Origin: a candidate division FCPU426 bacterium
GTDB taxonomy: Bacteria > Oederibacteriota > JAAXVQ01 > JAUVAV01
Direction: 5' to 3'
Length of the DNA: 64,000 nt
Assembly (NCBI GenBank): GCA_040756875.1
Contig: JBFLYH010000001.1
Location: forward strand, 1,452,399 to 1,516,398
Below are positions 1 to 64,000 of the stretch, piece after piece. The notes beneath the pieces are model-generated. The model saw nothing but the letters and a program-made list of their open reading frames with translations, was not told the DNA's origin and made no database searches. Position 1 is the first letter of the stretch; each line of letters opens with the position of its first letter. Position numbers and translations under genes: made by a program.

Positions 1-132
1 TTTTCCGCCTGCGGCGGTTAAAGCGTTTGATCAGGTGAACAGTTGAGCAGTAGATCAAGCAGTTGAACTTCTCTCCTGTTCAACTGTTCCACTGTTCAAC
101 TGCTCTCCATTTTTCCGCCTGCGGCGGAAAAA
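1..132. repeat. Composite element: inverted arrays of 8-bp CTGYTCNA repeats between two copies of a TTTTCCGCCTGCGGCGG hairpin
   Basis: cagttgag/cagtagat/cagttgaa (40-68) face ctgttcaa/ctgttcca/ctgttcaa/ctgctc (76-105); ttttccgcctgcggcgg at 1 and 111; may be cut by the window edge. Confidence 0.75.
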
Positions 133-209
133 TGGTGGGCAGTACAGGACTCGAACCTGTGACCTCTTGCATGTCAAGCAAGCACTCTAACCACCTGAGC
201 TAACTGCCC
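133..209 (-). tRNA. tRNA-Val(GAC)
   Basis: Reverse complement gggcagttagctcaggtggttagag...cttgc-ttGACat-gcaag...ggttcgagtcc...cca; cloverleaf with encoded CCA. Confidence 0.97.
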
Positions 210-300
210 ACTTCCCTAAAAACCGCGGGAGCAAATTGTAGGTAAAAAAAAGGAATTTGGCAACGGCAAAATGGAGCACAGGCGAAGGGATGCCCGTCGC

Positions 301-1071
301 CTAGAACCAGGCGGCCAGCTCTTGGGCGAACCCCCGGTGGGTCAAGTCCAGGGACAGCGGAGTCAGCGAAACATACCCTTCGGCGATGGCCACCGCGTCC
401 GCATCCGGCGAAGGGTCGAGCACGGATACGTTTTCCAGGGAGAGCCAAAAATATTCGCGCCCGCGCGGATCCAGCCTGCGTTCGTATTTATCATGATACC
501 GGTAGTGCGCCTGGCGCGTAATCCGCAAACCCTTGATGGCTTCCAGCGGCAGGGTGGGCACGTTCAGGTTCAGCATGATGCCCGGCGGCAACCCGCGCGC
601 CAGAATGCGCTCCGCCACCAAACGGGAGAAGTGGGCTGCCGTGGTGTAATCATGCTGGCTGGACAGGGTCCCCATGGAAACCGCCAGGCTGGGCACGCCG
701 TAGATGGCCCCTTCCATGGCGGCGGAAACCGTGCCCGAATACAGCACGTTGGTGCCGGTGTTGGGGCCGGCATTGATGCCGGAGACGATCAGCCGGGGCG
801 GCCGCGGCAGCAGGTTGGCCAGGCCGAGCTTGACGCAATCCGCGGGCGTGCCGTTGACCGCACGGCCGAAAGGCCGTCCCTGGCGTTCCACCTCCAGCAC
901 GCGCAGGATGTGCAGCATGGTGATGCTGTGCCCGGCCGCGCTGCGCTCGGTGTCCGGCGCGATCACTTCCAGACCGCCAAGGCCCTGCAAGGCCTGGTGC
1001 AAGGCCAGCAACCCGGGGGCGTAGATGCCGTCATCATTGGTCAGCAGGATGTCAGGTGATTCGTTCATCAT
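301..1071 (-). CDS. surE: 5'/3'-nucleotidase SurE
   Basis: ILLTNDDG, GTPADCV, SGINAGPN, YSGTVSAAMEG motifs. Confidence 0.96.
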   Translation of the reverse strand: MMNESPDILLTNDDGIYAPGLLALHQALQGLGGLEVIAPDTERSAAGHSITMLHILRVLEVERQGRPFGRAVNGTPADCVKLGLANLLPRPPRLIVSGINAGPNTGTNVLYSGTVSAAMEGAIYGVPSLAVSMGTLSSQHDYTTAAHFSRLVAERILARGLPPGIMLNLNVPTLPLEAIKGLRITRQAHYRYHDKYERRLDPRGREYFWLSLENVSVLDPSPDADAVAIAEGYVSLTPLSLDLTHRGFAQELAAWF

Positions 1072-1108
1072 TCCCCGCCTGTTTCCGCTTGGGATTCGGG
1101 GTAAAAAG

Positions 1109-1136
1109 AAAGGGACACGGCGGACCGTGTCCCTTT
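1109..1136 (-). terminator. Rho-independent terminator
   Basis: aaagggacacgg-cgga-ccgtgtcccttt stem followed by a T tract on the minus strand. Confidence 0.75.
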
Positions 1137-1161
1137 TCTATTCAGTTGCGCGACGAAAGGC

Positions 1162-1689
1162 TCAGCGCTTGGGCGCGGGAGCGGCTGTCGCCTCGGGCGT
1201 GGCCGCCGGAGCCGCCGGTTCCCCTTCCTGGGCGCCGTATTTCTTCTTGCTCTGTTCGAGGAACAATTCAGTCAGCCGGTTGTTGTAGATTTCACGGTCT
1301 TTGGGCGACAAATCGCTCAAATACCGCATCATTTCGTTCATGGACGTTCCGTACTTGCCGTAGATTTTTTCGCTGTTGGCGCGGATCTGCTCGTTGATTT
1401 CCATCAGTTTTTTCGGATCCTTGGGCAGGTCCTTGCCCGAGGGGAAATCCCGCAGGCTTTGCATGGACACTTCGTGCGTGATTTCGGCGGCCTTCTTGGG
1501 CGTCAGGTTGCCTTTATAGGGCTGTTTCTCGGTCTGCAGGCCCTTCACGATTTCCTCAAGCTTCGCATCAACCTCGCTTTGGGACTTGGCGCCTTGATTC
1601 TTCTTGCCGCAACCCACTGCGCCAGCCACACAGGCGGCGGTCAGCAACACCAGGCAAGCTCTCCAAGGAAATGAAGTGCGAACGGTCAT
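1162..1689 (-). CDS. Hypothetical lipoprotein
   Basis: Signal peptide ending AVG-C lipobox; charged helical body; Ala/Pro tail. Confidence 0.75.
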   Translation of the reverse strand: MTVRTSFPWRACLVLLTAACVAGAVGCGKKNQGAKSQSEVDAKLEEIVKGLQTEKQPYKGNLTPKKAAEITHEVSMQSLRDFPSGKDLPKDPKKLMEINEQIRANSEKIYGKYGTSMNEMMRYLSDLSPKDREIYNNRLTELFLEQSKKKYGAQEGEPAAPAATPEATAAPAPKR

Positions 1690-1746
1690 CTGCAGCTCCT
1701 TTCACGTACACCCCGTGGATGATGATCCCGAACGGGCATCATCATA

Positions 1747-2238
1747 TCACAGCGTTCGGCGGCGGCCAAGATTTTTCTTTGCAGACCGCCCTTGCTTCTC
1801 CGAGGTCGGCATCAGCCAGTTCAACACCGCGAGCGATCCGACCGCCAGCAGCGTGGCCATGGCGGCCAGCAGGTAGAGGCCGGCGCCGCAGGCCAAGCCG
1901 ATGCCCGCCACGGCCCAGATGGAGGCCGCGGTGGTCAGCCCGCTCACCAGTCCGCCCTCGGCGTGAATGATGCTCCCCGCCCCGAGGAACCCGACGCCCG
2001 TCACCACCTGGGCGGCAATGCGTCCGGGGTCGATGTTGTTTTGGTCCCCGTGGAAAAGGAAAAACAAATCGATGGACACCAACATGACCAGGGCCGAACC
2101 CAGGCAAACCAGCGAGAGCGTCTTTACGCCCGCAGGCTTGCGGGCGCGTTCGCGGTTCAAACCCACTGCGATGCCCAGCAAAAGGGCCAGAAGCAGGCGC
2201 AGCATCATTTCCCACCACGGCAGACTTTGCATCAGCAT
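1747..2238 (-). CDS. MgtC/SapB family membrane protein
   Basis: GLNRERARKPAG, DPGRIAAQVVTGVGFLGAG, GLTTAASIW; start chosen at ATG after GGAGG. Confidence 0.93.
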   Translation of the reverse strand: MLMQSLPWWEMMLRLLLALLLGIAVGLNRERARKPAGVKTLSLVCLGSALVMLVSIDLFFLFHGDQNNIDPGRIAAQVVTGVGFLGAGSIIHAEGGLVSGLTTAASIWAVAGIGLACGAGLYLLAAMATLLAVGSLAVLNWLMPTSEKQGRSAKKNLGRRRTL

Positions 2239-2294
2239 TCTCTTTCCTCCCTGTCGTTCGATATGGCGCCCCCCGGGCAAAACCCGGGGCAGGA

Positions 2295-2675
2295 TCAGCG
2301 ATCCCCGCCGGCTGGATCAGCCAGCCAGGGTCGAAGACGTTCCAATTTCGCCGGTCCCAGTCCCTTCACGTCCAGAAGGTCTTCCGGCGAGCGGAACCCT
2401 CTCCGCCGGGCACGCAAAGCCACGATCCGTCCGGCCAAGGCCGGTCCGATTCCCGGGAGCGAGGCCCACTCAGCCGCCCCGGCGCGGTTGATGTCCAGGC
2501 GCGCACTTTCCGCCGCGGGCCAGGGCGTTCGGGCCGGCTGCCACTGGCTCCGGGCTTGAAACAGCCCCCACCAGGCCGCTGCGCCCAGCAACGCCGCCGC
2601 CGCCACGACGGCTCCCGGCCGCCACGGCTTCCAGGCCGCGTGCCGTTTGGATACGGGGAACGACTGCCGGGTCAC
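2295..2675 (-). CDS. ComEA-like helix-hairpin-helix DNA-binding protein
   Basis: TM anchor, then LDINRA...LPGIGPALAGRIV...VKGLGPAKLE HhH motifs. Confidence 0.85.
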   Translation of the reverse strand: MTRQSFPVSKRHAAWKPWRPGAVVAAAALLGAAAWWGLFQARSQWQPARTPWPAAESARLDINRAGAAEWASLPGIGPALAGRIVALRARRRGFRSPEDLLDVKGLGPAKLERLRPWLADPAGGDR

Positions 2676-3256
2676 GGCGCGTCCTGCTCCGGAACCGGAG
2701 CGTTGAATTCGGTCATGGCGCGCGTGATGCCGTGGTCGATCCAGCGAAGCACGGCGGTCGCGGCCTGTTCCCGGGCCGGCTGCATGACGCTGGCTTCGGC
2801 ATCCGAGAATGGGCCCAGGACAAAATCAGTTATGTCCATGGTTTGAGGGGGGCGGTCGATGCCCACGCGCAGACGGTGAAAAGACTGGCTGTTCAACTCT
2901 TGGATGATTGATTCCAAACCGTTGTGGCCGCCCGCGCTGCCCTGGGCGCGAAAACGCAGCTGGCCCAGGGGCAGGTTGAAATCATCCACGACCACCAGGA
3001 GGGATTCAGGCGTCAAGGTGAAATGGCGGAGCAGGGCCGCGGCCGCGCGGCCGGAAAGGTTCATATACGTGGTCGGCAGGGCAAACACCACGTCCTCGCC
3101 CCCGCGCCTTCCCTGCCCCCACCACGACTGCAGGGAGCGTCTGGCCAGGCGGACCCCCGCCTGGCCGGCCGCCAGTGCAGCGACTTCCGCCCCCACGTTA
3201 TGCCGCGTTTGCTCGTATTCGCGGCCCGGATTCCCCAACCCGAGAATCAGCTTCAC
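2672..3256 (-). CDS. pth: Peptidyl-tRNA hydrolase
   Basis: GLGNPG...TRHNVG, TYMNLSG, GSAGGHNGL; GTG start. Confidence 0.97.
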   Translation of the reverse strand: MKLILGLGNPGREYEQTRHNVGAEVAALAAGQAGVRLARRSLQSWWGQGRRGGEDVVFALPTTYMNLSGRAAAALLRHFTLTPESLLVVVDDFNLPLGQLRFRAQGSAGGHNGLESIIQELNSQSFHRLRVGIDRPPQTMDITDFVLGPFSDAEASVMQPAREQAATAVLRWIDHGITRAMTEFNAPVPEQDAP

Positions 3257-3270
3257 GATTGAAAGGACGA

Positions 3271-3996
3271 CTACTTCTTCTGGTCCTTTTCCTTCTCACG
3301 TTCCAAGCGGCGCTGTTCGCGTTCCTTCTCGCCGATGACTTCGGGTTCCGCCGCAGGAGCCGCGGCAACCGCCGCCCCGGCCACGCCCGGCACGGCAGCA
3401 GCTTCGGCCGGTTTTTCCTCTTCGAGGCGCGGAGCCACCACGTGCACGATCGGCTCGTGCTCGTCCACCAGAATCTCAATGCCGGCCGGAAGCGTTTCAC
3501 GCAGCTGTTTCACCGTGACCGCGTCGCCGATGGCCAAAGCGGACACATCGACGGTAAGCTGCTCGGGCAACAGCGCGGGCAGGCAGCGGATGGCCAGATC
3601 GCGGTGGACCTGCTCCAAATTCCCGCCTTCCTTGATGCCCGGGGCCGTGCCGGTCAGCATGATCGGCACCGTGGTCTCCAGCGGTTTGTCCATCGAGATG
3701 CGGACCAGGTCGACGTGCAGGACTTTTGAAGTCACCGGGTGCCGCTGCAGGGATTTGATCATGACCGTCTCTTCCTGCGCCTCGCTTGCGCCTTCAATGT
3801 TCAATTTGACCAGCACGTTGAGCCCGGCCGGGGTGTGGATGGCCTGTTGCAGCACTTTTTCCTGAATCTGCAGATTGACGTTGGACGCGCCTTGGCCGTA
3901 AAGCACGGCCGGAATCCACGTTTGGTCCCGAAGGCGGTTCATCTCGTTCTTTTTCAGCGTCGTCCTGGCATTGGCGATCAATTGTACCTGTTTCAT
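3271..3996 (-). CDS. rplY: 50S ribosomal protein L25/Ctc (long form)
   Basis: IPAVLYG, QRHPV...HVDL, GIKEGG; located between prs and pth. Confidence 0.95.
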   Translation of the reverse strand: MKQVQLIANARTTLKKNEMNRLRDQTWIPAVLYGQGASNVNLQIQEKVLQQAIHTPAGLNVLVKLNIEGASEAQEETVMIKSLQRHPVTSKVLHVDLVRISMDKPLETTVPIMLTGTAPGIKEGGNLEQVHRDLAIRCLPALLPEQLTVDVSALAIGDAVTVKQLRETLPAGIEILVDEHEPIVHVVAPRLEEEKPAEAAAVPGVAGAAVAAAPAAEPEVIGEKEREQRRLEREKEKDQKK

Positions 3997-4072
3997 GTTC
4001 CTTTCAACCCTCCTGCGTTCTCTCCCGTTTTCAGGGAGCAGCGTTTATGTTTATTCGTTCGCAACCGCGAGT

Positions 4073-5011
4073 TTATTTGAACAGGGTGCTGACCGTCGTT
4101 TCGGCGTGAATCCGCCGGATGGCTTCGCCGAAGAGCGGCGCCACCGAGAGCACGCGCACCTTGTGGTTCAGCTCCGGATTGGCCAGCGGAATGGTGTCCG
4201 TCACCGTGATTTCCTTCAGATCCGAATTGCGGACGAGTTCCGAGGCCTGCCCCGAAAAAATCGGGTGCGTGCCGCAGGCGTAGATGTCCCTGGCGCCCTG
4301 GGCGCGCACGAATTTTACGGCTTCCACCAGGCTGCGGCCCGTGGCGATCATGTCGTCCACCAAGATGACGTTCTTCTTCGCCACTTCGCCGATGATGTTC
4401 ATGGCCGCGGTCTCGGTCGGCCCCATGCGCCGCTTGTCCACAATGGCCAGGGGCGCGCGCAGCTTGGCGGAATAATGCCGGGCCAGCTTGATGCCGCCGA
4501 CGTCCGGGGTGACGATGACCAGGTTCGGGATGCGTTTGTGCTTGAAGTGCTCGATCATGACCGGCGCGGCTTGAAGGTTGTCGACCGGGATGTCAAAGAA
4601 GCCCTGGATCTGGTCGGCGTGCAGGTCCATGGTCAGAACGCGGTCCGCGCCGGCCGTCGTGATCAGATTGGCCACCAGCTTGGCCGTGATGGGCACGCGC
4701 GGCTGGTCCTTGCGGTCCTGGCGCGCATAACCGAAGAACGGCAGCACGGCGGTGATGCGCTTGGCCGAGGCCCGCCGAAAGGCGTCGATCATCACCAGCA
4801 GTTCCATCAAGTTCTCGTTGGGCGGCGGGCAGGACGGCTGAAGCACGAAAACATCCGCGCCCCGCACGTTCTCCTTGATCCTCACGGAAATTTCGCCTTC
4901 CGGGAAACGGCCGACGTCGATCTTGCCCAGCGGTTTGCGCAAATATTTGGCGATGGCGGCCGCCAGGCGGGCGTTGGCGTTCCCGGAAAAGATTTTCAGT
5001 TCATTGGCCAC
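4073..5011 (-). CDS. prs: Ribose-phosphate pyrophosphokinase
   Basis: FGYARQDRK, DLHADQIQGFF, VDDMIATG. Confidence 0.97.
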   Translation of the reverse strand: MANELKIFSGNANARLAAAIAKYLRKPLGKIDVGRFPEGEISVRIKENVRGADVFVLQPSCPPPNENLMELLVMIDAFRRASAKRITAVLPFFGYARQDRKDQPRVPITAKLVANLITTAGADRVLTMDLHADQIQGFFDIPVDNLQAAPVMIEHFKHKRIPNLVIVTPDVGGIKLARHYSAKLRAPLAIVDKRRMGPTETAAMNIIGEVAKKNVILVDDMIATGRSLVEAVKFVRAQGARDIYACGTHPIFSGQASELVRNSDLKEITVTDTIPLANPELNHKVRVLSVAPLFGEAIRRIHAETTVSTLFK

Positions 5012-6406
5012 TTACGGTTTCCTCCTCACGGACTGATCCGACGGAACGATCCGCCGCTTGATTATCCGGGCCGGCACGCCGACCGCGACCGTCCCGGCCG
5101 GTATGCGGGTGCCCGCTTTGACGACCGCACCCGCCCCGGTCAGGGCTCCGGCCCCGACCGTGCAGGGCGCGATTAAAACCGACTGGCTGCCGATGAACGC
5201 CCGGGCGCCGACACGCGTGGGGTGCTTGCGGCGGCCGTCATAGTTGGCCGTGATCGTGCCCGCCCCGATATTGGCGTCCGGACCGACCGTAGCGTCGCCC
5301 AGGTAACTGACGTGCCCGACCTTGACGCCGGTTCCGATCCGGCTGCGGTTGATTTCCGCAAAGTTGCCGATCGTGACTTTGTCCGCCACCCGGGTGCCCG
5401 GCCGCAAATGGGCGTAAGGCCCGACCCGGACCCCTTTTCCCAGACGCGACCCTTCCACCACGGAGTGGCGAATGGAGACGTTCGTCGCGGTAACCGTGTC
5501 GCAGACGTCCGCCGCCGGCCCGATCCGGTTGCCGGTTCCCAGCGCCGTCCGCCCGGAAAGCCGCGTACCCGGCAGCAATTCGGTGTCCCGGCCGATCCTG
5601 ACGTCCGGATCGATCCAGGTGGAGGCCGGGTCCCATACGGTGACGCCCGCGGCCTGCACGGCCGCCAGCTTTCTCTCGTTCATGACCGCGGCCGCCGAGG
5701 CCAAATCGCAGCGCGTGTTGACGCCGAGTATTTCCGCCGCCTCGCCGGTCCTGAACGCGGCCACGCGCCGGCCGGCGCGGTTGAGGACTTCCAGCACGTC
5801 AGTCAGATAAAATTCGCCCTTGCGGTTGCGGTTGTCCAGGCGCTGGAGCGCCCGCCACAGCCAAGAGGCCTGGAAACAATAGGCGCCGCTGTTGACTTCG
5901 GTTAGGCGGCGCTCATCCGGAGTGGCGTCTTTTTCCTCGGCGATCCTGCGCACCCAGGGCCCCTGACCGGCGTTTCTCAACACGCGGCCGTATCCGAACG
6001 GATCAGCCAGGCACGCGGTCAGCACCGTGGCCGAAGCGCGCAGGCGCCGGTGGGTCCGCACCAGGCGGCGCAACGTGGCCGCCGTGATCAACGGCGCATC
6101 GCCGCACAGCACCAAAACCGAACCGTTGAATCCCGCCAGAGCCGGCCGCGCCGTGCGCAGGGCGTGACCGGTGCCAAGCTGTTTCGCTTGCAGAACCGTG
6201 CTCACGCCGGCAGGCAAAATCGCCCTGACTTTCTCCGCAGCGTGCCCCAAAACCACCACTTGCCGGCCTGCGCCGGCTGCGCGCGCGGCCCGCAATACCC
6301 ATTCCAGCATGGGCCGGCCGCCCAACCGGTGAAGCACCTTGGGCGTAGCGGACTTCAAACGCGTGCCTTCGCCCGCGGCCAGTATTACAGCAGCCAAATC
6401 AGACAT
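5012..6406 (-). CDS. glmU: Bifunctional UDP-GlcNAc pyrophosphorylase/glucosamine-1-P acetyltransferase
   Basis: LAAGEGTRLKS, QLGTGHA, GEFYLTD, hexapeptide repeats, NYDG; ATG at 6406 after AAGGAG. Confidence 0.96.
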   Translation of the reverse strand: MSDLAAVILAAGEGTRLKSATPKVLHRLGGRPMLEWVLRAARAAGAGRQVVVLGHAAEKVRAILPAGVSTVLQAKQLGTGHALRTARPALAGFNGSVLVLCGDAPLITAATLRRLVRTHRRLRASATVLTACLADPFGYGRVLRNAGQGPWVRRIAEEKDATPDERRLTEVNSGAYCFQASWLWRALQRLDNRNRKGEFYLTDVLEVLNRAGRRVAAFRTGEAAEILGVNTRCDLASAAAVMNERKLAAVQAAGVTVWDPASTWIDPDVRIGRDTELLPGTRLSGRTALGTGNRIGPAADVCDTVTATNVSIRHSVVEGSRLGKGVRVGPYAHLRPGTRVADKVTIGNFAEINRSRIGTGVKVGHVSYLGDATVGPDANIGAGTITANYDGRRKHPTRVGARAFIGSQSVLIAPCTVGAGALTGAGAVVKAGTRIPAGTVAVGVPARIIKRRIVPSDQSVRRKP

Positions 6407-6580
6407 GCCGCTCCTTATGCATACCCGCGGCGCCACATCCTGCCGCAATCGCAAACTCAATCCTGGAAGGGAATGGTTGCCCAGAAAAAGCCTTTCAAAC
6501 CTTAAACCGGGCGGTGGAAAGGCGATATTCTAGCTTGAAGCCTTTAAAAAATCCAGGCTTTTATACAGAATATTTTCGTT

Positions 6581-7012
6581 TCATTTTAATGCGAAAAATC
6601 TCCGCAAACCCAGCAGGGGTATCAGAAAAAGCAGCATAAAGGCGGTATTGAACCAGGCATTGAAAAAGACCCCGAAAGCGCAGCTTAACCAGGTATCTGT
6701 TGCGAACCATACCATCAGGCTGGTCAGGGTCCCCCAAAAAACCCATGATTTACCAAGGGGAAAAACAAAACGCACCCAAAAAGCCAGCAACACGCCCCAA
6801 CCCGCGCAAGTGGCTCCCAAAACGCCGTACGCCCATGCCTGAAAACGGCTGGCCTCTGATGGCAGGCTTGCAGCAGCCCAAAAAACCGGATCAATGTTAC
6901 GGTTGAACAGGACGTCAAACAGCGGCGACTGGTTGAAAAACGCCAAGGCGAGGCCGAAAACCGCCAATAACAAACTGAGGACCAGAAGCCAGGTCTTGAA
7001 AATTTTCTCCAT
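6581..7012 (-). CDS. Hypothetical 4-TM membrane protein
   Basis: Open frame with four hydrophobic segments; visibly more AT-rich than its neighbours. Confidence 0.7.
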   Translation of the reverse strand: MEKIFKTWLLVLSLLLAVFGLALAFFNQSPLFDVLFNRNIDPVFWAAASLPSEASRFQAWAYGVLGATCAGWGVLLAFWVRFVFPLGKSWVFWGTLTSLMVWFATDTWLSCAFGVFFNAWFNTAFMLLFLIPLLGLRRFFALK

Positions 7013-7049
7013 GGGTTTTCCTAAATGTCCATTTTTCCAGGTCGCAAAA

Positions 7050-7339
7050 AATTCGCACTGCGCGAAAAGCGAGTAACTTGAGCAATTGACCGCCCCGACC
7101 CTATAGATGCATAGGCACCTGAGGCGCCATGGGACTCCCTTCGGTCGCGATCGAGCATTTTCAACTTACTCAACTTGTTCTACTGCTCCCCTGCTCTGCC
7201 AAAAATTTTCGCTATGCGAAAAGGAAAACCATGGACAGTAGAGCAGTAGATCAGTTGACCGCAGGTTCGCTCTTTTCTCCTGTTCAACTGTTCGACTGCT
7301 CACCTGCTCTGCCAAAAATTTTCGCTATGCGAAAATTTT
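7050..7339. repeat. Composite element: octamer arrays, duplicated hairpin, nested ~58-bp repeat
   Basis: ctgctctgccaaaaattttcgctatgcgaaaa at 7191 and 7304; CTGYTCNA arrays on both strands; cgccccgacc...gggactcccttcggtcgc at 7091-7148. Confidence 0.75.
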
Positions 7340-7413
7340 TGGCTGCCGGGCCTGGATTCGAACCAGGATAAACGGCTCCAAAGGCCGCCGTCCTACCGTT
7401 GGACGACCCGGCA
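7340..7413 (-). tRNA. tRNA-Gln(TTG)
   Basis: Reverse complement tgccgggtcgtccaacggtaggacg gcggc-ctTTGga-gccgt ...ggttcgaatcc...gcca. Confidence 0.97.
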
Positions 7414-7421
7414 ACAGGGTG

Positions 7422-7748
7422 TCAATTGGTTTCGAAGGCCTCCTGGCGGTCCTGTACGCCGGGCATGGCGGTGAATTCCTTTAACAGGTTTTCGCGGCGA
7501 TACTCGCCCAGAATGCGCTCTTCCATTTCCCTGCGCATGGTGCTGTTCAAGGGGTGGGCAATGTCGACGAACGTGCCGTCGCGGCGTTTGCGCGAAGGCA
7601 TGGCCACGAACAAGCCGTTGGGGCCTTCGATGATTTTCAGGTTGTGCACGATAAAAGCGTTGTCAAAGGTGACGGACACGTACGCTTTCAGTTTGTCGTC
7701 GCCCTGCCGCGGAATGATCTTCACTTCGGTGATCGTCATAGGCTTCAT
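7422..7748 (-). CDS. spoVG: SpoVG family nucleic-acid-binding protein
   Basis: KLKAYVSVTFDN, GLFVAMPSRK, DIAHP; start may be 7739. Confidence 0.95.
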   Translation of the reverse strand: MKPMTITEVKIIPRQGDDKLKAYVSVTFDNAFIVHNLKIIEGPNGLFVAMPSRKRRDGTFVDIAHPLNSTMRREMEERILGEYRRENLLKEFTAMPGVQDRQEAFETN

Positions 7749-8614
7749 CCTTCCGTGGGGCTTCCGGCCGTACGGGTCACGAGGCAGACCGGGTATTTGG
7801 CCCGCAGCCGGCGCTGCAATTGCCGGGCTGTCCGCTGATCAGGAGCCAGCCCGAAAACCGTGGGTCCGCTGCCGGACATCAGCGCACCCAAGGCCCCCCC
7901 GGCGATCAGTTCCTGCTTGATCCTCGCGATCAGGGGATGTTTGGCCGCAGTTACCCACTCCAAATGGTTGAATAATTTTCGGCTTATTTTTTCGGCGTTT
8001 TTCTGTTTCAACGCCGAGCGCATCATAGTAATACAGGCCTTTTTTCTTGTCAATTGCAATCTAAAATTGCGGTATACCTCGGCGGTGGACACGGGAAAAC
8101 CGGGATTGACCAGCACCACCCACATTCCAGGGGCACTGGGCCAGGGCGTCAGCCTTTCGCCCCGGCCTTGTCCCAGCGCGCATCCCCCGGAGAGAAAAAA
8201 AGGCACGTCCGACCCCAGTTCGGACGCGATCCGCCGCAAAGGCGCTTGCCTTCCCAGCCGCCACCAGCGGGCCAGGCCCAGCAAGGCGGCCGCGGCGTCG
8301 CTGCTGCCCCCGCCCAAGCCGGCGGCGACCGGAATGCGTTTGGTCAGGCGGATGGTCACCTTCGGAACAATGCCCGCGGCCTGGGCCAGGCGGACCGCCG
8401 CCCGGTGGATCAAATTGCTCCCGTCCACCGGCACCTGGGGATGGTTGCAGACCAGGCGGAGACCCGAGCGGTTTTCGGTGAAGCACAGGGTGTCGGCCAA
8501 CTCCAGCGCGTGCATCACGGTCTTGAGCTCGTGGTATCCGTCGGGCCGTCGGCCCTGGATTTCCAGGATCAGGTTGACCTTGGCCGGAGCCGGCACGGTT
8601 AAACGGCGAGGCAT
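7745..8614 (-). CDS. ispE: 4-diphosphocytidyl-2C-methyl-D-erythritol kinase
   Basis: APAKVNL, GYHEL, IPVAAGLGGGSSDAA, LMSGSGPTVF; start trimmed to ATG 8614. Confidence 0.96.
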   Translation of the reverse strand: MPRRLTVPAPAKVNLILEIQGRRPDGYHELKTVMHALELADTLCFTENRSGLRLVCNHPQVPVDGSNLIHRAAVRLAQAAGIVPKVTIRLTKRIPVAAGLGGGSSDAAAALLGLARWWRLGRQAPLRRIASELGSDVPFFLSGGCALGQGRGERLTPWPSAPGMWVVLVNPGFPVSTAEVYRNFRLQLTRKKACITMMRSALKQKNAEKISRKLFNHLEWVTAAKHPLIARIKQELIAGGALGALMSGSGPTVFGLAPDQRTARQLQRRLRAKYPVCLVTRTAGSPTEG

Positions 8615-8616
8615 GG

Positions 8617-10329
8617 TCAGGAACCTCCTCCAGGGCCGGGCAACTGGCGCAACTTTTGCCTGAGCTGCTGGTTGTCCGGTTTTAGCTTCAACGCACTCTG
8701 CCAGGCTTGTGATGCCTCCTGGTAATTTTCCAATTGGTAATAAATGTCCCCCAGGTGTTCGTACACCGCCGGATCCACGGCTTCGGCCCTTGCCTGGTAC
8801 TGCTTCAGGGCCGACAGGATCGTTTCCAGGGCTTTGGCATAGCGGCCTTGCTGGTACTGCACCCAGGCGAGAGTGTCCAGGTAATTCGGATTTTCGGGGT
8901 CCAGCGCCAAGGCCCGCTTGACCCATTGCTGCGCCTGGGCGAGTTTCAGGCCGCGTTCGGCATGGGTATAGGCAAGGTAATTAAAAGCCTCCGCAAAATG
9001 AGGGTCCAGCTTCACGGCCGTGGTCCAGCTGGCCACGGCCTGTTCGAACTGTTTCTGCTCCAGCTGCGCCTGGCCGAGGTGGAAGTAGATCCGCGCCCGC
9101 TGGTCTCCCAGGCGCAGGGCCCGCCGGAACACCTCGACCGCTTCCCCGGGCTTGCCCACGCGCAGCAACACCACCCCGTAGTTGATCTGCATCAGGACCT
9201 CGGACGGAAAAGCCCGGGCCGCTTCCTCGGCCGCCGCCTCGGCTTTGGCGCGTTCCTGAGCGGCCAGCAGAGCCGCGCTGAGCCCCAGGCGGGCTTCCAT
9301 CAGGTTGGGATCCATTCGCACGGCTTCACGGAATTCGTCGGCCGCGAGATAATGCAACCCTTCGTGTTGGAAAATGGCCCCCAGCAGGTGATGGGTCAGC
9401 GCGTCAGCCTGGCCGGTGGCCAAAACGACGTTCAGCTGTTCGCGCGCTTCGGACCACAAGCCGAGATTGTACAAAGCCAGGCCCAAATTCCGCCGGCCGG
9501 CAGCATCCTTGGGGACCAGATGCAGCAGGCGTTCCAGCTGCCAGCGGGCCTTGGCCCATTCCCCGCGCTTGAGGTAATAGACGGACAGAAAACGGAAGGC
9601 CGGCAGGGCCTGCTGGTCAGCCTCGACCAGTTGCCGGTAAACCTCGGCCGTGTCTTCCAACCGCCCTTCCTGTTCCAATAATTCCCCCATCTGGCTAAGC
9701 CATTCCGGGTCGTCGGGTTCAAGTTCCAGGCCTTCTTCAAGCAGTTTCTCCGCCCGCGCGGGTTGCAGGCCCTGATAATAGGTAACGAGCAGCTGCCGGG
9801 CTTCATGGTTGCGGGGATCCAAGGCCAGGGCGCGGCGGAGCAGGTGCAGGGCTTCCCCGGTTTGATCCAGGCCAAGCAGCAGCCGTCCCAGCCGCGTATT
9901 CAGGCCCGAGTCGTCCGCCTGGAGGGTCAGGGCTGAGCGGTAGAGCGTCTCCGCCAGCTTGGTGTCGCCCACTGCTTCGCACAACTGTCCGAGAATGGCC
10001 TGGGTTTCATGGTCTTCGGGGTGCTGGTCGACCAGGGCTTGGTATTCCAGGCGGGCTTCGGGATAACGCTCGAGACGGATCAGATCTCGCACCAGATAGC
10101 GCCTCAGCAGCGCGGACCCGGGGTCCTGGGCGAGCGCGCGGCGGTAATAGTCCACCGCCTGGTCAAAACGTCCGGTCTGGTCGGCCAATTGGGCGGCGCT
10201 GAAAGCCCATGACGCCTCGTCGGCCGGCGGCCAGGGCGCAGCGGATTGAGGCCGGGGCGCAGTGGCGCACCCCGCGGTCAGCAGGCAGCCTGCCAGCCAG
10301 CAGGCCAGCGTTATGAGGGTCGCTCTCAT
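8617..10329 (-). CDS. TPR-repeat lipoprotein
   Basis: LTAG-C lipobox; many TPRs including NYLAY and YLDTLAWV; TPR gene upstream of ispE. Confidence 0.88.
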   Translation of the reverse strand: MRATLITLACWLAGCLLTAGCATAPRPQSAAPWPPADEASWAFSAAQLADQTGRFDQAVDYYRRALAQDPGSALLRRYLVRDLIRLERYPEARLEYQALVDQHPEDHETQAILGQLCEAVGDTKLAETLYRSALTLQADDSGLNTRLGRLLLGLDQTGEALHLLRRALALDPRNHEARQLLVTYYQGLQPARAEKLLEEGLELEPDDPEWLSQMGELLEQEGRLEDTAEVYRQLVEADQQALPAFRFLSVYYLKRGEWAKARWQLERLLHLVPKDAAGRRNLGLALYNLGLWSEAREQLNVVLATGQADALTHHLLGAIFQHEGLHYLAADEFREAVRMDPNLMEARLGLSAALLAAQERAKAEAAAEEAARAFPSEVLMQINYGVVLLRVGKPGEAVEVFRRALRLGDQRARIYFHLGQAQLEQKQFEQAVASWTTAVKLDPHFAEAFNYLAYTHAERGLKLAQAQQWVKRALALDPENPNYLDTLAWVQYQQGRYAKALETILSALKQYQARAEAVDPAVYEHLGDIYYQLENYQEASQAWQSALKLKPDNQQLRQKLRQLPGPGGGS

Positions 10330-10383
10330 GGGTCGTCCTTGCGTTGATGCCAAAATGGGCGGGAGGATCGGTCGCTCGCGGCG

Positions 10384-10827
10384 CTAGGAAGACTGGATCA
10401 ATTTCTGGTTCGTATCGCGCAGCCGCTTGCTCATGATTTTCAGCAGGGCAATGAAAATTTTATTCGCCCCCTCGGGGGAGGCTTTCAGGATTTCCTGAAA
10501 ATGACGTTTGGTGACGACCAGCAGCACGGCGTCCTGGCTGACCCGGGCGGCGGCGGAGCGGGGTTCGTCGTCGAGCAGGGACATCTCACCCAGAAAATCA
10601 CCGGGCCCCAGGGTGGTGATGGGAATTTCCAGGCTGCCCTGCCGTTTGTAGATCTCGATCTGCCCGCTTTTGACCAGATACATGATGCCGCCGGCCATGC
10701 CTTCGAAAAACAGCGCCGTGCCTTTGCGGAATTCCTTCTCGAAAATGAGGGGTTTGATCCGTTCCAGTTCGTCCGCGGTCAGATCGCTGAAAATATATAT
10801 CTGCTGCAGGTCCTTGATGTCGACCAT
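10384..10827 (-). CDS. Stand-alone cyclic-nucleotide-binding domain protein
   Basis: GDFLGEMSLLDDEPRSAAA phosphate-binding cassette; no HTH. Confidence 0.9.
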   Translation of the reverse strand: MVDIKDLQQIYIFSDLTADELERIKPLIFEKEFRKGTALFFEGMAGGIMYLVKSGQIEIYKRQGSLEIPITTLGPGDFLGEMSLLDDEPRSAAARVSQDAVLLVVTKRHFQEILKASPEGANKIFIALLKIMSKRLRDTNQKLIQSS

Positions 10828-10885
10828 ACCGCCCCTTCGCTTGCCGGGTTGCCGCTGCGCGCGCGGATTCTCTTATTATCCGCCT

Positions 10886-11818
10886 TCAAGTGAGGGATGC
10901 AACAAATTTTTTGAAATCATCCGGCCAGGGCGAGGCGAACGACATTTTTTCTCCGGTGCGGGGATGGACGAAACGGAGGCTGACCGCGTGCAGCAATTGG
11001 CGGGCCGGCCGCTCCAGGCGAAGTTTGGCCAGGAGCCGGCTTTCTCCCGCGCGCCCGTAGGTGCGGTCGCCCACCACGGGCACGCCCAGATAGCGGCAAT
11101 GAACGCGGATTTGATGGGTACGGCCGGTGTCCAGCTTGAGGCGCAGCAGGCTGAAGTCCGCCCAGCGCCGCTTGACCGTGACCAGGGTCCGTGCGGGTTT
11201 GCCGCCGCTGCGGACTACGGCAAACCGTTTGCGGTCGCGGGGATCCCGTCCCATCAGGGTGTCCACCACGCAGGTTTCGCCCGCCAGGTGCCCCCAGACC
11301 ACGGCTTCATACTGGCGTTCGATCCGGCGTTCGGCCAGCGCGGCGGCCAGCGCCTGGTGGGTCCGGTCGTTCTTGGCCACCACGAGCAGCCCCGAGGTTT
11401 CCTTGTCCAGGCGGTGGACCAGCCCGGGCCGCTGCACGCCGCCGATGCCCGAGAGGTCGCGCAAATGGTAAAGCAGCGCGTTGACCAGCGTGCCCTGGCG
11501 GTGCCCGGCCGCCGGGTGGACCACCAGGCCGGCCGGTTTGTCGATTACGGCCAGATCCCCGTCCTGATAGCGTATCTCCAGGGGCAGGGGCTCGGGTTCC
11601 GTGGTGTCCGCCAGGACCGGCGCGGGCTGATAGGTGACTTCATCGCCTGCCCGCAGTACCAGTCCCGGCTTGAGCGCCCGTCCCGCGACCGTAACCACAC
11701 CGGCCTGAAGGGCGCGCAGCGCGGCGGAACGGCTCAATCCCTCCGCGTGGCGGGCCAGAAAAACATCCAGACGCAGTCCCTGGTCCTTGGGTTCCACCAC
11801 CCAGCGTTTCAAGGACAC
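10886..11818 (-). CDS. rluD: RluA/RluD family pseudouridine synthase
   Basis: S4 domain RLDVFLA, VHRLDKETSG, TGRTHQIRVH; GTG start after GGAGG. Confidence 0.9.
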   Translation of the reverse strand: MSLKRWVVEPKDQGLRLDVFLARHAEGLSRSAALRALQAGVVTVAGRALKPGLVLRAGDEVTYQPAPVLADTTEPEPLPLEIRYQDGDLAVIDKPAGLVVHPAAGHRQGTLVNALLYHLRDLSGIGGVQRPGLVHRLDKETSGLLVVAKNDRTHQALAAALAERRIERQYEAVVWGHLAGETCVVDTLMGRDPRDRKRFAVVRSGGKPARTLVTVKRRWADFSLLRLKLDTGRTHQIRVHCRYLGVPVVGDRTYGRAGESRLLAKLRLERPARQLLHAVSLRFVHPRTGEKMSFASPWPDDFKKFVASLT

Positions 11819-13932
11819 GGTTCCACCTCCGCCTGCGGAAAGTAATGTTTCAGGATTTCGCGGTATCCGAATCCCTCGCGGCCCATGCGCCCGGCCCCGA
11901 CCTGGCACAAGCCGACGCCGTGCCCCCACCCTCCGCCCCAGACCAACCAGGCCGCCGGTTCCTCGGCGTCGCGGCCGGAAGGCAGCGGCAGCACATCAAA
12001 GAGGTTGCTGCGCAGCCCGCCGAACAGGGTGCGGATCCGGTCGCCGCGGAGCACCACGCGGCCGCGGCTGCCTTCGACCAGCAGGCGGCGCACGTAGGCG
12101 CTTGGGCTTCGCTCCAGCACGCTGAGCTGCCGGATGGTTCCCACGGTGTGCCGGGGCTCCAGGCGCGTGGACAGTTCCTCGGCAGTCAGCACTTTCAGCC
12201 AGCGGAAATTCCTGGACGCCGAATAGTCCGGATCATTGCAATAGACCGCGGGTTGTCCGGCCAGCCAGGCGGCCAGTTCGCCGGGCCGCAGGGGCAGCTC
12301 GCCGGTCTGCGCGGTGGAGGTGGGACCGTCATACACGCCTCCGGGCTGCTGGTAGGAGGGCGTCTCGTCCCACCAGGCCTCCCGGTACCCCTGGGTCATG
12401 CCTCCGCACGAATGCGAGAAGAACGTGGGCACCAGATGGCCGTCCTGGCGCAACACTTCCCCGGCGGTCGTGGTCACGGCCAAGGTGGACCGGGGATGCT
12501 CCGCCTCCACGCCCGCGTAGGCGGCGCAGTGGGCGTTGGCGCAGAAATCGTAACCCGCGGACCCGTGCTGGCGCAAATGCGCCCGGGCATATGTGCGGGC
12601 CACCACGGCCTGGGCCTGTAACGCCTCCAGGGACCAGGAAGCCGGCATTTCGGAAGGGACCAGGCTCAACAGATAGGCTTCGAGCGGCAGCTCATTGACC
12701 ACCTGCAGCCACTGTCCTTTGGGCTTGATCCGCAACCGGCCACGGTAGTAGCGCGTCTTGCGGTCGCCGGAACTGAAAAAATATCCGCTATGCTGGTACA
12801 GGTCGAACACTGCCATGATGTCCCGCGAATCCAGGGGTTCGAGAACAAGCGGTTTGCGGAAATTTTTAAGGCGCCTGCCTTCCCAGGTCGCGAGCGTCCA
12901 CTTCCCTCCCTGGCGTTCCAGCCGGTAGCCCGTGCGCGGCAGGCCTTCCCAGAGTCTTTTGCCCCGCTGGTCAAGCGCCTGCCACGGCCCCAGGCAGGCG
13001 AAGGCGACGCTCCGGGTGCGTTCATTGAGGCCGATCTCCAATTCCCGCTGACCGGGGGAAAATTCCACGGGCATGGCCGATACTTCCAGGCGGGGGCGCG
13101 GTTGCACCTTGGCCACGACCGCCACCGGCGTGGGCGTGGGCGTGGCTTCGGGCAGGCGCGTCCGGACCAGGTCCAGCGCGTCCTCCACTTCCTCGCTGGT
13201 CCCCACCATGGAAATCACGGTCTGCCATTGCCTCCAGGCCGAAGTCCAGTCCCCGCGCTGCACGGCCCAATGCGCCAGGTCCCGGTGCACTTGCCAGAGG
13301 CTGGGGTCGTACTCCCGGGCCAGACGGTATTCCTCGCGCGCCCGTTCCTCAAAGTAGCCCTGCTCTTCGCTTCCGGCCTCGGCCAGGGCGATAAAACACC
13401 GCGCGCGGAAGAGCCGCAGCGTCCCCTGCTTGGGATCGGCCTGCAGGGCCTGGCCCAGCTGTTCCAGGGACAGGGCATACTCGCCCTGATAATAAGCCGC
13501 CAGCCCGAGCAGCAGGCGCGTGCGGGTGTGGTCGCCCGGCGTGGCCAGTTCTTCGCGCATGGCTTTCAACGCGCCTTGCCAGTCGCCCGCGGCCAGCAGG
13601 GGTTCGGCCAAGGCCTGGCCGCCGATCCCCGAAGCTTCGAGCACCCGGGCCGCTTCCGCAAACCGCCTCAGGGGCAGGAGCGTGGCCGCCAGATCGCGGG
13701 CCAGGGCCGGATCGTCTCCGGCGCGTTCCCACAGGCGGTAATACTCCTGGCCGGCCTCCTGGTAATCTCCCCGGTAAAAAGCGGAGCGCGCGTGACGTTC
13801 GTCGCCGGCGGGCCGCTGCCCGCTGCCCCAGGCTGCGGTGGTGGCCGTGACGGCCAGGATCGCGATCAACGCCGGCAGACGCGAAAAGAATGTGGAGCCC
13901 CCCGCGCGTGCTCGGGGTACCTTTCCTGCCAT
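11809..13932 (-). CDS. SpoIID/LytB domain lytic transglycosylase with N-terminal TPRs
   Basis: YRG, VVNELPLEAYL, SEMPASW, EALQAQAVVARTY, GGGWGHGVGLCQVGA; start uncertain. Confidence 0.88.
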   Translation of the reverse strand: MAGKVPRARAGGSTFFSRLPALIAILAVTATTAAWGSGQRPAGDERHARSAFYRGDYQEAGQEYYRLWERAGDDPALARDLAATLLPLRRFAEAARVLEASGIGGQALAEPLLAAGDWQGALKAMREELATPGDHTRTRLLLGLAAYYQGEYALSLEQLGQALQADPKQGTLRLFRARCFIALAEAGSEEQGYFEERAREEYRLAREYDPSLWQVHRDLAHWAVQRGDWTSAWRQWQTVISMVGTSEEVEDALDLVRTRLPEATPTPTPVAVVAKVQPRPRLEVSAMPVEFSPGQRELEIGLNERTRSVAFACLGPWQALDQRGKRLWEGLPRTGYRLERQGGKWTLATWEGRRLKNFRKPLVLEPLDSRDIMAVFDLYQHSGYFFSSGDRKTRYYRGRLRIKPKGQWLQVVNELPLEAYLLSLVPSEMPASWSLEALQAQAVVARTYARAHLRQHGSAGYDFCANAHCAAYAGVEAEHPRSTLAVTTTAGEVLRQDGHLVPTFFSHSCGGMTQGYREAWWDETPSYQQPGGVYDGPTSTAQTGELPLRPGELAAWLAGQPAVYCNDPDYSASRNFRWLKVLTAEELSTRLEPRHTVGTIRQLSVLERSPSAYVRRLLVEGSRGRVVLRGDRIRTLFGGLRSNLFDVLPLPSGRDAEEPAAWLVWGGGWGHGVGLCQVGAGRMGREGFGYREILKHYFPQAEVEPCP

Positions 13933-14014
13933 GCGTTTTGCGGCATGGCAGGCGGCGACCGAAGGAAGTCCCTCGGCGCCTCTGGCGCCCCTATGGGTCA
14001 TTCCGGTCGGGGCG
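13925..14014. repeat. Short hairpin plus dispersed ~60-bp repeat
   Basis: cctgccatgc...gcatggcagg, then gcgaccgaaggaagtccc...ggtcggggcg, similar to the reverse complement of 7091-7148. Confidence 0.7.
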
Positions 14015-14072
14015 ACATCCCCGGAGCAGGCATTTAGATTTTCCATATTATGTTCAAAGCCTGCGTAGGGGA

Positions 14073-14843
14073 TCAAAGGGAAGGCAGGGTGGCGCGGAGG
14101 GCGCGCCTCTGCAGGTAAAGGTAGAAGCCCGCGGCCGCGGCCATGGCCGCCAGGGAGATGAGCTGAGACGTGGAGAAAGCGAGCGGAGTCCAGAGACCGC
14201 GGATTTCGTCGCCCCGGAAATACTCCAGGATAAAGCGCCCGAGGGCATAGGCAAAAACATAAACCCAGGCCATCTGGCCGTCAAAGCGGCGGCGGCGCCT
14301 GAGCCACAGCAGCCCGAAAAACAGCAACAGGAGAAAGGCGCTCTCAAAGAGTTGGATGGGCAGGCGCGGCGTATGATCCTCCAGGGCCGGGAAAATCACG
14401 CCGCAGGCCGCATTGGGCGGCCCGTAGCAGCAGCCGTTCAGAAAACAGCCTATCCGTCCGACCGCGTGCCCCAGGGCCGTGTAGGGCGCGCTGAGGTCCA
14501 ACACCTTCCACAAAGGCAACCCGCGCAGGCGGCAGTACAGAATCATGACCAGGAGCGCGCAAATGAACCCGCCGTAAAAAACCAGGCCGCCCTGCCAGAA
14601 CTTCAGCGCGTCCAAAGGCGCGGCCGCGTAGTCGCGCCAGGAAACGATCACATACAGCAGACGCGCGCCCGCCAGGCCTGCGATCATGACCCACAGGGTC
14701 ATGTCCAGGAAACGCTCGGGGTCAATGCCCTCCTGCCGCGCCCGCCGCCAAGCCAGGTAAATGGCCAGGCCGAAGCCGGTCGCGACCATCAGGCCGTAAC
14801 TGCGGAGGGTAAAAGGTCCCCAGGAAAACAGAATGGGCAACAT
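14073..14843 (-). CDS. lgt: Prolipoprotein diacylglyceryl transferase
   Basis: SYGLM, GARLLYV, GGLVFYGG, GRIGCFLNGCCYG, PIQLFES, RFILEYFR. Confidence 0.95.
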   Translation of the reverse strand: MLPILFSWGPFTLRSYGLMVATGFGLAIYLAWRRARQEGIDPERFLDMTLWVMIAGLAGARLLYVIVSWRDYAAAPLDALKFWQGGLVFYGGFICALLVMILYCRLRGLPLWKVLDLSAPYTALGHAVGRIGCFLNGCCYGPPNAACGVIFPALEDHTPRLPIQLFESAFLLLLFFGLLWLRRRRRFDGQMAWVYVFAYALGRFILEYFRGDEIRGLWTPLAFSTSQLISLAAMAAAAGFYLYLQRRALRATLPSL

Positions 14844-14857
14844 GACGCTCCTTGGGC

Positions 14858-15448
14858 TCAGACTGATCCGAGGGAATGGGAGGAATCGCCGCGGCCGGGT
14901 TTTTGGCGGAAGGTGTGGATCAGCAGCCAGCAGACGCCCAGGAACACGGAGGAATCCGCCACATTGAAAACCGGGAAGTGGAACGCGCGGTAGCTGAATT
15001 CGATGAAATCCGTGACCATGCCGGACTGGAAAACCCGGTCGATCATGTTCCCGACCGCGCCGCCGCTGACCATGGCCAAGGGCACAAGCAGGCTCCATCC
15101 GCGGCCCTGCTCGCGGTGGGCGATCACGGTCAGGACCACAAAGGCGCAGAACGCGACGGTAACGAAAAGCACCAGGCGCCAGGGCGTGTTGAAATCAGCC
15201 AAAAGGCTGAAGGCTGCACCGGTGTTGCGGACATGCGTGAACCGCAGGACCGGTTCCAGCACAGGCAGGCTGTGGTTGAGGTCAAGCGTCTGGGTGACCA
15301 GCCATTTCGTGAAACGGTCCAGCGCCAGGACCGCGACCAGCACGCTGTAATACAGCGCCGGGCCAAGGCTCATCCGGCGGCGGGGGCCGATGGGACGCGC
15401 AGCCGGCCGGTTGCCGTTGAATTCGGTGGAATAGCCCCAGGGTTTCAT
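14858..15448 (-). CDS. lspA: Lipoprotein signal peptidase
   Basis: LDRFTK, NTGAAFS, GNMIDR, VTDFI, FNVAD; alternative start 15373. Confidence 0.95.
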   Translation of the reverse strand: MKPWGYSTEFNGNRPAARPIGPRRRMSLGPALYYSVLVAVLALDRFTKWLVTQTLDLNHSLPVLEPVLRFTHVRNTGAAFSLLADFNTPWRLVLFVTVAFCAFVVLTVIAHREQGRGWSLLVPLAMVSGGAVGNMIDRVFQSGMVTDFIEFSYRAFHFPVFNVADSSVFLGVCWLLIHTFRQKPGRGDSSHSLGSV

Positions 15449-18258
15449 GGCATGACCGCCGGTGCCGCAGGCTGGCTGGCGACAACCTCCCGGCAGCGGT
15501 GGCAGAGCCCCGGATGGTCTGCCGACTGGCCGACCTCAGGCAGCACCCGCCAGCAGCGTTCGCACTTGGCGCCTGCGGCCCGCTCGACCGTGACCAGCAT
15601 TTCCGGCCCGGCTGCGCCCGCTTCCTCCAATTCCACCTGGGAGACCACGAAAAAAGCCGGCAATTGCCCCCGGTGCGCGGCCAGGACCGAGCGGCGGTTC
15701 CCGCGCACGCGGATGCGCACCCGGGCTTCATAGGCGTGGCCGATGAGCTTGCGGTTGCGCGCCTCCTCCAGCCGCTTGAGCACCTCGTCCCGGATTTCGA
15801 ACAACTGCTCCCAGCCCTTGGCGAAATCAGGGTCATGCCATTCCTGCGGCGGCATCAGCCAGCTCGCCAAGTGCACCGAGGGGGTTGTGGCTTCCTTGTC
15901 GACCAAGAGCCCCTGGGCCTGCATGGCGCTCCAGGTCTCTTCGGCGGTGTGCACCAGCATGGGCGCGATCAGGCGCACCAGGTGGCGGAGGAGGTGCCAG
16001 AGCGTGGTTTGGGCGCTGCGGCGCGAGGCGGAACCCCGGCTGTCGGCGTAGAGGCGGTCCTTGAGCACGTCGAAATAGAAGGCGGATAAATCGCTGGCGC
16101 AGAAATTCTGCAGCAGCTGGTAGAAGCGGTAGAAATCGAAAGCGTCGCAGGCCGCGGTGGCCTGCTCGGCCAATTCGTGCAGCCGGTGCAGCAGCAGGCG
16201 GTCCATAGGCTCCTGGTCCTTGCGCTTGAGCGCCTCGGCCGGCACAAAGCCGTTGAGGTTGCCGAGCAGGAACCGCAGGGTGTTGCGGATGCGGCGGTAG
16301 GAGTCCACCACGCGCTTCATGATTTCGTCGGAAAACCGCACGTCGTTCTGGATGTTTTCCGACGCCACCCAGATCCGCAGCAGATCGGCGCCGCCGTAGC
16401 GTTCGATGGCCTCGCCCGCGCCGATGAAATTGCCGAGCGACTTCGACATCTTGCGGCCTTCGCCGTCCACGGTGTACCCGTGGGTGAGCACGGCCTTGTA
16501 CGGCGGCTTTCCGTTCACGGCCACGGCCGTGAGCAGTGACACCTGGAACCAGCCCCGGTGCTGGTCCGACCCTTCCAGATACAGGTCCGCCGGATACCGC
16601 AGTTCCTTGCGCCGGGACAGCACCGCGGCGTGGCTCACGCCGGAATCAAACCATACGTCCAGGATGTCCGTCTCCGGCCGGAAGGAGGCGCCGCCGCACT
16701 TGGCGCAGGCCGTGCCGGCCGGGATGAAATCAGCCGGAGGCCGCGTGAACCAGGCATCGGCCGTTTCGGCGGCGAAGATTTTTTCCACCTGTTCGAACAC
16801 GCCGGCCGACAACAACGGTTCCTGGCAGTGTTCGCAGTAAAATACCGGCAAGGGCACGCCCCAGGCGCGCTGGCGCGACAGGCACCAATCCGGCCGGGTT
16901 TCGACCATGGCGCCGATGCGGTTCTGGGAAGCCTCCGGGATCCAGGTCACTTCCTGGCGGATGAACTCCAGCAGCTGCTGCCTAAAACCGCCCTGGTCCA
17001 CGCGCATGAACCACTGCTCCGTGGCCCGGAAAATAACCGGCACGCGGTGCCGCCAGCAGTGGGGATAGCTGTGCACCGTCTCCTCGGACTTGAGCAAGGC
17101 GCCCTTGTCGGCCAGCAGGCGCACCAGCGCCGGATTGGCGTCGAACACCGACACGCCCCGCTGGTCCGGATAGGCGTCCGTGAAGCGGCCGTCCGGCCCC
17201 ACGGGATTGAAAATTTCCAGGCCGTACTCCAGTCCGACCAGGTAGTCTTCCTGGCCGTGGCCCGGAGCCGTGTGCACGCAGCCCGTGCCCGCGTCCAGGG
17301 TCACGTGCCTGCCCAGGACCACCGGAACTTCGCGGTCCAGGAAAGGATGGCGCAGGCTCAGGCCGGCCAGCGCCTTGCCCGGCGCCTCGGCCTTCACGCG
17401 CAGTTCATTGCCCAGGGCCGCGCGATTCGCTTCGACCAGCTCCTTGGCCAGAAGGTAATGGTCCGCCCCGGCTTCGACGAGCACGTAGGCAAAATCCGGG
17501 TGCACGGCCACGGCCCGGTTGGCCGGCAGGGTCCAGGGCGTGGTCGTCCAGATCGGAACAAACACCCGGCCCTCGGGGCGCTGCCCCAGTTCCGCGCTCC
17601 AGCCCGAGGCCAGCTCGAACCGCACGGTGATCGACGGGCTGGCGTGGTCCGCGTACTCCACCTCGGCCTCGGCCAGCGCGCTCTGGCACTGGGTGCACCA
17701 GTACACCGGCTTCAGGCCCCGGTAGATGAATCCCTTCAGGGCCAGCTCGCCGAACATCCTGACGATGGTGGCCTGGTATTCGGCGTCCATGGTGAGATAC
17801 GGTTCGTTCCAGGCGGCGTGCACGCCCAGGCGCTTGAACTGCCCGCGCTGGAGGTCCACGTAGCGCCGGGCATAGCGCCGGCACTCCTCCCGGATGCGCG
17901 CCCGCTGCGTGCGTTCAGCCTCGGAGAGCTGTTCGAGCACCTTATGCTCGATGGGCATGCCGTGGCAGTCCCAGCCGGGCACATAGGGCGAGTCGTAGCC
18001 GCGCAGGTTTTTATACCGCACGACCATGTCCTTGGTGATCTTGTTGAAGGCCGTGCCCAGATGCACGTCGCCGTTGGCGTAGGGCGGACCGTCGTGCAGC
18101 ACGTACTTCGGCTTGCCCTTCAGGTACTGGCGCAGCAGGGCGTAAAGATCCATGGCCTCCCAGCGGGCCTGGATCTCCGGCTCCCGCTGGTTGAGGTCCG
18201 CTTTCATCGGGAACGCGGTCTGGGGCAGATTGAGGGTGTTGCGGTAGTCCACGATCAA
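15445..18258 (-). CDS. ileS: Isoleucyl-tRNA synthetase (type 1)
   Basis: DGPPYANG, GWDCHG, KMSKS, C-terminal CERCW zinc finger. Confidence 0.98.
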   Translation of the reverse strand: MIVDYRNTLNLPQTAFPMKADLNQREPEIQARWEAMDLYALLRQYLKGKPKYVLHDGPPYANGDVHLGTAFNKITKDMVVRYKNLRGYDSPYVPGWDCHGMPIEHKVLEQLSEAERTQRARIREECRRYARRYVDLQRGQFKRLGVHAAWNEPYLTMDAEYQATIVRMFGELALKGFIYRGLKPVYWCTQCQSALAEAEVEYADHASPSITVRFELASGWSAELGQRPEGRVFVPIWTTTPWTLPANRAVAVHPDFAYVLVEAGADHYLLAKELVEANRAALGNELRVKAEAPGKALAGLSLRHPFLDREVPVVLGRHVTLDAGTGCVHTAPGHGQEDYLVGLEYGLEIFNPVGPDGRFTDAYPDQRGVSVFDANPALVRLLADKGALLKSEETVHSYPHCWRHRVPVIFRATEQWFMRVDQGGFRQQLLEFIRQEVTWIPEASQNRIGAMVETRPDWCLSRQRAWGVPLPVFYCEHCQEPLLSAGVFEQVEKIFAAETADAWFTRPPADFIPAGTACAKCGGASFRPETDILDVWFDSGVSHAAVLSRRKELRYPADLYLEGSDQHRGWFQVSLLTAVAVNGKPPYKAVLTHGYTVDGEGRKMSKSLGNFIGAGEAIERYGGADLLRIWVASENIQNDVRFSDEIMKRVVDSYRRIRNTLRFLLGNLNGFVPAEALKRKDQEPMDRLLLHRLHELAEQATAACDAFDFYRFYQLLQNFCASDLSAFYFDVLKDRLYADSRGSASRRSAQTTLWHLLRHLVRLIAPMLVHTAEETWSAMQAQGLLVDKEATTPSVHLASWLMPPQEWHDPDFAKGWEQLFEIRDEVLKRLEEARNRKLIGHAYEARVRIRVRGNRRSVLAAHRGQLPAFFVVSQVELEEAGAAGPEMLVTVERAAGAKCERCWRVLPEVGQSADHPGLCHRCREVVASQPAAPAVMP

Positions 18259-18284
18259 CTCCGGGAAAGGGGAATTTTCCGCCT

Positions 18285-18314
18285 ATCTTAGCATTGGGAT
18301 TTGGAGCTTGTCAA
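18285..18314 (-). promoter_or_regulatory. Sigma70-type promoter of the ileS operon
   Basis: TTGACA-18-TAAGAT with extended TG on the minus strand. Confidence 0.55.
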
Positions 18315-18336
18315 ATCAGTAAGACTGGCGGCCGGA

Positions 18337-19056
18337 TCATTGCCGCCTCCGGACCGAAAGTCCGGACGTGGTGACGAAAATATCGTAGCGTTCCCCCGCG
18401 CGCGCAGGGCGGGACACGGCGTTCCCGTAGATCGCTTCCACGCCCGGGACCTTCTCGCCCATAAACACGACCAGGGAAAACAGCCAATCCTGCCCGCCCT
18501 GGAGGGCATAGGCCCGGTGGGGGCGCTCGCTTTCGGCCTGGGCGTCCTGGTACGCGCCCTTGATCTGCCAGAGATGATACCCCGTGTGCATGCCCAGGAG
18601 ATTGAGTCCGGGGTCCCATTTCAGCACATGGGCGCTGACTTCCCACTGGTCGCCGTAAAGGCTGTAGGTCTGGGTCCGCCCCGGATGTCCGTGCCTGATC
18701 TCGGTGAAGCTCAACACCATGAACCGTTCCTGGGGATCCCAATTCAGGCATTCCACCACGCCGATGTGGTCCGCGCGGTTGAAGCTGATGTAGGTCCGCA
18801 GGACCATGCCCAGCAGCAGCACGGCCAGCGAGGCCAGCACGAACAGCGCAGCCACCAGCAGCGAAATCAGGCGCGAGCCTACGTTGAGGCGGGGCCTGAG
18901 CGCGGTCGGGGGTTTGCGCCCGAACCAGGCGCGCAGCGTGTTGCCGAGCATCCGCACGAAAACGACCAGGCTCAGGCCCAGCAGCACGCCGCCAAACACC
19001 AGCAGCCCTTTGCCTTGGGTCAGCCAGGGTTCCAAAAACGCCCAGGACATGGTCAA
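18337..19056 (-). CDS. Hypothetical membrane protein
   Basis: Two N-terminal TM helices plus soluble domain (GDQWEV, YGNAV); overlaps hisS stop by 4 bp. Confidence 0.75.
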   Translation of the reverse strand: MTMSWAFLEPWLTQGKGLLVFGGVLLGLSLVVFVRMLGNTLRAWFGRKPPTALRPRLNVGSRLISLLVAALFVLASLAVLLLGMVLRTYISFNRADHIGVVECLNWDPQERFMVLSFTEIRHGHPGRTQTYSLYGDQWEVSAHVLKWDPGLNLLGMHTGYHLWQIKGAYQDAQAESERPHRAYALQGGQDWLFSLVVFMGEKVPGVEAIYGNAVSRPARAGERYDIFVTTSGLSVRRRQ

Positions 19057-20369
19057 GCCCCGCTTTCCGAACGCAACCGCCCGGCCAACTCGTCCCAGCG
19101 GCTGGCGAACTGGACTCCGGTCCGCATGTCGCGGACCTGCAATTCATCCGGATGCTCCGCCGCGAACAGCGCGAACCGGACCTTCAGGCGGTCCGCCCGT
19201 TTCATCAAGGCTTTGGGGCTTTTGCCCTCCAGGTCCAGCCCCACGCTCAGGCCCTGGCGGCGCAAAGCCGCCACGCGCAGAAAGGCGCGCCGGGGGTCAG
19301 GCCCCGGGTCCACGACATAGGCCAGCAGGGGAGCCGGCTGGTCTGCGGCTTGGTCCCACAATTCCAGCAGCCGCTCCACACCCAGGGACCAGCCGACCGC
19401 AGGAGTCGGCGGGCCTTCCAGTTCGGCCACCAGGCCGTCGTAGCGGCCGCCTGCGGCCACGGCGTTCTGCGCGCCCAGCTCAGTGGACGTGAATTCAAAC
19501 ACCGTGCGGGTGTAGTAGTCCAGGCCCCGCATCAGGCGCGGAGAGACGCGGGCCCGGACTTCGGCGCCGGCTAGCAGGTCCAGCACCTGTTCCTGATGGC
19601 CGCGGCACACCGGGCACAGAGCGTCCTGGATGCTCGGCGCCTGGGCCAGCAGGGTCCGGCAGCCCGGCTGCTTGCAGTCGAACAGGCGCAGGGGATTGTT
19701 TTCGAGGCGGCCGTGGCAGTCCGCGCACAAGCGGCCGGCCTGGGGCTTGGCCCAGTCCACCAGTCCCCGCAGATAGCCGGGGCGGCAGTCCGGGCACCCG
19801 ACCGAATTGATTTCCAGGACCACTTCGGTCTTCAAGCCGGCCAGGGCTCCGTACGCGCGCAGGATCTCGTGCAGCAGCAGGATGGCTTCGGCGTCCGCCG
19901 CAGGCAGCGCCGAGCCGAAGAGTTCCACGCCGATCTGGGTGAACTGCCGCAGCCGTCCGCGTTGGGGCTTTTCGTAGCGGAACATCGGGCCCGCGTAGAA
20001 ATAGCGCTGCACCCCGGGAACGGACTTCGCGATCTCGTGTTCCACGTAGGCCCGCGCCACGGAAGCAGTCGCTTCAGGGCGCAGCACCCAGCGCCGTCCG
20101 GCGTCGCCCGCCGCTTTATCCGCCGCGTCATTGTCTTCCGCTTCTTTGGCAGGAACGTAAAACATCTCTTTGTTGACGATGTCCGTGCCCTGGCCGATGC
20201 CCCGCTCGAACAGCACGGTCGGCTCGACCAGGGGGGTGCGGATTTCGCCGAACCCGAAGCGTTCGCACCACTCCCGGGCCAGCTGCTCGAGGGCCTGGTA
20301 TTTCCAGGTTTCCTCCGGGAAAACGTCGCGCATGCCCTTGACGCCGCGATAAAGATAGTTTTCGCGCAT
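19053..20369 (-). CDS. hisS: Histidyl-tRNA synthetase
   Basis: LRPEATA, FRYEKPQRGRLRQF, RGLDYY, GGRYDGL, GVERL. Confidence 0.97.
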   Translation of the reverse strand: MRENYLYRGVKGMRDVFPEETWKYQALEQLAREWCERFGFGEIRTPLVEPTVLFERGIGQGTDIVNKEMFYVPAKEAEDNDAADKAAGDAGRRWVLRPEATASVARAYVEHEIAKSVPGVQRYFYAGPMFRYEKPQRGRLRQFTQIGVELFGSALPAADAEAILLLHEILRAYGALAGLKTEVVLEINSVGCPDCRPGYLRGLVDWAKPQAGRLCADCHGRLENNPLRLFDCKQPGCRTLLAQAPSIQDALCPVCRGHQEQVLDLLAGAEVRARVSPRLMRGLDYYTRTVFEFTSTELGAQNAVAAGGRYDGLVAELEGPPTPAVGWSLGVERLLELWDQAADQPAPLLAYVVDPGPDPRRAFLRVAALRRQGLSVGLDLEGKSPKALMKRADRLKVRFALFAAEHPDELQVRDMRTGVQFASRWDELAGRLRSESGA

Positions 20370-20383
20370 GAGTTTTCCTTCCG

Positions 20384-22654
20384 TTATTTGACCGGCTTCA
20401 GCGTTCGTTGTTCGAATTTCAAGAAAGCGGCCTCGCGTTTTATTTCCCCGGCCGGCTCGACCGCGGCCTTGCCGGTCACGCCCTGGAAATTCTTCACGCC
20501 GGTCAGCTGTTTCTGAAAATCCTGCCGCTGCGGCTGGCTGGACCGGATGCCAGCCAGGGTTTCGGCCACCAGCTGCAAGGCATCGTACGCCTGCACCGCC
20601 AGGCTGGTGGGCCGGGCCGAATAGGCGCCCTCGAAATCCTTCACGAAGTCCTGGTTGCGGGCCGACGGGTCGTTGATCCAATAGCCGGTGGCCATCACCG
20701 CGCCCTCGAGTTCAGGCCCGGCCTGGCGCAGCAATTCGGGCGCCAGCCAGGCGTCGCATCCGAACAACTGAGGCTTAAGATCGTAAAAAGCCAGCTGGGA
20801 GATGATCAGCACGGCGTCCCGCGCCGGAACCGGCAGGTACAAGGCCTCCAGGTCCTTGAGGTTCTTTTCCGGAGGAATGCTTTTCGTAAAGGTATAGGAT
20901 CCCTTGCGCAATACCTCGCCGGAAGCGGCGCGCAGAAGCTTGATTTCGACCTGGTATTCGATCAGGGTCGGCTCGCCGGGGGCCGGCAGGCCCTTGTCCC
21001 CGGCCTGGGTCACCTGGCCCAAAACCACGTAGCCCACGCCCAGCGCTTCGCCGATGGCCGGGGTTTCCCCGGCCGAAACCGTCAGGCTCGACATCCCCAG
21101 CTTGCGCAGCCCGCGGAACGTTTCCGCCTGGGTCAGCACCTTCAGGCCGGTCTTGGCCGCCAGGGCATAGGACAGCTTTTCGGTCACGAGCTTCCCCACT
21201 TCCTCCTTTTGGGCCATTTCGCCCTCTTCCGCGAAACGCACGATGGCCACCCGGCGGACGGGGATGGGCACCGGAGTGGCCGTGGGGGTCACCTGGGCTT
21301 CCGGCACCAGCAGCTGATGAAATTGCACGGCCGACGTTTCCGCGATCTGTTCCAGCCGCTTGCGCTCCTGCACCTGCAGGTCCTTCATCAGGCCCGGGTC
21401 CACGCCCCCCAACGCCAGCAACTGGGTCTTGAAGTCCGTGGTCCCGGGCGCGTATTCCACCCGTGCAATCACCTCGGCCCCCAGCTTCTTGGCCTTGGCT
21501 TCGAAGGCTTCGGCCAGGGAGCGGTCATACGCCGCCTCGCCGTTCACGATGCCGATCCGCTGGAGGTTGCGGCGCAGGACCACGTATTCGGCCATAGCCT
21601 CTCCCTGCTGCTGGTTGGTGAGCATGTAGCGGAAGAAGTACGGCGAGGCGTCGGTCAGGTCCGGATCGCCGGCCGAGGGCGTAATCAGGGTCACGCGCTG
21701 CCGCCCCAACTGGGGCAGGAGGACCCTGGCCTCGCTCGAAAGCGCCGGACCGATGATGACCATGACTTTTTCCCGGTCCACCAGGTCAGCGAACGCCTGC
21801 TGGGCGCTGGTGCTGTTGCCCGCGGTGTCCGCAGCCACCAGGCTGAGCTGCTCGCCCGGCGCGCGTTTCAGGTTCACCTGCCGCAGGGCCAGCTCCAGCC
21901 CCTGGCGGATGGTCTGTCCAAACGGCGCATACAAGCCCGAGAGCGGCAGCAAGGCGCCGATGCGGAAGCGGTTGACCGGAACCAGTTCCTGGGCCTTGGC
22001 CTTGAGGTCGAAGGCCAGGGCGGCGAACTCGCTCTTGGGATACTGGCTGAGAAACTGTTCGAACAGCTTCACGGCGGCGTCGGGATTGCCCTGGTCCAGC
22101 GTGCGCTTGCCTGTTACGAACAAGGCCTGTTCCTCCCAGGGCGTGCCCGGGTAGCTGGCCCGCACGCGGGCCAAGTCCGCCAGGTCCAGCTCGTCGTTGA
22201 TGATCTGGCGGATCAGGGCTTGGGCCGTAGAAAACGCCAGCGACGTGGCGGGATACGCTTTCAGCAGGCGCTCCAGCGCCGCCAGGGCGGGCAGAGGCCT
22301 TTTATCTTTCACCTCGGCACGGGCTGCCATGACCGAAGCCGGAGCGGCCCACTCGGAGTTGGGGTATTTGGTGGCCAGGGATTGGAACTGGCGCTCCGCG
22401 GCCTGCCATTGGGAGCGGTTGAAGGTCTCCTGCGCGATCCAAAAACGGGAGCCCACGCTTTCCGGATCGTGCGGCCGGCTGGCCACGTCGGCCCGAAACT
22501 GCTCCAGTTCCTCGCTGGAAACCGGAATATACGGATAGCGCAGGGCCGAGGCCGGGCTTTTTTCCAGGTAGCGAGGGGCGCAGCCGCCCATGACCATTCC
22601 CAGCAGCACTCCCAGCGCAACCGCCGCCAGGCGGCGCGGACGATACCCCATCAC
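20384..22654 (-). CDS. LpoA/LppC-like lipoprotein (TPR + type I periplasmic-binding fold) with inserted CsgG/LpoB-like domain
   Basis: MGG-C lipobox; TPRs; IGALLPLSG, IIGP, AYDA, FQGVTG; insert RRVAIVRF...GEALGVGYVVLG. Confidence 0.75.
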   Translation of the reverse strand: MMGYRPRRLAAVALGVLLGMVMGGCAPRYLEKSPASALRYPYIPVSSEELEQFRADVASRPHDPESVGSRFWIAQETFNRSQWQAAERQFQSLATKYPNSEWAAPASVMAARAEVKDKRPLPALAALERLLKAYPATSLAFSTAQALIRQIINDELDLADLARVRASYPGTPWEEQALFVTGKRTLDQGNPDAAVKLFEQFLSQYPKSEFAALAFDLKAKAQELVPVNRFRIGALLPLSGLYAPFGQTIRQGLELALRQVNLKRAPGEQLSLVAADTAGNSTSAQQAFADLVDREKVMVIIGPALSSEARVLLPQLGRQRVTLITPSAGDPDLTDASPYFFRYMLTNQQQGEAMAEYVVLRRNLQRIGIVNGEAAYDRSLAEAFEAKAKKLGAEVIARVEYAPGTTDFKTQLLALGGVDPGLMKDLQVQERKRLEQIAETSAVQFHQLLVPEAQVTPTATPVPIPVRRVAIVRFAEEGEMAQKEEVGKLVTEKLSYALAAKTGLKVLTQAETFRGLRKLGMSSLTVSAGETPAIGEALGVGYVVLGQVTQAGDKGLPAPGEPTLIEYQVEIKLLRAASGEVLRKGSYTFTKSIPPEKNLKDLEALYLPVPARDAVLIISQLAFYDLKPQLFGCDAWLAPELLRQAGPELEGAVMATGYWINDPSARNQDFVKDFEGAYSARPTSLAVQAYDALQLVAETLAGIRSSQPQRQDFQKQLTGVKNFQGVTGKAAVEPAGEIKREAAFLKFEQRTLKPVK

Positions 22655-23583
22655 GGCTCGCTTTCCGTCAGGTATTTTTTCTCGAGCATGATTTCCACCC
22701 GGCGGTTCAACTGCCGGCCGGCCGCGGTGTCATTGGTGGCCACGGGCTGCGACGACCCCATGCCCACGGACGTGAGGCTGTCCAGGGGCACGCCTTTTTG
22801 GTTGAGGTACGTCAGCACGCTCTCGGCCCGGGCTTGGGACAGGGTGTTGTTGAGCAGCACCTCGCCCGTGCTGTCCGTGTGCCCTTCCACGCGGATGCGG
22901 TAGGAGGGATATTCGGCCAGGATCTGGGCCACCTGGTCCAGCGCGGACATGGCGCCGGGCTGGAGCTGCGAACTGCCGCTGTTGAACAGCACGCGGCCGG
23001 ACAGACTGATCACCAGCACCGAGCCCCGCAGCGCGACCTTGGCGTCGCGGATTTTCTGGGCCTTGCGGAGCAGTTCCTCCAGTTCCTTGCGGCGGGCTGC
23101 CTCTGCCGCGGCTATTTTCTGCGCCTCCACCGCCGCCTGCTCGGCTTCCTTACGCTGTATCTCGCTCTGTTGAAGTATTTCCTTGGCTCGCTGGAGTTCA
23201 TTGGCCTGCTGGGCCAGGACCAGCAAGGCCTGCTGTTTGTCTGTCAGGGATTTCTGGGCTGCTTCATACTCCTGGGCCATTTGGCGGGTCAGGCTGCGGG
23301 CTTCGGCGATCCGGGCCTGGGACTGGGCCTGAAAAGCCAGGTCCTCGACCGTGGCAATGGCTTGCTCCGCCGAGAGCGAAGACTCGGTCAAATCCAGCAG
23401 GCGCTTGGCTTCGCGGTATTCCTCCGGGACCAAAAGATCCGCCTTGGCTTTGCGGGCCAGTTCCAGGGCCGCGCGGGCGTCGATCACGGTCTGGGGAACC
23501 ACGGTGGGCACGGTCGCGCACCCGGCCAGCCATGGGCCGGCAAGCGCGGCCACAGCCAGCCCGATCCGAATCAGGCGCCTCAT
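22651..23583 (-). CDS. OmpA-family lipoprotein with DUF4398-like N-terminus
   Basis: LAG-C; coiled coil; VEGHTD, LSQARAESV, NRRVEI. Confidence 0.9.
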   Translation of the reverse strand: MRRLIRIGLAVAALAGPWLAGCATVPTVVPQTVIDARAALELARKAKADLLVPEEYREAKRLLDLTESSLSAEQAIATVEDLAFQAQSQARIAEARSLTRQMAQEYEAAQKSLTDKQQALLVLAQQANELQRAKEILQQSEIQRKEAEQAAVEAQKIAAAEAARRKELEELLRKAQKIRDAKVALRGSVLVISLSGRVLFNSGSSQLQPGAMSALDQVAQILAEYPSYRIRVEGHTDSTGEVLLNNTLSQARAESVLTYLNQKGVPLDSLTSVGMGSSQPVATNDTAAGRQLNRRVEIMLEKKYLTESEP

Positions 23584-24038
23584 GGCTTCACCTCCCCGGC
23601 CGCGGGCGCGGCCTGGGCGGGCGGCGTGCTCCCGGCGGATTGGGGCAGGATCGCGGCCGGCTGCGAATACGCCGCGATCTGGGATTCTACGGCCGCCACC
23701 TGCTCTTTTACAGCGTTGAGCTTGGCTTCAGCCGCTTTTTGCTCGGTCTTGGCCTGGGCCACGCGGGCATAGATGGTGGCTTTCTTGGCGAATTGGAAGG
23801 TACGCTCGAAATCTTTATTGGCATAGGCGTCCAGGGCAATGGCCTTGGCATCCTGGGCCTGCCTGAGGTCCTCAGCAGCATAGGTTGCGGCGCCCGCTTG
23901 TTCCGCGGTTTCGACCGCCACCCGGGCGTTGGTCAGCTGTTCCACGGTCGAACGGGTGTCCACGCTTCCACAACCGGCGACCCAACCGGCCAGGACCATC
24001 GCCCCGCCGGCTGCCATCCACGACTTTTTCCGAAGCAT
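23580..24038 (-). CDS. DUF4398-like lipoprotein
   Basis: VAG-C; AEQAGAATYAAEDL helical motif; typical partner upstream of OmpA genes. Confidence 0.75.
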   Translation of the reverse strand: MLRKKSWMAAGGAMVLAGWVAGCGSVDTRSTVEQLTNARVAVETAEQAGAATYAAEDLRQAQDAKAIALDAYANKDFERTFQFAKKATIYARVAQAKTEQKAAEAKLNAVKEQVAAVESQIAAYSQPAAILPQSAGSTPPAQAAPAAGEVKP

Positions 24039-24170
24039 TATTCGCCTCCCGAGTCAGATTCACAGCAACCGAATGCCTCATGCAAACTGGGGTATTTTAG
24101 TATAAAAGCCGCCTGGGCAAAAGGCAAAAAAGCGGCCTGCCCCGGTTGCGGGGCGAAAAAGGGCAAAAAA

Positions 24171-24206
24171 AAGGTGGAAGCCCGCGCTGTGGCGGACTTC
24201 CACCTT
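24171..24206 (-). terminator. Rho-independent terminator
   Basis: aaggtggaag...cttccacctt stem followed by a T8 tract on the minus strand. Confidence 0.75.
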
Positions 24207-24225
24207 GACCACATCCAAATGTTGA

Positions 24226-24435
24226 TTACTCGGCAGCCGGAGCGGCCTCTTCCGTCGTCGGAGCAGCTTCACCAGCCGGAGCAGCTTCCTCACCCGTGGG
24301 CATACCCTCTTCAGCGGCAGGAGCTTCCATCGCGGGAGCTTGCTCAGTGGCTTCCTGTTTCGGAGCGCACCCCGCAACCATGAGGAGCGAACCTCCCATC
24401 ACCACCATCAAAAGCATCGCCAGCAATTTTTTCAT
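24226..24435 (-). CDS. Small acidic Ala/Pro/Glu-rich lipoprotein
   Basis: MKK...VAG-C; strong SD AGGAGGTG; followed by a terminator. Confidence 0.75.
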   Translation of the reverse strand: MKKLLAMLLMVVMGGSLLMVAGCAPKQEATEQAPAMEAPAAEEGMPTGEEAAPAGEAAPTTEEAAPAAE

Positions 24436-24579
24436 TGATTTGTCACCTCCTTCCCGCTCGAAGTGGCCTAACCTTGAAAAATTGGAGAAAGTCTAACGCC
24501 CTACCCCTGGTTTGTCAATATCTGTTTTGGGGTTTTTTACACCCCTTCACTCGAGCACCGCAATTTGCTGAGGAGAGCT

Positions 24580-25770
24580 TCACTTACCGGCCCGGGCTAC
24601 AATGCGCGCCGTCTCCCGGGCGATCATATAATCCTCGCGGGTCGGAATGACCAACACCTTCACTTTTGACGAAGGGGCGTGAATATGGCCTTCCCGGCTG
24701 ATTAAAGCCCGGTTTTTCGCCGCCTGCAGGCGGACGCCCAAGCCTGCCAGGCCCTGGCAAATGGCCTGCCGCAGGGGCGGGCTCTTCTCGCCGATGCCGG
24801 CCGTAAAGACCAGCGCATCTACCCGGCCCAGCACCGCGGCAAACGCCCCCACATACTTCTGGATGCTGTAGGCGAACACCTCCAGCGCCAGTTTGGCCCG
24901 CGCATTCCCCTTGCCGGCCTGGGCCAATACTTCCCGCAGGTCGTTGGAAACGCCCGACAACCCGAGAATGCCGCTCTGTTTGTTCAACAAATTGTCCACC
25001 TGGGCGGGCGTCAGCCCTTCCCGTTCCATAATATATGGAATGATCGCCGGGTCGATATCCCCGCAGCGGCTGCCCATCACCACCCCGGCCAGCGGAGTCA
25101 GCCCCATGCTGGTATCCACGCAGCGGCCACCACGAACCGCGGCCAGGGAAGACCCGTTGCCCAAGTGCAAGGTGATGAGATTCAAGCTGGCCGGCGGCTT
25201 CCGCAGGACCTGGGCGGCGCGCTGGGCCAGGTACTTGTGGGAGGTGCCGTGGAACCCGTACTTGCGGATCTGCAAGTCCGTAACATAGCGATACGGCAGG
25301 GCGTACGTGTAGGCCTTGGCCGGCATGGTCTGATGGAAGGCGGTGTCGAAGACGGCAACCTGGGGCGTGTGGGGCATCATTTTCAGGCAGGCTTCCATGC
25401 CCACGTAATTGGCGCGGTGCAGGGGAGCGAGTTCCCGGCCGATCGGGTTTTTCAAGACTTCGCCGTCCACGAGCGCCGCATCGGTGTAGCGGGGGCCGCC
25501 GTGAACCACGCGGTGGCCGACCGCCTCGATGGCCTGTACCGAGGGCACGACGCCGTCCTCCACCAGGCTGTCCCGCATCAGCCCGATGGCCTGTTCGTGG
25601 TTGGCCACTGGCCCTTCCACCGCGGGACGGCTGCGCCGGGCCACCACCCGGGTGAACCGCGACTGCCTTTCGCCGATTTTTTCCACGAGCCCCGAAGCCA
25701 GCTCTTCCTCGCCCTTGAACAAGGTGTACTTCAGCGAGGAACTGCCGGTATTAATCACCAATATCAGCAT
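24580..25770 (-). CDS. ackA: Acetate kinase
   Basis: NTGSSSLKY, GHRVVHGG, VFDTAFH, YGFHGTSH, DTSMG, FTAGIGE. Confidence 0.96.
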   Translation of the reverse strand: MLILVINTGSSSLKYTLFKGEEELASGLVEKIGERQSRFTRVVARRSRPAVEGPVANHEQAIGLMRDSLVEDGVVPSVQAIEAVGHRVVHGGPRYTDAALVDGEVLKNPIGRELAPLHRANYVGMEACLKMMPHTPQVAVFDTAFHQTMPAKAYTYALPYRYVTDLQIRKYGFHGTSHKYLAQRAAQVLRKPPASLNLITLHLGNGSSLAAVRGGRCVDTSMGLTPLAGVVMGSRCGDIDPAIIPYIMEREGLTPAQVDNLLNKQSGILGLSGVSNDLREVLAQAGKGNARAKLALEVFAYSIQKYVGAFAAVLGRVDALVFTAGIGEKSPPLRQAICQGLAGLGVRLQAAKNRALISREGHIHAPSSKVKVLVIPTREDYMIARETARIVARAGK

Positions 25771-25897
25771 GCGTGCTGCCTCCGGGAAACGGCGGAAATG
25801 GAGTTCTACAGCCCACTAATCAACCTTGCGTTGATCCCCGAAGCAGAACGCTTCACATCCCTTTCGCTGCGGAGGGGATTGATAGGAACAACGGCGG

Positions 25898-27013
25898 TCA
25901 GAAATAGAGAATGGCGCGAAGCAGGATCAGGAAACCCTTGCCTTCGTTTTCCGACAATTTCAAATTCTTCTTCGCCTGGGAATAATTGGGATTGATCGCC
26001 AGAGCGCGTTTGAACTCGTTGATGGCCCGGTTGAAGAGGAACCGGCATTGGATCAGGTAAGCCACGCCCAGGTCGTTGTGGATATCCACGTACTGGGGAT
26101 GTTTTTCCAGAATGTCCTCAAGCTTGGCGATGTAATGCTCCGTGGATTTCCGGTCCACGCCCTCTTCGCCGTATTTCAAGCGCAGGTAAAACTCGTGGTA
26201 AACCTCGCTGCCGGCGTCGGACATGACCGCGGATTTGCTTTCCAACATGGCCTGGCGGGCTTCCGCGTATTGATCCTTGGCCAGGTAATTCTGGGCCACC
26301 TTGAAATACTCGTTGTTGAACATCAGGTTGTGCTGCGCCGCTTCAGCCAGGTGGGCGTTGATCTGGTCGCGGGCTTCCGGCGCCAGGCCGCTGTCAGTGA
26401 CGGCCTTCGAAACCAGGCACAGGCTCAGGTTGAAGTGGGCCTCGGCATAGCGGCCGTTCAGGCTGAGTGCCTGTTCGAATTCCTGCAAAGCCTGGTCGTA
26501 ACGTTCGGCCTTGAGCAACGCCAGGCCGTAGTTATTGTGCACGTCAGGATAGTTGGGTTTCAGGGAAACCGTGCGTTCAAACACTTTCAGGGCGTCAGCC
26601 GTTTTGTCCTCCAGCAGCAGCGCCAGGCCCAGATGGTTGAGGATCGGAGCGTTGTTGGGATCCAAGGCCAGCGCACGCTTGAATTCCCCGATGGTTTCCT
26701 TGGCCAGCCCGCTGCTGAGAAAGACCAGGCCCAGCTTGTAGTTGGAATCCACGTCCGGCTTGGATTCCAGCTTGGCCGAAATTTTCATGAGTTCCTGGAG
26801 GCTGACCACGCGTTCCTCGTGGTGCCGTTTGACCAGCTCCATCAGTTTCTCGTCCGTCAGCTCGGGGTTGTAGTCGATTTCCCGGGTGCTGATCACGCGG
26901 TCACGGTCGTTGAGGTTGATCACGATGCGGTGGATGGAATCGAAATTCATGGTGCGCACCGTGTAATCGTATTGTTTGCTGTGGATGGTGGTATTGAAGC
27001 TGAAGCCGCTCAC
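25898..27013 (-). CDS. Cytoplasmic TPR protein, third gene of the partner-switching operon
   Basis: TPRs (PNYPDVHNNYG, YAEAHFNL, YVDIHNDLG); GTG start 20 bp after the STAS stop. Confidence 0.8.
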   Translation of the reverse strand: MSGFSFNTTIHSKQYDYTVRTMNFDSIHRIVINLNDRDRVISTREIDYNPELTDEKLMELVKRHHEERVVSLQELMKISAKLESKPDVDSNYKLGLVFLSSGLAKETIGEFKRALALDPNNAPILNHLGLALLLEDKTADALKVFERTVSLKPNYPDVHNNYGLALLKAERYDQALQEFEQALSLNGRYAEAHFNLSLCLVSKAVTDSGLAPEARDQINAHLAEAAQHNLMFNNEYFKVAQNYLAKDQYAEARQAMLESKSAVMSDAGSEVYHEFYLRLKYGEEGVDRKSTEHYIAKLEDILEKHPQYVDIHNDLGVAYLIQCRFLFNRAINEFKRALAINPNYSQAKKNLKLSENEGKGFLILLRAILYF

Positions 27014-27032
27014 GTGCAGGCCCCTTTTCTTT

Positions 27033-27848
27033 CTATCGTCCGCGGGCGTATTTGAAACGCGCCGCTTTGGTGGCCAGATCATTGTAACGCAGCTCGGTAC
27101 GCACCTCTCCCCAGCCGACTTTGGGCTGGTTGCCGCGTCTCTGGTTCAGTTCACTCTTGATTTTCCAGGCCCCCCAATCCGGATGAGCCTTCACGACGGA
27201 ACGGATGCGGTCGATCAGCGGAATTAAACCGGCGGGATTGACCGGAACTCCCGCAGACGCAACTGCTGCGGCCGGAGCAGGGGCAGGAGCAGGAGCAGGC
27301 GCGGCTGCAGGAGCAGGCGCCGGAACAGGCCTGGCTGCGGCCTGAACCGGGGCCGGAGCTGGGCGAGAGGCTGCAGGTGCGGGTGCCGGCCGGGATGCGG
27401 GAACCGCGGGTTCGATCTTGACCGGCGCGGGTTTGGGCGCAGCCGGCCGGGCGGCCGCAGGGGCCGGCCGGGCAGCCGCGGCTGCAGGCGCGCTATCGCC
27501 GAAACTGCGCACCGCATCGTCCACGGAGGCGGTGGCCGTCAAAATAGTCGCGAATTCCAGGAGTTCATACACTTCGTTGACCGTTTCGGACATGCAGGCC
27601 AGCTTCAGGTCGCCGCGGTGCGTGCGTATGTTCTTGATCTCGGAAATGAAAATTCCCCATCCGGCCGAGCTGATGTATTCAACGTTTTTCAGGTCGATGA
27701 CGATCTTATACCGCTGCTCGCGCAACAGACCCTGAATGACCCGTTCCAGCTCGCTGGAAGTGGTGGTGTCAATATAGCCCGCGATCTTGACGACGCCGAC
27801 TTCCTGGTTTATGCCGCTATTTTCAACGGAAATCTGGATGCCTTCCAT
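27033..27848 (-). CDS. STAS anti-anti-sigma protein with Ala/Pro linker and C-terminal IS481-like HTH
   Basis: GYIDTTT, DLKNVEYISSAG phospho-Ser motif; C-terminus HPDWGAWKIKSEL...LATKAARFKY. Confidence 0.85.
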   Translation of the reverse strand: MEGIQISVENSGINQEVGVVKIAGYIDTTTSSELERVIQGLLREQRYKIVIDLKNVEYISSAGWGIFISEIKNIRTHRGDLKLACMSETVNEVYELLEFATILTATASVDDAVRSFGDSAPAAAAARPAPAAARPAAPKPAPVKIEPAVPASRPAPAPAASRPAPAPVQAAARPVPAPAPAAAPAPAPAPAPAAAVASAGVPVNPAGLIPLIDRIRSVVKAHPDWGAWKIKSELNQRRGNQPKVGWGEVRTELRYNDLATKAARFKYARGR

Positions 27849-27894
27849 TGCCCCTCCTGTCGAAGCGGTCCGATAGTATCACAGCCAAACTTGG

Positions 27895-30324
27895 CTAGTC
27901 AACTTTCTTCTTTTTTTCCGAATAAGCCAGCCTTTCCTCGCGCGTGGCCAGGCGCAGGCGTTTAAGTTCCTCGTACACCATCTTCTCGCTGAGGTGGTCC
28001 ACCTCGAACCCGGCCTCGGACATGGCCTGCAGCAGGCGCGTAGGCCCTAAGTCAGGGTTGGAGATGATCAATTCCAGGATCTGCCTCCGCTCCTCCAGGG
28101 ACAATTGCTGCATTTGGGCGTCCTTGCGCTGAACCGTTTCCTTCAATCCCCGCAGCCCGTACTTGTCCCGCAGCTGCTTCAGGCGGTAATACGTGGTGGG
28201 CGACACGTTCAAGTGCCGGCAGGCTTCCCGCACGGGCACGCCCTGGCGTTCCACCAGGTAGAACAGCTTGCGGCGCAGATTGAACTGCACGTCGTCCGCC
28301 ATCATCTTTTCCTTGATGGCCACGCAGGTGATGTCGTCATTTTGCGGATAATCCTCGGTGAAGCGCGCGATATCCTCGGACAGTTTCTGCACGAACTCCT
28401 CGGCCGACAAGTCATGGTGCTGCCGGACCAGGTCCAGGAGCCGCTTCTCTCCGAACTGTTCCCGCCGGGGATTCATGGCCTCGGTGATGCCGTCCGTGTA
28501 CAGGAGCAGCACGTCCCCTTTCTTCAGCTTCACGGTCTCCTGGGTCAGCGATTTCTGGAACAAATCGGGATTGGGAAGGTCGATCCCCACGGGAAATCCC
28601 CGGGGCTTGAGATAATAAATCTGGTCCGTCTCCTCGCGGTAGAGGATCATGGGGTTGTGCCCCGCGCAGGTGTATTGGATGATGCGCCGCCGGGAATCCA
28701 GGATGATATAGAACATGGTCACGAACATGCCTTTTTTCATGTCGCGGGTCACGAAGTTGTTCACCTTGGCCATGACGTCCGTGGCGTTGTGGTTGTTGCG
28801 GGCTTCCAGGCGCAGGGCGGTGCGGATCATGGTCATGACCAGCGACCCGGGGATGCCTTTGCCGGACACGTCCGCTACGGCGATGCCCAGCACGTTGTCA
28901 TCCACCCACACGAAGTCGAAATAATCGCCGCCCACTTCCTTGGCCGAGCGGTACATGGAAGAGACGTCGTAGCCTTCGATCTGCGGCAGCTCCCGCGGCA
29001 GCAGCGTATGCTGGATTTCCTGCGCCACCTGCATTTCCTGCTGGATGCGTTCCTGTTCCAGTAGGTTCCGCTGGGCCTGGTTGAAGCGGCGGGTCATGTC
29101 GTTGAAGACTTTGGCGATCTGGCCGAACTCGTCGTTGCTTTGGATGATGATTTGATGGTCCAGGCGGCCCTGGCTCACGGCCAGCATGCCGTCCGTGAGT
29201 TTTCGGATCGGCGCCACCAGGAACGTCATCAGAAAGTACGCGCCCGAGGTGCTGACCACCATGGCCACGAGGAACATGATCAAGGCGCCGCGCCGGCCTT
29301 TCCGGATCTCCTCGCCGATGGCGGCTTCCCGCACGCCCACAAAAGCCGTTCCCAAGCGCAGGTCGCCCAGGAAGATCGGATAGGCGATTTCATGCACTTG
29401 GCCGGCCTGGGGATCGTCGATCTCGTTGCGGGCCGCCTCGCGGCCATGCGGCAGTTTAGCGCCCGCCGGCGGGACATAGGTGGTAAACAGGCGGGTGGTC
29501 TGCGAGTGGGCCCAGATGACGCCGCTGTTGTCCAGAATGAAGGCATACGCCAGCTTGGGATTGGTGCGGATCAGGGTCTTCACCACCGTGGCCAGATGCA
29601 GGTCGTCCTGTTTCAGCAGGTAATTTTCCGCATCACGGGCCAGCTGCCGGGTCAGTTCGGTGGTATTGGACAAAATCTCCGAACGCAGGCTTTGGGCCAG
29701 GTTGGTGAACATATAAGCGAATATCACCAGCACCAGTACGGCCACCGAGGCGGTGACCGGGAAAAGATACTTGAAGCTGACGCGGCTGAAACGGTGGGGT
29801 TTGGCCGCGGCTTCGAACGGCACCGGCAGGGTCGTTTCCGGCAAATGGGCCGGCGCGATCAGCGGAACAGGTTCCCGGGTGCGCTTGAGCAGGCGCAGCT
29901 CGTTCTCGCCGCGGACGGTCTGATATTCGGTCTCGTCCATCAGTTTGCGGATAAACCAGATGCCGAGGCCGCCGCGCTTCCCGATCTCCACGTACCGGTT
30001 CAAATCGGGCGTTTTGGACTTTTTCCATTCGAAGCTCTTGCCTGAATCCCGGATGAAAATCTCGAGTTCCCCTTCCCGACGGTCCACGCGCAGGCGGATC
30101 ATCCCGGGGTCCATGCCTTTGTAGGCGTGCCGGATCACGTTGGAACAGGCCTCGTCCAGGGCGAGCTTGATGTTGTTCATCTCGTTCGGGTTGAAATGGG
30201 CCTCGGCCGCAGCCCGCGTGATGAAGTCGCGGATGTCCCCCAGATGGCGCTCGTCGGCCGGCACTTCCAGGTCATACGTCTGCAGGATGGGTTTTCGGAA
30301 CAGGCCTTTCAATAAACCGGGCAA
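27895..30324 (-). CDS. Membrane RsbW-type kinase / HAMP / SpoIIE (PP2C) phosphatase / HTH fusion
   Basis: DEACSNVIRHAY, DSG, GGLG; two TMs; HAMP DEFGQIA; GGDYFD, DVSGKG, YTDGITEA, DDIT; C-terminal tandem HTH. Confidence 0.88.
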   Translation of the reverse strand: MPGLLKGLFRKPILQTYDLEVPADERHLGDIRDFITRAAAEAHFNPNEMNNIKLALDEACSNVIRHAYKGMDPGMIRLRVDRREGELEIFIRDSGKSFEWKKSKTPDLNRYVEIGKRGGLGIWFIRKLMDETEYQTVRGENELRLLKRTREPVPLIAPAHLPETTLPVPFEAAAKPHRFSRVSFKYLFPVTASVAVLVLVIFAYMFTNLAQSLRSEILSNTTELTRQLARDAENYLLKQDDLHLATVVKTLIRTNPKLAYAFILDNSGVIWAHSQTTRLFTTYVPPAGAKLPHGREAARNEIDDPQAGQVHEIAYPIFLGDLRLGTAFVGVREAAIGEEIRKGRRGALIMFLVAMVVSTSGAYFLMTFLVAPIRKLTDGMLAVSQGRLDHQIIIQSNDEFGQIAKVFNDMTRRFNQAQRNLLEQERIQQEMQVAQEIQHTLLPRELPQIEGYDVSSMYRSAKEVGGDYFDFVWVDDNVLGIAVADVSGKGIPGSLVMTMIRTALRLEARNNHNATDVMAKVNNFVTRDMKKGMFVTMFYIILDSRRRIIQYTCAGHNPMILYREETDQIYYLKPRGFPVGIDLPNPDLFQKSLTQETVKLKKGDVLLLYTDGITEAMNPRREQFGEKRLLDLVRQHHDLSAEEFVQKLSEDIARFTEDYPQNDDITCVAIKEKMMADDVQFNLRRKLFYLVERQGVPVREACRHLNVSPTTYYRLKQLRDKYGLRGLKETVQRKDAQMQQLSLEERRQILELIISNPDLGPTRLLQAMSEAGFEVDHLSEKMVYEELKRLRLATREERLAYSEKKKKVD

Positions 30325-30458
30325 TGCAGCAGTCCTTCCTTTGGGTTTCCCCTATTGTACCATAACCTAACAGGGTGCTGAAAAACCCATATATTCCGCT
30401 AGCACCCTGCACTGACCCTCTATGACAAATAAAGCTGGCAGGGCCAGCACCTGACGGT

Positions 30459-30493
30459 TACCCCATGAAAAATCCCCGATTTTTCACGGGGTA
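30459..30493. terminator. Long hairpin downstream of the PorV-like gene (probable terminator)
   Basis: taccccatgaaaaatc-ccc-gatttttcacggggta. Confidence 0.55.
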
Positions 30494-30546
30494 TTCCATG
30501 CAATGCAATCGAAAAAGACCGCTCTGAGGGCTTGTTCATTAGTCCG

Positions 30547-32139
30547 CTATTTTTTCACGGGTGCCGGCGCGGGCGGTTTTTCTTCCTCTTCGACCTCTGA
30601 TTGGATCGCCTGCATCCGGGCGATCCGGGTCCGCGCCTCGTCGATATTGCGGATCACCAGCAGGTTGTTGGGTTCTGTTTCCAATATCTTATTCCAGACT
30701 AAAATGGCTTTGACGAAATCGTTGGCCACGTAGAAATCGATGCCCTGATAGTACAGCTGCAGTGATTTGTCGTTCATAAAGCGGGTCTGACCGCCGAGCT
30801 GCTGCCGGGTCCGGGCCAGATAAAGCTGGACCTGGAGGTAATTGGGATCGTACTTTTCCACGGTCTCGAACTCCACCAGCGCCTGCTTGAAATTCTTTGT
30901 CAGGTAATCCTCGATGCCCTGGAAATAATGGAGCGCCTTGAAATATTCGTCCGCCACCGCGGCCTTCCGCTGTTCGGCCTGGCGCCGGCGTTCGGCGGCC
31001 AGCTGCTGCTCTCCTTGGACGATCAGCGCCTGTTTTTCCCGGCGGTGCCGGCGCTCGGTGTTGCGCATGATCTGTTCCATGGCCTCGCTGGCCTTGGCCA
31101 CGGCTTCCTGCGCGCGGCGCTGAGCTTCCTTGTCCAGTTCGGCCTCGCGCCGGCGCTCCCGTTCGGCTTTCTGTTCGGACAGCCGGGGCCCGAACCGGTA
31201 GGACAGGGTGACCCGGTGAGTAAGCCCCAGGGCTTCCGAGGCCAGGGCGTAATCCAACGCCAAGCCGGCGTACTGCACGCCTCCGCCGGCTGTCCATCCG
31301 TCCGCGTTCAGGCCGCCGCGCAAGGCCAGCAGATCCCACACGCCGTACTCCAGGCCCCCCGAGAATTGCGACGACCGCCAGGTAGAGCGCTCCCAGGCGC
31401 CGCAGACCAGGAATTGCTGCTTCAGGGAGTCTTGGGTGCGGTAGCGATAAGCCATACCGGCCTTCCAATTCAACGGAATCCGGTCTTCAACCGCTCCCAG
31501 GCGCGTGACCGGGCCAACCAGATTTTGCAGCATGAGGCCGAAGGTCAGGCCGCTCCAATCGAATCCGCCCTGGCTGAAGGCATCGCGCGGAAGACGGTAA
31601 TGCAGGCCGAGATCCAGCCCCACGCCCGCGTCGAAATCGCCCAGCAACCGCATCTGGTCGATTTTCACCGTCGCGCCGGCCCGCAGTCCCCCGAAAAGCT
31701 CGCGGCCGTATCCCAGCAGATACTCGCGCAGATCCAGGCTGCCTTCGACGCCGGTAAGGTGCGAGCGTTCGTCACGGACAAGAATGCCGCCCGAAGCCAG
31801 GCGTACGGCGCCCAGGGCGAAGGTCCCCCAGTCCAGCAAGGGATACGCCACGCCCAAAAAATCATAGGGCGTTTCGTAGAACAGGCTGATGTGCATGGCA
31901 GAGATTTCCACCTGGTCCAACAAAGCCAGCCCCGCCGGATTCCAGAATAAAGACGTGACGTCCTCGGCGACCGCGGTGTAGCCGGAGCCCAGGGCCAGCG
32001 CGCGGGAGCCCGCGCCCAATTCAAACGGGCTGTTGGTCCCGGCATCCGCGACCACGGCCGCGACCGGCAGGGGCGACAGCCACGCGGCTGCCAGCCACAG
32101 CCCGCAGAGTAAGTGCTTTGTCCGTTTATCAACCGGCAT
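30547..32139 (-). CDS. PorV/PorQ-like outer-membrane beta-barrel with C-terminal coiled coil and TPR
   Basis: Signal peptide; GAGSRALALG...AEDVTSLFWNPAGLA; alternating beta strands ending HRVTLSYRF; TPR tail. Confidence 0.8.
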   Translation of the reverse strand: MPVDKRTKHLLCGLWLAAAWLSPLPVAAVVADAGTNSPFELGAGSRALALGSGYTAVAEDVTSLFWNPAGLALLDQVEISAMHISLFYETPYDFLGVAYPLLDWGTFALGAVRLASGGILVRDERSHLTGVEGSLDLREYLLGYGRELFGGLRAGATVKIDQMRLLGDFDAGVGLDLGLHYRLPRDAFSQGGFDWSGLTFGLMLQNLVGPVTRLGAVEDRIPLNWKAGMAYRYRTQDSLKQQFLVCGAWERSTWRSSQFSGGLEYGVWDLLALRGGLNADGWTAGGGVQYAGLALDYALASEALGLTHRVTLSYRFGPRLSEQKAERERRREAELDKEAQRRAQEAVAKASEAMEQIMRNTERRHRREKQALIVQGEQQLAAERRRQAEQRKAAVADEYFKALHYFQGIEDYLTKNFKQALVEFETVEKYDPNYLQVQLYLARTRQQLGGQTRFMNDKSLQLYYQGIDFYVANDFVKAILVWNKILETEPNNLLVIRNIDEARTRIARMQAIQSEVEEEEKPPAPAPVKK

Positions 32140-32148
32140 GATGCATCC

Positions 32149-35100
32149 TCATTTGATCACCGCGATTTTCAGCATGTGCCGCTTGGTTTCCCCGCCGGCG
32201 GCGGGGGTGATTTCGAGCACGGCAAAGTAGAGACCGTTGAGAACCACCTGACCGCTGCCATTGCGCCCGTCCCACGGGATGTGGCGCAGGATCGAAGCGC
32301 CGGTCTGCGTTTCCTCGCCGACCAAAACCCGCACCAATTCACCCACGACGTTGTAGATCTTGAGGCTGACGCGGGCGTCACTTTCCAGGAAATAATCGAT
32401 CGATGTGCTTTGCCGTCCGGCCGCGAACGGATTGGGATAATTGATGTAAGAAGAAGCCAGCGACCGCCGGGTGATGACCACTTCGTTCGAGAACATCGGG
32501 AAAACATCCCCAAATGCCGGGCGCACCTGCATGCCCACGTCGTCCAGGAAGCGGCAATCCACCTCGGCGTCGGTGGAGACGCCCAGGCGCAAGGATTCCC
32601 GGCTCGAGGCCGGGTTCAGGTTGACCTGAATGCGCAGAATGTGGGGTTCATCGGGCGCGATGGTCACCGCCAGCGCCGGGAAGCCGACGAACTGGCGGTC
32701 CGTGGCGGACGTCACGTTGACCGAAACCAGTATGGCCGCCCCGTCCCAGACCGTGATGGTGGAAAGAATGTCATTCGCCGGAATGCCGGCTCCCAGGTGA
32801 TCCTGAACGGTCAAAGTAACGCCGCGCAGTTGATACAAGGCCGATCCGGTGGAGTTGGGATTGGTGAATTCCAATTCCAGCATATCCACGCCCGGTTCGC
32901 CGGTAATGGCGGTGATCGGCGCCAGCGAGGCGTGGCCGACATAAACGTAGGGATTGCCCGGCCGCGGACCCGTATCCACGGGTATCGGGTCCGTCACGCC
33001 GTCCAAAACGAACGTATTGGTCGTGTCCTGTGCGGTGATGGTGTAGGTCAGGTTCGGCTCCATGAACCGGACGTTGAACGTTGCTTCGCCGTTGGCCAGC
33101 GTGACCGTGGCCGGCAGATCCCGCACCTGGTTGGGGGCGGCGGAGGTGGAGAGCGCCAGGCTGTCGTTCAACGGCACGATCTGGTAGGTCGTCATGTTCA
33201 GGACCCTGACCGTGATGGAAACCAGGTAGCCGGCATCCACCGGCACAATGACGCCGGCCTTGCCCGGCGGAGTTCCGGGCGTGAAGAATTCGTTGGGCAC
33301 GATCAGCACCAGCTGGTACACCGGCGTCGGCGTCACGGTGGGCGTGATCGTGCTTGTCGGCGTAATGGTCTGGGTTTGCGTGGCCGTGGCGCTCGGCGTA
33401 GGCGTCGAGGTTTGCGTCGAGGTCATGGTCACAGTCTCGGTTTGAGTGAACGTTCCGGTCTGCGTATAGGTCAGCGTTTGCGTGCTGGTTCCGGTCTGGG
33501 TGGCGGTGACAGTATACGTCGGCGTCTGGGTGAACGTGGGCGTAGAGGTGGCCGTGTCGGTGGGCGTGGCCGTGAACACCGGCGTATCCGTCGGGGTCGC
33601 CGTAAAGGTGGCAGTATCCGTGGGCGTCACGGTAAAGGTCGGCGTTACGGTGGAAGTGGCGGTGATGACCGACACGTATTGCACCTTGGTCACCGTAGTC
33701 GTGGTTTGGTAGGTACCGTCGTTAAGATAAGAGCTCCAATAATAGACACCGCCCGTACCCGGCGCGGTGGCTGTAAGGGTTATGCTGTCGTAGGCGCCCG
33801 CCGACCAGGGCGAGGCGTACGTAATTTGGATTTGGCTTCCGGCAAATGAAACCAATCCGCCCAACACGTTCGAGGAGGGTGTCATGGGCACGGTCCAGCC
33901 GTTGGGAATGGATATATACACTTGGTTAATGTCTCCCAGCGAGCGCGCGATGACCGTGTATTCGAAGTTTTGCGTTTGATTGAGCAACACCGTATTGGGC
34001 TGAATATGAGCATCAGCCGCCGGCGTAATCGTCGAAGTGACGGTGGGTGTCGCGGTCACAGTCGACGTATCCGTCGGCGTAGGTGTAACGGTCGGAGTAT
34101 CCGTGGCCGTGGGTGTCGCGGTCTGGGTCGCGGTCGAGGTCGCCGTATCCGTCGGCGTGGATGTGAATGTCGCCGTGTCCGTCGGCGTGGATGTGAACGT
34201 CGCCGTGTCCGTCGGCGTCGCCGTGAACGTCGCCGTATCCGTCGGCGTCGCTGTGAACGTCGCCGTATCCGTCGGCGTGGCTGTGAACGTCGCCGTATCC
34301 GTCGGCGTCGCTGTGAACGTCGCCGTATCCGTCGGCGTGGCTGTGAACGTCGCCGTATCCGTCGGCGTGGCTGTGAACGTCGCCGTATCCGTCGGTGTCG
34401 CTGTGAACGTCGCCGTATCCGTCGGTGTCGCCGTGAACGTCGCCGTATCCGTCGGCGTCGCTGTGAACGTCGCCGTATCCGTCGGCGTGGCTGTGAACGT
34501 CGCCGTATCCGTCGGCGTGGCTGTGAACGTCGCCGTATCCGTCGGCGTCGCTGTGAACGTCGCCGTATCCGTCGGCGTCGCCGTGAACGTCGCCGTATCC
34601 GTCGGCGTCGCTGTGAACGTCGCCGTATCCGTCGGTGTCGCCGTGAACGTCGCCGTATCCGTCGGTGTCGCCGTGAACGTCGCCGTATCCGTCGGCGTCG
34701 CTGTGAACGTCGCCGTATCCGTCGGCGTCGCCGTGAACGTCGGGGTATGGGTGGATGTGGCGGTTGCAGTATAAACCTGTACATATTGCACTTTGCTCGC
34801 CGGCGTGGCAGCGGCATAAGCGCCGTTGTTTAAATATCCGCTCCAGTAATAGTAACCGCCTGTGCCCGGCGCGGTCGCCGTCAGCGTGATGCTGTCAAAC
34901 GCGCCGGAAGCCAGGGGCGGCGAATAGGTCACCATGATCCTTCCGCCGTTGAATGCCACGTTCCCCATCTGCACGTTCGAAACCGGCGTGCCTGGCACTG
35001 ACCAGCCCGCGGGAATTTCGATGTACAGCGTATCGACCACCCCGCCAGTGGTAATCAGCACATACTCAAAATCGCGGATTTGCCAGGGATCGCTGGCAAT

Positions 35101-37533
35101 CGGTTGAATATACGCATTCGCCTGCGGAATCGCGGTTGAAGTAGCTGTGGCCGTAGCTGTGAACGTCGGGGTCACAGTCGGCGTATCTGTCACAGTGAAC
35201 GTGGAAGTCACCGTAGCTGTCGGCGAATCCGTCGGGGTAGCGGTGAATGTCGGGGTGTCCGTTGGCGTCACCGTGAACGTCGGCGTATCCGTCGGCGTCG
35301 CCGTGAACGTCGGGGTGTCCGTCGGCGTCGCCGTGAACGTCGGGGTATCTGTCGGCGTTACCGTAAACGTCGGCGTATCCGTCGGCGTCGCCGTGAACGT
35401 CGGGGTATCTGTCGGCGTCGCCGTGAACGTCGGCGTATCGGTCGGCGTCACCGTAAACGTCGGCGTATCTGTCGGCGTTACCGTAAACGTCGGCGTATCC
35501 GTCGGCGTCGCCGTGAACGTCGGCGTATCTGTCGGCGTCGCCGTGAACGTCGGCGTATCTGTCGGCGTCGCCGTGAACGTCGGCGTATCTGTCGGCGTCA
35601 TCGTAAACGTCGGCGTGTCTGTCGGTGTCACCGTAAACGTCGGCGTATCTGTCGGCGTCACCGTAAACGTCGGCGTATCTGTCGGCGTCACCGTAAACGT
35701 CGGCGTGTCTGTCGGCGTCACCGTAAACGTCGGGGTATCCGTCGGTGTGACTGTAAACGTCGGGGAGTCCGTCGGCGTCACCGTAAACGTCGGTGTATCG
35801 GTCGGCGTCACCGTAAACGTCGGCGTATCGGTCGGCGTCACCGTAAACGTCGGCGTATCGGTCGGCGTCACCGTAAACGTCGGCGTATCGGTCGGCGTCA
35901 CCGTAAACGTCGGCGTGTCCGTCGGCGTCACCGTAAACGTCGGCGTATCTGTCGGCGTCACCGTAAACGTCGGCGTATCTGTCGGCGTCACCGTAAACGT
36001 CGGGGTGTCTGTCGGCGTCGCCGTGAAGGTCGGAGTATCCGTCGGTGTCACCGTGAACGTCGGCGTGTCCGTCGGCGTCGCCGTGAAGGTCGGAGTATCC
36101 GTCGGTGTCATTGTGAACGTCGGCGTGTCTGTCGGCGTCGCCGTATACGTCGGGGTGTCTGTCGGTGTCATTGTGAACGTCGGCGTGTCCGTCGGCGTCA
36201 TCGTGAACGTCGGCGTGTCCGTCGGCGTCATCGTGAACGTCGGTGTATCCGTCGGTGTGGCCGTAAACGTCGGCGTATCCGTCGGCGTGACTGTGAACGT
36301 GGCGGTAAACGTCGGGGTGTCGGTAAAACTGGGCGTGGCAGTCGACGTATCGGTATATGTCGGCGTGGCCGTGAACGTCGGGGTATCCGTGGAGGTTGCG
36401 GTGGCCGTGTAAACCTGGACATATTGATATTTACTCACCGGCGTCAATGCCACGTAAGCCCCGGTGTTCAGATACCCGGTCCAATAATAATAACCGCCCG
36501 TGCCCGGCGCGGTCGCCGTGAGCGTAATGCTGTCGAAAGAGCCTGCTGCCAACGGCGGCGAATAGGTCACTAAAATGCGTCCGCCGCTGATCACGACATC
36601 GCCCAATTGCACATTGGATACCGGCGTTTCCGGCACGGCCCAACCGCCCGGAATTTCGATGGACAGCGTGTCGAGCGTATCGCCGCCCTGGGTGATCAAG
36701 ACATATTCAAAGTCCCGGGTTTGCCAGGGATCGCTGGCGTTGGGTTGTATGTATCCATTGGCGCGAGGGAAAGGTGTGGCGGTCGGAGTGGGAGTGCTGG
36801 TGCTTGTGGGCGTGTCCGTGGGAGTGTCTGTGAACGAAGGGGTGTCCGTGGGCGTGACCGTATCCGTGGGCGTGTCCGTGGGGGTGTCCGTGTCCGTTGC
36901 CGTTGGTGTCGGGGTATCTGTCGCGGTATCGGTGGGCGTGATCGTGGAGGTCGGGGTATTGGTCGGCGTGGGCGTCACCGCGTCATCGCACACGCGCACA
37001 AAACCCACCTCGATGTATGTCCCGGCGGCCCCCTCCACGGATAATTGCACGTAAAATTGGTGCGAACCGGACCAGCCCGTAACCGCCGCATAGTCAAAAG
37101 CAAAGGTCCCGGTTTCAGCACTGGAACTGTTCAGGTCCCAGTAAGTGGAACTGCCGCCGATTTCCTGGATGCCGATTTTCCAGGTGGTGGAGGAAGAGAG
37201 GCCGGCGATATTGACTTCGACCATGTTATAGGTACTGACATCGCAGGTGAGGGCAGGCGAAAAAACCTTGCCCCAGGTATCTTCAGCTGTCCTAGTCACT
37301 GCCGCCAGGGAGGTGGTATAGGAAAAGGCGATGTCGGCGTTGTACGTATTGTCGTCGGTTTCATCGGTCCAGGCCACCGGTTGGTCGCCTGCGGTTCCTG
37401 TGAGGTCGTCAAACCAGAAATCAGCGGCTGCCGCTGAATGAGACAGGCCCCATCCGGCTGACAGCATCAGGATCGAAAGCAGCCGCACGCACCATCCGCT
37501 GCCAGACCGTCTTATCGGAGGCCGTATGGACAC
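32149..37533 (-). CDS. Large secreted Thr/Pro-repeat protein with three repeated ~120-aa domains and T9SS/FlgD-like C-terminal domain
   Basis: Signal peptide; 3x (IQP...FEY...ITLTATAPGTGG.YYW..YLN); C-terminal YPNPF...IYNVVGELVR...WDGRNGSG...GLYF. Confidence 0.88.
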   Translation of the reverse strand: MSIRPPIRRSGSGWCVRLLSILMLSAGWGLSHSAAAADFWFDDLTGTAGDQPVAWTDETDDNTYNADIAFSYTTSLAAVTRTAEDTWGKVFSPALTCDVSTYNMVEVNIAGLSSSTTWKIGIQEIGGSSTYWDLNSSSAETGTFAFDYAAVTGWSGSHQFYVQLSVEGAAGTYIEVGFVRVCDDAVTPTPTNTPTSTITPTDTATDTPTPTATDTDTPTDTPTDTVTPTDTPSFTDTPTDTPTSTSTPTPTATPFPRANGYIQPNASDPWQTRDFEYVLITQGGDTLDTLSIEIPGGWAVPETPVSNVQLGDVVISGGRILVTYSPPLAAGSFDSITLTATAPGTGGYYYWTGYLNTGAYVALTPVSKYQYVQVYTATATSTDTPTFTATPTYTDTSTATPSFTDTPTFTATFTVTPTDTPTFTATPTDTPTFTMTPTDTPTFTMTPTDTPTFTMTPTDTPTYTATPTDTPTFTMTPTDTPTFTATPTDTPTFTVTPTDTPTFTATPTDTPTFTVTPTDTPTFTVTPTDTPTFTVTPTDTPTFTVTPTDTPTFTVTPTDTPTFTVTPTDTPTFTVTPTDTPTFTVTPTDSPTFTVTPTDTPTFTVTPTDTPTFTVTPTDTPTFTVTPTDTPTFTVTPTDTPTFTMTPTDTPTFTATPTDTPTFTATPTDTPTFTATPTDTPTFTVTPTDTPTFTVTPTDTPTFTATPTDTPTFTATPTDTPTFTVTPTDTPTFTATPTDTPTFTATPTDTPTFTVTPTDTPTFTATPTDSPTATVTSTFTVTDTPTVTPTFTATATATSTAIPQANAYIQPIASDPWQIRDFEYVLITTGGVVDTLYIEIPAGWSVPGTPVSNVQMGNVAFNGGRIMVTYSPPLASGAFDSITLTATAPGTGGYYYWSGYLNNGAYAAATPASKVQYVQVYTATATSTHTPTFTATPTDTATFTATPTDTATFTATPTDTATFTATPTDTATFTATPTDTATFTATPTDTATFTATPTDTATFTATPTDTATFTATPTDTATFTATPTDTATFTATPTDTATFTATPTDTATFTATPTDTATFTATPTDTATFTATPTDTATFTATPTDTATFTATPTDTATFTATPTDTATFTSTPTDTATFTSTPTDTATSTATQTATPTATDTPTVTPTPTDTSTVTATPTVTSTITPAADAHIQPNTVLLNQTQNFEYTVIARSLGDINQVYISIPNGWTVPMTPSSNVLGGLVSFAGSQIQITYASPWSAGAYDSITLTATAPGTGGVYYWSSYLNDGTYQTTTTVTKVQYVSVITATSTVTPTFTVTPTDTATFTATPTDTPVFTATPTDTATSTPTFTQTPTYTVTATQTGTSTQTLTYTQTGTFTQTETVTMTSTQTSTPTPSATATQTQTITPTSTITPTVTPTPVYQLVLIVPNEFFTPGTPPGKAGVIVPVDAGYLVSITVRVLNMTTYQIVPLNDSLALSTSAAPNQVRDLPATVTLANGEATFNVRFMEPNLTYTITAQDTTNTFVLDGVTDPIPVDTGPRPGNPYVYVGHASLAPITAITGEPGVDMLELEFTNPNSTGSALYQLRGVTLTVQDHLGAGIPANDILSTITVWDGAAILVSVNVTSATDRQFVGFPALAVTIAPDEPHILRIQVNLNPASSRESLRLGVSTDAEVDCRFLDDVGMQVRPAFGDVFPMFSNEVVITRRSLASSYINYPNPFAAGRQSTSIDYFLESDARVSLKIYNVVGELVRVLVGEETQTGASILRHIPWDGRNGSGQVVLNGLYFAVLEITPAAGGETKRHMLKIAVIK
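34141..34740. repeat. 30-bp coding tandem repeat, ~20 copies (TPTDTATFTA)
   Basis: cgccgtatccgtcggcgtcgctgtgaacgt repeated head-to-tail. Confidence 0.97.
35221..36390. repeat. 30-bp coding tandem repeat, ~35-39 copies (TPTDTPTFT[V/A/M])
   Basis: cggcgtatc(c/t/g)gtcggcgtcaccgtaaacgt repeated head-to-tail. Confidence 0.97.
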
Positions 37534-37923
37534 TTAGGCTTCCTTTCTCACGCAAAGAATCGACGGCTGATACCCGGATGCCCCTGCCTCCGGCCGCTGA
37601 AAGCGTCCGGCCGGAAAAAAGCGAAAACAACCCGCATTACCCGCGGACAGGGCATGGGGCGCCGGAAGCAAGTTTTCAAATAAAAAAAACGCGACCACGC
37701 TCATGCCCATCCTCGACAACCGGGTCTAATATTTTTGAAAAAGACAAAAAATCCCTTAAAAATTAGACTTGGGACGTTTCATCGCGGTTCCAACTAATAA
37801 TATGGAATATACGGCACCGATAGAAACATCGTTTTTTGGCGGATATTCTCCCGGGCATCTTAAAAACTGACAAAATATCCGACCCAAAAAACACAGAATC
37901 CGCCTGTAATTAACGCATTTTAC

Positions 37924-37952
37924 ATTATACCCGATGCAAGTCCAACCGGCAA
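37924..37952 (-). promoter_or_regulatory. Putative sigma70 promoter of the large exoprotein gene
   Basis: TTGCCG-17-TATAAT on the minus strand, divergent from the 6S promoter. Confidence 0.5.
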
Positions 37953-37993
37953 ATGCAAAATATCAATTGTGAATCAGGTGGATTCTTGTCCAA

Positions 37994-38022
37994 TTGAAAT
38001 CTTTCGGCTATTGTGCTATTTT
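37994..38022 (+). promoter_or_regulatory. Putative promoter of 6S RNA
   Basis: TTGAAA-17-TATTTT with extended TG, just 5' of the RNA stem. Confidence 0.5.
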
Positions 38023-38029
38023 TTATGTC

Positions 38030-38199
38030 GCCTGCGGTGTTGGTGATGGAGCCGCCAATCCCGAACCTACGAGCAGAAAAAGGGAGCCGTGTCCGGCAGG
38101 CCAGTGCGTTCTCCCCGATGGGAACGCCAAACCCTGCCCTTTGGTTCCCACCTGTATAACAGGGTTCAGTGCATGGCTGCTTCACACGGCATCGCGGGT
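38030..38199 (+). ncRNA. ssrS: 6S RNA
   Basis: Closing stem cctgcggtg/catcgcggg; gaacc/ggttc and gggagcc/ggttccc helices around a central bubble; ~170 nt; upstream of rny as in many lineages. Confidence 0.78.
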
Positions 38200-38241
38200 T
38201 TATTTTTCCCAGCCGGACTATTGCGCCCCAGGGGTTGTTTC

Positions 38242-38270
38242 TTGACAACCTAGGGCACGAGGTTTATAAT
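38242..38270 (+). promoter_or_regulatory. Perfect consensus sigma70 promoter upstream of rny
   Basis: TTGACA-17 bp-TATAAT. Confidence 0.85.
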
Positions 38271-38506
38271 TTCCTAAACCGGTCGTTCGATCGGATACTA
38301 TATATATCTGCAGCGGATGTGATGGACGCATGCGCTCCCGGGTGGGACGCGTGCAGGATAAAATGACGGGTGATAATAAAAAAATGGGTTTTTTCAGGGT
38401 TAGGTTTCGTTTATACGCAGTGAATACCATGAACGTATAGTCATTCACCCGTTTTTTTCCGTTTGTCCTTCCTCTGCCTCCGCTGCCGGTCAAGGAGGCT
38501 TTTCCC

Positions 38507-40063
<1,557 letters not shown>

Positions 40064-40091
40064 GCGCGCCTGACAGGCTGGTAGGACGGAT

Positions 40092-40895
40092 ATGCCGGAA
40101 CCAACCACCAGGATGCTATTGATCGGGGATGTGATGGGCGAACCCGGCCGCGAGGCCTTGAGCCGCTTGTTGCCGGGCCTCAAACAGGACCTGCGTCCCC
40201 ACCTGACCATCGTCAATGCCGAAAACGCCGCGGGCGGTTTTGGCCTGACCCCGGAAATCGCCCATGAGCTTTTCCGCCTGGGTGCGGATGCGCTGACCTC
40301 GGGCAACCACATCTGGGACAAGAAACAGATCCTGCCCTTTCTCGACCAGGAACCCCGGCTGCTGCGGCCGGCCAATTATCCCGAGGGCGCGCCTGGCCGG
40401 GGGTGGCAGGTATTTGAACCCATGGTAGGCGCCCCAAAAATCGGCGTGATCAACCTCGAAGGCCGGGTGTATATGCACACCCTCGACGACCCTTTCAGCC
40501 TGGGCCGCAAACTTCTGCAGAACGTCCGCCGCGAAACGCCGCTGGTCATCATCGATTTTCATGCGGAAATCACCTCTGAAAAACGCGCCCTGGGCTGGTA
40601 TCTCGACGGGTTGGCCACTGCGGTCATCGGCACCCACACCCATGTCCAGACTGCGGACGAGGAAATCCTTCCCGGCGGCACTGCCTATCTGACGGACGTG
40701 GGCATGACCGGCTCGCGTGACTCGGTCATCGGCGTGAAAAAGGAGGACGCCATTCACCGTTTTGTGAAGCAGACGCCCTCCCGTTTCACCCCGGCCACCG
40801 GGCGCTTATGGATCAACGCTGCGCTGGTGGAAGCGGATTCCGCCAGCGGCAAAGCCCTGCGCATCCAGCGGATCCAAAAGAGCCTGGAGGCCTGA
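40092..40895 (+). CDS. ymdB: YmdB-family (TIGR00282) metallophosphoesterase
   Basis: GDVMG, NAENAAGG, GNHIWD, DFHAE, GTHTHV; follows rny. Confidence 0.94.
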   Translation: MPEPTTRMLLIGDVMGEPGREALSRLLPGLKQDLRPHLTIVNAENAAGGFGLTPEIAHELFRLGADALTSGNHIWDKKQILPFLDQEPRLLRPANYPEGAPGRGWQVFEPMVGAPKIGVINLEGRVYMHTLDDPFSLGRKLLQNVRRETPLVIIDFHAEITSEKRALGWYLDGLATAVIGTHTHVQTADEEILPGGTAYLTDVGMTGSRDSVIGVKKEDAIHRFVKQTPSRFTPATGRLWINAALVEADSASGKALRIQRIQKSLEA

Positions 40896-40898
40896 ACC

Positions 40899-41513
40899 CT
40901 AGCTTCCCTCCCCCGGTTGCTTAAGCACGATTTCCACCGCCTGCGCTGCGTTTCCTTGCCCGGAATAAGTCACTTGCGCCTTAGTCCCTGCCGCCAAACC
41001 CGCTAAAGTCTCCCGTGAACGGCGCAGTACCAAGGTCCTGGGCGTGCGCTCCACCCGGATCACCTGGCCAAAGCGGTTGCAAACCGTCAATGGTTCCGGC
41101 TTTTGGATGCGCGCCGTCAGGGAGGTGGTGCGGGCGCGGTCCGGATAGGCAGCACCGGTCCGCTGTTTTTTTGCCTCCTGCCAGCGGCTTTCTTCAGGCG
41201 CCAGACATTGAATGCGCGTGGCGGTAAAAACGTCGTTTTGACCGCGCCCGTTCATTCGTACCAGCATGCCGGCTGCGAGTTCGCCGGCCGCGAGTTCGCT
41301 TTCCTTCCAGATTTTGGTTTCGTCATTCACCCGGAACTGCAGCGCCTGACCTTTTCCTGGCATCCGCAGGCTCCACTCTCCCTGGCTGTTGGTCGTCAAT
41401 TCACCGGTCGCGGTACGCGTTTTTGCGGCTGCTGCCGCCTGGGTGCTCCAGGCGCACGCCCAACAAACCCCGGCCACCAAAACCATTCCCAGCCTCGACT
41501 TCCACTTTTTCAT
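40899..41513 (-). CDS. Hypothetical exported protein with two small OB-like beta modules (DUF5666-like)
   Basis: Signal peptide; two repeats of 'T..+....L.aG..V' type; family call tentative. Confidence 0.6.
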   Translation of the reverse strand: MKKWKSRLGMVLVAGVCWACAWSTQAAAAAKTRTATGELTTNSQGEWSLRMPGKGQALQFRVNDETKIWKESELAAGELAAGMLVRMNGRGQNDVFTATRIQCLAPEESRWQEAKKQRTGAAYPDRARTTSLTARIQKPEPLTVCNRFGQVIRVERTPRTLVLRRSRETLAGLAAGTKAQVTYSGQGNAAQAVEIVLKQPGEGS

Positions 41514-41756
41514 TTTCCACCCCCTATATGAATTGAACTGCATCCTACTCATTGGACCGGGAGAAAATATTTTTCATGCGGTTTTTTTCAGGGGTGAATT
41601 TTATTAGTTTGAACACTCAGGGTCTGATTTCGCCGGGCGTTTCAGGCAAACCGGCACGAACACGCCAAGAGGAACGGAGGTCCTTCGGGCTTTTTCGTTA
41701 TGCGGGAGGATGCAAAGGAAGGCAAGCTTGCCCAGACAGCCACGGAAGGCCGCGGA

Positions 41757-42320
41757 TCAATCCCAGGTGATGAGCCACTTCCATTGGTTGGGATCCGCAT
41801 CATCCGGCGTGATTTGCACGTTCTTGACGCCGGTCAGATTTAATGCGCCCTTGAGATAGCCGGTCACGGTTTCCCTTGATTCCGCCGGCAGTTCGGGATA
41901 TTTTTCGACAAAGAGAGTGGCGCGTTTGGAGGCGTAGTCCGCTTCGGTCCTGGCTACGCCCCGCTTGTAATACTTGTCCCACAGTTTGGCCGTCTGATTG
42001 ACCAAGGCGGGTATGCTGATGACTTTCAACAGCACCCGGTATACCCCCTGCAGGTCGTACTCGGCTTCAGCAGCGCTCAAGCGCTGCAGCGGCGCCGGAT
42101 CACCGGGAAAAAGAATTTGTGCGCCCCGTTTCAGAATCCGGACGTAATTGTATATCGGCATCCAGGACACGGGCAGACAATTTTTATACTGCATGGTTTC
42201 TTCCGGGTTTAATTGGGAGAGGAATTCCTCTTCCTGGCCTGCGGCAGACTGCTTGAACAATTCGCGCATGAAAACAATTCCGGCGGCCTTCATTTCCATG
42301 GTCTCCATGTCCTGCTCCAA
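41757..42320 (-). CDS. Hypothetical protein (DUF2378/V4R-like)
   Basis: SWMP, LQGVYRVLLK, LWDKYY, terminal W; abuts anti-sigma stop; family call tentative. Confidence 0.65.
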   Translation of the reverse strand: MEQDMETMEMKAAGIVFMRELFKQSAAGQEEEFLSQLNPEETMQYKNCLPVSWMPIYNYVRILKRGAQILFPGDPAPLQRLSAAEAEYDLQGVYRVLLKVISIPALVNQTAKLWDKYYKRGVARTEADYASKRATLFVEKYPELPAESRETVTGYLKGALNLTGVKNVQITPDDADPNQWKWLITWD

Positions 42321-43247
42321 TCAGTCAAGCACCTGTTTTTTCCACCGGGTTTCCCAATTTCCGTCTCCACCCAGATCCTTGACCGCCTGCTGCAACCGCT
42401 CGGGTTCAGACTTCCCGGCCGAGCCATCCAGGCTGTTACGGAGCCGCCGCGCCACTTCAGCGGCGTTCGTTTGCGGCAGCTCCCCGCAGGCAGCAGCCAG
42501 CAAGCCGGGATGCAGGCGAAAATCCGCTGCCAGCTTGAGCAGAGCTGCGGGGCTGGCTTGCAACCCGGCCATTCGTTGCCCGGCCTCTTCCCTGCTCCAG
42601 GCGTCGAACCGCTCCAAGTCATAATGAGTATCGGCAGACAACGCAGGTAGATTGAGCTCAGTCAGGCCCGGCGTTCGCGAACCGGAAAGGTTGCCGGCTG
42701 ATCCGGAGATGTATGCCTGGCCGTCGAGACGCGCGGGCTGGCGACGCCGTGCATCCGGCAGTTTGCCGCTGCTTACGGATTGGATATCCCCCTCTGCCAC
42801 GCCCCTCACCTGTCCGCGATAGTCGGGTTGGGAACCCGGCGCAGGCGTTTCGACCTGTTCCAATGATTCCGCCGCTGGTTGCGGCTTCACCGCTTTATCC
42901 GTCCTGGCCGCCTGCCGGTCCATGGCCACGAACACGCCGATCAAGCCCAGCAGCACCAGGCCGGCGGCGGTCAGGCCTGCGCCCGGCGAGGAAAAACCGC
43001 CTCCAGGCCGTTGCGGGCCCTTGGCGCCGGTCTTCAGCCGCGCCATGATTTTTTCCCGGAATTCCGCAGGGACCTGCGCCAGGGGCGGCGCGGCGGCGTT
43101 TAGCTGTCCGGCCAGGGCGCGCAATCCCTCCAGCTCCACGCGGGCCTCGGGGTCGCGCGCCAGCAGTTCTTCGGCCTGGCGTCGCTGTTCAGGGCTGACC
43201 TGGTTGTCGAGATAGGCGGACAACAACTGTCTCTGTTCGTCGGTCAT
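42321..43247 (-). CDS. Transmembrane anti-sigma factor
   Basis: LLSAYLD...RDPEAR anti-sigma N-terminus without zinc ligands; single TM; overlaps sigma gene by 4 bp. Confidence 0.82.
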
Positions 43248-43849
43248 CGGCCGGGTCCCCCTTTTCTTCCGAGCAAACGCCGGAGGTTTTGGCGGGCGCG
43301 GTACAAACAGGACGCCACAGTGGTCAGGCGCAGTCCCATGACTTCGGCGATTTCATCATACCGCATCCGCTCGAAATGGCACAGAACAACCGCCTGCCTC
43401 TGTTCCGGCGGCAGGGCGGCGACCGCTTCTGCCACGCGGACAGCAAAATCTTTGCGGTCCAGGGCGTCGTCCGGCATTTCGGCCTTGGGGTCGCGCAGGA
43501 CCGGGGGCGGCGCCTCTTCCGTGCCGGCGTCCAGGGAAACGGTCCGCCGGTGGCGGTGACGTTCCAGAATGCTGAAGCAGTGGTTGGTCGTCACCCGGTA
43601 CAGCCAGGTCGAAAATGCCGAACGTCCCTTGAAGCTTTTGATCCGTTTAAACACCTTGAGAAATATTTCCTGCGCTTCATCCAGGGCGCTTTGATAATCC
43701 CGCAGGTAGCGCAGGGCCAGGGTCACGACGCGCTGTTCATAGCGGCTGATGAGCACGTTGAAGGCTTCGGTATCGCCCTTCTGGCAGCGGCTGATGATGT
43801 CCGCTTCGGGCAGTTGCGCGTAGTGGGGATCCAGGGGATAGGCGGCCAT
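43244..43849 (-). CDS. ECF sigma-70 factor
   Basis: [30 protein letters not shown]...V...LYRAR. Confidence 0.95.
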
Positions 43850-43860
43850 GGCGTCCTACG

Positions 43861-44757
43861 CTACATTCCCTGCAGGAGGCGGATGATGATGGGTCCGAAG
43901 AGCACGAGAAAAACCACGGGGAAGATGAACAGAATGAGGGGAAACAAAAGCTTAACCGGGGCTTCCAGCGCCTGCTTCTCGATTTCCTGCGACCGCTTGG
44001 TGCGCAACTGCGCGGCCTGGTTCTTAAGGGTCGCGGCCACGCTGACGCCGAGGCGCTCCGCCTGGATCAGGGACGTGACGAAAGTGCCGAAGGTGGGGTC
44101 GTCCACGCGCTGGGCCATGGCTTCGAGGGCGTCGCGGCGCGCCTGGCCCATTTGAATGGCCCGTAGGAGCTCCCGGAACTCCACGGCCAGGTAGCCGCGG
44201 CGGCCGCGCTCCATGAACACGCCCACCGCCTGCTCGAAATTCAAGCCGGCTTCCATGCACGAGGCCAGCAGGTCCAGGGCCGATGGCAGTTCCTGCAGGG
44301 TTTTCCGGCGCCTGAGCTGATCCTGCTCCCGCAGCCAGAGATCCGGCAGGAAAAACGCGGCTGCTCCCAGCGCCAGGCTGGCCAGCCAGCCGGCGCCCAG
44401 CAGCCACCCCAGCAGCAGCCCTCCCAGCAGGCTCAGCTCCTTGGCCGCCAGCCATTCGGCGCCTGAGCGCTGCGCCCAACGCGGATAATAGACCAGCTTT
44501 TTCCTCAATTCGCGCTCCCAGGCCGGAGCCACCCAGCGCACCTGCCAGCCGGCCAGCACGGGAAGGGTGCGGAAAAACAAATCAACCAGCGGTTCCTTGC
44601 GGCGGGGCCCAGGGGCAGCCACTGCGGACCCGGCCACTTGCGAGCCAACGGCCACGGCTTCCCGCTGCAACCGGCCGGCCTGCAGCCGGCGCAGCAGGTC
44701 TTGGGCCAGCAGGAACACAGCGACAAAAATCAGCAGTGGAATCAGCCAAGCAAACAT
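43861..44757 (-). CDS. tadC: Tad inner-membrane platform protein TadC
   Basis: LPSALDLL...EAG, QAERLG, APVKLLFPLILFIFP. Confidence 0.9.
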   Translation of the reverse strand: MFAWLIPLLIFVAVFLLAQDLLRRLQAGRLQREAVAVGSQVAGSAVAAPGPRRKEPLVDLFFRTLPVLAGWQVRWVAPAWERELRKKLVYYPRWAQRSGAEWLAAKELSLLGGLLLGWLLGAGWLASLALGAAAFFLPDLWLREQDQLRRRKTLQELPSALDLLASCMEAGLNFEQAVGVFMERGRRGYLAVEFRELLRAIQMGQARRDALEAMAQRVDDPTFGTFVTSLIQAERLGVSVAATLKNQAAQLRTKRSQEIEKQALEAPVKLLFPLILFIFPVVFLVLFGPIIIRLLQGM

Positions 44758-44764
44758 AAGAACC

Positions 44765-45670
44765 TCAGACCTCGATATTGACGATTTGTCTGATAAAAAA
44801 AGCGCCCACCAGTTCCAGCACCGCGCCCGCGGCCAGAATGACCCAGCCCAGCGGATGGCGGAGAAAATCAGTGATGAGCGGCGGATCCAAAACCGCGAGA
44901 ATCAGCAGCAGCCCCACGGGCAGGATGCCCACCACCCAGCCGGACAACTTGCCCTGCGCGGTCAGCGCGTCGATCCGGCCCTTAAGGCGGAAGCGCTCGC
45001 GCACGGTTTCCACCAGCCGGGCCGTGACTTCGGCCAGGTTGCCGCCTGTGCGCAAGGACACGCCAGCTGCGACCACGAACAGTTCCAGGTCAGCATGCGG
45101 CCAGCGTTTGAGCATTTTTTCCAGCGCCTCTTCCGGGGCCAGCCCCAGGCGGCAGTCCCGCACCACGGATAAAAATTCCAGGCGTATGGGCGACGGCGCT
45201 TCCTGCGCCACGACTTCCAACGCCTGGACCAGGGACAGTCCGGCGCGCAGGGAATTTCCCACCAGACTCAGGGCATCCGGAAGCTGCTGGCCCAGGGTCC
45301 GCAGACGCTGCTGTTTCCACAGCGCCACCAGAAGCGGCGGCAAATAGTAACCCAAGGTCATGCCCGCCACGGCCCAGAGCAGGCGCTCGACTTCGAGCCA
45401 GCCGCCGTTCGCCAGCAGGTAGCCGACGATCATGCCCGCCAGGGCGGTCTGGCTGCGCCGGCGCAGCCACTCCTCGGGATTCCGCCACCAGCGGATGGAT
45501 TGGACTTGAGCGCGGCCGGGAGCAGGCGCGGGTATTGCGGCGGACCGCCCGCGCTCCCAACGGCTCCTCAGCCTCTCCAGCCACTCCGGCCGCCATCCCG
45601 CGGCCAGCAGATAGACCGCGAAAAAGACGGAGGCAATGGCCAAGTATTTAACCGCCGGAAAGAGCGACAT
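44765..45670 (-). CDS. tadB: Tad inner-membrane platform protein TadB
   Basis: QLPDAL...LRAG, TGGNLAE, ALTAQGKLSG. Confidence 0.9.
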   Translation of the reverse strand: MSLFPAVKYLAIASVFFAVYLLAAGWRPEWLERLRSRWERGRSAAIPAPAPGRAQVQSIRWWRNPEEWLRRRSQTALAGMIVGYLLANGGWLEVERLLWAVAGMTLGYYLPPLLVALWKQQRLRTLGQQLPDALSLVGNSLRAGLSLVQALEVVAQEAPSPIRLEFLSVVRDCRLGLAPEEALEKMLKRWPHADLELFVVAAGVSLRTGGNLAEVTARLVETVRERFRLKGRIDALTAQGKLSGWVVGILPVGLLLILAVLDPPLITDFLRHPLGWVILAAGAVLELVGAFFIRQIVNIEV

Positions 45671-45680
45671 GGTCCGTATT

Positions 45681-47783
45681 TCAGCCTTTCCTGAATATCT
45701 TTTCGTCCAGCGCGATGCCGCGGCTGGCGAGTTCGGACACGAAGGAGGGCACGTACCCCGTGGCGCGGTAATCGCCCGCCACCTTGCCGCTTTTGTCCAC
45801 CCCGGTCTGTTTGAAGACAAACACATCCTTGAGCGCCACCTGGCCGTCCTCGATGCCCAGCACTTCCGCGATCTGCGTGATTTTGCGGCTGCCGTCCTGC
45901 AGCCGGGACTGCTGCACCACCAGGTGCACGGCGCCCGCGATCTGCTCGCGGATGGCGCGCACCGGCAGCTCCATGCCGGACATGAGCACCATGGTTTCCA
46001 GGCGGGAGACGGCGTCCTTGGGCGAATTGGCGTGGGCCGTGGTCAAGGAGCCGTCGTGCCCCGTGTTCATGGCCTGGAGCATGTCCAGGGCTTCGCCGCC
46101 TCGGCACTCGCCCACCACGATCCGGTCCGGCCGCATGCGCAGGCAGTTGCGCACCAGGTCGCGGATGGTGATGGCGCCCTTGCCCTCGATGTTGGCCGGC
46201 CGGGCCTCGAGCGTGACCACATGGGGCTGCGGCAGGTTCAGTTCGGCCGCGTCCTCCACGGTGATGATGCGTTCGTCCTCGGGAATGAAGGCGGCCACGA
46301 TGTTGAGCAGCGTGGTTTTGCCCGAGCCCGTGCCGCCGGAAATCACGATGTTCTTCCGGCAGCGCACGCTGGCGCCCAGAAAATCGGCCATCTCTTTCGT
46401 GAGGGAGCCAAATTTCATCAGGTCCTCCACGGTGTATCGCTGTTTGGAGAATTTCCGGATGGTCAGGGTGGGCCCCTTGAGGGCCAGAGGCGGAATGATG
46501 GCATTGACGCGGGAGCCGTCCGCCAGCCGCGCGTCCACGTACGGCTGGCTCTCGTCGATCCGGCGGCCCAGCGGGGCCACGATCCGTTCGATGACGGTCA
46601 TGAGCTGCTTGTCGCTGAGAAAATGCTTGTCGCTCCGCTCCAGGCGGCCGCGGCGTTCCAAATAAATCTGGTCAGCCCGGTTGACCATGATTTCCGTCAC
46701 CGAGGGGTCGCGGATCAGGTCTTCCAGGGGGCCCAGGCCCAGGGCCTCGTCCACCATTTCGCGCACCAGTTGCTCCCGGAGTTCGCGGTTGGTAAGCTCG
46801 GACGCTTCCTGAGCCATGAGCGAAGTGACCACGGCCTCCACCTTGTCGCGTAAAAAAGCCTGGCCCGCGGCCGTGCGCCCGGATTCGCTGGCCAGGTGCC
46901 GCAATTCGGGGTTCTCCAGCAACAAGCCGTGGATCCGTTCCTTCACCGCGGTCAGGTCCTCGCGCTTGTCCTGAGCCTGAGCCGGCTGGGTCTCGCCCTC
47001 CTCGGGCTGCCAGGTATCCGAGCGGTAGCGCGTGTCAACCGCCAGCAAAGCCTGGCTCATGGCCTTTACCTGTTTGGCAAAAGCCGCGTGGGGATAAAGC
47101 TGGATCAGTTCCCGGTGCTGGTTCACGGCTTCTGTGGCCTGATCCGCATACGGCAGGCTGGCCAGGACTTTGAAGCCAGGGAGGGTTTTTTCCAGGTCCT
47201 CGAGCCTCAGCGCGTGCGGAACGTCCGCGCGGTTGAGCACCAGGCTGATTTTGGCCGCCGGGAATTTCAGTTCCTGATAGCGCAGGGTGTCGGCCCGGGC
47301 CTGCCTGAGGCCCACCAGGTCAGGAGAACACACGAGCAGGATGCGGTCCGCGGCATCGAGCACGGACAGGGCCAGGCGGTCCCAGCCTGCCAGCCCGTCC
47401 ACTACAATCACATCATAAGCCTGCCGGAAGAGGCTCAGGCTGCGCAGAATCTGCTGGCTGCTCACGCCCAAGGCCCCGGCGGCATTGTCCGCCAGGGCGA
47501 TGACCTCCACCCCGGAGGCGGTCTGGGGAAAATACCCCCGCAGCGTGGCAGCGTCGAACCGGTTCAATTGGGCCGCGATCTCGGCGAGCGTGTTTCCGGC
47601 TCCCAGGTCGGCCCTCAGTTTTTGTTCGGACCGTGCCTGCACGTCCAGATCCACCAGGGCCACGGCCCTGCCGGTTTGCCGCAGCGAGGCCGCCAGGTTT
47701 TGGGCCAGCAGGCTTTTGCCCTCGCCCGCCTTGCCGCCGTGCAGAACCAGCATCAAACCTGCCGATTGGTCGGTAGCTGCCAT
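45681..47783 (-). CDS. cpaF: CpaE/TadZ (MinD/ParA-like)-CpaF/TadA ATPase fusion
   Basis: N-half GGKAGEGKS, VDLD, LNR; C-half GLGPLE, GGTGSGKTT, LRMRPDRIVVGE, MNTGHDG; one frame. Confidence 0.92.
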   Translation of the reverse strand: MAATDQSAGLMLVLHGGKAGEGKSLLAQNLAASLRQTGRAVALVDLDVQARSEQKLRADLGAGNTLAEIAAQLNRFDAATLRGYFPQTASGVEVIALADNAAGALGVSSQQILRSLSLFRQAYDVIVVDGLAGWDRLALSVLDAADRILLVCSPDLVGLRQARADTLRYQELKFPAAKISLVLNRADVPHALRLEDLEKTLPGFKVLASLPYADQATEAVNQHRELIQLYPHAAFAKQVKAMSQALLAVDTRYRSDTWQPEEGETQPAQAQDKREDLTAVKERIHGLLLENPELRHLASESGRTAAGQAFLRDKVEAVVTSLMAQEASELTNRELREQLVREMVDEALGLGPLEDLIRDPSVTEIMVNRADQIYLERRGRLERSDKHFLSDKQLMTVIERIVAPLGRRIDESQPYVDARLADGSRVNAIIPPLALKGPTLTIRKFSKQRYTVEDLMKFGSLTKEMADFLGASVRCRKNIVISGGTGSGKTTLLNIVAAFIPEDERIITVEDAAELNLPQPHVVTLEARPANIEGKGAITIRDLVRNCLRMRPDRIVVGECRGGEALDMLQAMNTGHDGSLTTAHANSPKDAVSRLETMVLMSGMELPVRAIREQIAGAVHLVVQQSRLQDGSRKITQIAEVLGIEDGQVALKDVFVFKQTGVDKSGKVAGDYRATGYVPSFVSELASRGIALDEKIFRKG

Positions 47784-47791
47784 AAGCCGCC

Positions 47792-48739
47792 TCAGCGCCC
47801 CACCAGCCGCGGGGTCACGAAGATCACCAACTCCGAGTTTTCGCGGATCAAGCGGGTGGATTTGAATAGATAACCCAGGATCGGGATATCAGAGAGAACC
47901 GGCAGGCCCTGGTGGTTCAGCTGGTTGGTTTCGTTGAGCAGGCCGCCGATGACCACCGTGGTTTCGGGTTGCACCTGGATCACCGTGGAGGCCCAGCGCG
48001 TTTTCAGCGAGGGATTGCCCTGGACCTGCTTGGTGAAGTCCGCGTCCGACACCTCGGCGCGCAGTTCCACGGTCACCAGACCGTTGTTCTGCGCCGTGGG
48101 CTGGACATCCAGGCTGACCCCGTATTTCTTCCATTCCACGTTGGACTGGCCGGTGGCGTTCACGGTCGCCACCGGGATCTCACCGCCCGAGGAAAAGCTG
48201 GCTTTGTGCCCGGACAAGGTCAACAGCTTGGGCCGCGCCAAAACTTTACCCTGTCCCTTTTCATCCAGCAGCTTGAGCAAAAGGTCCAGTTTGCCCCGCT
48301 CCAGAGTGCCGATGGCAGTCAACGGGCTCGTGGTCTCGAGCAGGCTCAATTTGCCCGCCGGGCCGACCAGGCGTTCCCAGTCCAGGCCCAGATTCTTGTC
48401 TTCGTTCTGGCGGATTTCCATGACCTGGACATCCACCTGGATCATGGTTTCCGCCACCCGGCCGGCGGTCACCACCACGGTGGAGGTGTCCTTGCGGTTA
48501 TCGCGGTCCCACACGATCAAAGTAGTGGCGCCCAGGGTCTTGCCGGTGATCAACAGTTCCTGATCGCTGATTTGCTTCACGTCCGCCACTTCGGGGTTGC
48601 CGATGGCCACCCGCAGCGGAGCCCGCACGCCCACCACCTGGGCCGCGCCCAGCATGACCTGGATTTCCTTCCCGGCCTGCGAAGTAGCCGGACAAACAAT
48701 TGCAATTGCGAGTATGCTCACTGCCAGGACGCGACGCAT
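47792..48739 (-). CDS. Tad secretin (CpaC/RcpA-like, short)
   Basis: RVAIGNPEVADV, LARPKL...SG, GGEIP, GLPVLSDIPILGYLF, ELVIFVTP. Confidence 0.9.
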   Translation of the reverse strand: MRRVLAVSILAIAIVCPATSQAGKEIQVMLGAAQVVGVRAPLRVAIGNPEVADVKQISDQELLITGKTLGATTLIVWDRDNRKDTSTVVVTAGRVAETMIQVDVQVMEIRQNEDKNLGLDWERLVGPAGKLSLLETTSPLTAIGTLERGKLDLLLKLLDEKGQGKVLARPKLLTLSGHKASFSSGGEIPVATVNATGQSNVEWKKYGVSLDVQPTAQNNGLVTVELRAEVSDADFTKQVQGNPSLKTRWASTVIQVQPETTVVIGGLLNETNQLNHQGLPVLSDIPILGYLFKSTRLIRENSELVIFVTPRLVGR

Positions 48740-48772
48740 AAACCCCTCCGGAATCACGAATAGCAGCCCATG

Positions 48773-49579
48773 CTATTGCAGGCCGCGGATAATCTGGACC
48801 CCCCGCTTGGCAGGGGCGATGTCATCCTGTTTGGCCCGCAACAGGGGCCCCAACAGGGTCTTCAAGTTCTGCTCGGAAAGGTCGGCCACGTTCTCGTCCC
48901 CCACCGAACGCAGCATGATCTTCAAACTGCCCTCCGACTCCGCCAAGGACAGCCTGAGCGCGTCCTCCGGCGACACCGCCAGGCTGATGGTCAGACTGCC
49001 GCCGGAGGCCCCGGCCTCAGCGGATTTGGGCGCATCGGCCGTGGTTTCAGAACCCACGGAAGTCACCAGCAGGTTTTGCGCCAGCAGCACGGTGGTGATC
49101 CGTTTCTCGCCCCGGAATTGGTGTTCAAAGGTTCCGATCAAGTCCACGTGGTTGCCGGGCTTGATGTGCCCGCCCACCGCTGCCGCCGGATCAAAGCCCA
49201 GGGCAATGATGCGCATGCCTTCAGGCACCACTCCGGCGAATCCGGGCAGGATTTTGGAAAGTTTGTTGGGAAGGATCTGTTCGCCTTTGGCGATGGGGAC
49301 CACGGCAAACTGGCCTTTATAGGCTTTCCATTGCGCCAGCAAGCCTTCGCGGGTGGGCGAGGCAATGGCTCCGGGCATGACATAAGCCCCCGGGATTTCG
49401 TCCACCAAAATACGGTCACCGGTCAGCGCGGCGCCGCGGCCGATGGGTTTCTTGGCCACCAGTACCTTTAAAGGCGTGACATCGGCTTTGACTGCAGCCT
49501 CTTTTTCGGACAGATAGTAGTAAACCAGCAAAGCCGCCACTGCGGCCAAAAGCAATGCCACCAAGGTTTGTCGGTTCAT
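48773..49579 (-). CDS. cpaB: Flp pilus assembly protein CpaB/RcpC
   Basis: SAF domain VLVAKKPI, GMR, VGGHIKPGNHVD, LLAQN. Confidence 0.92.
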   Translation of the reverse strand: MNRQTLVALLLAAVAALLVYYYLSEKEAAVKADVTPLKVLVAKKPIGRGAALTGDRILVDEIPGAYVMPGAIASPTREGLLAQWKAYKGQFAVVPIAKGEQILPNKLSKILPGFAGVVPEGMRIIALGFDPAAAVGGHIKPGNHVDLIGTFEHQFRGEKRITTVLLAQNLLVTSVGSETTADAPKSAEAGASGGSLTISLAVSPEDALRLSLAESEGSLKIMLRSVGDENVADLSEQNLKTLLGPLLRAKQDDIAPAKRGVQIIRGLQ

Positions 49580-49674
49580 GACCCCTCCTCAGGAATCGCG
49601 GCAGACAAGGATATCGATATATTTAATAGACCGGGAAACCGGAAAAACCATGCGTCTAAAATAATTTTTTTCAG

Positions 49675-50187
49675 TTATTGCAGGGGAACTTCCACTGCAC
49701 CGGATTTCCGCATGCGCTTTGCTTCGGGGTGCAGGCGGATATTCTCGGGATAAGGCAAGCGATCCCCCCGGTCCACGTAGATGATCTTGTAATTGCGTTC
49801 TTCGTCGCGGCCGAGGATAAAATGATAAATTTCATCCCCGCTGCGCTCATGCGTGACCCGGTAATAGAGCTGGATTTCGTCCCGGCCAGGCACTTCCTGA
49901 AAACTTTCACAGATCGCCCGGCGCAAGGGGCCGGCCTCTGTCAAAATCGCCTGGTAATCAGCCTGGAAGCTGGCCAAGTCCGAGCCCGGGCCCTGTTTGC
50001 TGGCATTGGCCAGGTACTGGTCGTAAATCCGGGAGTACTCGCCCAGGGACAAGCCGCGCAGAAATTGATTGGCCACGGCGATGGCTTGGTCTTCATTTTG
50101 GACGAACGCGGCGGGTTTGCAGGCAGGCAGCCAGCAAACAGCGAGGCTCAGCAATGCGAGGAGAGGGGCGAACGTGCGCATTGGCAC
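49675..50187 (-). CDS. Hypothetical lipoprotein
   Basis: LPA-C lipobox; AIAVANQFL...IY pattern of NTF2-like small lipoproteins. Confidence 0.65.
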   Translation of the reverse strand: MPMRTFAPLLALLSLAVCWLPACKPAAFVQNEDQAIAVANQFLRGLSLGEYSRIYDQYLANASKQGPGSDLASFQADYQAILTEAGPLRRAICESFQEVPGRDEIQLYYRVTHERSGDEIYHFILGRDEERNYKIIYVDRGDRLPYPENIRLHPEAKRMRKSGAVEVPLQ

Positions 50188-50245
50188 GCATTATACCAGT
50201 TGCCGGCAGCCGGATGAAGCGAAAAGCCCCGCACTTTTCGGGGCC

Positions 50246-51331
50246 CTAGCGGTGCGCATCGCCGGCCAGCGGGAACGTCACGGCCACCGTCGTTCCCCGG
50301 CCGGGTTCGCTGGTCAGCGCGATTTCGCCGCCCAAGAGATCCAGTAATTTCTTGACGATATACAGCCCGAGGCCATGCGAGTCCTCGCCGGCCGTGGGCT
50401 GACTGGAGGTTCGGCCGAAAGGTTTGAAGAGTTTCTCCTGGTCTTCGGGGCGGATGCCGACCCCATGGTCCTGCACGACGACGCACGCCACACGTTGTCC
50501 CGGCTGGAGGCGCACCAGTACTTCCGAGCCGGGGCTGGAGTAATTTATCGCATTGGAAATCAAGTTGTTGAAAACTTCCTCGAACCGGTGCGGATCCATG
50601 GCGAGGCGGACCGGTTCCTCCGGCTGTTCAAGCTGGAGCCGGATATTTTTAGCTTCGGCCGCAGCGGCGAAATTGGCCAGGCAGGTACGGAGCATCGGCT
50701 GGATTTCCACGGGTTCCAGACGCACCTCCACGGTCCCGTTCTCGATGCTCTTCGCATCCAGCATGTTGTTCACCAATTCCAGCGCGTACCGCGCCTGGCG
50801 CACGATGGGTTCGCTGATGGTCTGCAGATGCGGATCAGGATAACGGCCGAGTATTTGCGCGAAGGACCTGATGACCGCCAGTGGATTGCGCAGATCGTGC
50901 GCCAATATGCCCATCAGGCGGTCTTTCTGGCGGCCCAATTCTTCCACGGCCTTCCAATGGCTCACATCGCGGAACACTTCGATAGCGCCGATAACCTCCC
51001 CCCGGGAATTGCGCAACGCCCGGATATGGGTTTCCATAGGCACTTTTTCGCCGCGGGCGGTCATGGCATAGACGATTTTTTGGGCCGGTTCGCCCGTGCG
51101 CACGACTTTGTCCGCCGGGCACACCTGTTCGCACAATTTGCAGCCAGTTTCATCCTCGTGCTTGAGCGGCCCCTCATGGCAGAATTTTCCGACGATCCAC
51201 TCCGCCGGATATCCGGTCAGGCGCTCGGCGCCAAGGTTCCAGAACAGGATCCGCCGTTCCGGATCCACGATGTAGACGCCGTCGAACAGTTCATTTAAAA
51301 TCGCAGTGGTCTCCGGCGCTGTCCATTCCAT
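50246..51331 (-). CDS. Cytoplasmic PAS sensor histidine kinase
   Basis: PAS (WNLGAERLTGY) with Cys cluster; AHDLRNPL, NLISNA, DHGVG, GLGL. Confidence 0.93.
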   Translation of the reverse strand: MEWTAPETTAILNELFDGVYIVDPERRILFWNLGAERLTGYPAEWIVGKFCHEGPLKHEDETGCKLCEQVCPADKVVRTGEPAQKIVYAMTARGEKVPMETHIRALRNSRGEVIGAIEVFRDVSHWKAVEELGRQKDRLMGILAHDLRNPLAVIRSFAQILGRYPDPHLQTISEPIVRQARYALELVNNMLDAKSIENGTVEVRLEPVEIQPMLRTCLANFAAAAEAKNIRLQLEQPEEPVRLAMDPHRFEEVFNNLISNAINYSSPGSEVLVRLQPGQRVACVVVQDHGVGIRPEDQEKLFKPFGRTSSQPTAGEDSHGLGLYIVKKLLDLLGGEIALTSEPGRGTTVAVTFPLAGDAHR

Positions 51332-51453
51332 GTCATATCCCCGCTTGGTTTTGCCCCGGCAAGGGGCCCGGCCGGGGCTGGGAACGTCATAATGCTGGTA
51401 TTATCTATTAACGGAATATGCTATTTTGAGTTCAAGTTAAAACGGGCCCGTAA

Positions 51454-52008
51454 ATGCCCGATTCCTCCCGGAGGCGCTTTATGCGGCAGTGGCTGGCAGC
51501 TGTCATTTCGGTCTGGTGGATCGTTGGCAGCGCGTTGGCGGCCGAACCGCCGGCCGGATCCGCATCCGTGGAGAAAACCGACGAGGCGACGGCCGGTTTG
51601 GCCGAGCTCCAGCCCGAATCGCCGCTGCAACCGGGTAGCGGCCTGGCCCTCGAGGGCCGTCTGGTGGTCTGCGTTTATAAAATCCGAAACACCCGCGGGA
51701 ATGTCTGGGTGGGCGTGTTCGCCTCGCCCGCAGGCTTCCCGGATTTTAAACAGGCGCGCCTGCTGTCCGTAGCCAAAATAAAAAAAGGCAGCGCGGAAAC
51801 GACTTTCAACCGGCTGCCTTATGGAACCTACGCGCTTGCCGCCTTTCATGACGAGGACGGCAACTTGAAATTAACCACCAACTGGCGGGGCAAACCCAAG
51901 GAAGGCATGGGTTTTTCGAACAATCCGCTCAAGTCCATCTATCAGGACGCCTGTTTCGTTCTGGATGCGCCCGAATCCCGTTTGGTCATCAACTTGATCT
52001 ATCCTTGA
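51454..52008 (+). CDS. DUF2141 family exported protein
   Basis: LPYGTYALAAFHDEDGN...PKEGMGFSNNP. Confidence 0.88.
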   Translation: MPDSSRRRFMRQWLAAVISVWWIVGSALAAEPPAGSASVEKTDEATAGLAELQPESPLQPGSGLALEGRLVVCVYKIRNTRGNVWVGVFASPAGFPDFKQARLLSVAKIKKGSAETTFNRLPYGTYALAAFHDEDGNLKLTTNWRGKPKEGMGFSNNPLKSIYQDACFVLDAPESRLVINLIYP

Positions 52009-52014
52009 CACCGC

Positions 52015-52308
52015 CTAGAACACATAATCCACCGAGGCGCGTTCCTCGACCAAATCCCGCACGTACGCGGCCACGGCTTGGTGCTCGGGGTGCACCCGGT
52101 AGGCCTCCAAATCCGCCAAATTGCGGAACTCCGTGCACAGCGCCACATCGTGGCTGGTATGCGGCGAAGCCAGATTGACGCCCACTTCCAGGTTCACCAC
52201 CAGCGGTATTTTTTCCTGCAGCGCCTCAAGCCGGCCGCGGAGTTCCTTGACCTTGGCCACCAAGCGGTTTTCCGGTTTGAGTTTCCACAGAACGATGTGT
52301 TTGATCAT
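52015..52308 (-). CDS. Dabb (stress-responsive A/B barrel) protein
   Basis: MIKHIVLWK, Y..HPEH, terminal VDY. Confidence 0.92.
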   Translation of the reverse strand: MIKHIVLWKLKPENRLVAKVKELRGRLEALQEKIPLVVNLEVGVNLASPHTSHDVALCTEFRNLADLEAYRVHPEHQAVAAYVRDLVEERASVDYVF

Positions 52309-52649
52309 ATTCGGCGTCTCCTCCGGCCCATCCGGATCAATTCAGCTTTAGCTGCGCGCGTCAAGCGCTTGATTTGCAGTTCACGCCTCATGGCCGCGCT
52401 TAAATCCGAGCAGGCCTCCTGATAGACCAGTTTCACCGGCTTATGGGAGGCGGTGTATTTGGCGCCCCGCCCCTGGTTGTGCTGCTTGATCCGATGCTCC
52501 ACATCCACCGTCAGGCCGGTGTAAAAGGACTTGTCACGGCAGCGGACGATGTAAACGAAAAAACGGCGTTTGGCTTTCCGCCGTCTTGCCAGCCGCTGTT
52601 TGGTTTTCAGTTTCTGTTCCTCCGCGCAACGGCTCTGCTCCGCGCCCAA
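52305..52649 (-). CDS. GIY-YIG nuclease (UPF0213/YazA-like)
   Basis: VYIVRC.D.SFYTG, HNQGRGAKYT, RE.QIK; start uncertain. Confidence 0.88.
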   Translation of the reverse strand: MGAEQSRCAEEQKLKTKQRLARRRKAKRRFFVYIVRCRDKSFYTGLTVDVEHRIKQHNQGRGAKYTASHKPVKLVYQEACSDLSAAMRRELQIKRLTRAAKAELIRMGRRRRRI

Positions 52650-52659
52650 GGCGCGGAGT

Positions 52660-53011
52660 TGGTGGAGGCGGCGGGAATCGAACCCGCGTCCGAAAGACTT
52701 CCTGCTGGCCCCTCTACATGCTTAGTCCCGATTTTCCAGCTCGCCTTGCGATCCTCCTCGGAACCGGATGGTCATAAGGCTATTCCCGGTAATTCTCGCC
52801 CGACCGCCCCAGGACCGAACGGCCAAGCCACCCTGCGAAGTGTCGCCCCATGGCCCCGGCAGGGTCGAAACCATGGAACGTGCAACCTAATTAGGCTGCG
52901 AGTGCGAACTCAGGTTCAGCAGTTAAAGGTTCCACCGTATTTAACGAGGTGAGATGGATTCCTCGGCATGCCAAGCCAACCAAAAGACTCCCGTCGAATC
53001 CAAGCGCCCCC
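52660..53011 (-). ncRNA. ssrA: tmRNA; tag peptide (A)AEPEFALAA at 52891-52920
   Basis: 5' GGGGGCG...GGATTCGACGGG, 3' GGTTCGATTCCCGCCGCCTCCACCA; tag frame ending ALAA-TAA; smpB nearby. Confidence 0.95.
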
Positions 53012-53012
53012 A

Positions 53013-53140
53013 GTCTTTTCGCGAAGCGAAAAGACAGAGCAGTGGAGCAGGTGAACAGTGGAGCAGGTGAGCAAAAGCTCCACTGCGACCAAAGGAAGTC
53101 CCTTCAGGGACGGTCCACTGTTCTACTGCTCAACTGTTCA
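53013..53140. repeat. Composite hairpin + inverted octamer arrays 5' of tmRNA
   Basis: gtcttttcgc-gaa-gcgaaaagac; gagcagtg/gagcaggt/gaacagtg arrays facing ctgttcta/ctgctcaa/ctgttcaa; nested gcgaccaaaggaagtccc. Confidence 0.75.
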
Positions 53141-53288
53141 AGCCCTTTTGCCCCGCTTATTCACCCTCTTTGCTCCGGCCTGTTCTACTGGTCGTCGCCT
53201 CTTGCCATTTTCGCCCTTATACTACCACCAAAACCGCAAAAGGGCAAACAGTGCCGCACTCAGAGAGCAAAGGGCTGTTACCCAGGGC

Positions 53289-55823
53289 TCAATTGGCCAC
53301 GGCCAGGCGGCGCCGCAACTGCCGCCTGGTTCCATCCTGAAAGCGGACGTCCACATCCAGCACATAGACCCCGCTCCGCACACGCAGGCCTTGGTCATTT
53401 CGCCCGTCCCAGCCCAGGGCTTGCATGCCCGCGGAGCGGTTGTCGTCCAGCAGGGTTTTGACCGGCCGGCCCTGCAGGGTCAGGACGCGTAAAACGGCCT
53501 TTCCGGTTTGTTCCATATAAAAAGAAACCTGCACCGGACCGGCGCTTAAAGGGCAGGGGTTCGGATAAATCCGCAACGAGGAGGAAAGCTCAGGCTGCCG
53601 GATATGCAGAGGGCCGGCCAGCAGGGGATAATTCTTCCCGGGCACAGGCTCGGCATACGCCCGGCCGGCATTCAAGCTCTGGCCGTCGTTAAGCCCGATG
53701 AAAACCGTATCGTGGGCCGGCTGCGCGAGCATGTCCGCCGCAATGGCAAGCGACAGCGTGCCCTGATCCGGAATCACGACCGCAGGATTGAAGAAGAACC
53801 AGCCGGTGTTCAACTGGAGGGCAGCCGGCGCCCGCCCTTCGGTCTGCGCTTCCACCCGCTGGAAAACGCTGTTCCACGCGATCCGCTGGTGCTTGCCGTC
53901 CTGCAGGGCCAGGGAAAGCGAAGACAGTGTGAACGCCTGGCCGCTGACATTGCGCACTTGGACCGTGCCCAAAGCGATGTCCGCGGTTCCTTTCACCACG
54001 TTGACCGGCGCGTCCGGAATAAAATCCAGGTAATACCGGACCGTGGGTTGGATGGTTTGGGCCGTGCTGTTGATCAGGAGCGACCGGCCCAGCGGCGTGC
54101 CGACCTGGAACATTGCCGCGCCGATGAGCAAGGTGAATTGGCAGGTCCGGCCGGGCTGAGCCTGGGGCAGAACATCGGCCGTGATGAAGAGGTTATCCCC
54201 CTCCTGCAGGGTCTGGTTCGTGTCCAGGCCCCATTGGCGGGGCGAAGCTTCGTTCATGATTCCCAGCAAGGTGGACGTGCCTGGATCGAACACCGTGCCG
54301 CTGGGCGCGTACCACAGGCGCACGGCCGCCAGGTCGGCTAGGGCTTCCGCGGTGCCTGTGTTCTCCACGCTCAACGCCTGCAAGGTGTCCGGCGAGGTGG
54401 AATGGTAGCGCAGCTGCCCGACCAGGTTGTCAGAAGTGCCGAGATACAGGATCGTTTCAGTGGCGGATATCCACTCCAAGGCTGCCGAAGGCACGGGGTC
54501 CTCATCCGCGCCGATGTCCCAGGGCGCGGTGCGGGGCTCACCATCTATGTCGTCGGCCAGAGAGAGGTAAACGTCCGTACTCAAATCCTGCCCAGCGTCC
54601 CGGGCCTGAAGATCAGTGTGGGAGAGGTGGAAATCGAAATTGCCCGGGTCGATGAATGTTACCAGCGTGTTATTTTTGGAGTGGAGGCCGGGCGCCTCGT
54701 TCGGGAGATCCGAAATATTATAGTCCGAAGCAATGGAAAACGCCTGGCCGGCCTGGGTGTAGTAGCCCCGCGTGCAGCCTTGCGCCAGGTTGTTTTTGAC
54801 CACCATTTGGCCGTTCCACAAGTTGATGCCATAGGTACTGTTGATAAAGGTGTTGTTGTACATATAACAGGTAAAACTGGGCTGGTCGAGCTCCATGGCT
54901 TCGCTGTTGGCTGTAGAGCGAAAATTGAAAAACACGTTGTTCCACACACGCACCGTGCCGCTGCCCGCCGCGTCCCAAATCAGCAGGCCGATGTGCCAGT
55001 CATTGGTGGTGGAATCCACGCTGCGGAACAGGCAGTGCGACACCCGGACATCCGCCTGACCGTTGCAGCGGACCCAAACCTGGCCCGTGCCGTCAACAGT
55101 CACGTTGGTGTGGTAAAACTTCAAGCCTTCGATGCGGACATGGTTGGCGTATATCCGGACGCTAACCTCGTTGTCGATCTCCATGCAATATCCCTGGCCG
55201 TTGACCCAACGTCCGGTGTGGCGCTGGCTCACGCCCGCTTCCGTGGGCAGGACCGGGGTGAAAACGCGGATATAGTGGGTGCTGTCCGTCACCCAGCTGT
55301 CTCCCCACCACGCGGGCACCGTGTCCGGCGCGTCCGCGTAGCAGGCCACGTTCAGCACTTCGTCGGATCCGGCCTCGGTCAGGTTTTTAGGGCCGGGGTC
55401 AAAATCCCGCAAGGCCGGCTCCACCCCGGGATTTTCCGCTCCTTCGTCGATGTCGTCCATGCAGTCATACGCCCGAAAAACGGACCAGTCCTGGTCCCCA
55501 CTGCAGGCCGCGGGCGTGCCGCCGCTGGCGCTCCGCACCTGATAGGAAGTGCTGCTCGCGCGGCTGTGAATGAACGCCAGGGCATCCACGGTTCCGTCGC
55601 CATTCGCGTCGTACTGGATGACATCCCCCACGCCGATAGCATTGGGCAGGCCGGTCGCAAAAGCCGCGGTGGTTCCGGAAATGACGAGGTTATTGCTGCC
55701 GCCCGTGGCCAGGGGAAGGTTGTTGCCCGGCCCGACCGAACGATAGATGGGCGTAGCAGCCCAGGCCGGAGCGGCTGCAACCGCCAACATCAGGATCAGG
55801 CAGCACCGCGAGCTACGAAGCAT
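53289..55823 (-). CDS. Secreted beta-helix-like protein with T9SS/FlgD-like C-terminal domain
   Basis: Signal peptide AWA; NN-rich repeats (VWNNVF, YNNTF, VKNNLA), DFHL, WDIGADE; C-terminal YPNP...GRPVKTL...WDGRNDQG...SGVY. Confidence 0.8.
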   Translation of the reverse strand: MLRSSRCCLILMLAVAAAPAWAATPIYRSVGPGNNLPLATGGSNNLVISGTTAAFATGLPNAIGVGDVIQYDANGDGTVDALAFIHSRASSTSYQVRSASGGTPAACSGDQDWSVFRAYDCMDDIDEGAENPGVEPALRDFDPGPKNLTEAGSDEVLNVACYADAPDTVPAWWGDSWVTDSTHYIRVFTPVLPTEAGVSQRHTGRWVNGQGYCMEIDNEVSVRIYANHVRIEGLKFYHTNVTVDGTGQVWVRCNGQADVRVSHCLFRSVDSTTNDWHIGLLIWDAAGSGTVRVWNNVFFNFRSTANSEAMELDQPSFTCYMYNNTFINSTYGINLWNGQMVVKNNLAQGCTRGYYTQAGQAFSIASDYNISDLPNEAPGLHSKNNTLVTFIDPGNFDFHLSHTDLQARDAGQDLSTDVYLSLADDIDGEPRTAPWDIGADEDPVPSAALEWISATETILYLGTSDNLVGQLRYHSTSPDTLQALSVENTGTAEALADLAAVRLWYAPSGTVFDPGTSTLLGIMNEASPRQWGLDTNQTLQEGDNLFITADVLPQAQPGRTCQFTLLIGAAMFQVGTPLGRSLLINSTAQTIQPTVRYYLDFIPDAPVNVVKGTADIALGTVQVRNVSGQAFTLSSLSLALQDGKHQRIAWNSVFQRVEAQTEGRAPAALQLNTGWFFFNPAVVIPDQGTLSLAIAADMLAQPAHDTVFIGLNDGQSLNAGRAYAEPVPGKNYPLLAGPLHIRQPELSSSLRIYPNPCPLSAGPVQVSFYMEQTGKAVLRVLTLQGRPVKTLLDDNRSAGMQALGWDGRNDQGLRVRSGVYVLDVDVRFQDGTRRQLRRRLAVAN

Positions 55824-55898
55824 CGAACTCCACCTTTAGGTTATGCTTCCGATATTTTCTTCCTGCCGGGTCAGACGGTCAAGGGGCCGGGGGCAAAA

Positions 55899-56639
55899 TC
55901 ACATGGACAGCCGTTTGAACATTGACTCGGGAATCGAACGGACGATCAGCATGATCCAGCGCCAATATCCGGGCAGGTAAACCACGTCCCGGCCCTGTTT
56001 GACCGCCCGTATAATCCCCGCGGCAATGGTTTCGGCTGAAGCGAAGAGCAGGCCCTTTTTAAGATGGCGGGTCATGGGCGTGTCCACGAAACCGGGCTTC
56101 ACGGTCAGCACGCGCACACGGCTTTTGTATAGCCGGTTGCGCAGCCCCTGTAAATAGGCGGAAAAACCCGCTTTGGCTGAACCGTAATAATAGTTGCTCT
56201 GGCGGCCGCGGTCCCCGGCCACAGAGGAAACGCCCACGATCAGGCCCTGCTTCCGGCGCTCCAGGTGCGGGACCAGGCGTTCCAGCACGGAGACTGCGCC
56301 CGTGAAGTTCGCGGCCAGCATGTCCTGGACCAGGCTGAAATCCTTCTGCGCCTCCTCCTGGGGATGCAGGATTCCGAAAAACAGGTATACTTCGTCCACG
56401 GCCTTGACCTTGCGCATGACCTCCTGCACGAAACGGTCGTGAGTGTCCGGGCGCAGGGCGTCGAAGCCCATGACCAGGGGTTCTGGCCCCTGGTTGCGCA
56501 CCGCCGCATCCGCCGCGGTCTTGCGCAGCTCGGCTGTGTTCCGGCTGGCGAGGATCAGCCGGTTGTCCGGCCCGGCCAGTTTCCGGATCAAGGCCTTGGC
56601 CATGCCCGAATTCGCGCCGAGAACGAGAACGGTTTTCAT
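55899..56639 (-). CDS. SDR oxidoreductase, DprE2-like
   Basis: LGANSGMA, SSVAGDRGRQSNYYYGSAKAG, VKPGFVDTPMT; downstream of a DprE1-like gene. Confidence 0.85.
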   Translation of the reverse strand: MKTVLVLGANSGMAKALIRKLAGPDNRLILASRNTAELRKTAADAAVRNQGPEPLVMGFDALRPDTHDRFVQEVMRKVKAVDEVYLFFGILHPQEEAQKDFSLVQDMLAANFTGAVSVLERLVPHLERRKQGLIVGVSSVAGDRGRQSNYYYGSAKAGFSAYLQGLRNRLYKSRVRVLTVKPGFVDTPMTRHLKKGLLFASAETIAAGIIRAVKQGRDVVYLPGYWRWIMLIVRSIPESMFKRLSM

Positions 56640-56681
56640 ACGCTCCTCCACGTTTTAAATCGAATGATACCGGACGATCGT

Positions 56682-56819
56682 CGGAGGAGGAAGCCTTTCA
56701 TTGCTTGTTCAAACTGCCCCGGCATGCAAAAGCCGCGGGGTGGCAACTGCATGGGTCTAGGGAAATTTGAGCGACCGGGGCAAAACGTGATCACAAGCAA
56801 CGAAAGGCTCCCTCCTCCG
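56682..56819. repeat. Long imperfect palindrome 1
   Basis: Arms cggaggaggaagcctttcattgcttgt...tgccccgg and ccggggca...acaagcaacgaaaggctccctcctccg. Confidence 0.9.
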
Positions 56820-56859
56820 GCACTCCTAATCATTTTCTTCCCCACTACTCCTGTTGCTT

Positions 56860-57002
56860 GGCTCTGGAGGCGAAGAAAAATTTGCCGGCGTTCATGTTCT
56901 GCCCCTGTCGCCCGAATTCAAATTAACCAAGGCCAAACCTCACAAGTTCATTTGCATACAGGGGCAATTAACGCGTGCAAATTTTTCTTCGCCTCCAGAG
57001 CC
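56860..57002. repeat. Long imperfect palindrome 2
   Basis: Perfect 26-bp terminal IR ggctctggaggcgaagaaaaatttgc plus inner tgcccctgt/acaggggca. Confidence 0.92.
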
Positions 57003-57003
57003 T

Positions 57004-58371
57004 TCATCCCCCTACTAGCCCCAACCTCCGCCCCATATCCGAGGCGAACACGCCCTGGGGATCGTACTTGGCCCGCGCCCGTTTCCACTCCTTGAGGCGG
57101 GGGTACATGCGTTCGAAGGTCTTGCGCTGCATGCGGCTGTCCTTGGCCAGGTAGAGGCGTCCTCCGAACTTGAGCACCAGCCGGTCCCATTCGTCCATGT
57201 GCTTCAGGATCGACCCGTCGCCCACCGGAAAATCCAGGGCCAGGAAATATCCCGGTTCGGGAAAGGACAAGGGCGCCGGGTTTTTCATGGGCCCGAATTT
57301 TTTCAGCACGGCCAGGAAAGAGGCCTTGCCGGTTTTGGCGATCGCCTCCAGCACCGCGCGCACGCCTTCGAAGCTGTGCGGCGGCGGGATGAGGAATTGG
57401 TACTGCAGCATGCCGCGCCGGCCGTATCCTCGGTTCCAATGCAGGATCGAGTCCAGCGGATAAAAGAAGCTGTCGTAATCCATGATGGTTTCCAGCCGCC
57501 GGGGGTGCTTGCCGTAATAAACCAGGTTGAACGCGTGCATGCTGAGCGGATTGAGCGCCAGCTCCGGGAAATCGAAGGGCACCGCAATTTTAAGTTTGCG
57601 GGGCACGGCCAGGGGTTCGCGGCGCTGGCGGGCACTGGCGAGTTCGGACTGCTTGGCAAAACGGCCGCGCATGAGAATGCTGCGTCCCAGGCTGCGGCCC
57701 TGGGCCAGGCAGTCGATCCAGGCCACGGTCATGAGCTCGGCCGGGGTCTCTTCCAGCAGGCGGAAGATGCCCTCCAGGTTGGGCGCTTTCAAGCCTTCAT
57801 ATTTAACATAGCTGCTCTCGATCTTCATCAGGTCCAGTTCCACGCTGGTGATGACGCCGGTAAGCCCCATGCCGCCCACGGTCGCCCAAAACAGGTCGGG
57901 TTTCTCGGTGGGCGAGCAGGATACCTCCCGGCCGTCGGCCAGCACCAGGTGCAGCCGGCGCAGGTAGTGGCCGAGCGGAAAGCGGCTCTTGCCGTGCACG
58001 TCGCAGGCCACGCACCCGCCGAGCGTGGGATACTGCGTGCCAGGCGTCACCGGCATAAACCAGCCCCGCGGCACCAGGGTGTGCAGCACCTGTTCCAGCG
58101 TCACTCCGGCTTCGGCGTGCAGGCGGCCGCGCTGGGCGTCGAAACCCAAAAACCGGTCTGCGGGCACGCAGTCCAGGCACCAGCCGTCGCGGTTCAAGGA
58201 GGCGTCGCCGTAGCTCCGACCCTCGCCCCGCGCCAGCACCGGGCGGCCCTGGCGGCCGGCCAGCCGGCGCTGCACGTCTGATGCGGACCACACGGGCTCG
58301 ACCTGCGCCTGGCTCCTGGGATACCGCCCCCAGCCGCACAGGGTTTGCATGGGCACGCCCTTGGTTGTCAT
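57004..58371 (-). CDS. FAD-binding oxidoreductase, DprE1-like
   Basis: GWG, RGEGRSYGD, PVTPGT, DVHGK, FFYPLD, WNRGYG, QYQ, GGRLYLAKD. Confidence 0.88.
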   Translation of the reverse strand: MTTKGVPMQTLCGWGRYPRSQAQVEPVWSASDVQRRLAGRQGRPVLARGEGRSYGDASLNRDGWCLDCVPADRFLGFDAQRGRLHAEAGVTLEQVLHTLVPRGWFMPVTPGTQYPTLGGCVACDVHGKSRFPLGHYLRRLHLVLADGREVSCSPTEKPDLFWATVGGMGLTGVITSVELDLMKIESSYVKYEGLKAPNLEGIFRLLEETPAELMTVAWIDCLAQGRSLGRSILMRGRFAKQSELASARQRREPLAVPRKLKIAVPFDFPELALNPLSMHAFNLVYYGKHPRRLETIMDYDSFFYPLDSILHWNRGYGRRGMLQYQFLIPPPHSFEGVRAVLEAIAKTGKASFLAVLKKFGPMKNPAPLSFPEPGYFLALDFPVGDGSILKHMDEWDRLVLKFGGRLYLAKDSRMQRKTFERMYPRLKEWKRARAKYDPQGVFASDMGRRLGLVGG

Positions 58372-58375
58372 CCGA

Positions 58376-58843
58376 TCATTCCCTCCCCCGCTGCCGCAAC
58401 TGGCGGTCGGTTTCGCGCTTGATGTCCCGCTCCTTGAGCGCCTGCTTTTTGTCGTGAGTCTGCTTGCCTTTGGCCAGGGCCAGCTCCACTTTGACCTTGT
58501 TCCCTTTCAGGTAAATGGACAGCGGCACCAAGGTGCACCCCCGCTGCGCCACCTGACCGGCCAGTTTATGAATCTCGCGCCTGTGCATGAGCAGCCGGCG
58601 CGTGCGCGTGGGATCGGGGTTCTGGCGGTTGCCCTGGGGATAGGGGGAAATGTGCAGGTTCAGGAGAAACAGCGAACCCTCTTTCACCAGCCCGTAGCTG
58701 TCCACGAGGTTGCCCTCGCCGGCGCGCAGGGACTTGACCTCGCAGCCGACCAGGGCGATGCCCGCTTCGTGCTTCTCCAGGATGTGGTAGAGGTGCAGGG
58801 CCTTGCGGTTGCGCACCAGCACGCGGATCTCCGGCTCGCTCAC
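58376..58843 (-). CDS. smpB: SsrA-binding protein
   Basis: NRKA, EAGIAL.G.EVKSLR, LAKGK..HDK. Confidence 0.97.
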   Translation of the reverse strand: MSEPEIRVLVRNRKALHLYHILEKHEAGIALVGCEVKSLRAGEGNLVDSYGLVKEGSLFLLNLHISPYPQGNRQNPDPTRTRRLLMHRREIHKLAGQVAQRGCTLVPLSIYLKGNKVKVELALAKGKQTHDKKQALKERDIKRETDRQLRQRGRE

Positions 58844-61119
58844 AATCGCCTCCGGCCGCCCCGCTTCGCGACCCGCGGCGGATTGCGCCGTGCAGGCGCG
58901 GCAGGCGGCTCTTCGTCCAGGCGGAAATAAACGCGGCTCTCCGCCTGGTCCACGGCCGCCACCCGCACGCTGACCTTGTCCCCGGTCGCGAACAGCCGGC
59001 CGTGGTTGGCTCCCACCAGCACGCGCTTGCGGTCGTCGAAGTAATAATAGTCATCCAGAAGGTCCGGAATCCGCACCAGGCCCTCCACGAAAACCTCGTC
59101 CAGTTCCACGAAAAAACCGAAGTTCGCGACCGAGCCGATCACGCCGGAATACGTCCGCCCGATTTTATCCGACATGAACTCGGCCTGTTTGAGCTTCACG
59201 GCCTCGCGCTCCGCTTTTTCCGCCCGCCGCTCAGTGGCGGACAACTGCATGCCGAGCAGCTCCAGCCTGGCCAGGGCCAGCGGTTTGCCCGCCAGGCTGG
59301 CCACGAGCTGGCGGTGCACCAGCAAGTCCGGATAGCGCCGGATGGGCGAGGTAAAGTGCGTGTAACAGGCGCTGGCCAGGCCGAAATGCCCCTGGTTGCG
59401 CGGCGAGTAGACGGCCAGCTTCATGGCGCGCAGCAGCGACATGTTCAACAGCGGGGCCTCGGGTTTGTCCTGCCAGGACCGCAGCAGCTTTTGGAAAGCC
59501 TTGGCCGCTTCGCGGGGTTTGCCGAGCCTGAGCTCGTAGCCGTAGGCCGCGATAAACTCACGGAAATCCTCCAGCTTCTCGCCGTCCGGCGTCTCGTGGA
59601 TCCGATAGAGCGTCGGCAGGCTGTGCCGCTGCAGGTGGCGCGCCACGGCCTCGTTGGCCGCGAGCATGCAGTCCTCGATGAGCCGGTGGCTCGCGAGCTG
59701 CGGCCGGCGCTCGATGGTGGTAACCCGGCCGTCCGGGCCGAGCACCACGCGCGGGTCCGGCAGGTCGAAGTCCAGGCTGCCGCGGCCCATGCGCTGGCGT
59801 CGCAGGGCCTGGGACACGGCCCACAGGCGCTTGAGCTCGGGGATAAAGCGTCCGGCCGGGTCTTCGGCCGGCCGTCCGGCCAGCACCTCCTCCACGCCCT
59901 CGTAGGTCAGGCGGGCCGCACTGTGGATCACGCTCCGGCTGAATTCGGCGTGGGACACCCGGCCGTCCGGCTCCACGGTCAACAGTGCGCTCACGGCCAG
60001 GCGGTCGAGGTCCGGACGCAGGCTGCAAACTCCGCACGACAGCGGTTCAGGCAGCATGTGCAGCACCCGGTCCGGCAGGTAAACGCTGGTGCCGCGCTCC
60101 CTGGCCTCCGCGTCCAGCAGCGACCCCGGCGCCAGGTAATGCGCCACGTCGGCGATGTGCACGCCCAGATGCCAGCCGCCGCCCGGCCGGTCCGCGCAGG
60201 AGACCGCGTCGTCGAAATCGCGCGCATCCGCACCGTCGATGGTGAAGATGGTTTCTTTCCGCAGGTCCAGGCGGCCGCGGCAGGCTGCTTCGTCCGGTTC
60301 GCGGGCCGCGGCAGCGGCCTGCTCCCAGGCGGGCGCGGAAAAGCGGTCGGGAATCTCGAAACGCCGGATCAGGGAGGTGATGTCCACGCCCGGCTCGTCC
60401 GGCCGGCCGAGCACCTCTTCGACGTGGGCCTGCCCCGGCTCCAGGCCGCGCGGCCATACGGTCACGCGCGCCACGACTTTTTGCCCGGATTTGGCGCCCG
60501 TGCGCCGGTTGGCCGGCACGACCAGGTCGCTAGCCGTGAAGAATCCTTCGGGCTTGATCCAGGTCTGTCCCTGCCGCTCGCTGAGCACGCCCACCACGGT
60601 CTGTCTGGCCCGCTCCAGCACCCGCACGATCTGGCCGCGGCGCCGGGCCACTTCGCCCGGCCGCCGGCCGGGCTGGGTGAACACACGGACTTCGACCAGG
60701 TCCTCGGGCAGGGCGTCGAGCAGGTCCGGCCCGGCCACGTAACAATCCGTCTGGCCGGCATCCAGGGGAATGACGAAGCCGAACCCGGGCTGGCTCTGTT
60801 GCAGCCTCCCCCGCAGTATCGCGGCGGATGTGCCGCGGCGCTCGCGCGGGGCAGGCGCGGCTTTGGCCGGTTTGGCCGCCGACTGCTGCTTCTTAGCCCG
60901 AAATCCGGACGCCGGCAGACCGAACAGGCCACCGCGCAGCCGCACGATCTGGCCTTCGGACTGGAGAGATTGCAGACGGCCGGCCAGATCCCTGCGCCGG
61001 CCGGCAGGCAGGCGCAGGCGCTGCAGCAGCTGCCTCAGGGACAGCGGCCCGGCGTGCAAGTGGGACAGAATCGTTCCGGATAAAACCGCCGGGCCGGATT
61101 GAAATTTGCGTTTGGACAC
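58840..61119 (-). CDS. rnr: Ribonuclease R
   Basis: TIDGADARDFDDA, HFTSPIRRYPDL, S1 domain; upstream of smpB. Confidence 0.95.
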   Translation of the reverse strand: MSKRKFQSGPAVLSGTILSHLHAGPLSLRQLLQRLRLPAGRRRDLAGRLQSLQSEGQIVRLRGGLFGLPASGFRAKKQQSAAKPAKAAPAPRERRGTSAAILRGRLQQSQPGFGFVIPLDAGQTDCYVAGPDLLDALPEDLVEVRVFTQPGRRPGEVARRRGQIVRVLERARQTVVGVLSERQGQTWIKPEGFFTASDLVVPANRRTGAKSGQKVVARVTVWPRGLEPGQAHVEEVLGRPDEPGVDITSLIRRFEIPDRFSAPAWEQAAAAAREPDEAACRGRLDLRKETIFTIDGADARDFDDAVSCADRPGGGWHLGVHIADVAHYLAPGSLLDAEARERGTSVYLPDRVLHMLPEPLSCGVCSLRPDLDRLAVSALLTVEPDGRVSHAEFSRSVIHSAARLTYEGVEEVLAGRPAEDPAGRFIPELKRLWAVSQALRRQRMGRGSLDFDLPDPRVVLGPDGRVTTIERRPQLASHRLIEDCMLAANEAVARHLQRHSLPTLYRIHETPDGEKLEDFREFIAAYGYELRLGKPREAAKAFQKLLRSWQDKPEAPLLNMSLLRAMKLAVYSPRNQGHFGLASACYTHFTSPIRRYPDLLVHRQLVASLAGKPLALARLELLGMQLSATERRAEKAEREAVKLKQAEFMSDKIGRTYSGVIGSVANFGFFVELDEVFVEGLVRIPDLLDDYYYFDDRKRVLVGANHGRLFATGDKVSVRVAAVDQAESRVYFRLDEEPPAAPARRNPPRVAKRGGRRRL

Positions 61120-61143
61120 GTTTCCTCGTTTCGGGCTTTGGGC

Positions 61144-61173
61144 TTGACAGTGGACAGAGGGGTGGGGTATATT
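61144..61173 (+). promoter_or_regulatory. Putative promoter of tRNA-Leu
   Basis: TTGACA-18-TATATT, 11 bp upstream of the tRNA. Confidence 0.55.
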
Positions 61174-61184
61174 TCTGTCTCCCC

Positions 61185-61271
61185 GCGGAAGTGGCGGAAC
61201 TGGCAGACGCGCTAGATTCAGGGTCTAGTGAGGGCAACCTTGTGGGGGTTCAAATCCCCCCTTCCGCACCA
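61185..61271 (+). tRNA. tRNA-Leu(CAG)
   Basis: gcggaagtggcggaactggcagacgc ctaga-ttCAGgg-tctag, long variable arm, ggttcaaatcc, CCA. Confidence 0.97.
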
Positions 61272-61459
61272 GCCTTTTCTCCCCTGGGCCGAATGGCCCG
61301 GGGGTTTTTTTCAACGCCACCTTGCCGCACCCTGCTGAACCGGGAGCATTTTCACATGTTCCCGACCGCTTGACAAGCCGCAAAATCCCACGCCCCGGCG
61401 GCAGGCGCGGCCCAGTTCCCGGGGCCCTTATGCCCCGCGCTTCGAGGAGACGGTTGATC

Positions 61460-62260
61460 ATGGCCGACTGGCTCTCGCCCGAAGAACGCTTTCAGGACCA
61501 CGTGGAAATCGTCGGCTACGGAACCGCGGGACTGGCCGGCATCGGGTTGGTGGTCTATTTCGGCGCGATCTTTTTCTACGCTCCGCTCCTGCACGCCTCG
61601 GCCGCGCAACATCTGGGCGTCCTCGGGCTGCTGGCGTCCATGCTGGTATTTTCCCTGTTCATCCCCCGCCAGGCAAACCCGGCCCGCATCTTTCTGCGCC
61701 TGCTCTTCATCGGCCTGGCTTTCACGGCCTCCCTGCGCCTGGCCGAAAGACTGCACTGGGCCTGGCTGTTGTCAGGCCTCTATGCCCTGTACGCGGCCTG
61801 GGTGCTGGGGCACCCGGTGGCTGTGCGTTTCTTCCGGCCCCTGCGGCCGGCGGAACAGCAGCGGCTTCCGGCCGCCGGGTGGCTGGCCTTTCACGGGCTG
61901 GTGCTGCTGCTCTATCTCCTGGGCGTGGCCTGGCGCGGCTGGCAGCGGCTGCTGCCCGAGTCCGGCGACCTGGCCGGAGAGACCGAGCTGGCCTTTCTGC
62001 AGGTGGTCGGCGCCATGGGCCTGGCCCTGCTCCAGATTTTCCTGATGCAAGCGCACAACTGGGCGCGCTGGCTCCTGGCCTGCGTGGCGCTCGCCATGGG
62101 ACTGGCCGCCCTGCCCGCCACCATGACCGGCGGGTTGGGCGACTACTGGCAGTACTGGCAGTCCCTGGCCCTGGCCGCCTATTTTCTCAGCCTGGCTGCC
62201 TATCTCGTTCTGGCGCCGTCCGCGCGCCTGGTTTTCGCCCCCCAACGCAAGGCCGCATGA
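61460..62260 (+). CDS. Hypothetical multi-pass membrane protein
   Basis: About 8 hydrophobic segments; ATG after GAGGAG. Confidence 0.7.
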   Translation: MADWLSPEERFQDHVEIVGYGTAGLAGIGLVVYFGAIFFYAPLLHASAAQHLGVLGLLASMLVFSLFIPRQANPARIFLRLLFIGLAFTASLRLAERLHWAWLLSGLYALYAAWVLGHPVAVRFFRPLRPAEQQRLPAAGWLAFHGLVLLLYLLGVAWRGWQRLLPESGDLAGETELAFLQVVGAMGLALLQIFLMQAHNWARWLLACVALAMGLAALPATMTGGLGDYWQYWQSLALAAYFLSLAAYLVLAPSARLVFAPQRKAA

Positions 62261-63183
62261 CTTCGCTCCTGTGGTTTTACGGGATTTTCGGCGGCGCGCT
62301 GGGCCTGGGCCTGGGCTTGCGGCGATGGCAGGCTGCGGCGCCGGGATTGATGCGTTTCAGCATCCTCGCCCTGGACACGCCGCTCTTCATCTACAGCTAT
62401 TGGTCCGTGGATCTGGCCCGGGCGCGGTTGTATGCGCCCATCCCCATCATTGCCACTCTCCTGGTGGTGCTTACGCTTTGGCTTTCGCCCCTCTGGGCCA
62501 AACGCCTTTTGCCCGACGAGCGCAGCCAGGGCAGTTTCATCCTGACCGCGGCTTTTTCCAACATCGGCACCACGGGCGGCGCCTTCCTGTGCTATCTCTT
62601 TTTCGGATTGGAAGGCTTGTCCCTGGCCTATTTGTTCCTGCTGCCCTACCCCATTTTGATTTTCACCCTGGGATTCAACACGGCGCGCCGTTATTCCGGT
62701 TCCGGCCCGCTGCGGCCCCATGAATACCTGACCCGCCTGGCCTCGGACCTCATTTCCCTCGTGCCGCTCCTGGCCATTGCCTTGGGGTTGGGGTTGAATG
62801 TCGCCGGACTCAAACCGCCGGCGGCGCTGGCGACCGGCGTGGGCTGGTTCATGAAAGTGAGTTTGGCGTGCAACTGCCTGGCCATCGGCTTAACCCTCAG
62901 CCCCCGGGAACTCATTCCTCCGGTCAAGGCATTCCTGGCCGAGGCCAGCATAAAATTTCTGCTGTCTCCCCTGGCGGGCCTGATCCTGGCTTTGGCCGTT
63001 TACGGCTCCCTGGCTCCCTTGCCCAGCCGGATCATCCTGATCCAGTCGGCCATGCCGCCGGCGATGTACGCGGTCATCACCACGAACCTCTTTGGCTTGG
63101 ACCGCAAGTTGGCCAACAGCCTATGGCTCGCCCTGTCCCTGGGATTCCTGCCCCTGGCCGCTCTGGGGTGGCTGCTGCGGTGA
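62257..63183 (+). CDS. AEC (auxin efflux carrier) family transporter
   Basis: FSNIG, IKFLLSP, ILIQSAMPPA; ATGA overlap with the previous gene. Confidence 0.85.
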   Translation: MTSLLWFYGIFGGALGLGLGLRRWQAAAPGLMRFSILALDTPLFIYSYWSVDLARARLYAPIPIIATLLVVLTLWLSPLWAKRLLPDERSQGSFILTAAFSNIGTTGGAFLCYLFFGLEGLSLAYLFLLPYPILIFTLGFNTARRYSGSGPLRPHEYLTRLASDLISLVPLLAIALGLGLNVAGLKPPAALATGVGWFMKVSLACNCLAIGLTLSPRELIPPVKAFLAEASIKFLLSPLAGLILALAVYGSLAPLPSRIILIQSAMPPAMYAVITTNLFGLDRKLANSLWLALSLGFLPLAALGWLLR

Positions 63184-64000
63184 GAGCGGCTTCACGAACG
63201 TAAACCGCGGACGCAGCTGGTCCGTCATCCCGAACTCGCCGCTGCCGGTCACCCATGCGGCCTGCAACGCCGGATGAGTGCGGCAATAGGCGCGGGTCCA
63301 GTCCGGGCCCTGGATGAAAAACGCCGTGGACCAGGCGTCCGCCAGCATGGGATCAACGGCCACCACGGTCACGCTCTGCATGCGTCCGGCCGGCCAGCCT
63401 GTGCGGGGATCAAGCAGATGGTGGTACCGCACTCCGGCTGCTTCGAAATACCGCTCGTAATCCCCCGAGGTGGACACCGCCTGGTTCTGCACTTCAAGCA
63501 CGCCGGTCAGGCCCGTTCCCCGGGGTTCCTGTATACCCACCTTCAGCGCCGTCCGGCCCATCCGCCCGATGACATAGAGGTTGCCGCCAAAATCCACCAA
63601 ACCCGCCCGGCAGCCCGCGGCCCGCAGCCGGTCCGCCGCCAGCTTGACCGCATACCCTTTGGCAATGCCGCCCAGATCGATCTGCACCTCGGGCCGCGCC
63701 TTGGTGATCCGGCCTCCGGCCACAACGATTTGCCGGTAATCGACCAGGGCGCGAAGCCGGGCGACTTCCGCTTCCGCGGGCACGCGGTTGGCCTCGCGCG
63801 CGGTTTTCCAGAGTTTGCTCAGCGGGTAAACCGTGATATCAAAGGCGCCCTGGCTCTCGCGCCCCACCTGCTGCGCGGCTTCAACCACTGCGATGATTTC
63901 AGGATCGGTAATCGGCTGGTTGCGGTCATTGAAGGCGAAAAGCGGGCTGTCCGGATTCCGGGGGTTGAAAACGACGTTCAGCCGGGCGACTTCATCCAGC
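63121..64000 (-). CDS. apbE: FAD:protein FMN transferase ApbE (5' end outside window)
   Basis: GAFDIT, DLGGIAKGY, STSGDYERY, HHLLDPRTG, ADAWST. Confidence 0.93.
   Translation of the reverse strand, partial: LDEVARLNVVFNPRNPDSPLFAFNDRNQPITDPEIIAVVEAAQQVGRESQGAFDITVYPLSKLWKTAREANRVPAEAEVARLRALVDYRQIVVAGGRITKARPEVQIDLGGIAKGYAVKLAADRLRAAGCRAGLVDFGGNLYVIGRMGRTALKVGIQEPRGTGLTGVLEVQNQAVSTSGDYERYFEAAGVRYHHLLDPRTGWPAGRMQSVTVVAVDPMLADAWSTAFFIQGPDWTRAYCRTHPALQAAWVTGSGEFGMTDQLRPRFTFVKPLSPQQPPQSGQGQESQGQGEP

Follow-up and report, generated by a model that had tools for sequence, protein, structure and literature searches.

Receptor gene and its domains

The receptor gene lies at 27895..30324 on the minus strand of the window, which is the whole 64,000-nt stretch of DNA analyzed, and encodes a protein of 809 aa, as seen from the ORF, its translation, and Pfam and NCBIfam searches. 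TTG is its start codon, preceded by AGGAAGGA. Pfam and hydropathy analyses showed the domain order RsbW-type kinase, TM segment, Cache domain, TM segment, HAMP, PP2C and tandem HTH, which bears out the kinase/TM/sensor/HAMP/PP2C/tandem-HTH protein placed here on the minus strand by the first-pass annotation. The Ser kinase domain (HATPase_c_2, residues 21-146, 29887..30264, minus strand; Pfam E 1.9e-28) is cytoplasmic and N-terminal to TM1. Alignment with B. subtilis RsbW (6m36; E 1.1e-15) showed that the ATP-lid motifs are preserved and that the E..N..HAY, DxGxSF and GGLG stretches, which are ATP-binding boxes, are retained. The nearest NCBIfam models to the domain were RsbW and SpoIIAB, with the RsbW-model matches all under the curated cut-offs.

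TM1 (residues 182-213), a periplasmic sCache_3_2 domain (212-342; Pfam E 5.9e-15) and TM2 (346-373) occupy 29206..29781 on the minus strand, the Cache domain being bracketed by the two hydrophobic segments in the hydropathy profile. They are followed on the same strand by a HAMP domain (residues 364-413, 29086..29235; Pfam E 1.9e-11) and a PP2C/SpoIIE phosphatase domain (residues 476-671, 28312..28899; Pfam E 1.2e-50), in which the SpoIIE match spans 189 of the 192 profile positions. The phosphatase domain aligned with RssB (3es2), Rv1364c (3ke6; E 3.2e-13) and 6k4e with its metal-site motifs preserved, and its translation contains the GDYFD, ADVSGKG, YTDGITE and NDDIT stretches. The SiaA model NF038263 matched residues 348-670 with an E of 2.2e-24, far under its cut-off. 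Response_reg was not matched in the receptor by Pfam, and kinase and phosphatase are separated by TM, sCache_3_2, TM and HAMP. The motifs kept relative to RsbW 6m36, RssB, Rv1364c and 6k4e agree with the earlier proposal of a single membrane protein carrying both enzymes and suggest that kinase and phosphatase are both active.

HTH units of the receptor and the STAS protein

The receptor tail (residues 676-809, 27898..28299, minus strand) contains two transposase-type HTH units according to Pfam, NCBIfam and AF2, a strongly basic HTH1 (about 684-730) and HTH2 (about 743-805), with a floppy linker between them. HTH_28 matched residues 694-728 with 28.1 bits, above the Pfam cut-off, and HTH_23 and HTH_32 fell slightly below theirs. 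In NCBIfam, the units matched best to the N termini of IS481, IS630 and IS3 transposases; residues 684-797 aligned with the model of the IS481 transposase over its first 112 positions (E 7.2e-13), and NF033577 was matched at model positions 2-112 of 284 only, with 48.7 bits vs a cut-off of 224. A DDE catalytic domain was not found, with no rve/DDE family match in the receptor in Pfam or NCBIfam. In the AF2 model of the tail (pLDDT 87), the top fold matches were bipartite transposase DNA-binding domains, TnsB 8aa5, Tc3 1u78, IstA 8b4h and Mos1 3hos, at a middling Z of at most 6.2; matches of the HTH units to DNA-binding domains were likewise middling (Foldseek E >0.4; VIA Z up to 6.2). The tail was seen on the receptor in 80 of 80 loci from several phyla, with invariant residues.

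On the same strand, the next gene (27033-27848; ORF) encodes a STAS protein of 271 aa. Its STAS domain (residues 1-118, 27495..27848; Pfam match at residues 14-112, E 4.8e-16) contains an ISSAG motif. Alignment with the TM1442 and SpoIIAA chains placed the equivalent of the phospho-serine at the motif's second Ser, S61, which falls on the DSAG/DSSG serine of those chains. Across 30 orthologues from several phyla, the S60, S61, A, G, W, G, I, F and I of the domain were invariant. The domain is followed by an 87-aa linker (residues 119-205, 27234..27494) that is Ala/Pro-rich in composition, with 38 Ala and 26 Pro, and by a tail (residues 206-271, 27036..27233) that forms a basic four-helix unit by hhalign, AF2 and charge.

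The STAS tail alone had no Pfam match, but AF2 predicted it as four helices with confidence (pLDDT 87), and hhalign aligned it with the receptor tail at a probability of 98.8% and an E of 9.8e-17. Its net charge is +9, ranging from +7 to +11 within the window's clade. Judged by this alignment, the STAS tail is a paralogue of receptor HTH2, and in a whole-genome profile search these two units were the sole matches to either profile; that pairing is what is new here. No transposase copy with an HTH2-type module was found in the genome by profile search. Within its clade, the STAS copy is 62-92% identical, and Pfam called the tail of one STAS-tail relative (P0162) HTH_Tnp_Tc3_2. The first-pass annotation had recognized the ISSAG motif, the Ala/Pro linker, the HTH-type tail and the TPR gene after it, all recovered here by Pfam, hhalign and AF2, and had overlooked the tail as a duplicate of HTH2.

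Like the N termini of IS481/IS630/Tc1-type transposases, the receptor module is a bipartite HTH (HTH_28 and HTH_32) with the same best folds. Unlike those transposases, it is without DDE and fixed in a signaling protein across phyla, and its second unit is duplicated onto the STAS protein. In metagenome proteins, the HTH2-type unit is fused to GT2 glycosyltransferases, a PBP transpeptidase, T2SS protein C and TPR proteins; these partners are non-transcription-factor proteins.

Gene neighborhood and distribution

The TPR protein gene (25898..27013, minus strand; Pfam TPR families) has its longest ORF at 25898-27082. Its start is most likely the GTG at 27013, 19 nt past the STAS stop; the resulting length of 371 aa is shared by eight relatives. 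The protein is without a TM segment by hydropathy, and a hydrophobic C-terminal motif is conserved in an alignment of 30. Upstream of the receptor gene, a gene at 30547..32139 (minus strand) encodes a PorV/PorQ-family outer-membrane barrel with a coiled-coil and TPR C terminus, matched by NF033709 at residues 40-316 (96.7 bits, cut-off 90). Beyond it, 32149..37533 (minus strand) encodes a giant Thr/Pro-repeat surface protein of 1794 aa by translation and Pfam, whose C terminus is sorting-domain-like (FlgD_ig 28.8 bits, above cut-off; CHU_C and Por_Secre_tail weak).

The 222-nt gap before the receptor gene contains an inverted repeat with 16-nt arms (30459..30493), which is probably a hairpin that terminates the PorV-family gene and is not kept in two homologous loci (L008 and L014). 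The PorV-family gene abuts or overlaps the receptor gene in three others (L023, L031 and L050). No conserved operator was found, the upstream regions of the giant gene sharing no 8- to 10-mers in four genomes.

Receptor relatives numbered 230 in a search of genome contigs, their sources including records labeled Krumholzibacteriota, Latescibacterota and Eisenbacteria. Among 61 genomes sampled from the window's phylum, 35 contain the family, which is single-copy. A STAS gene lies at most 1 kb downstream in 71 of the 72 loci with enough downstream DNA, and 54 of 80 loci have a fused form, in which a single reading frame runs through the receptor, its HTH and three STAS domains. Of the 48 loci that extend 5.5 kb or more downstream, 44 have a TPR homologue there. 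The receptor, STAS and TPR trio of the first-pass annotation is a conserved one. That annotation did overlook a larger conserved unit, in which a PorV-family homologue lies upstream in all 65 loci with at least 1.8 kb of upstream sequence and a homologue of the giant-protein C terminus in all 51 loci with at least 4 kb. By these comparisons, the giant surface-protein gene is the conserved first gene of the cluster, and the conserved set spans several candidate phyla.

Since the STAS domains are fused to the receptor in most relatives, kinase, phosphatase and substrate are tied together. The HTH2-type unit precedes STAS in the fused class and succeeds it in 14 split loci. At four loci (L019, L031, L034 and L053), the receptor's neighbor is a plain STAS protein without a tail, and free STAS genes in the fused class likewise encode none. 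Because the tail is absent from some STAS proteins, a tail-borne output cannot be the general mechanism.

Comparison with known systems

The logic of the locus, which the first-pass annotation took to be undescribed, has precedents: SypE/SypA and HsbR/HsbA already feature one-polypeptide kinase/phosphatases, and CapS is a STAS-HTH output (PMC10120452, PMC8256260, PMC5085249, PMC13373217). SypE of Vibrio fischeri, with an N-terminal kinase, REC and a C-terminal PP2C, acts with SypA in a sigma-independent STAS output, and the window receptor similarly has, in one polypeptide encoded beside a STAS gene, an RsbW-like Ser kinase at its N terminus with PP2C C-terminal to it. SypA is described as a single-domain STAS protein acting downstream, and the syp locus concerns cell-surface polysaccharide and biofilm (PMC10120452, PMC8256260); a surface context is seen here too. 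SypE is soluble, a response regulator with REC at its center, whereas the middle of the window receptor is TM, Cache, TM and HAMP, so its input would be direct periplasmic sensing. HTH units, an Ala/Pro tether and a TPR partner are all present in the window system and absent from SypE/SypA, and the neighbors are PorV-family and giant surface-protein genes instead of syp genes.

In the HptB pathway of Pseudomonas aeruginosa, HsbR alternates as kinase and phosphatase on the STAS protein HsbA, and phosphorylation of HsbA Ser56 sets its choice of partner, FlgM or the cyclase HsbD, non-sigma (PMC5085249). HsbR is soluble, REC-controlled and without HTH units or a membrane sensor, whereas the window receptor has both. 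The domain order of HsbR is REC, PP2C, kinase. In Rv1364c of Mycobacterium tuberculosis, a single chain combines a sensor, PP2C, an RsbW-like kinase and STAS, a likeness to the fused class of the window family; the protein is soluble, PAS-sensing, of another domain order and SigF-linked, and is not known to carry HTH units. SiaA/B/C/D and RsbU-type systems share with the receptor a TM and HAMP-PP2C membrane phosphatase, but their kinase is separate and they are without an HTH tail, both of which the window receptor carries.

CapS is a STAS-HTH repressor controlled by the RsbW-like kinase CapK, whose direct output it is, and its DNA binding changes when the conserved serine of its STAS domain is phosphorylated (Chambers et al., EMBO J 2026, PMC13373217). 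The window STAS protein ends in a helical HTH-type tail, a putative DNA-binding unit. CapS, as described there, has a MarR/ArsR-like winged HTH packed on STAS, whereas the window tail is of the transposase HTH family and sits on an 87-aa flexible linker, and winged-HTH repressors match it at a Z of about 5 only. This tether, unlike the rigid arrangement in CapS, is equally compatible with a docking role. In the same account, CapK comprises HTH, STAS and GHKL, is turned on by single-stranded DNA and is without a phosphatase or membrane part, unlike the window receptor, and CapK/CapS adjoins immune operons, whereas the window system adjoins surface-protein genes (PMC13373217). The principle is already known from SypE/SypA, HsbR/HsbA and CapK/CapS, and the window design is a widespread, unstudied variant of it.

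Proposed mechanism and alternatives

We favor, with moderate confidence, a SypE-like membrane-receptor switch acting on Ser61, with the signal carried by STAS and a likely DNA-binding HTH output towards surface-protein genes. The domain content, catalytic motifs, topology, HTH-unit homology, conservation and gene order are as observed above; from sequence, we infer the Ser61 kinase and phosphatase activities, the direction of signaling, DNA binding and the target genes. The periplasmic Cache domain would sense a ligand and relay this via TM2 and HAMP to the PP2C phosphatase, which would share its polypeptide with the cytoplasmic N-terminal RsbW-type kinase. The kinase/phosphatase balance would then determine the Ser61 phosphate on the STAS protein encoded by the adjacent gene, and the onward carrier would be this protein instead of a sigma factor. 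By analogy with CapS, the HTH sets of the receptor and the STAS protein most likely bind nucleic acid, the STAS phospho-state altering DNA binding, and the likely targets are the co-conserved PorV-family and giant surface-protein genes. The cytoplasmic TPR protein may be a further conserved partner, the output being routed via either the HTH units or this protein.

Rather unlikely, in our estimate, is a role of the HTH2-type units as protein-protein adaptors, in which the STAS tail takes the place of the covalent fusion by holding STAS non-covalently on the receptor or the TPR protein, and the output is post-translational. The STAS domain would swing on its Ala/Pro tether from kinase site to phosphatase site and back, and the output might consist, for instance, in the PorV-family and TPR proteins mediating control over how the giant surface protein is exported or anchored. 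The long Ala/Pro-rich linker, the genome-unique matched pair of HTH2 and STAS tail, the retention of tethering in two permuted forms with a tail dispensable in some clades, and the co-conservation of the TPR and PorV-TPR genes are consistent with such a role. So are the metagenome fusions to GT2, PBP and T2SS-C envelope machines and TPR proteins, and BtrU/V/W controls secretion and not a sigma factor (PMC8256260). However, the sequence families and best folds matched by the tails belong without exception to DNA-binding HTH types, HTH1 is strongly basic, as is the STAS tail, and the interaction of the tail with the receptor or TPR protein is a predicted one. The more specific proposal, that transposase-derived HTH2 is a docking plug that leashes STAS to the receptor and, in the metagenome fusions, wires envelope machines to this switch, with export or anchoring of the giant protein controlled post-translationally and not by transcription, seems improbable.

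A canonical anti-sigma role, in which the kinase sequesters a sigma factor encoded elsewhere that is freed by unphosphorylated STAS, with the HTH units as accessories, appears less probable still. The kinase is nearest to the RsbW/SpoIIAB models and the RsbW structure 6m36, but its matches to the RsbW models are all below curated cut-offs. The genome has 13 Sigma70_r2 matches, including ORFs of group-3 size (226, 243 and 259 aa), yet no SigB/F/G-class match exceeded its cut-off in this genome, estimated to be 100% complete (best 129 bits vs 234). The statement of the first-pass annotation that no sigma factor lies in or beside the operon was upheld; the closest sigma-70-family gene of the window, 13 kb off at 43244-43849, encodes an ECF sigma that has a zf-HC2 anti-sigma of its own, and sigma genes numbered 0 among 81 neighboring ORFs at 11 homologous loci. 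The characterized dual kinase/phosphatases SypE and HsbR hold no sigma factor themselves. The notion that the HTH units are a decayed, now functionless remnant of an inserted transposase gene, suggested by the N-terminal IS481, IS630 and IS3 matches, is scarcely credible, being contradicted by the conservation of the tail in 80/80 loci over several phyla with invariant residues and opposed by the missing DDE domain, the lack of a transposase with an HTH2-type module in the genome and the 62-92% identity of the STAS copy within its clade.

Implications

For SypA and like sigma-independent switches, the downstream STAS target is still unknown according to PMC10120452. The membrane-receptor family described here supplies concrete output candidates in the duplicated HTH unit on STAS, the conserved TPR protein and the invariant PorV/giant-protein neighborhood, and these are unusually concrete, being encoded in the proteins themselves and in the order of the genes. 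The family also offers a clean example of domestication, in which the DNA-binding domain of a transposase became part of a signaling protein. Since it is single-copy and widespread, one worked-out member would explain a common coupling of periplasmic sensing to the cell surface in these uncultured groups.

Domain organization of the three gene products

ORF calling confirmed the three genes of the first-pass annotation at the positions given there and placed them on the minus strand. The receptor gene (27895-30324, minus strand) has a TTG start behind a good ribosome-binding site and encodes 809 aa. Pfam searches identified HATPase_c_2 at residues 21-146 (E 1.9e-28), sCache_3_2 at residues 212-342 (E 5.9e-15), HAMP at residues 364-413 (E 1.9e-11) and SpoIIE at residues 476-671 (E 1.2e-50), followed by an HTH tail that matched HTH_28 above the cut-off and HTH_23 and HTH_32 slightly below theirs. 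The ATP-binding stretches of the kinase domain are retained in its alignment to B. subtilis RsbW (6m36, E 1.1e-15), and the phosphatase aligned to RssB (3es2), Rv1364c (3ke6) and 6k4e. Hydropathy analysis showed that hydrophobic segments at residues 182-213 and 346-373 bracket the Cache domain, indicating that the kinase, HAMP, phosphatase and HTH tail are cytoplasmic and that the Cache domain lies outside.

The STAS protein (27033-27848, minus strand; 271 aa) consists of three parts: a STAS domain (Pfam E 4.8e-16), in which Ser61 occupies the position of the phospho-serine in alignments to TM1442 and SpoIIAA chains, a linker of 87 aa containing 38 Ala and 26 Pro, and a C-terminal stretch of ~65 aa without a Pfam match. 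The tail carries a net charge of +9 in the window and +7 to +11 across the clade, and the STAS domain is acidic (-7). The third gene (25898-27013, minus strand), most likely starting at GTG, encodes a cytoplasmic TPR protein. Its C-terminus carries a hydrophobic motif conserved across phyla, which reads GFLILLRAILYF in the window (25901-25960, minus strand) and GIxxLLKALL in distant relatives and may form an amphipathic helix for membrane contact or docking. Complex prediction of the TPR protein with the STAS domain, the receptor tail or the STAS tail gave a score of 0.23 against a mark of 0.32, which counts neither way.

Conservation of the gene cluster

A one-genome-per-species scan detected 230 stretches encoding a receptor relative, and the best 80 of these 230 were analysed, so that the locus counts are biased to closer relatives. 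Among these 80, the closest records (60-88% identity) were labelled Firestonebacteria, Goldiibacteriota, FCPU426 or "uncultured bacterium", and the rest, at 41-47% identity, were labelled Krumholzibacteriota, Latescibacterota or Eisenbacteria. Within the GTDB phylum of the window, a full-length receptor match (E ≤1e-100) was found in 35 of 61 sampled genomes, in 32 of the 45 high-quality ones, and in all nine of the sampled genomes of its family.

All of the best 80 loci retained the receptor HTH tail. A STAS coding stretch lay no more than 1 kb downstream of the receptor tail in 71 of the 72 loci with at least 600 nt of downstream sequence, and a TPR homologue was present downstream in 44 of the 48 loci with at least 5.5 kb. 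On the upstream side, every locus with at least 1.8 kb contained a PorV-family homologue (65/65), and every locus with at least 4 kb contained the C-terminal part of the giant surface protein (51/51). These results show that the kinase-phosphatase/STAS/TPR trio is conserved in other genomes; the conserved unit is larger than the three-gene operon proposed at first, adding the PorV-family and giant surface-protein genes upstream. Beyond the TPR gene, acetate kinase, DUF4398 and OmpA-family genes (22651-25770, minus strand) follow in the window and likewise in the relatives' loci L004, L006 and L014, indicating that downstream synteny is confined to the window's clade.

Architectural classes of the locus

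The 80 loci were sorted by profiles built from our own alignments. In 54 of them a single reading frame encodes the receptor, the HTH tail and three STAS domains, and in this fused class the TPR gene is followed by two plain STAS genes. Immediately downstream of the fused receptor, 47 of the 80 loci, all of the fused class, encode a ParA/MinD-like ATPase (AAA_31; e.g. L023:10147-10884); neither the 18 split loci nor the window has this gene. In 14 loci, namely those of the window's clade, L050 and those labelled Eisenbacteria, STAS is encoded separately and is joined through a low-complexity linker to an HTH2-type tail; four loci (L019, L031, L034 and L053) have a separate plain STAS gene. One locus is broken or ambiguous (L039), and in another a contig end cuts the STAS (L007). 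The remaining six showed no visible STAS; five of them are on contigs that stop at the receptor gene or shortly beyond it, and the sixth, L052, with 1.1 kb of downstream sequence, is the sole miss among the 72 loci scored for gene order.

Identity of the window STAS domain is 51-63% to the free STAS that follows the TPR gene in the fused class, and lower to the fused copies. A split or frameshifted pseudogene of the fused form was rejected, since both genes are intact, separate and conserved in 14 loci.

Upstream genes and intergenic DNA

The PorV-family gene (30547-32139, minus strand) encodes a PorV/PorQ-family barrel with a coiled-coil and TPR C-terminus (NF033709, 96.7 bits; cut-off 90). 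It overlaps or abuts the receptor gene in L023, L031 and L050; in the window the two are separated by 222 nt with a hairpin in between. The PorV/PorQ-family model matched 44 times in the window's own 3.2-Mb genome, 33 of them above the cut-off, a very large expansion. The same genome contains an SprA-like ORF of 2149 aa (C1:865312-868770), which the SprA model matched in pieces only, each below the cut-off.

The giant protein (32149-37533, minus strand; 1794 aa) has a signal peptide, Thr/Pro repeats and a sorting-domain-like end, at which FlgD_ig scored above the cut-off and CHU_C and Por_Secre_tail weakly. It consists mostly of ~10-residue Thr/Pro/Asp repeats of the TPTDTPTFTV type, broken by three copies of a globular unit of ~110 aa, and resembles a surface protein of mucin type that is probably glycosylated. 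A 6S RNA gene (38026-38204, plus strand; Rfam RF00013, 66.8 bits, full length) lies between the giant gene and an RNase Y gene (38507-40063).

In the gap before the receptor gene, a near-perfect palindrome at 30459-30493 (16-nt arms, 3-nt spacer) is probably a terminator hairpin, and a second inverted repeat of 9 nt was detected at 30371-30409. Neither was kept in L008 or L014. A comparison of the 450-nt regions preceding the giant gene in the window, L087, L088 and L090 showed no common 8- to 10-mers; these genomes are distant, and L088 was unusable owing to a run of N.

Sigma factors and other partner switches

The first-pass annotation had described the operon as sigma-less. No sigma factor was found among the scanned neighbours of the operon in the window; the nearest Sigma70_r2 match, 13 kb off, is an ECF sigma (43244-43849) followed by its own zf-HC2 anti-sigma. 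This pair (42321-43849, minus strand) adjoins two T2SS protein F genes (43861-45826, minus strand), and all of these genes are unrelated to the operon. Among relatives, 98 ORFs were called in 12 loci and 81 were scanned with Pfam, the other 17 being seven of L008, seven receptor, two TPR and one short end ORF. None of the 81 matched a sigma family at E ≤1e-5, and the homologous operons are sigma-less to this extent, in agreement with the earlier reading.

The window's own genome, estimated as 100% complete (3.22 Mb, 7 contigs), contains 13 Sigma70_r2 matches, none of which scored high enough for the SigB/F/G model (best 129 bits; cut-off 234). It also contains nine STAS matches, five SpoIIE matches and several RsbW-type kinases. 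SpoIIE, STAS and HATPase_c_2 matches lie close together in further sets at C1:882952-885181, C1:33820-36683, C1:202008-203207, C2:676287-677252 and C2:695341-697196, and one ORF carries STAS and HATPase_c_2 in frame; by coordinates, no Sigma70_r2 match lies beside these sets.

Relationship of the HTH units

In NCBIfam, the IS481 transposase model aligned through its first 112 positions to residues 684-797 of the receptor, and the IS630 and IS3 models gave similar alignments; the receptor has no DDE domain. The STAS tail aligned weakly with receptor HTH2 by BLASTP (E 0.002) and strongly by hhalign (probability 98.8%, E 9.8e-17, 57 columns). Whole-genome searches with the receptor-tail profile returned no matches besides the two tails, of receptor and STAS protein, and those with the STAS-tail profile none besides the STAS tail itself and HTH2 of the receptor; no transposase copy carrying the module was found.

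AlphaFold2 models (pLDDT 87 for each tail) showed two helical units linked by a floppy stretch at 57-63 in the receptor tail and four helices in the STAS tail. Fold matches were middling: the receptor tail resembled bipartite transposase DNA-binding domains (TnsB 8aa5, Z 6.2; Tc3 1u78, Z 5.7; IstA, Mu, Mos1) and the STAS tail generic HTH or winged-HTH domains (Z ~5). Nothing reached Foldseek E 0.001 or VIA Z 8 for either tail, leaving generic HTH likeness only. The best match of the receptor-tail profile among solved structures was Lin0861 (E 0.0019), covering HTH1 only.

A word-based search with the STAS tail returned 13 close relatives only, whereas an exhaustive profile search showed a wider family of 165 cluster representatives at E ≤0.001. 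Pfam was run on 80 of these 165, of which 35 were STAS proteins with the match C-terminal; in one of these 35, P0162, Pfam itself assigned the tail to HTH_Tnp_Tc3_2. The remaining scanned relatives included DDE-less arrays of transposase-type HTH units, and fusions of HTH_28 and HTH_32 to GT2 glycosyltransferases (5), T2SS protein C (2), a PBP transpeptidase, a TPR protein, a DnaJ domain and an AAA_30 ATPase. Metagenome proteins P0182, P0210, P0247, P0258, P0273, P0214, P0209, P0269 and P0275 carry the HTH_28 and HTH_32 module (GT2, PBP, T2SS-C, TPR), which is N-terminal on GT2 glycosyltransferases of 1100-1500 aa.

Proposed mechanism and alternatives

The facts fit a SypE-like enzyme turned receptor, for which we infer activity, direction and ligand. 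Ligand binding by Cache would be relayed by HAMP to the phosphatase, which shares its chain with the kinase, and would thereby set the phosphate on Ser61. The HTH units would provide the output by binding nucleic acid, gated by phospho-STAS, and their targets would be the surface-protein genes alongside. We favour this DNA-binding output over docking because the HTH modules belong to DNA-binding families, are basic and are kept on every receptor, because STAS is always joined to, or encoded beside, an HTH unit, and because CapS is a precedent for a STAS-HTH protein acting in this way.

The main rival is that the HTH2-type units dock instead of binding DNA. The long flexible tether on the STAS protein argues for docking, as do the fact that some clades do without the tail, the matched pair formed by HTH2 and the STAS tail, and the occurrence of such HTH units on envelope enzymes, not transcription factors. 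Neither the gap before the receptor gene (compared with L008 and L014) nor the DNA upstream of the giant gene (four distant genomes, one unusable owing to an N run) yielded a conserved operator. A distant sigma factor is a less likely target, with little support.

Comparison with known partner-switching systems

In the SypE/SypA system, SypA acts downstream, on a target given as unknown (PMC10120452; PMC8256260). HsbR alternates between kinase and phosphatase activity towards HsbA, and HsbA in turn binds FlgM or the cyclase HsbD (PMC5085249). CapS joins STAS to a winged HTH and acts as a repressor; phosphorylation by the RsbW-like CapK breaks its dimer (PMC13373217). These systems are therefore precedents for kinase and phosphatase on one polypeptide, for the absence of a sigma factor and for STAS-HTH output. 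Unlike them, the window system has a membrane Cache-HAMP input between the two enzymes, a transposase-derived bipartite HTH on the receptor, a duplicated HTH2 behind an Ala/Pro tether on the STAS protein, a TPR partner and a constant association with a PorV-family gene and a giant surface protein.

The literature search, whose reach did not extend to subscription journals, found no paper on the receptor family. The early suggestion of an undescribed system thus holds for the exact family, which is uncharacterised in searchable papers, and not for the principle, each element of which has a precedent. The system is a real, conserved and uncharacterised variant of sigma-independent partner switching, a principle that is not itself new.
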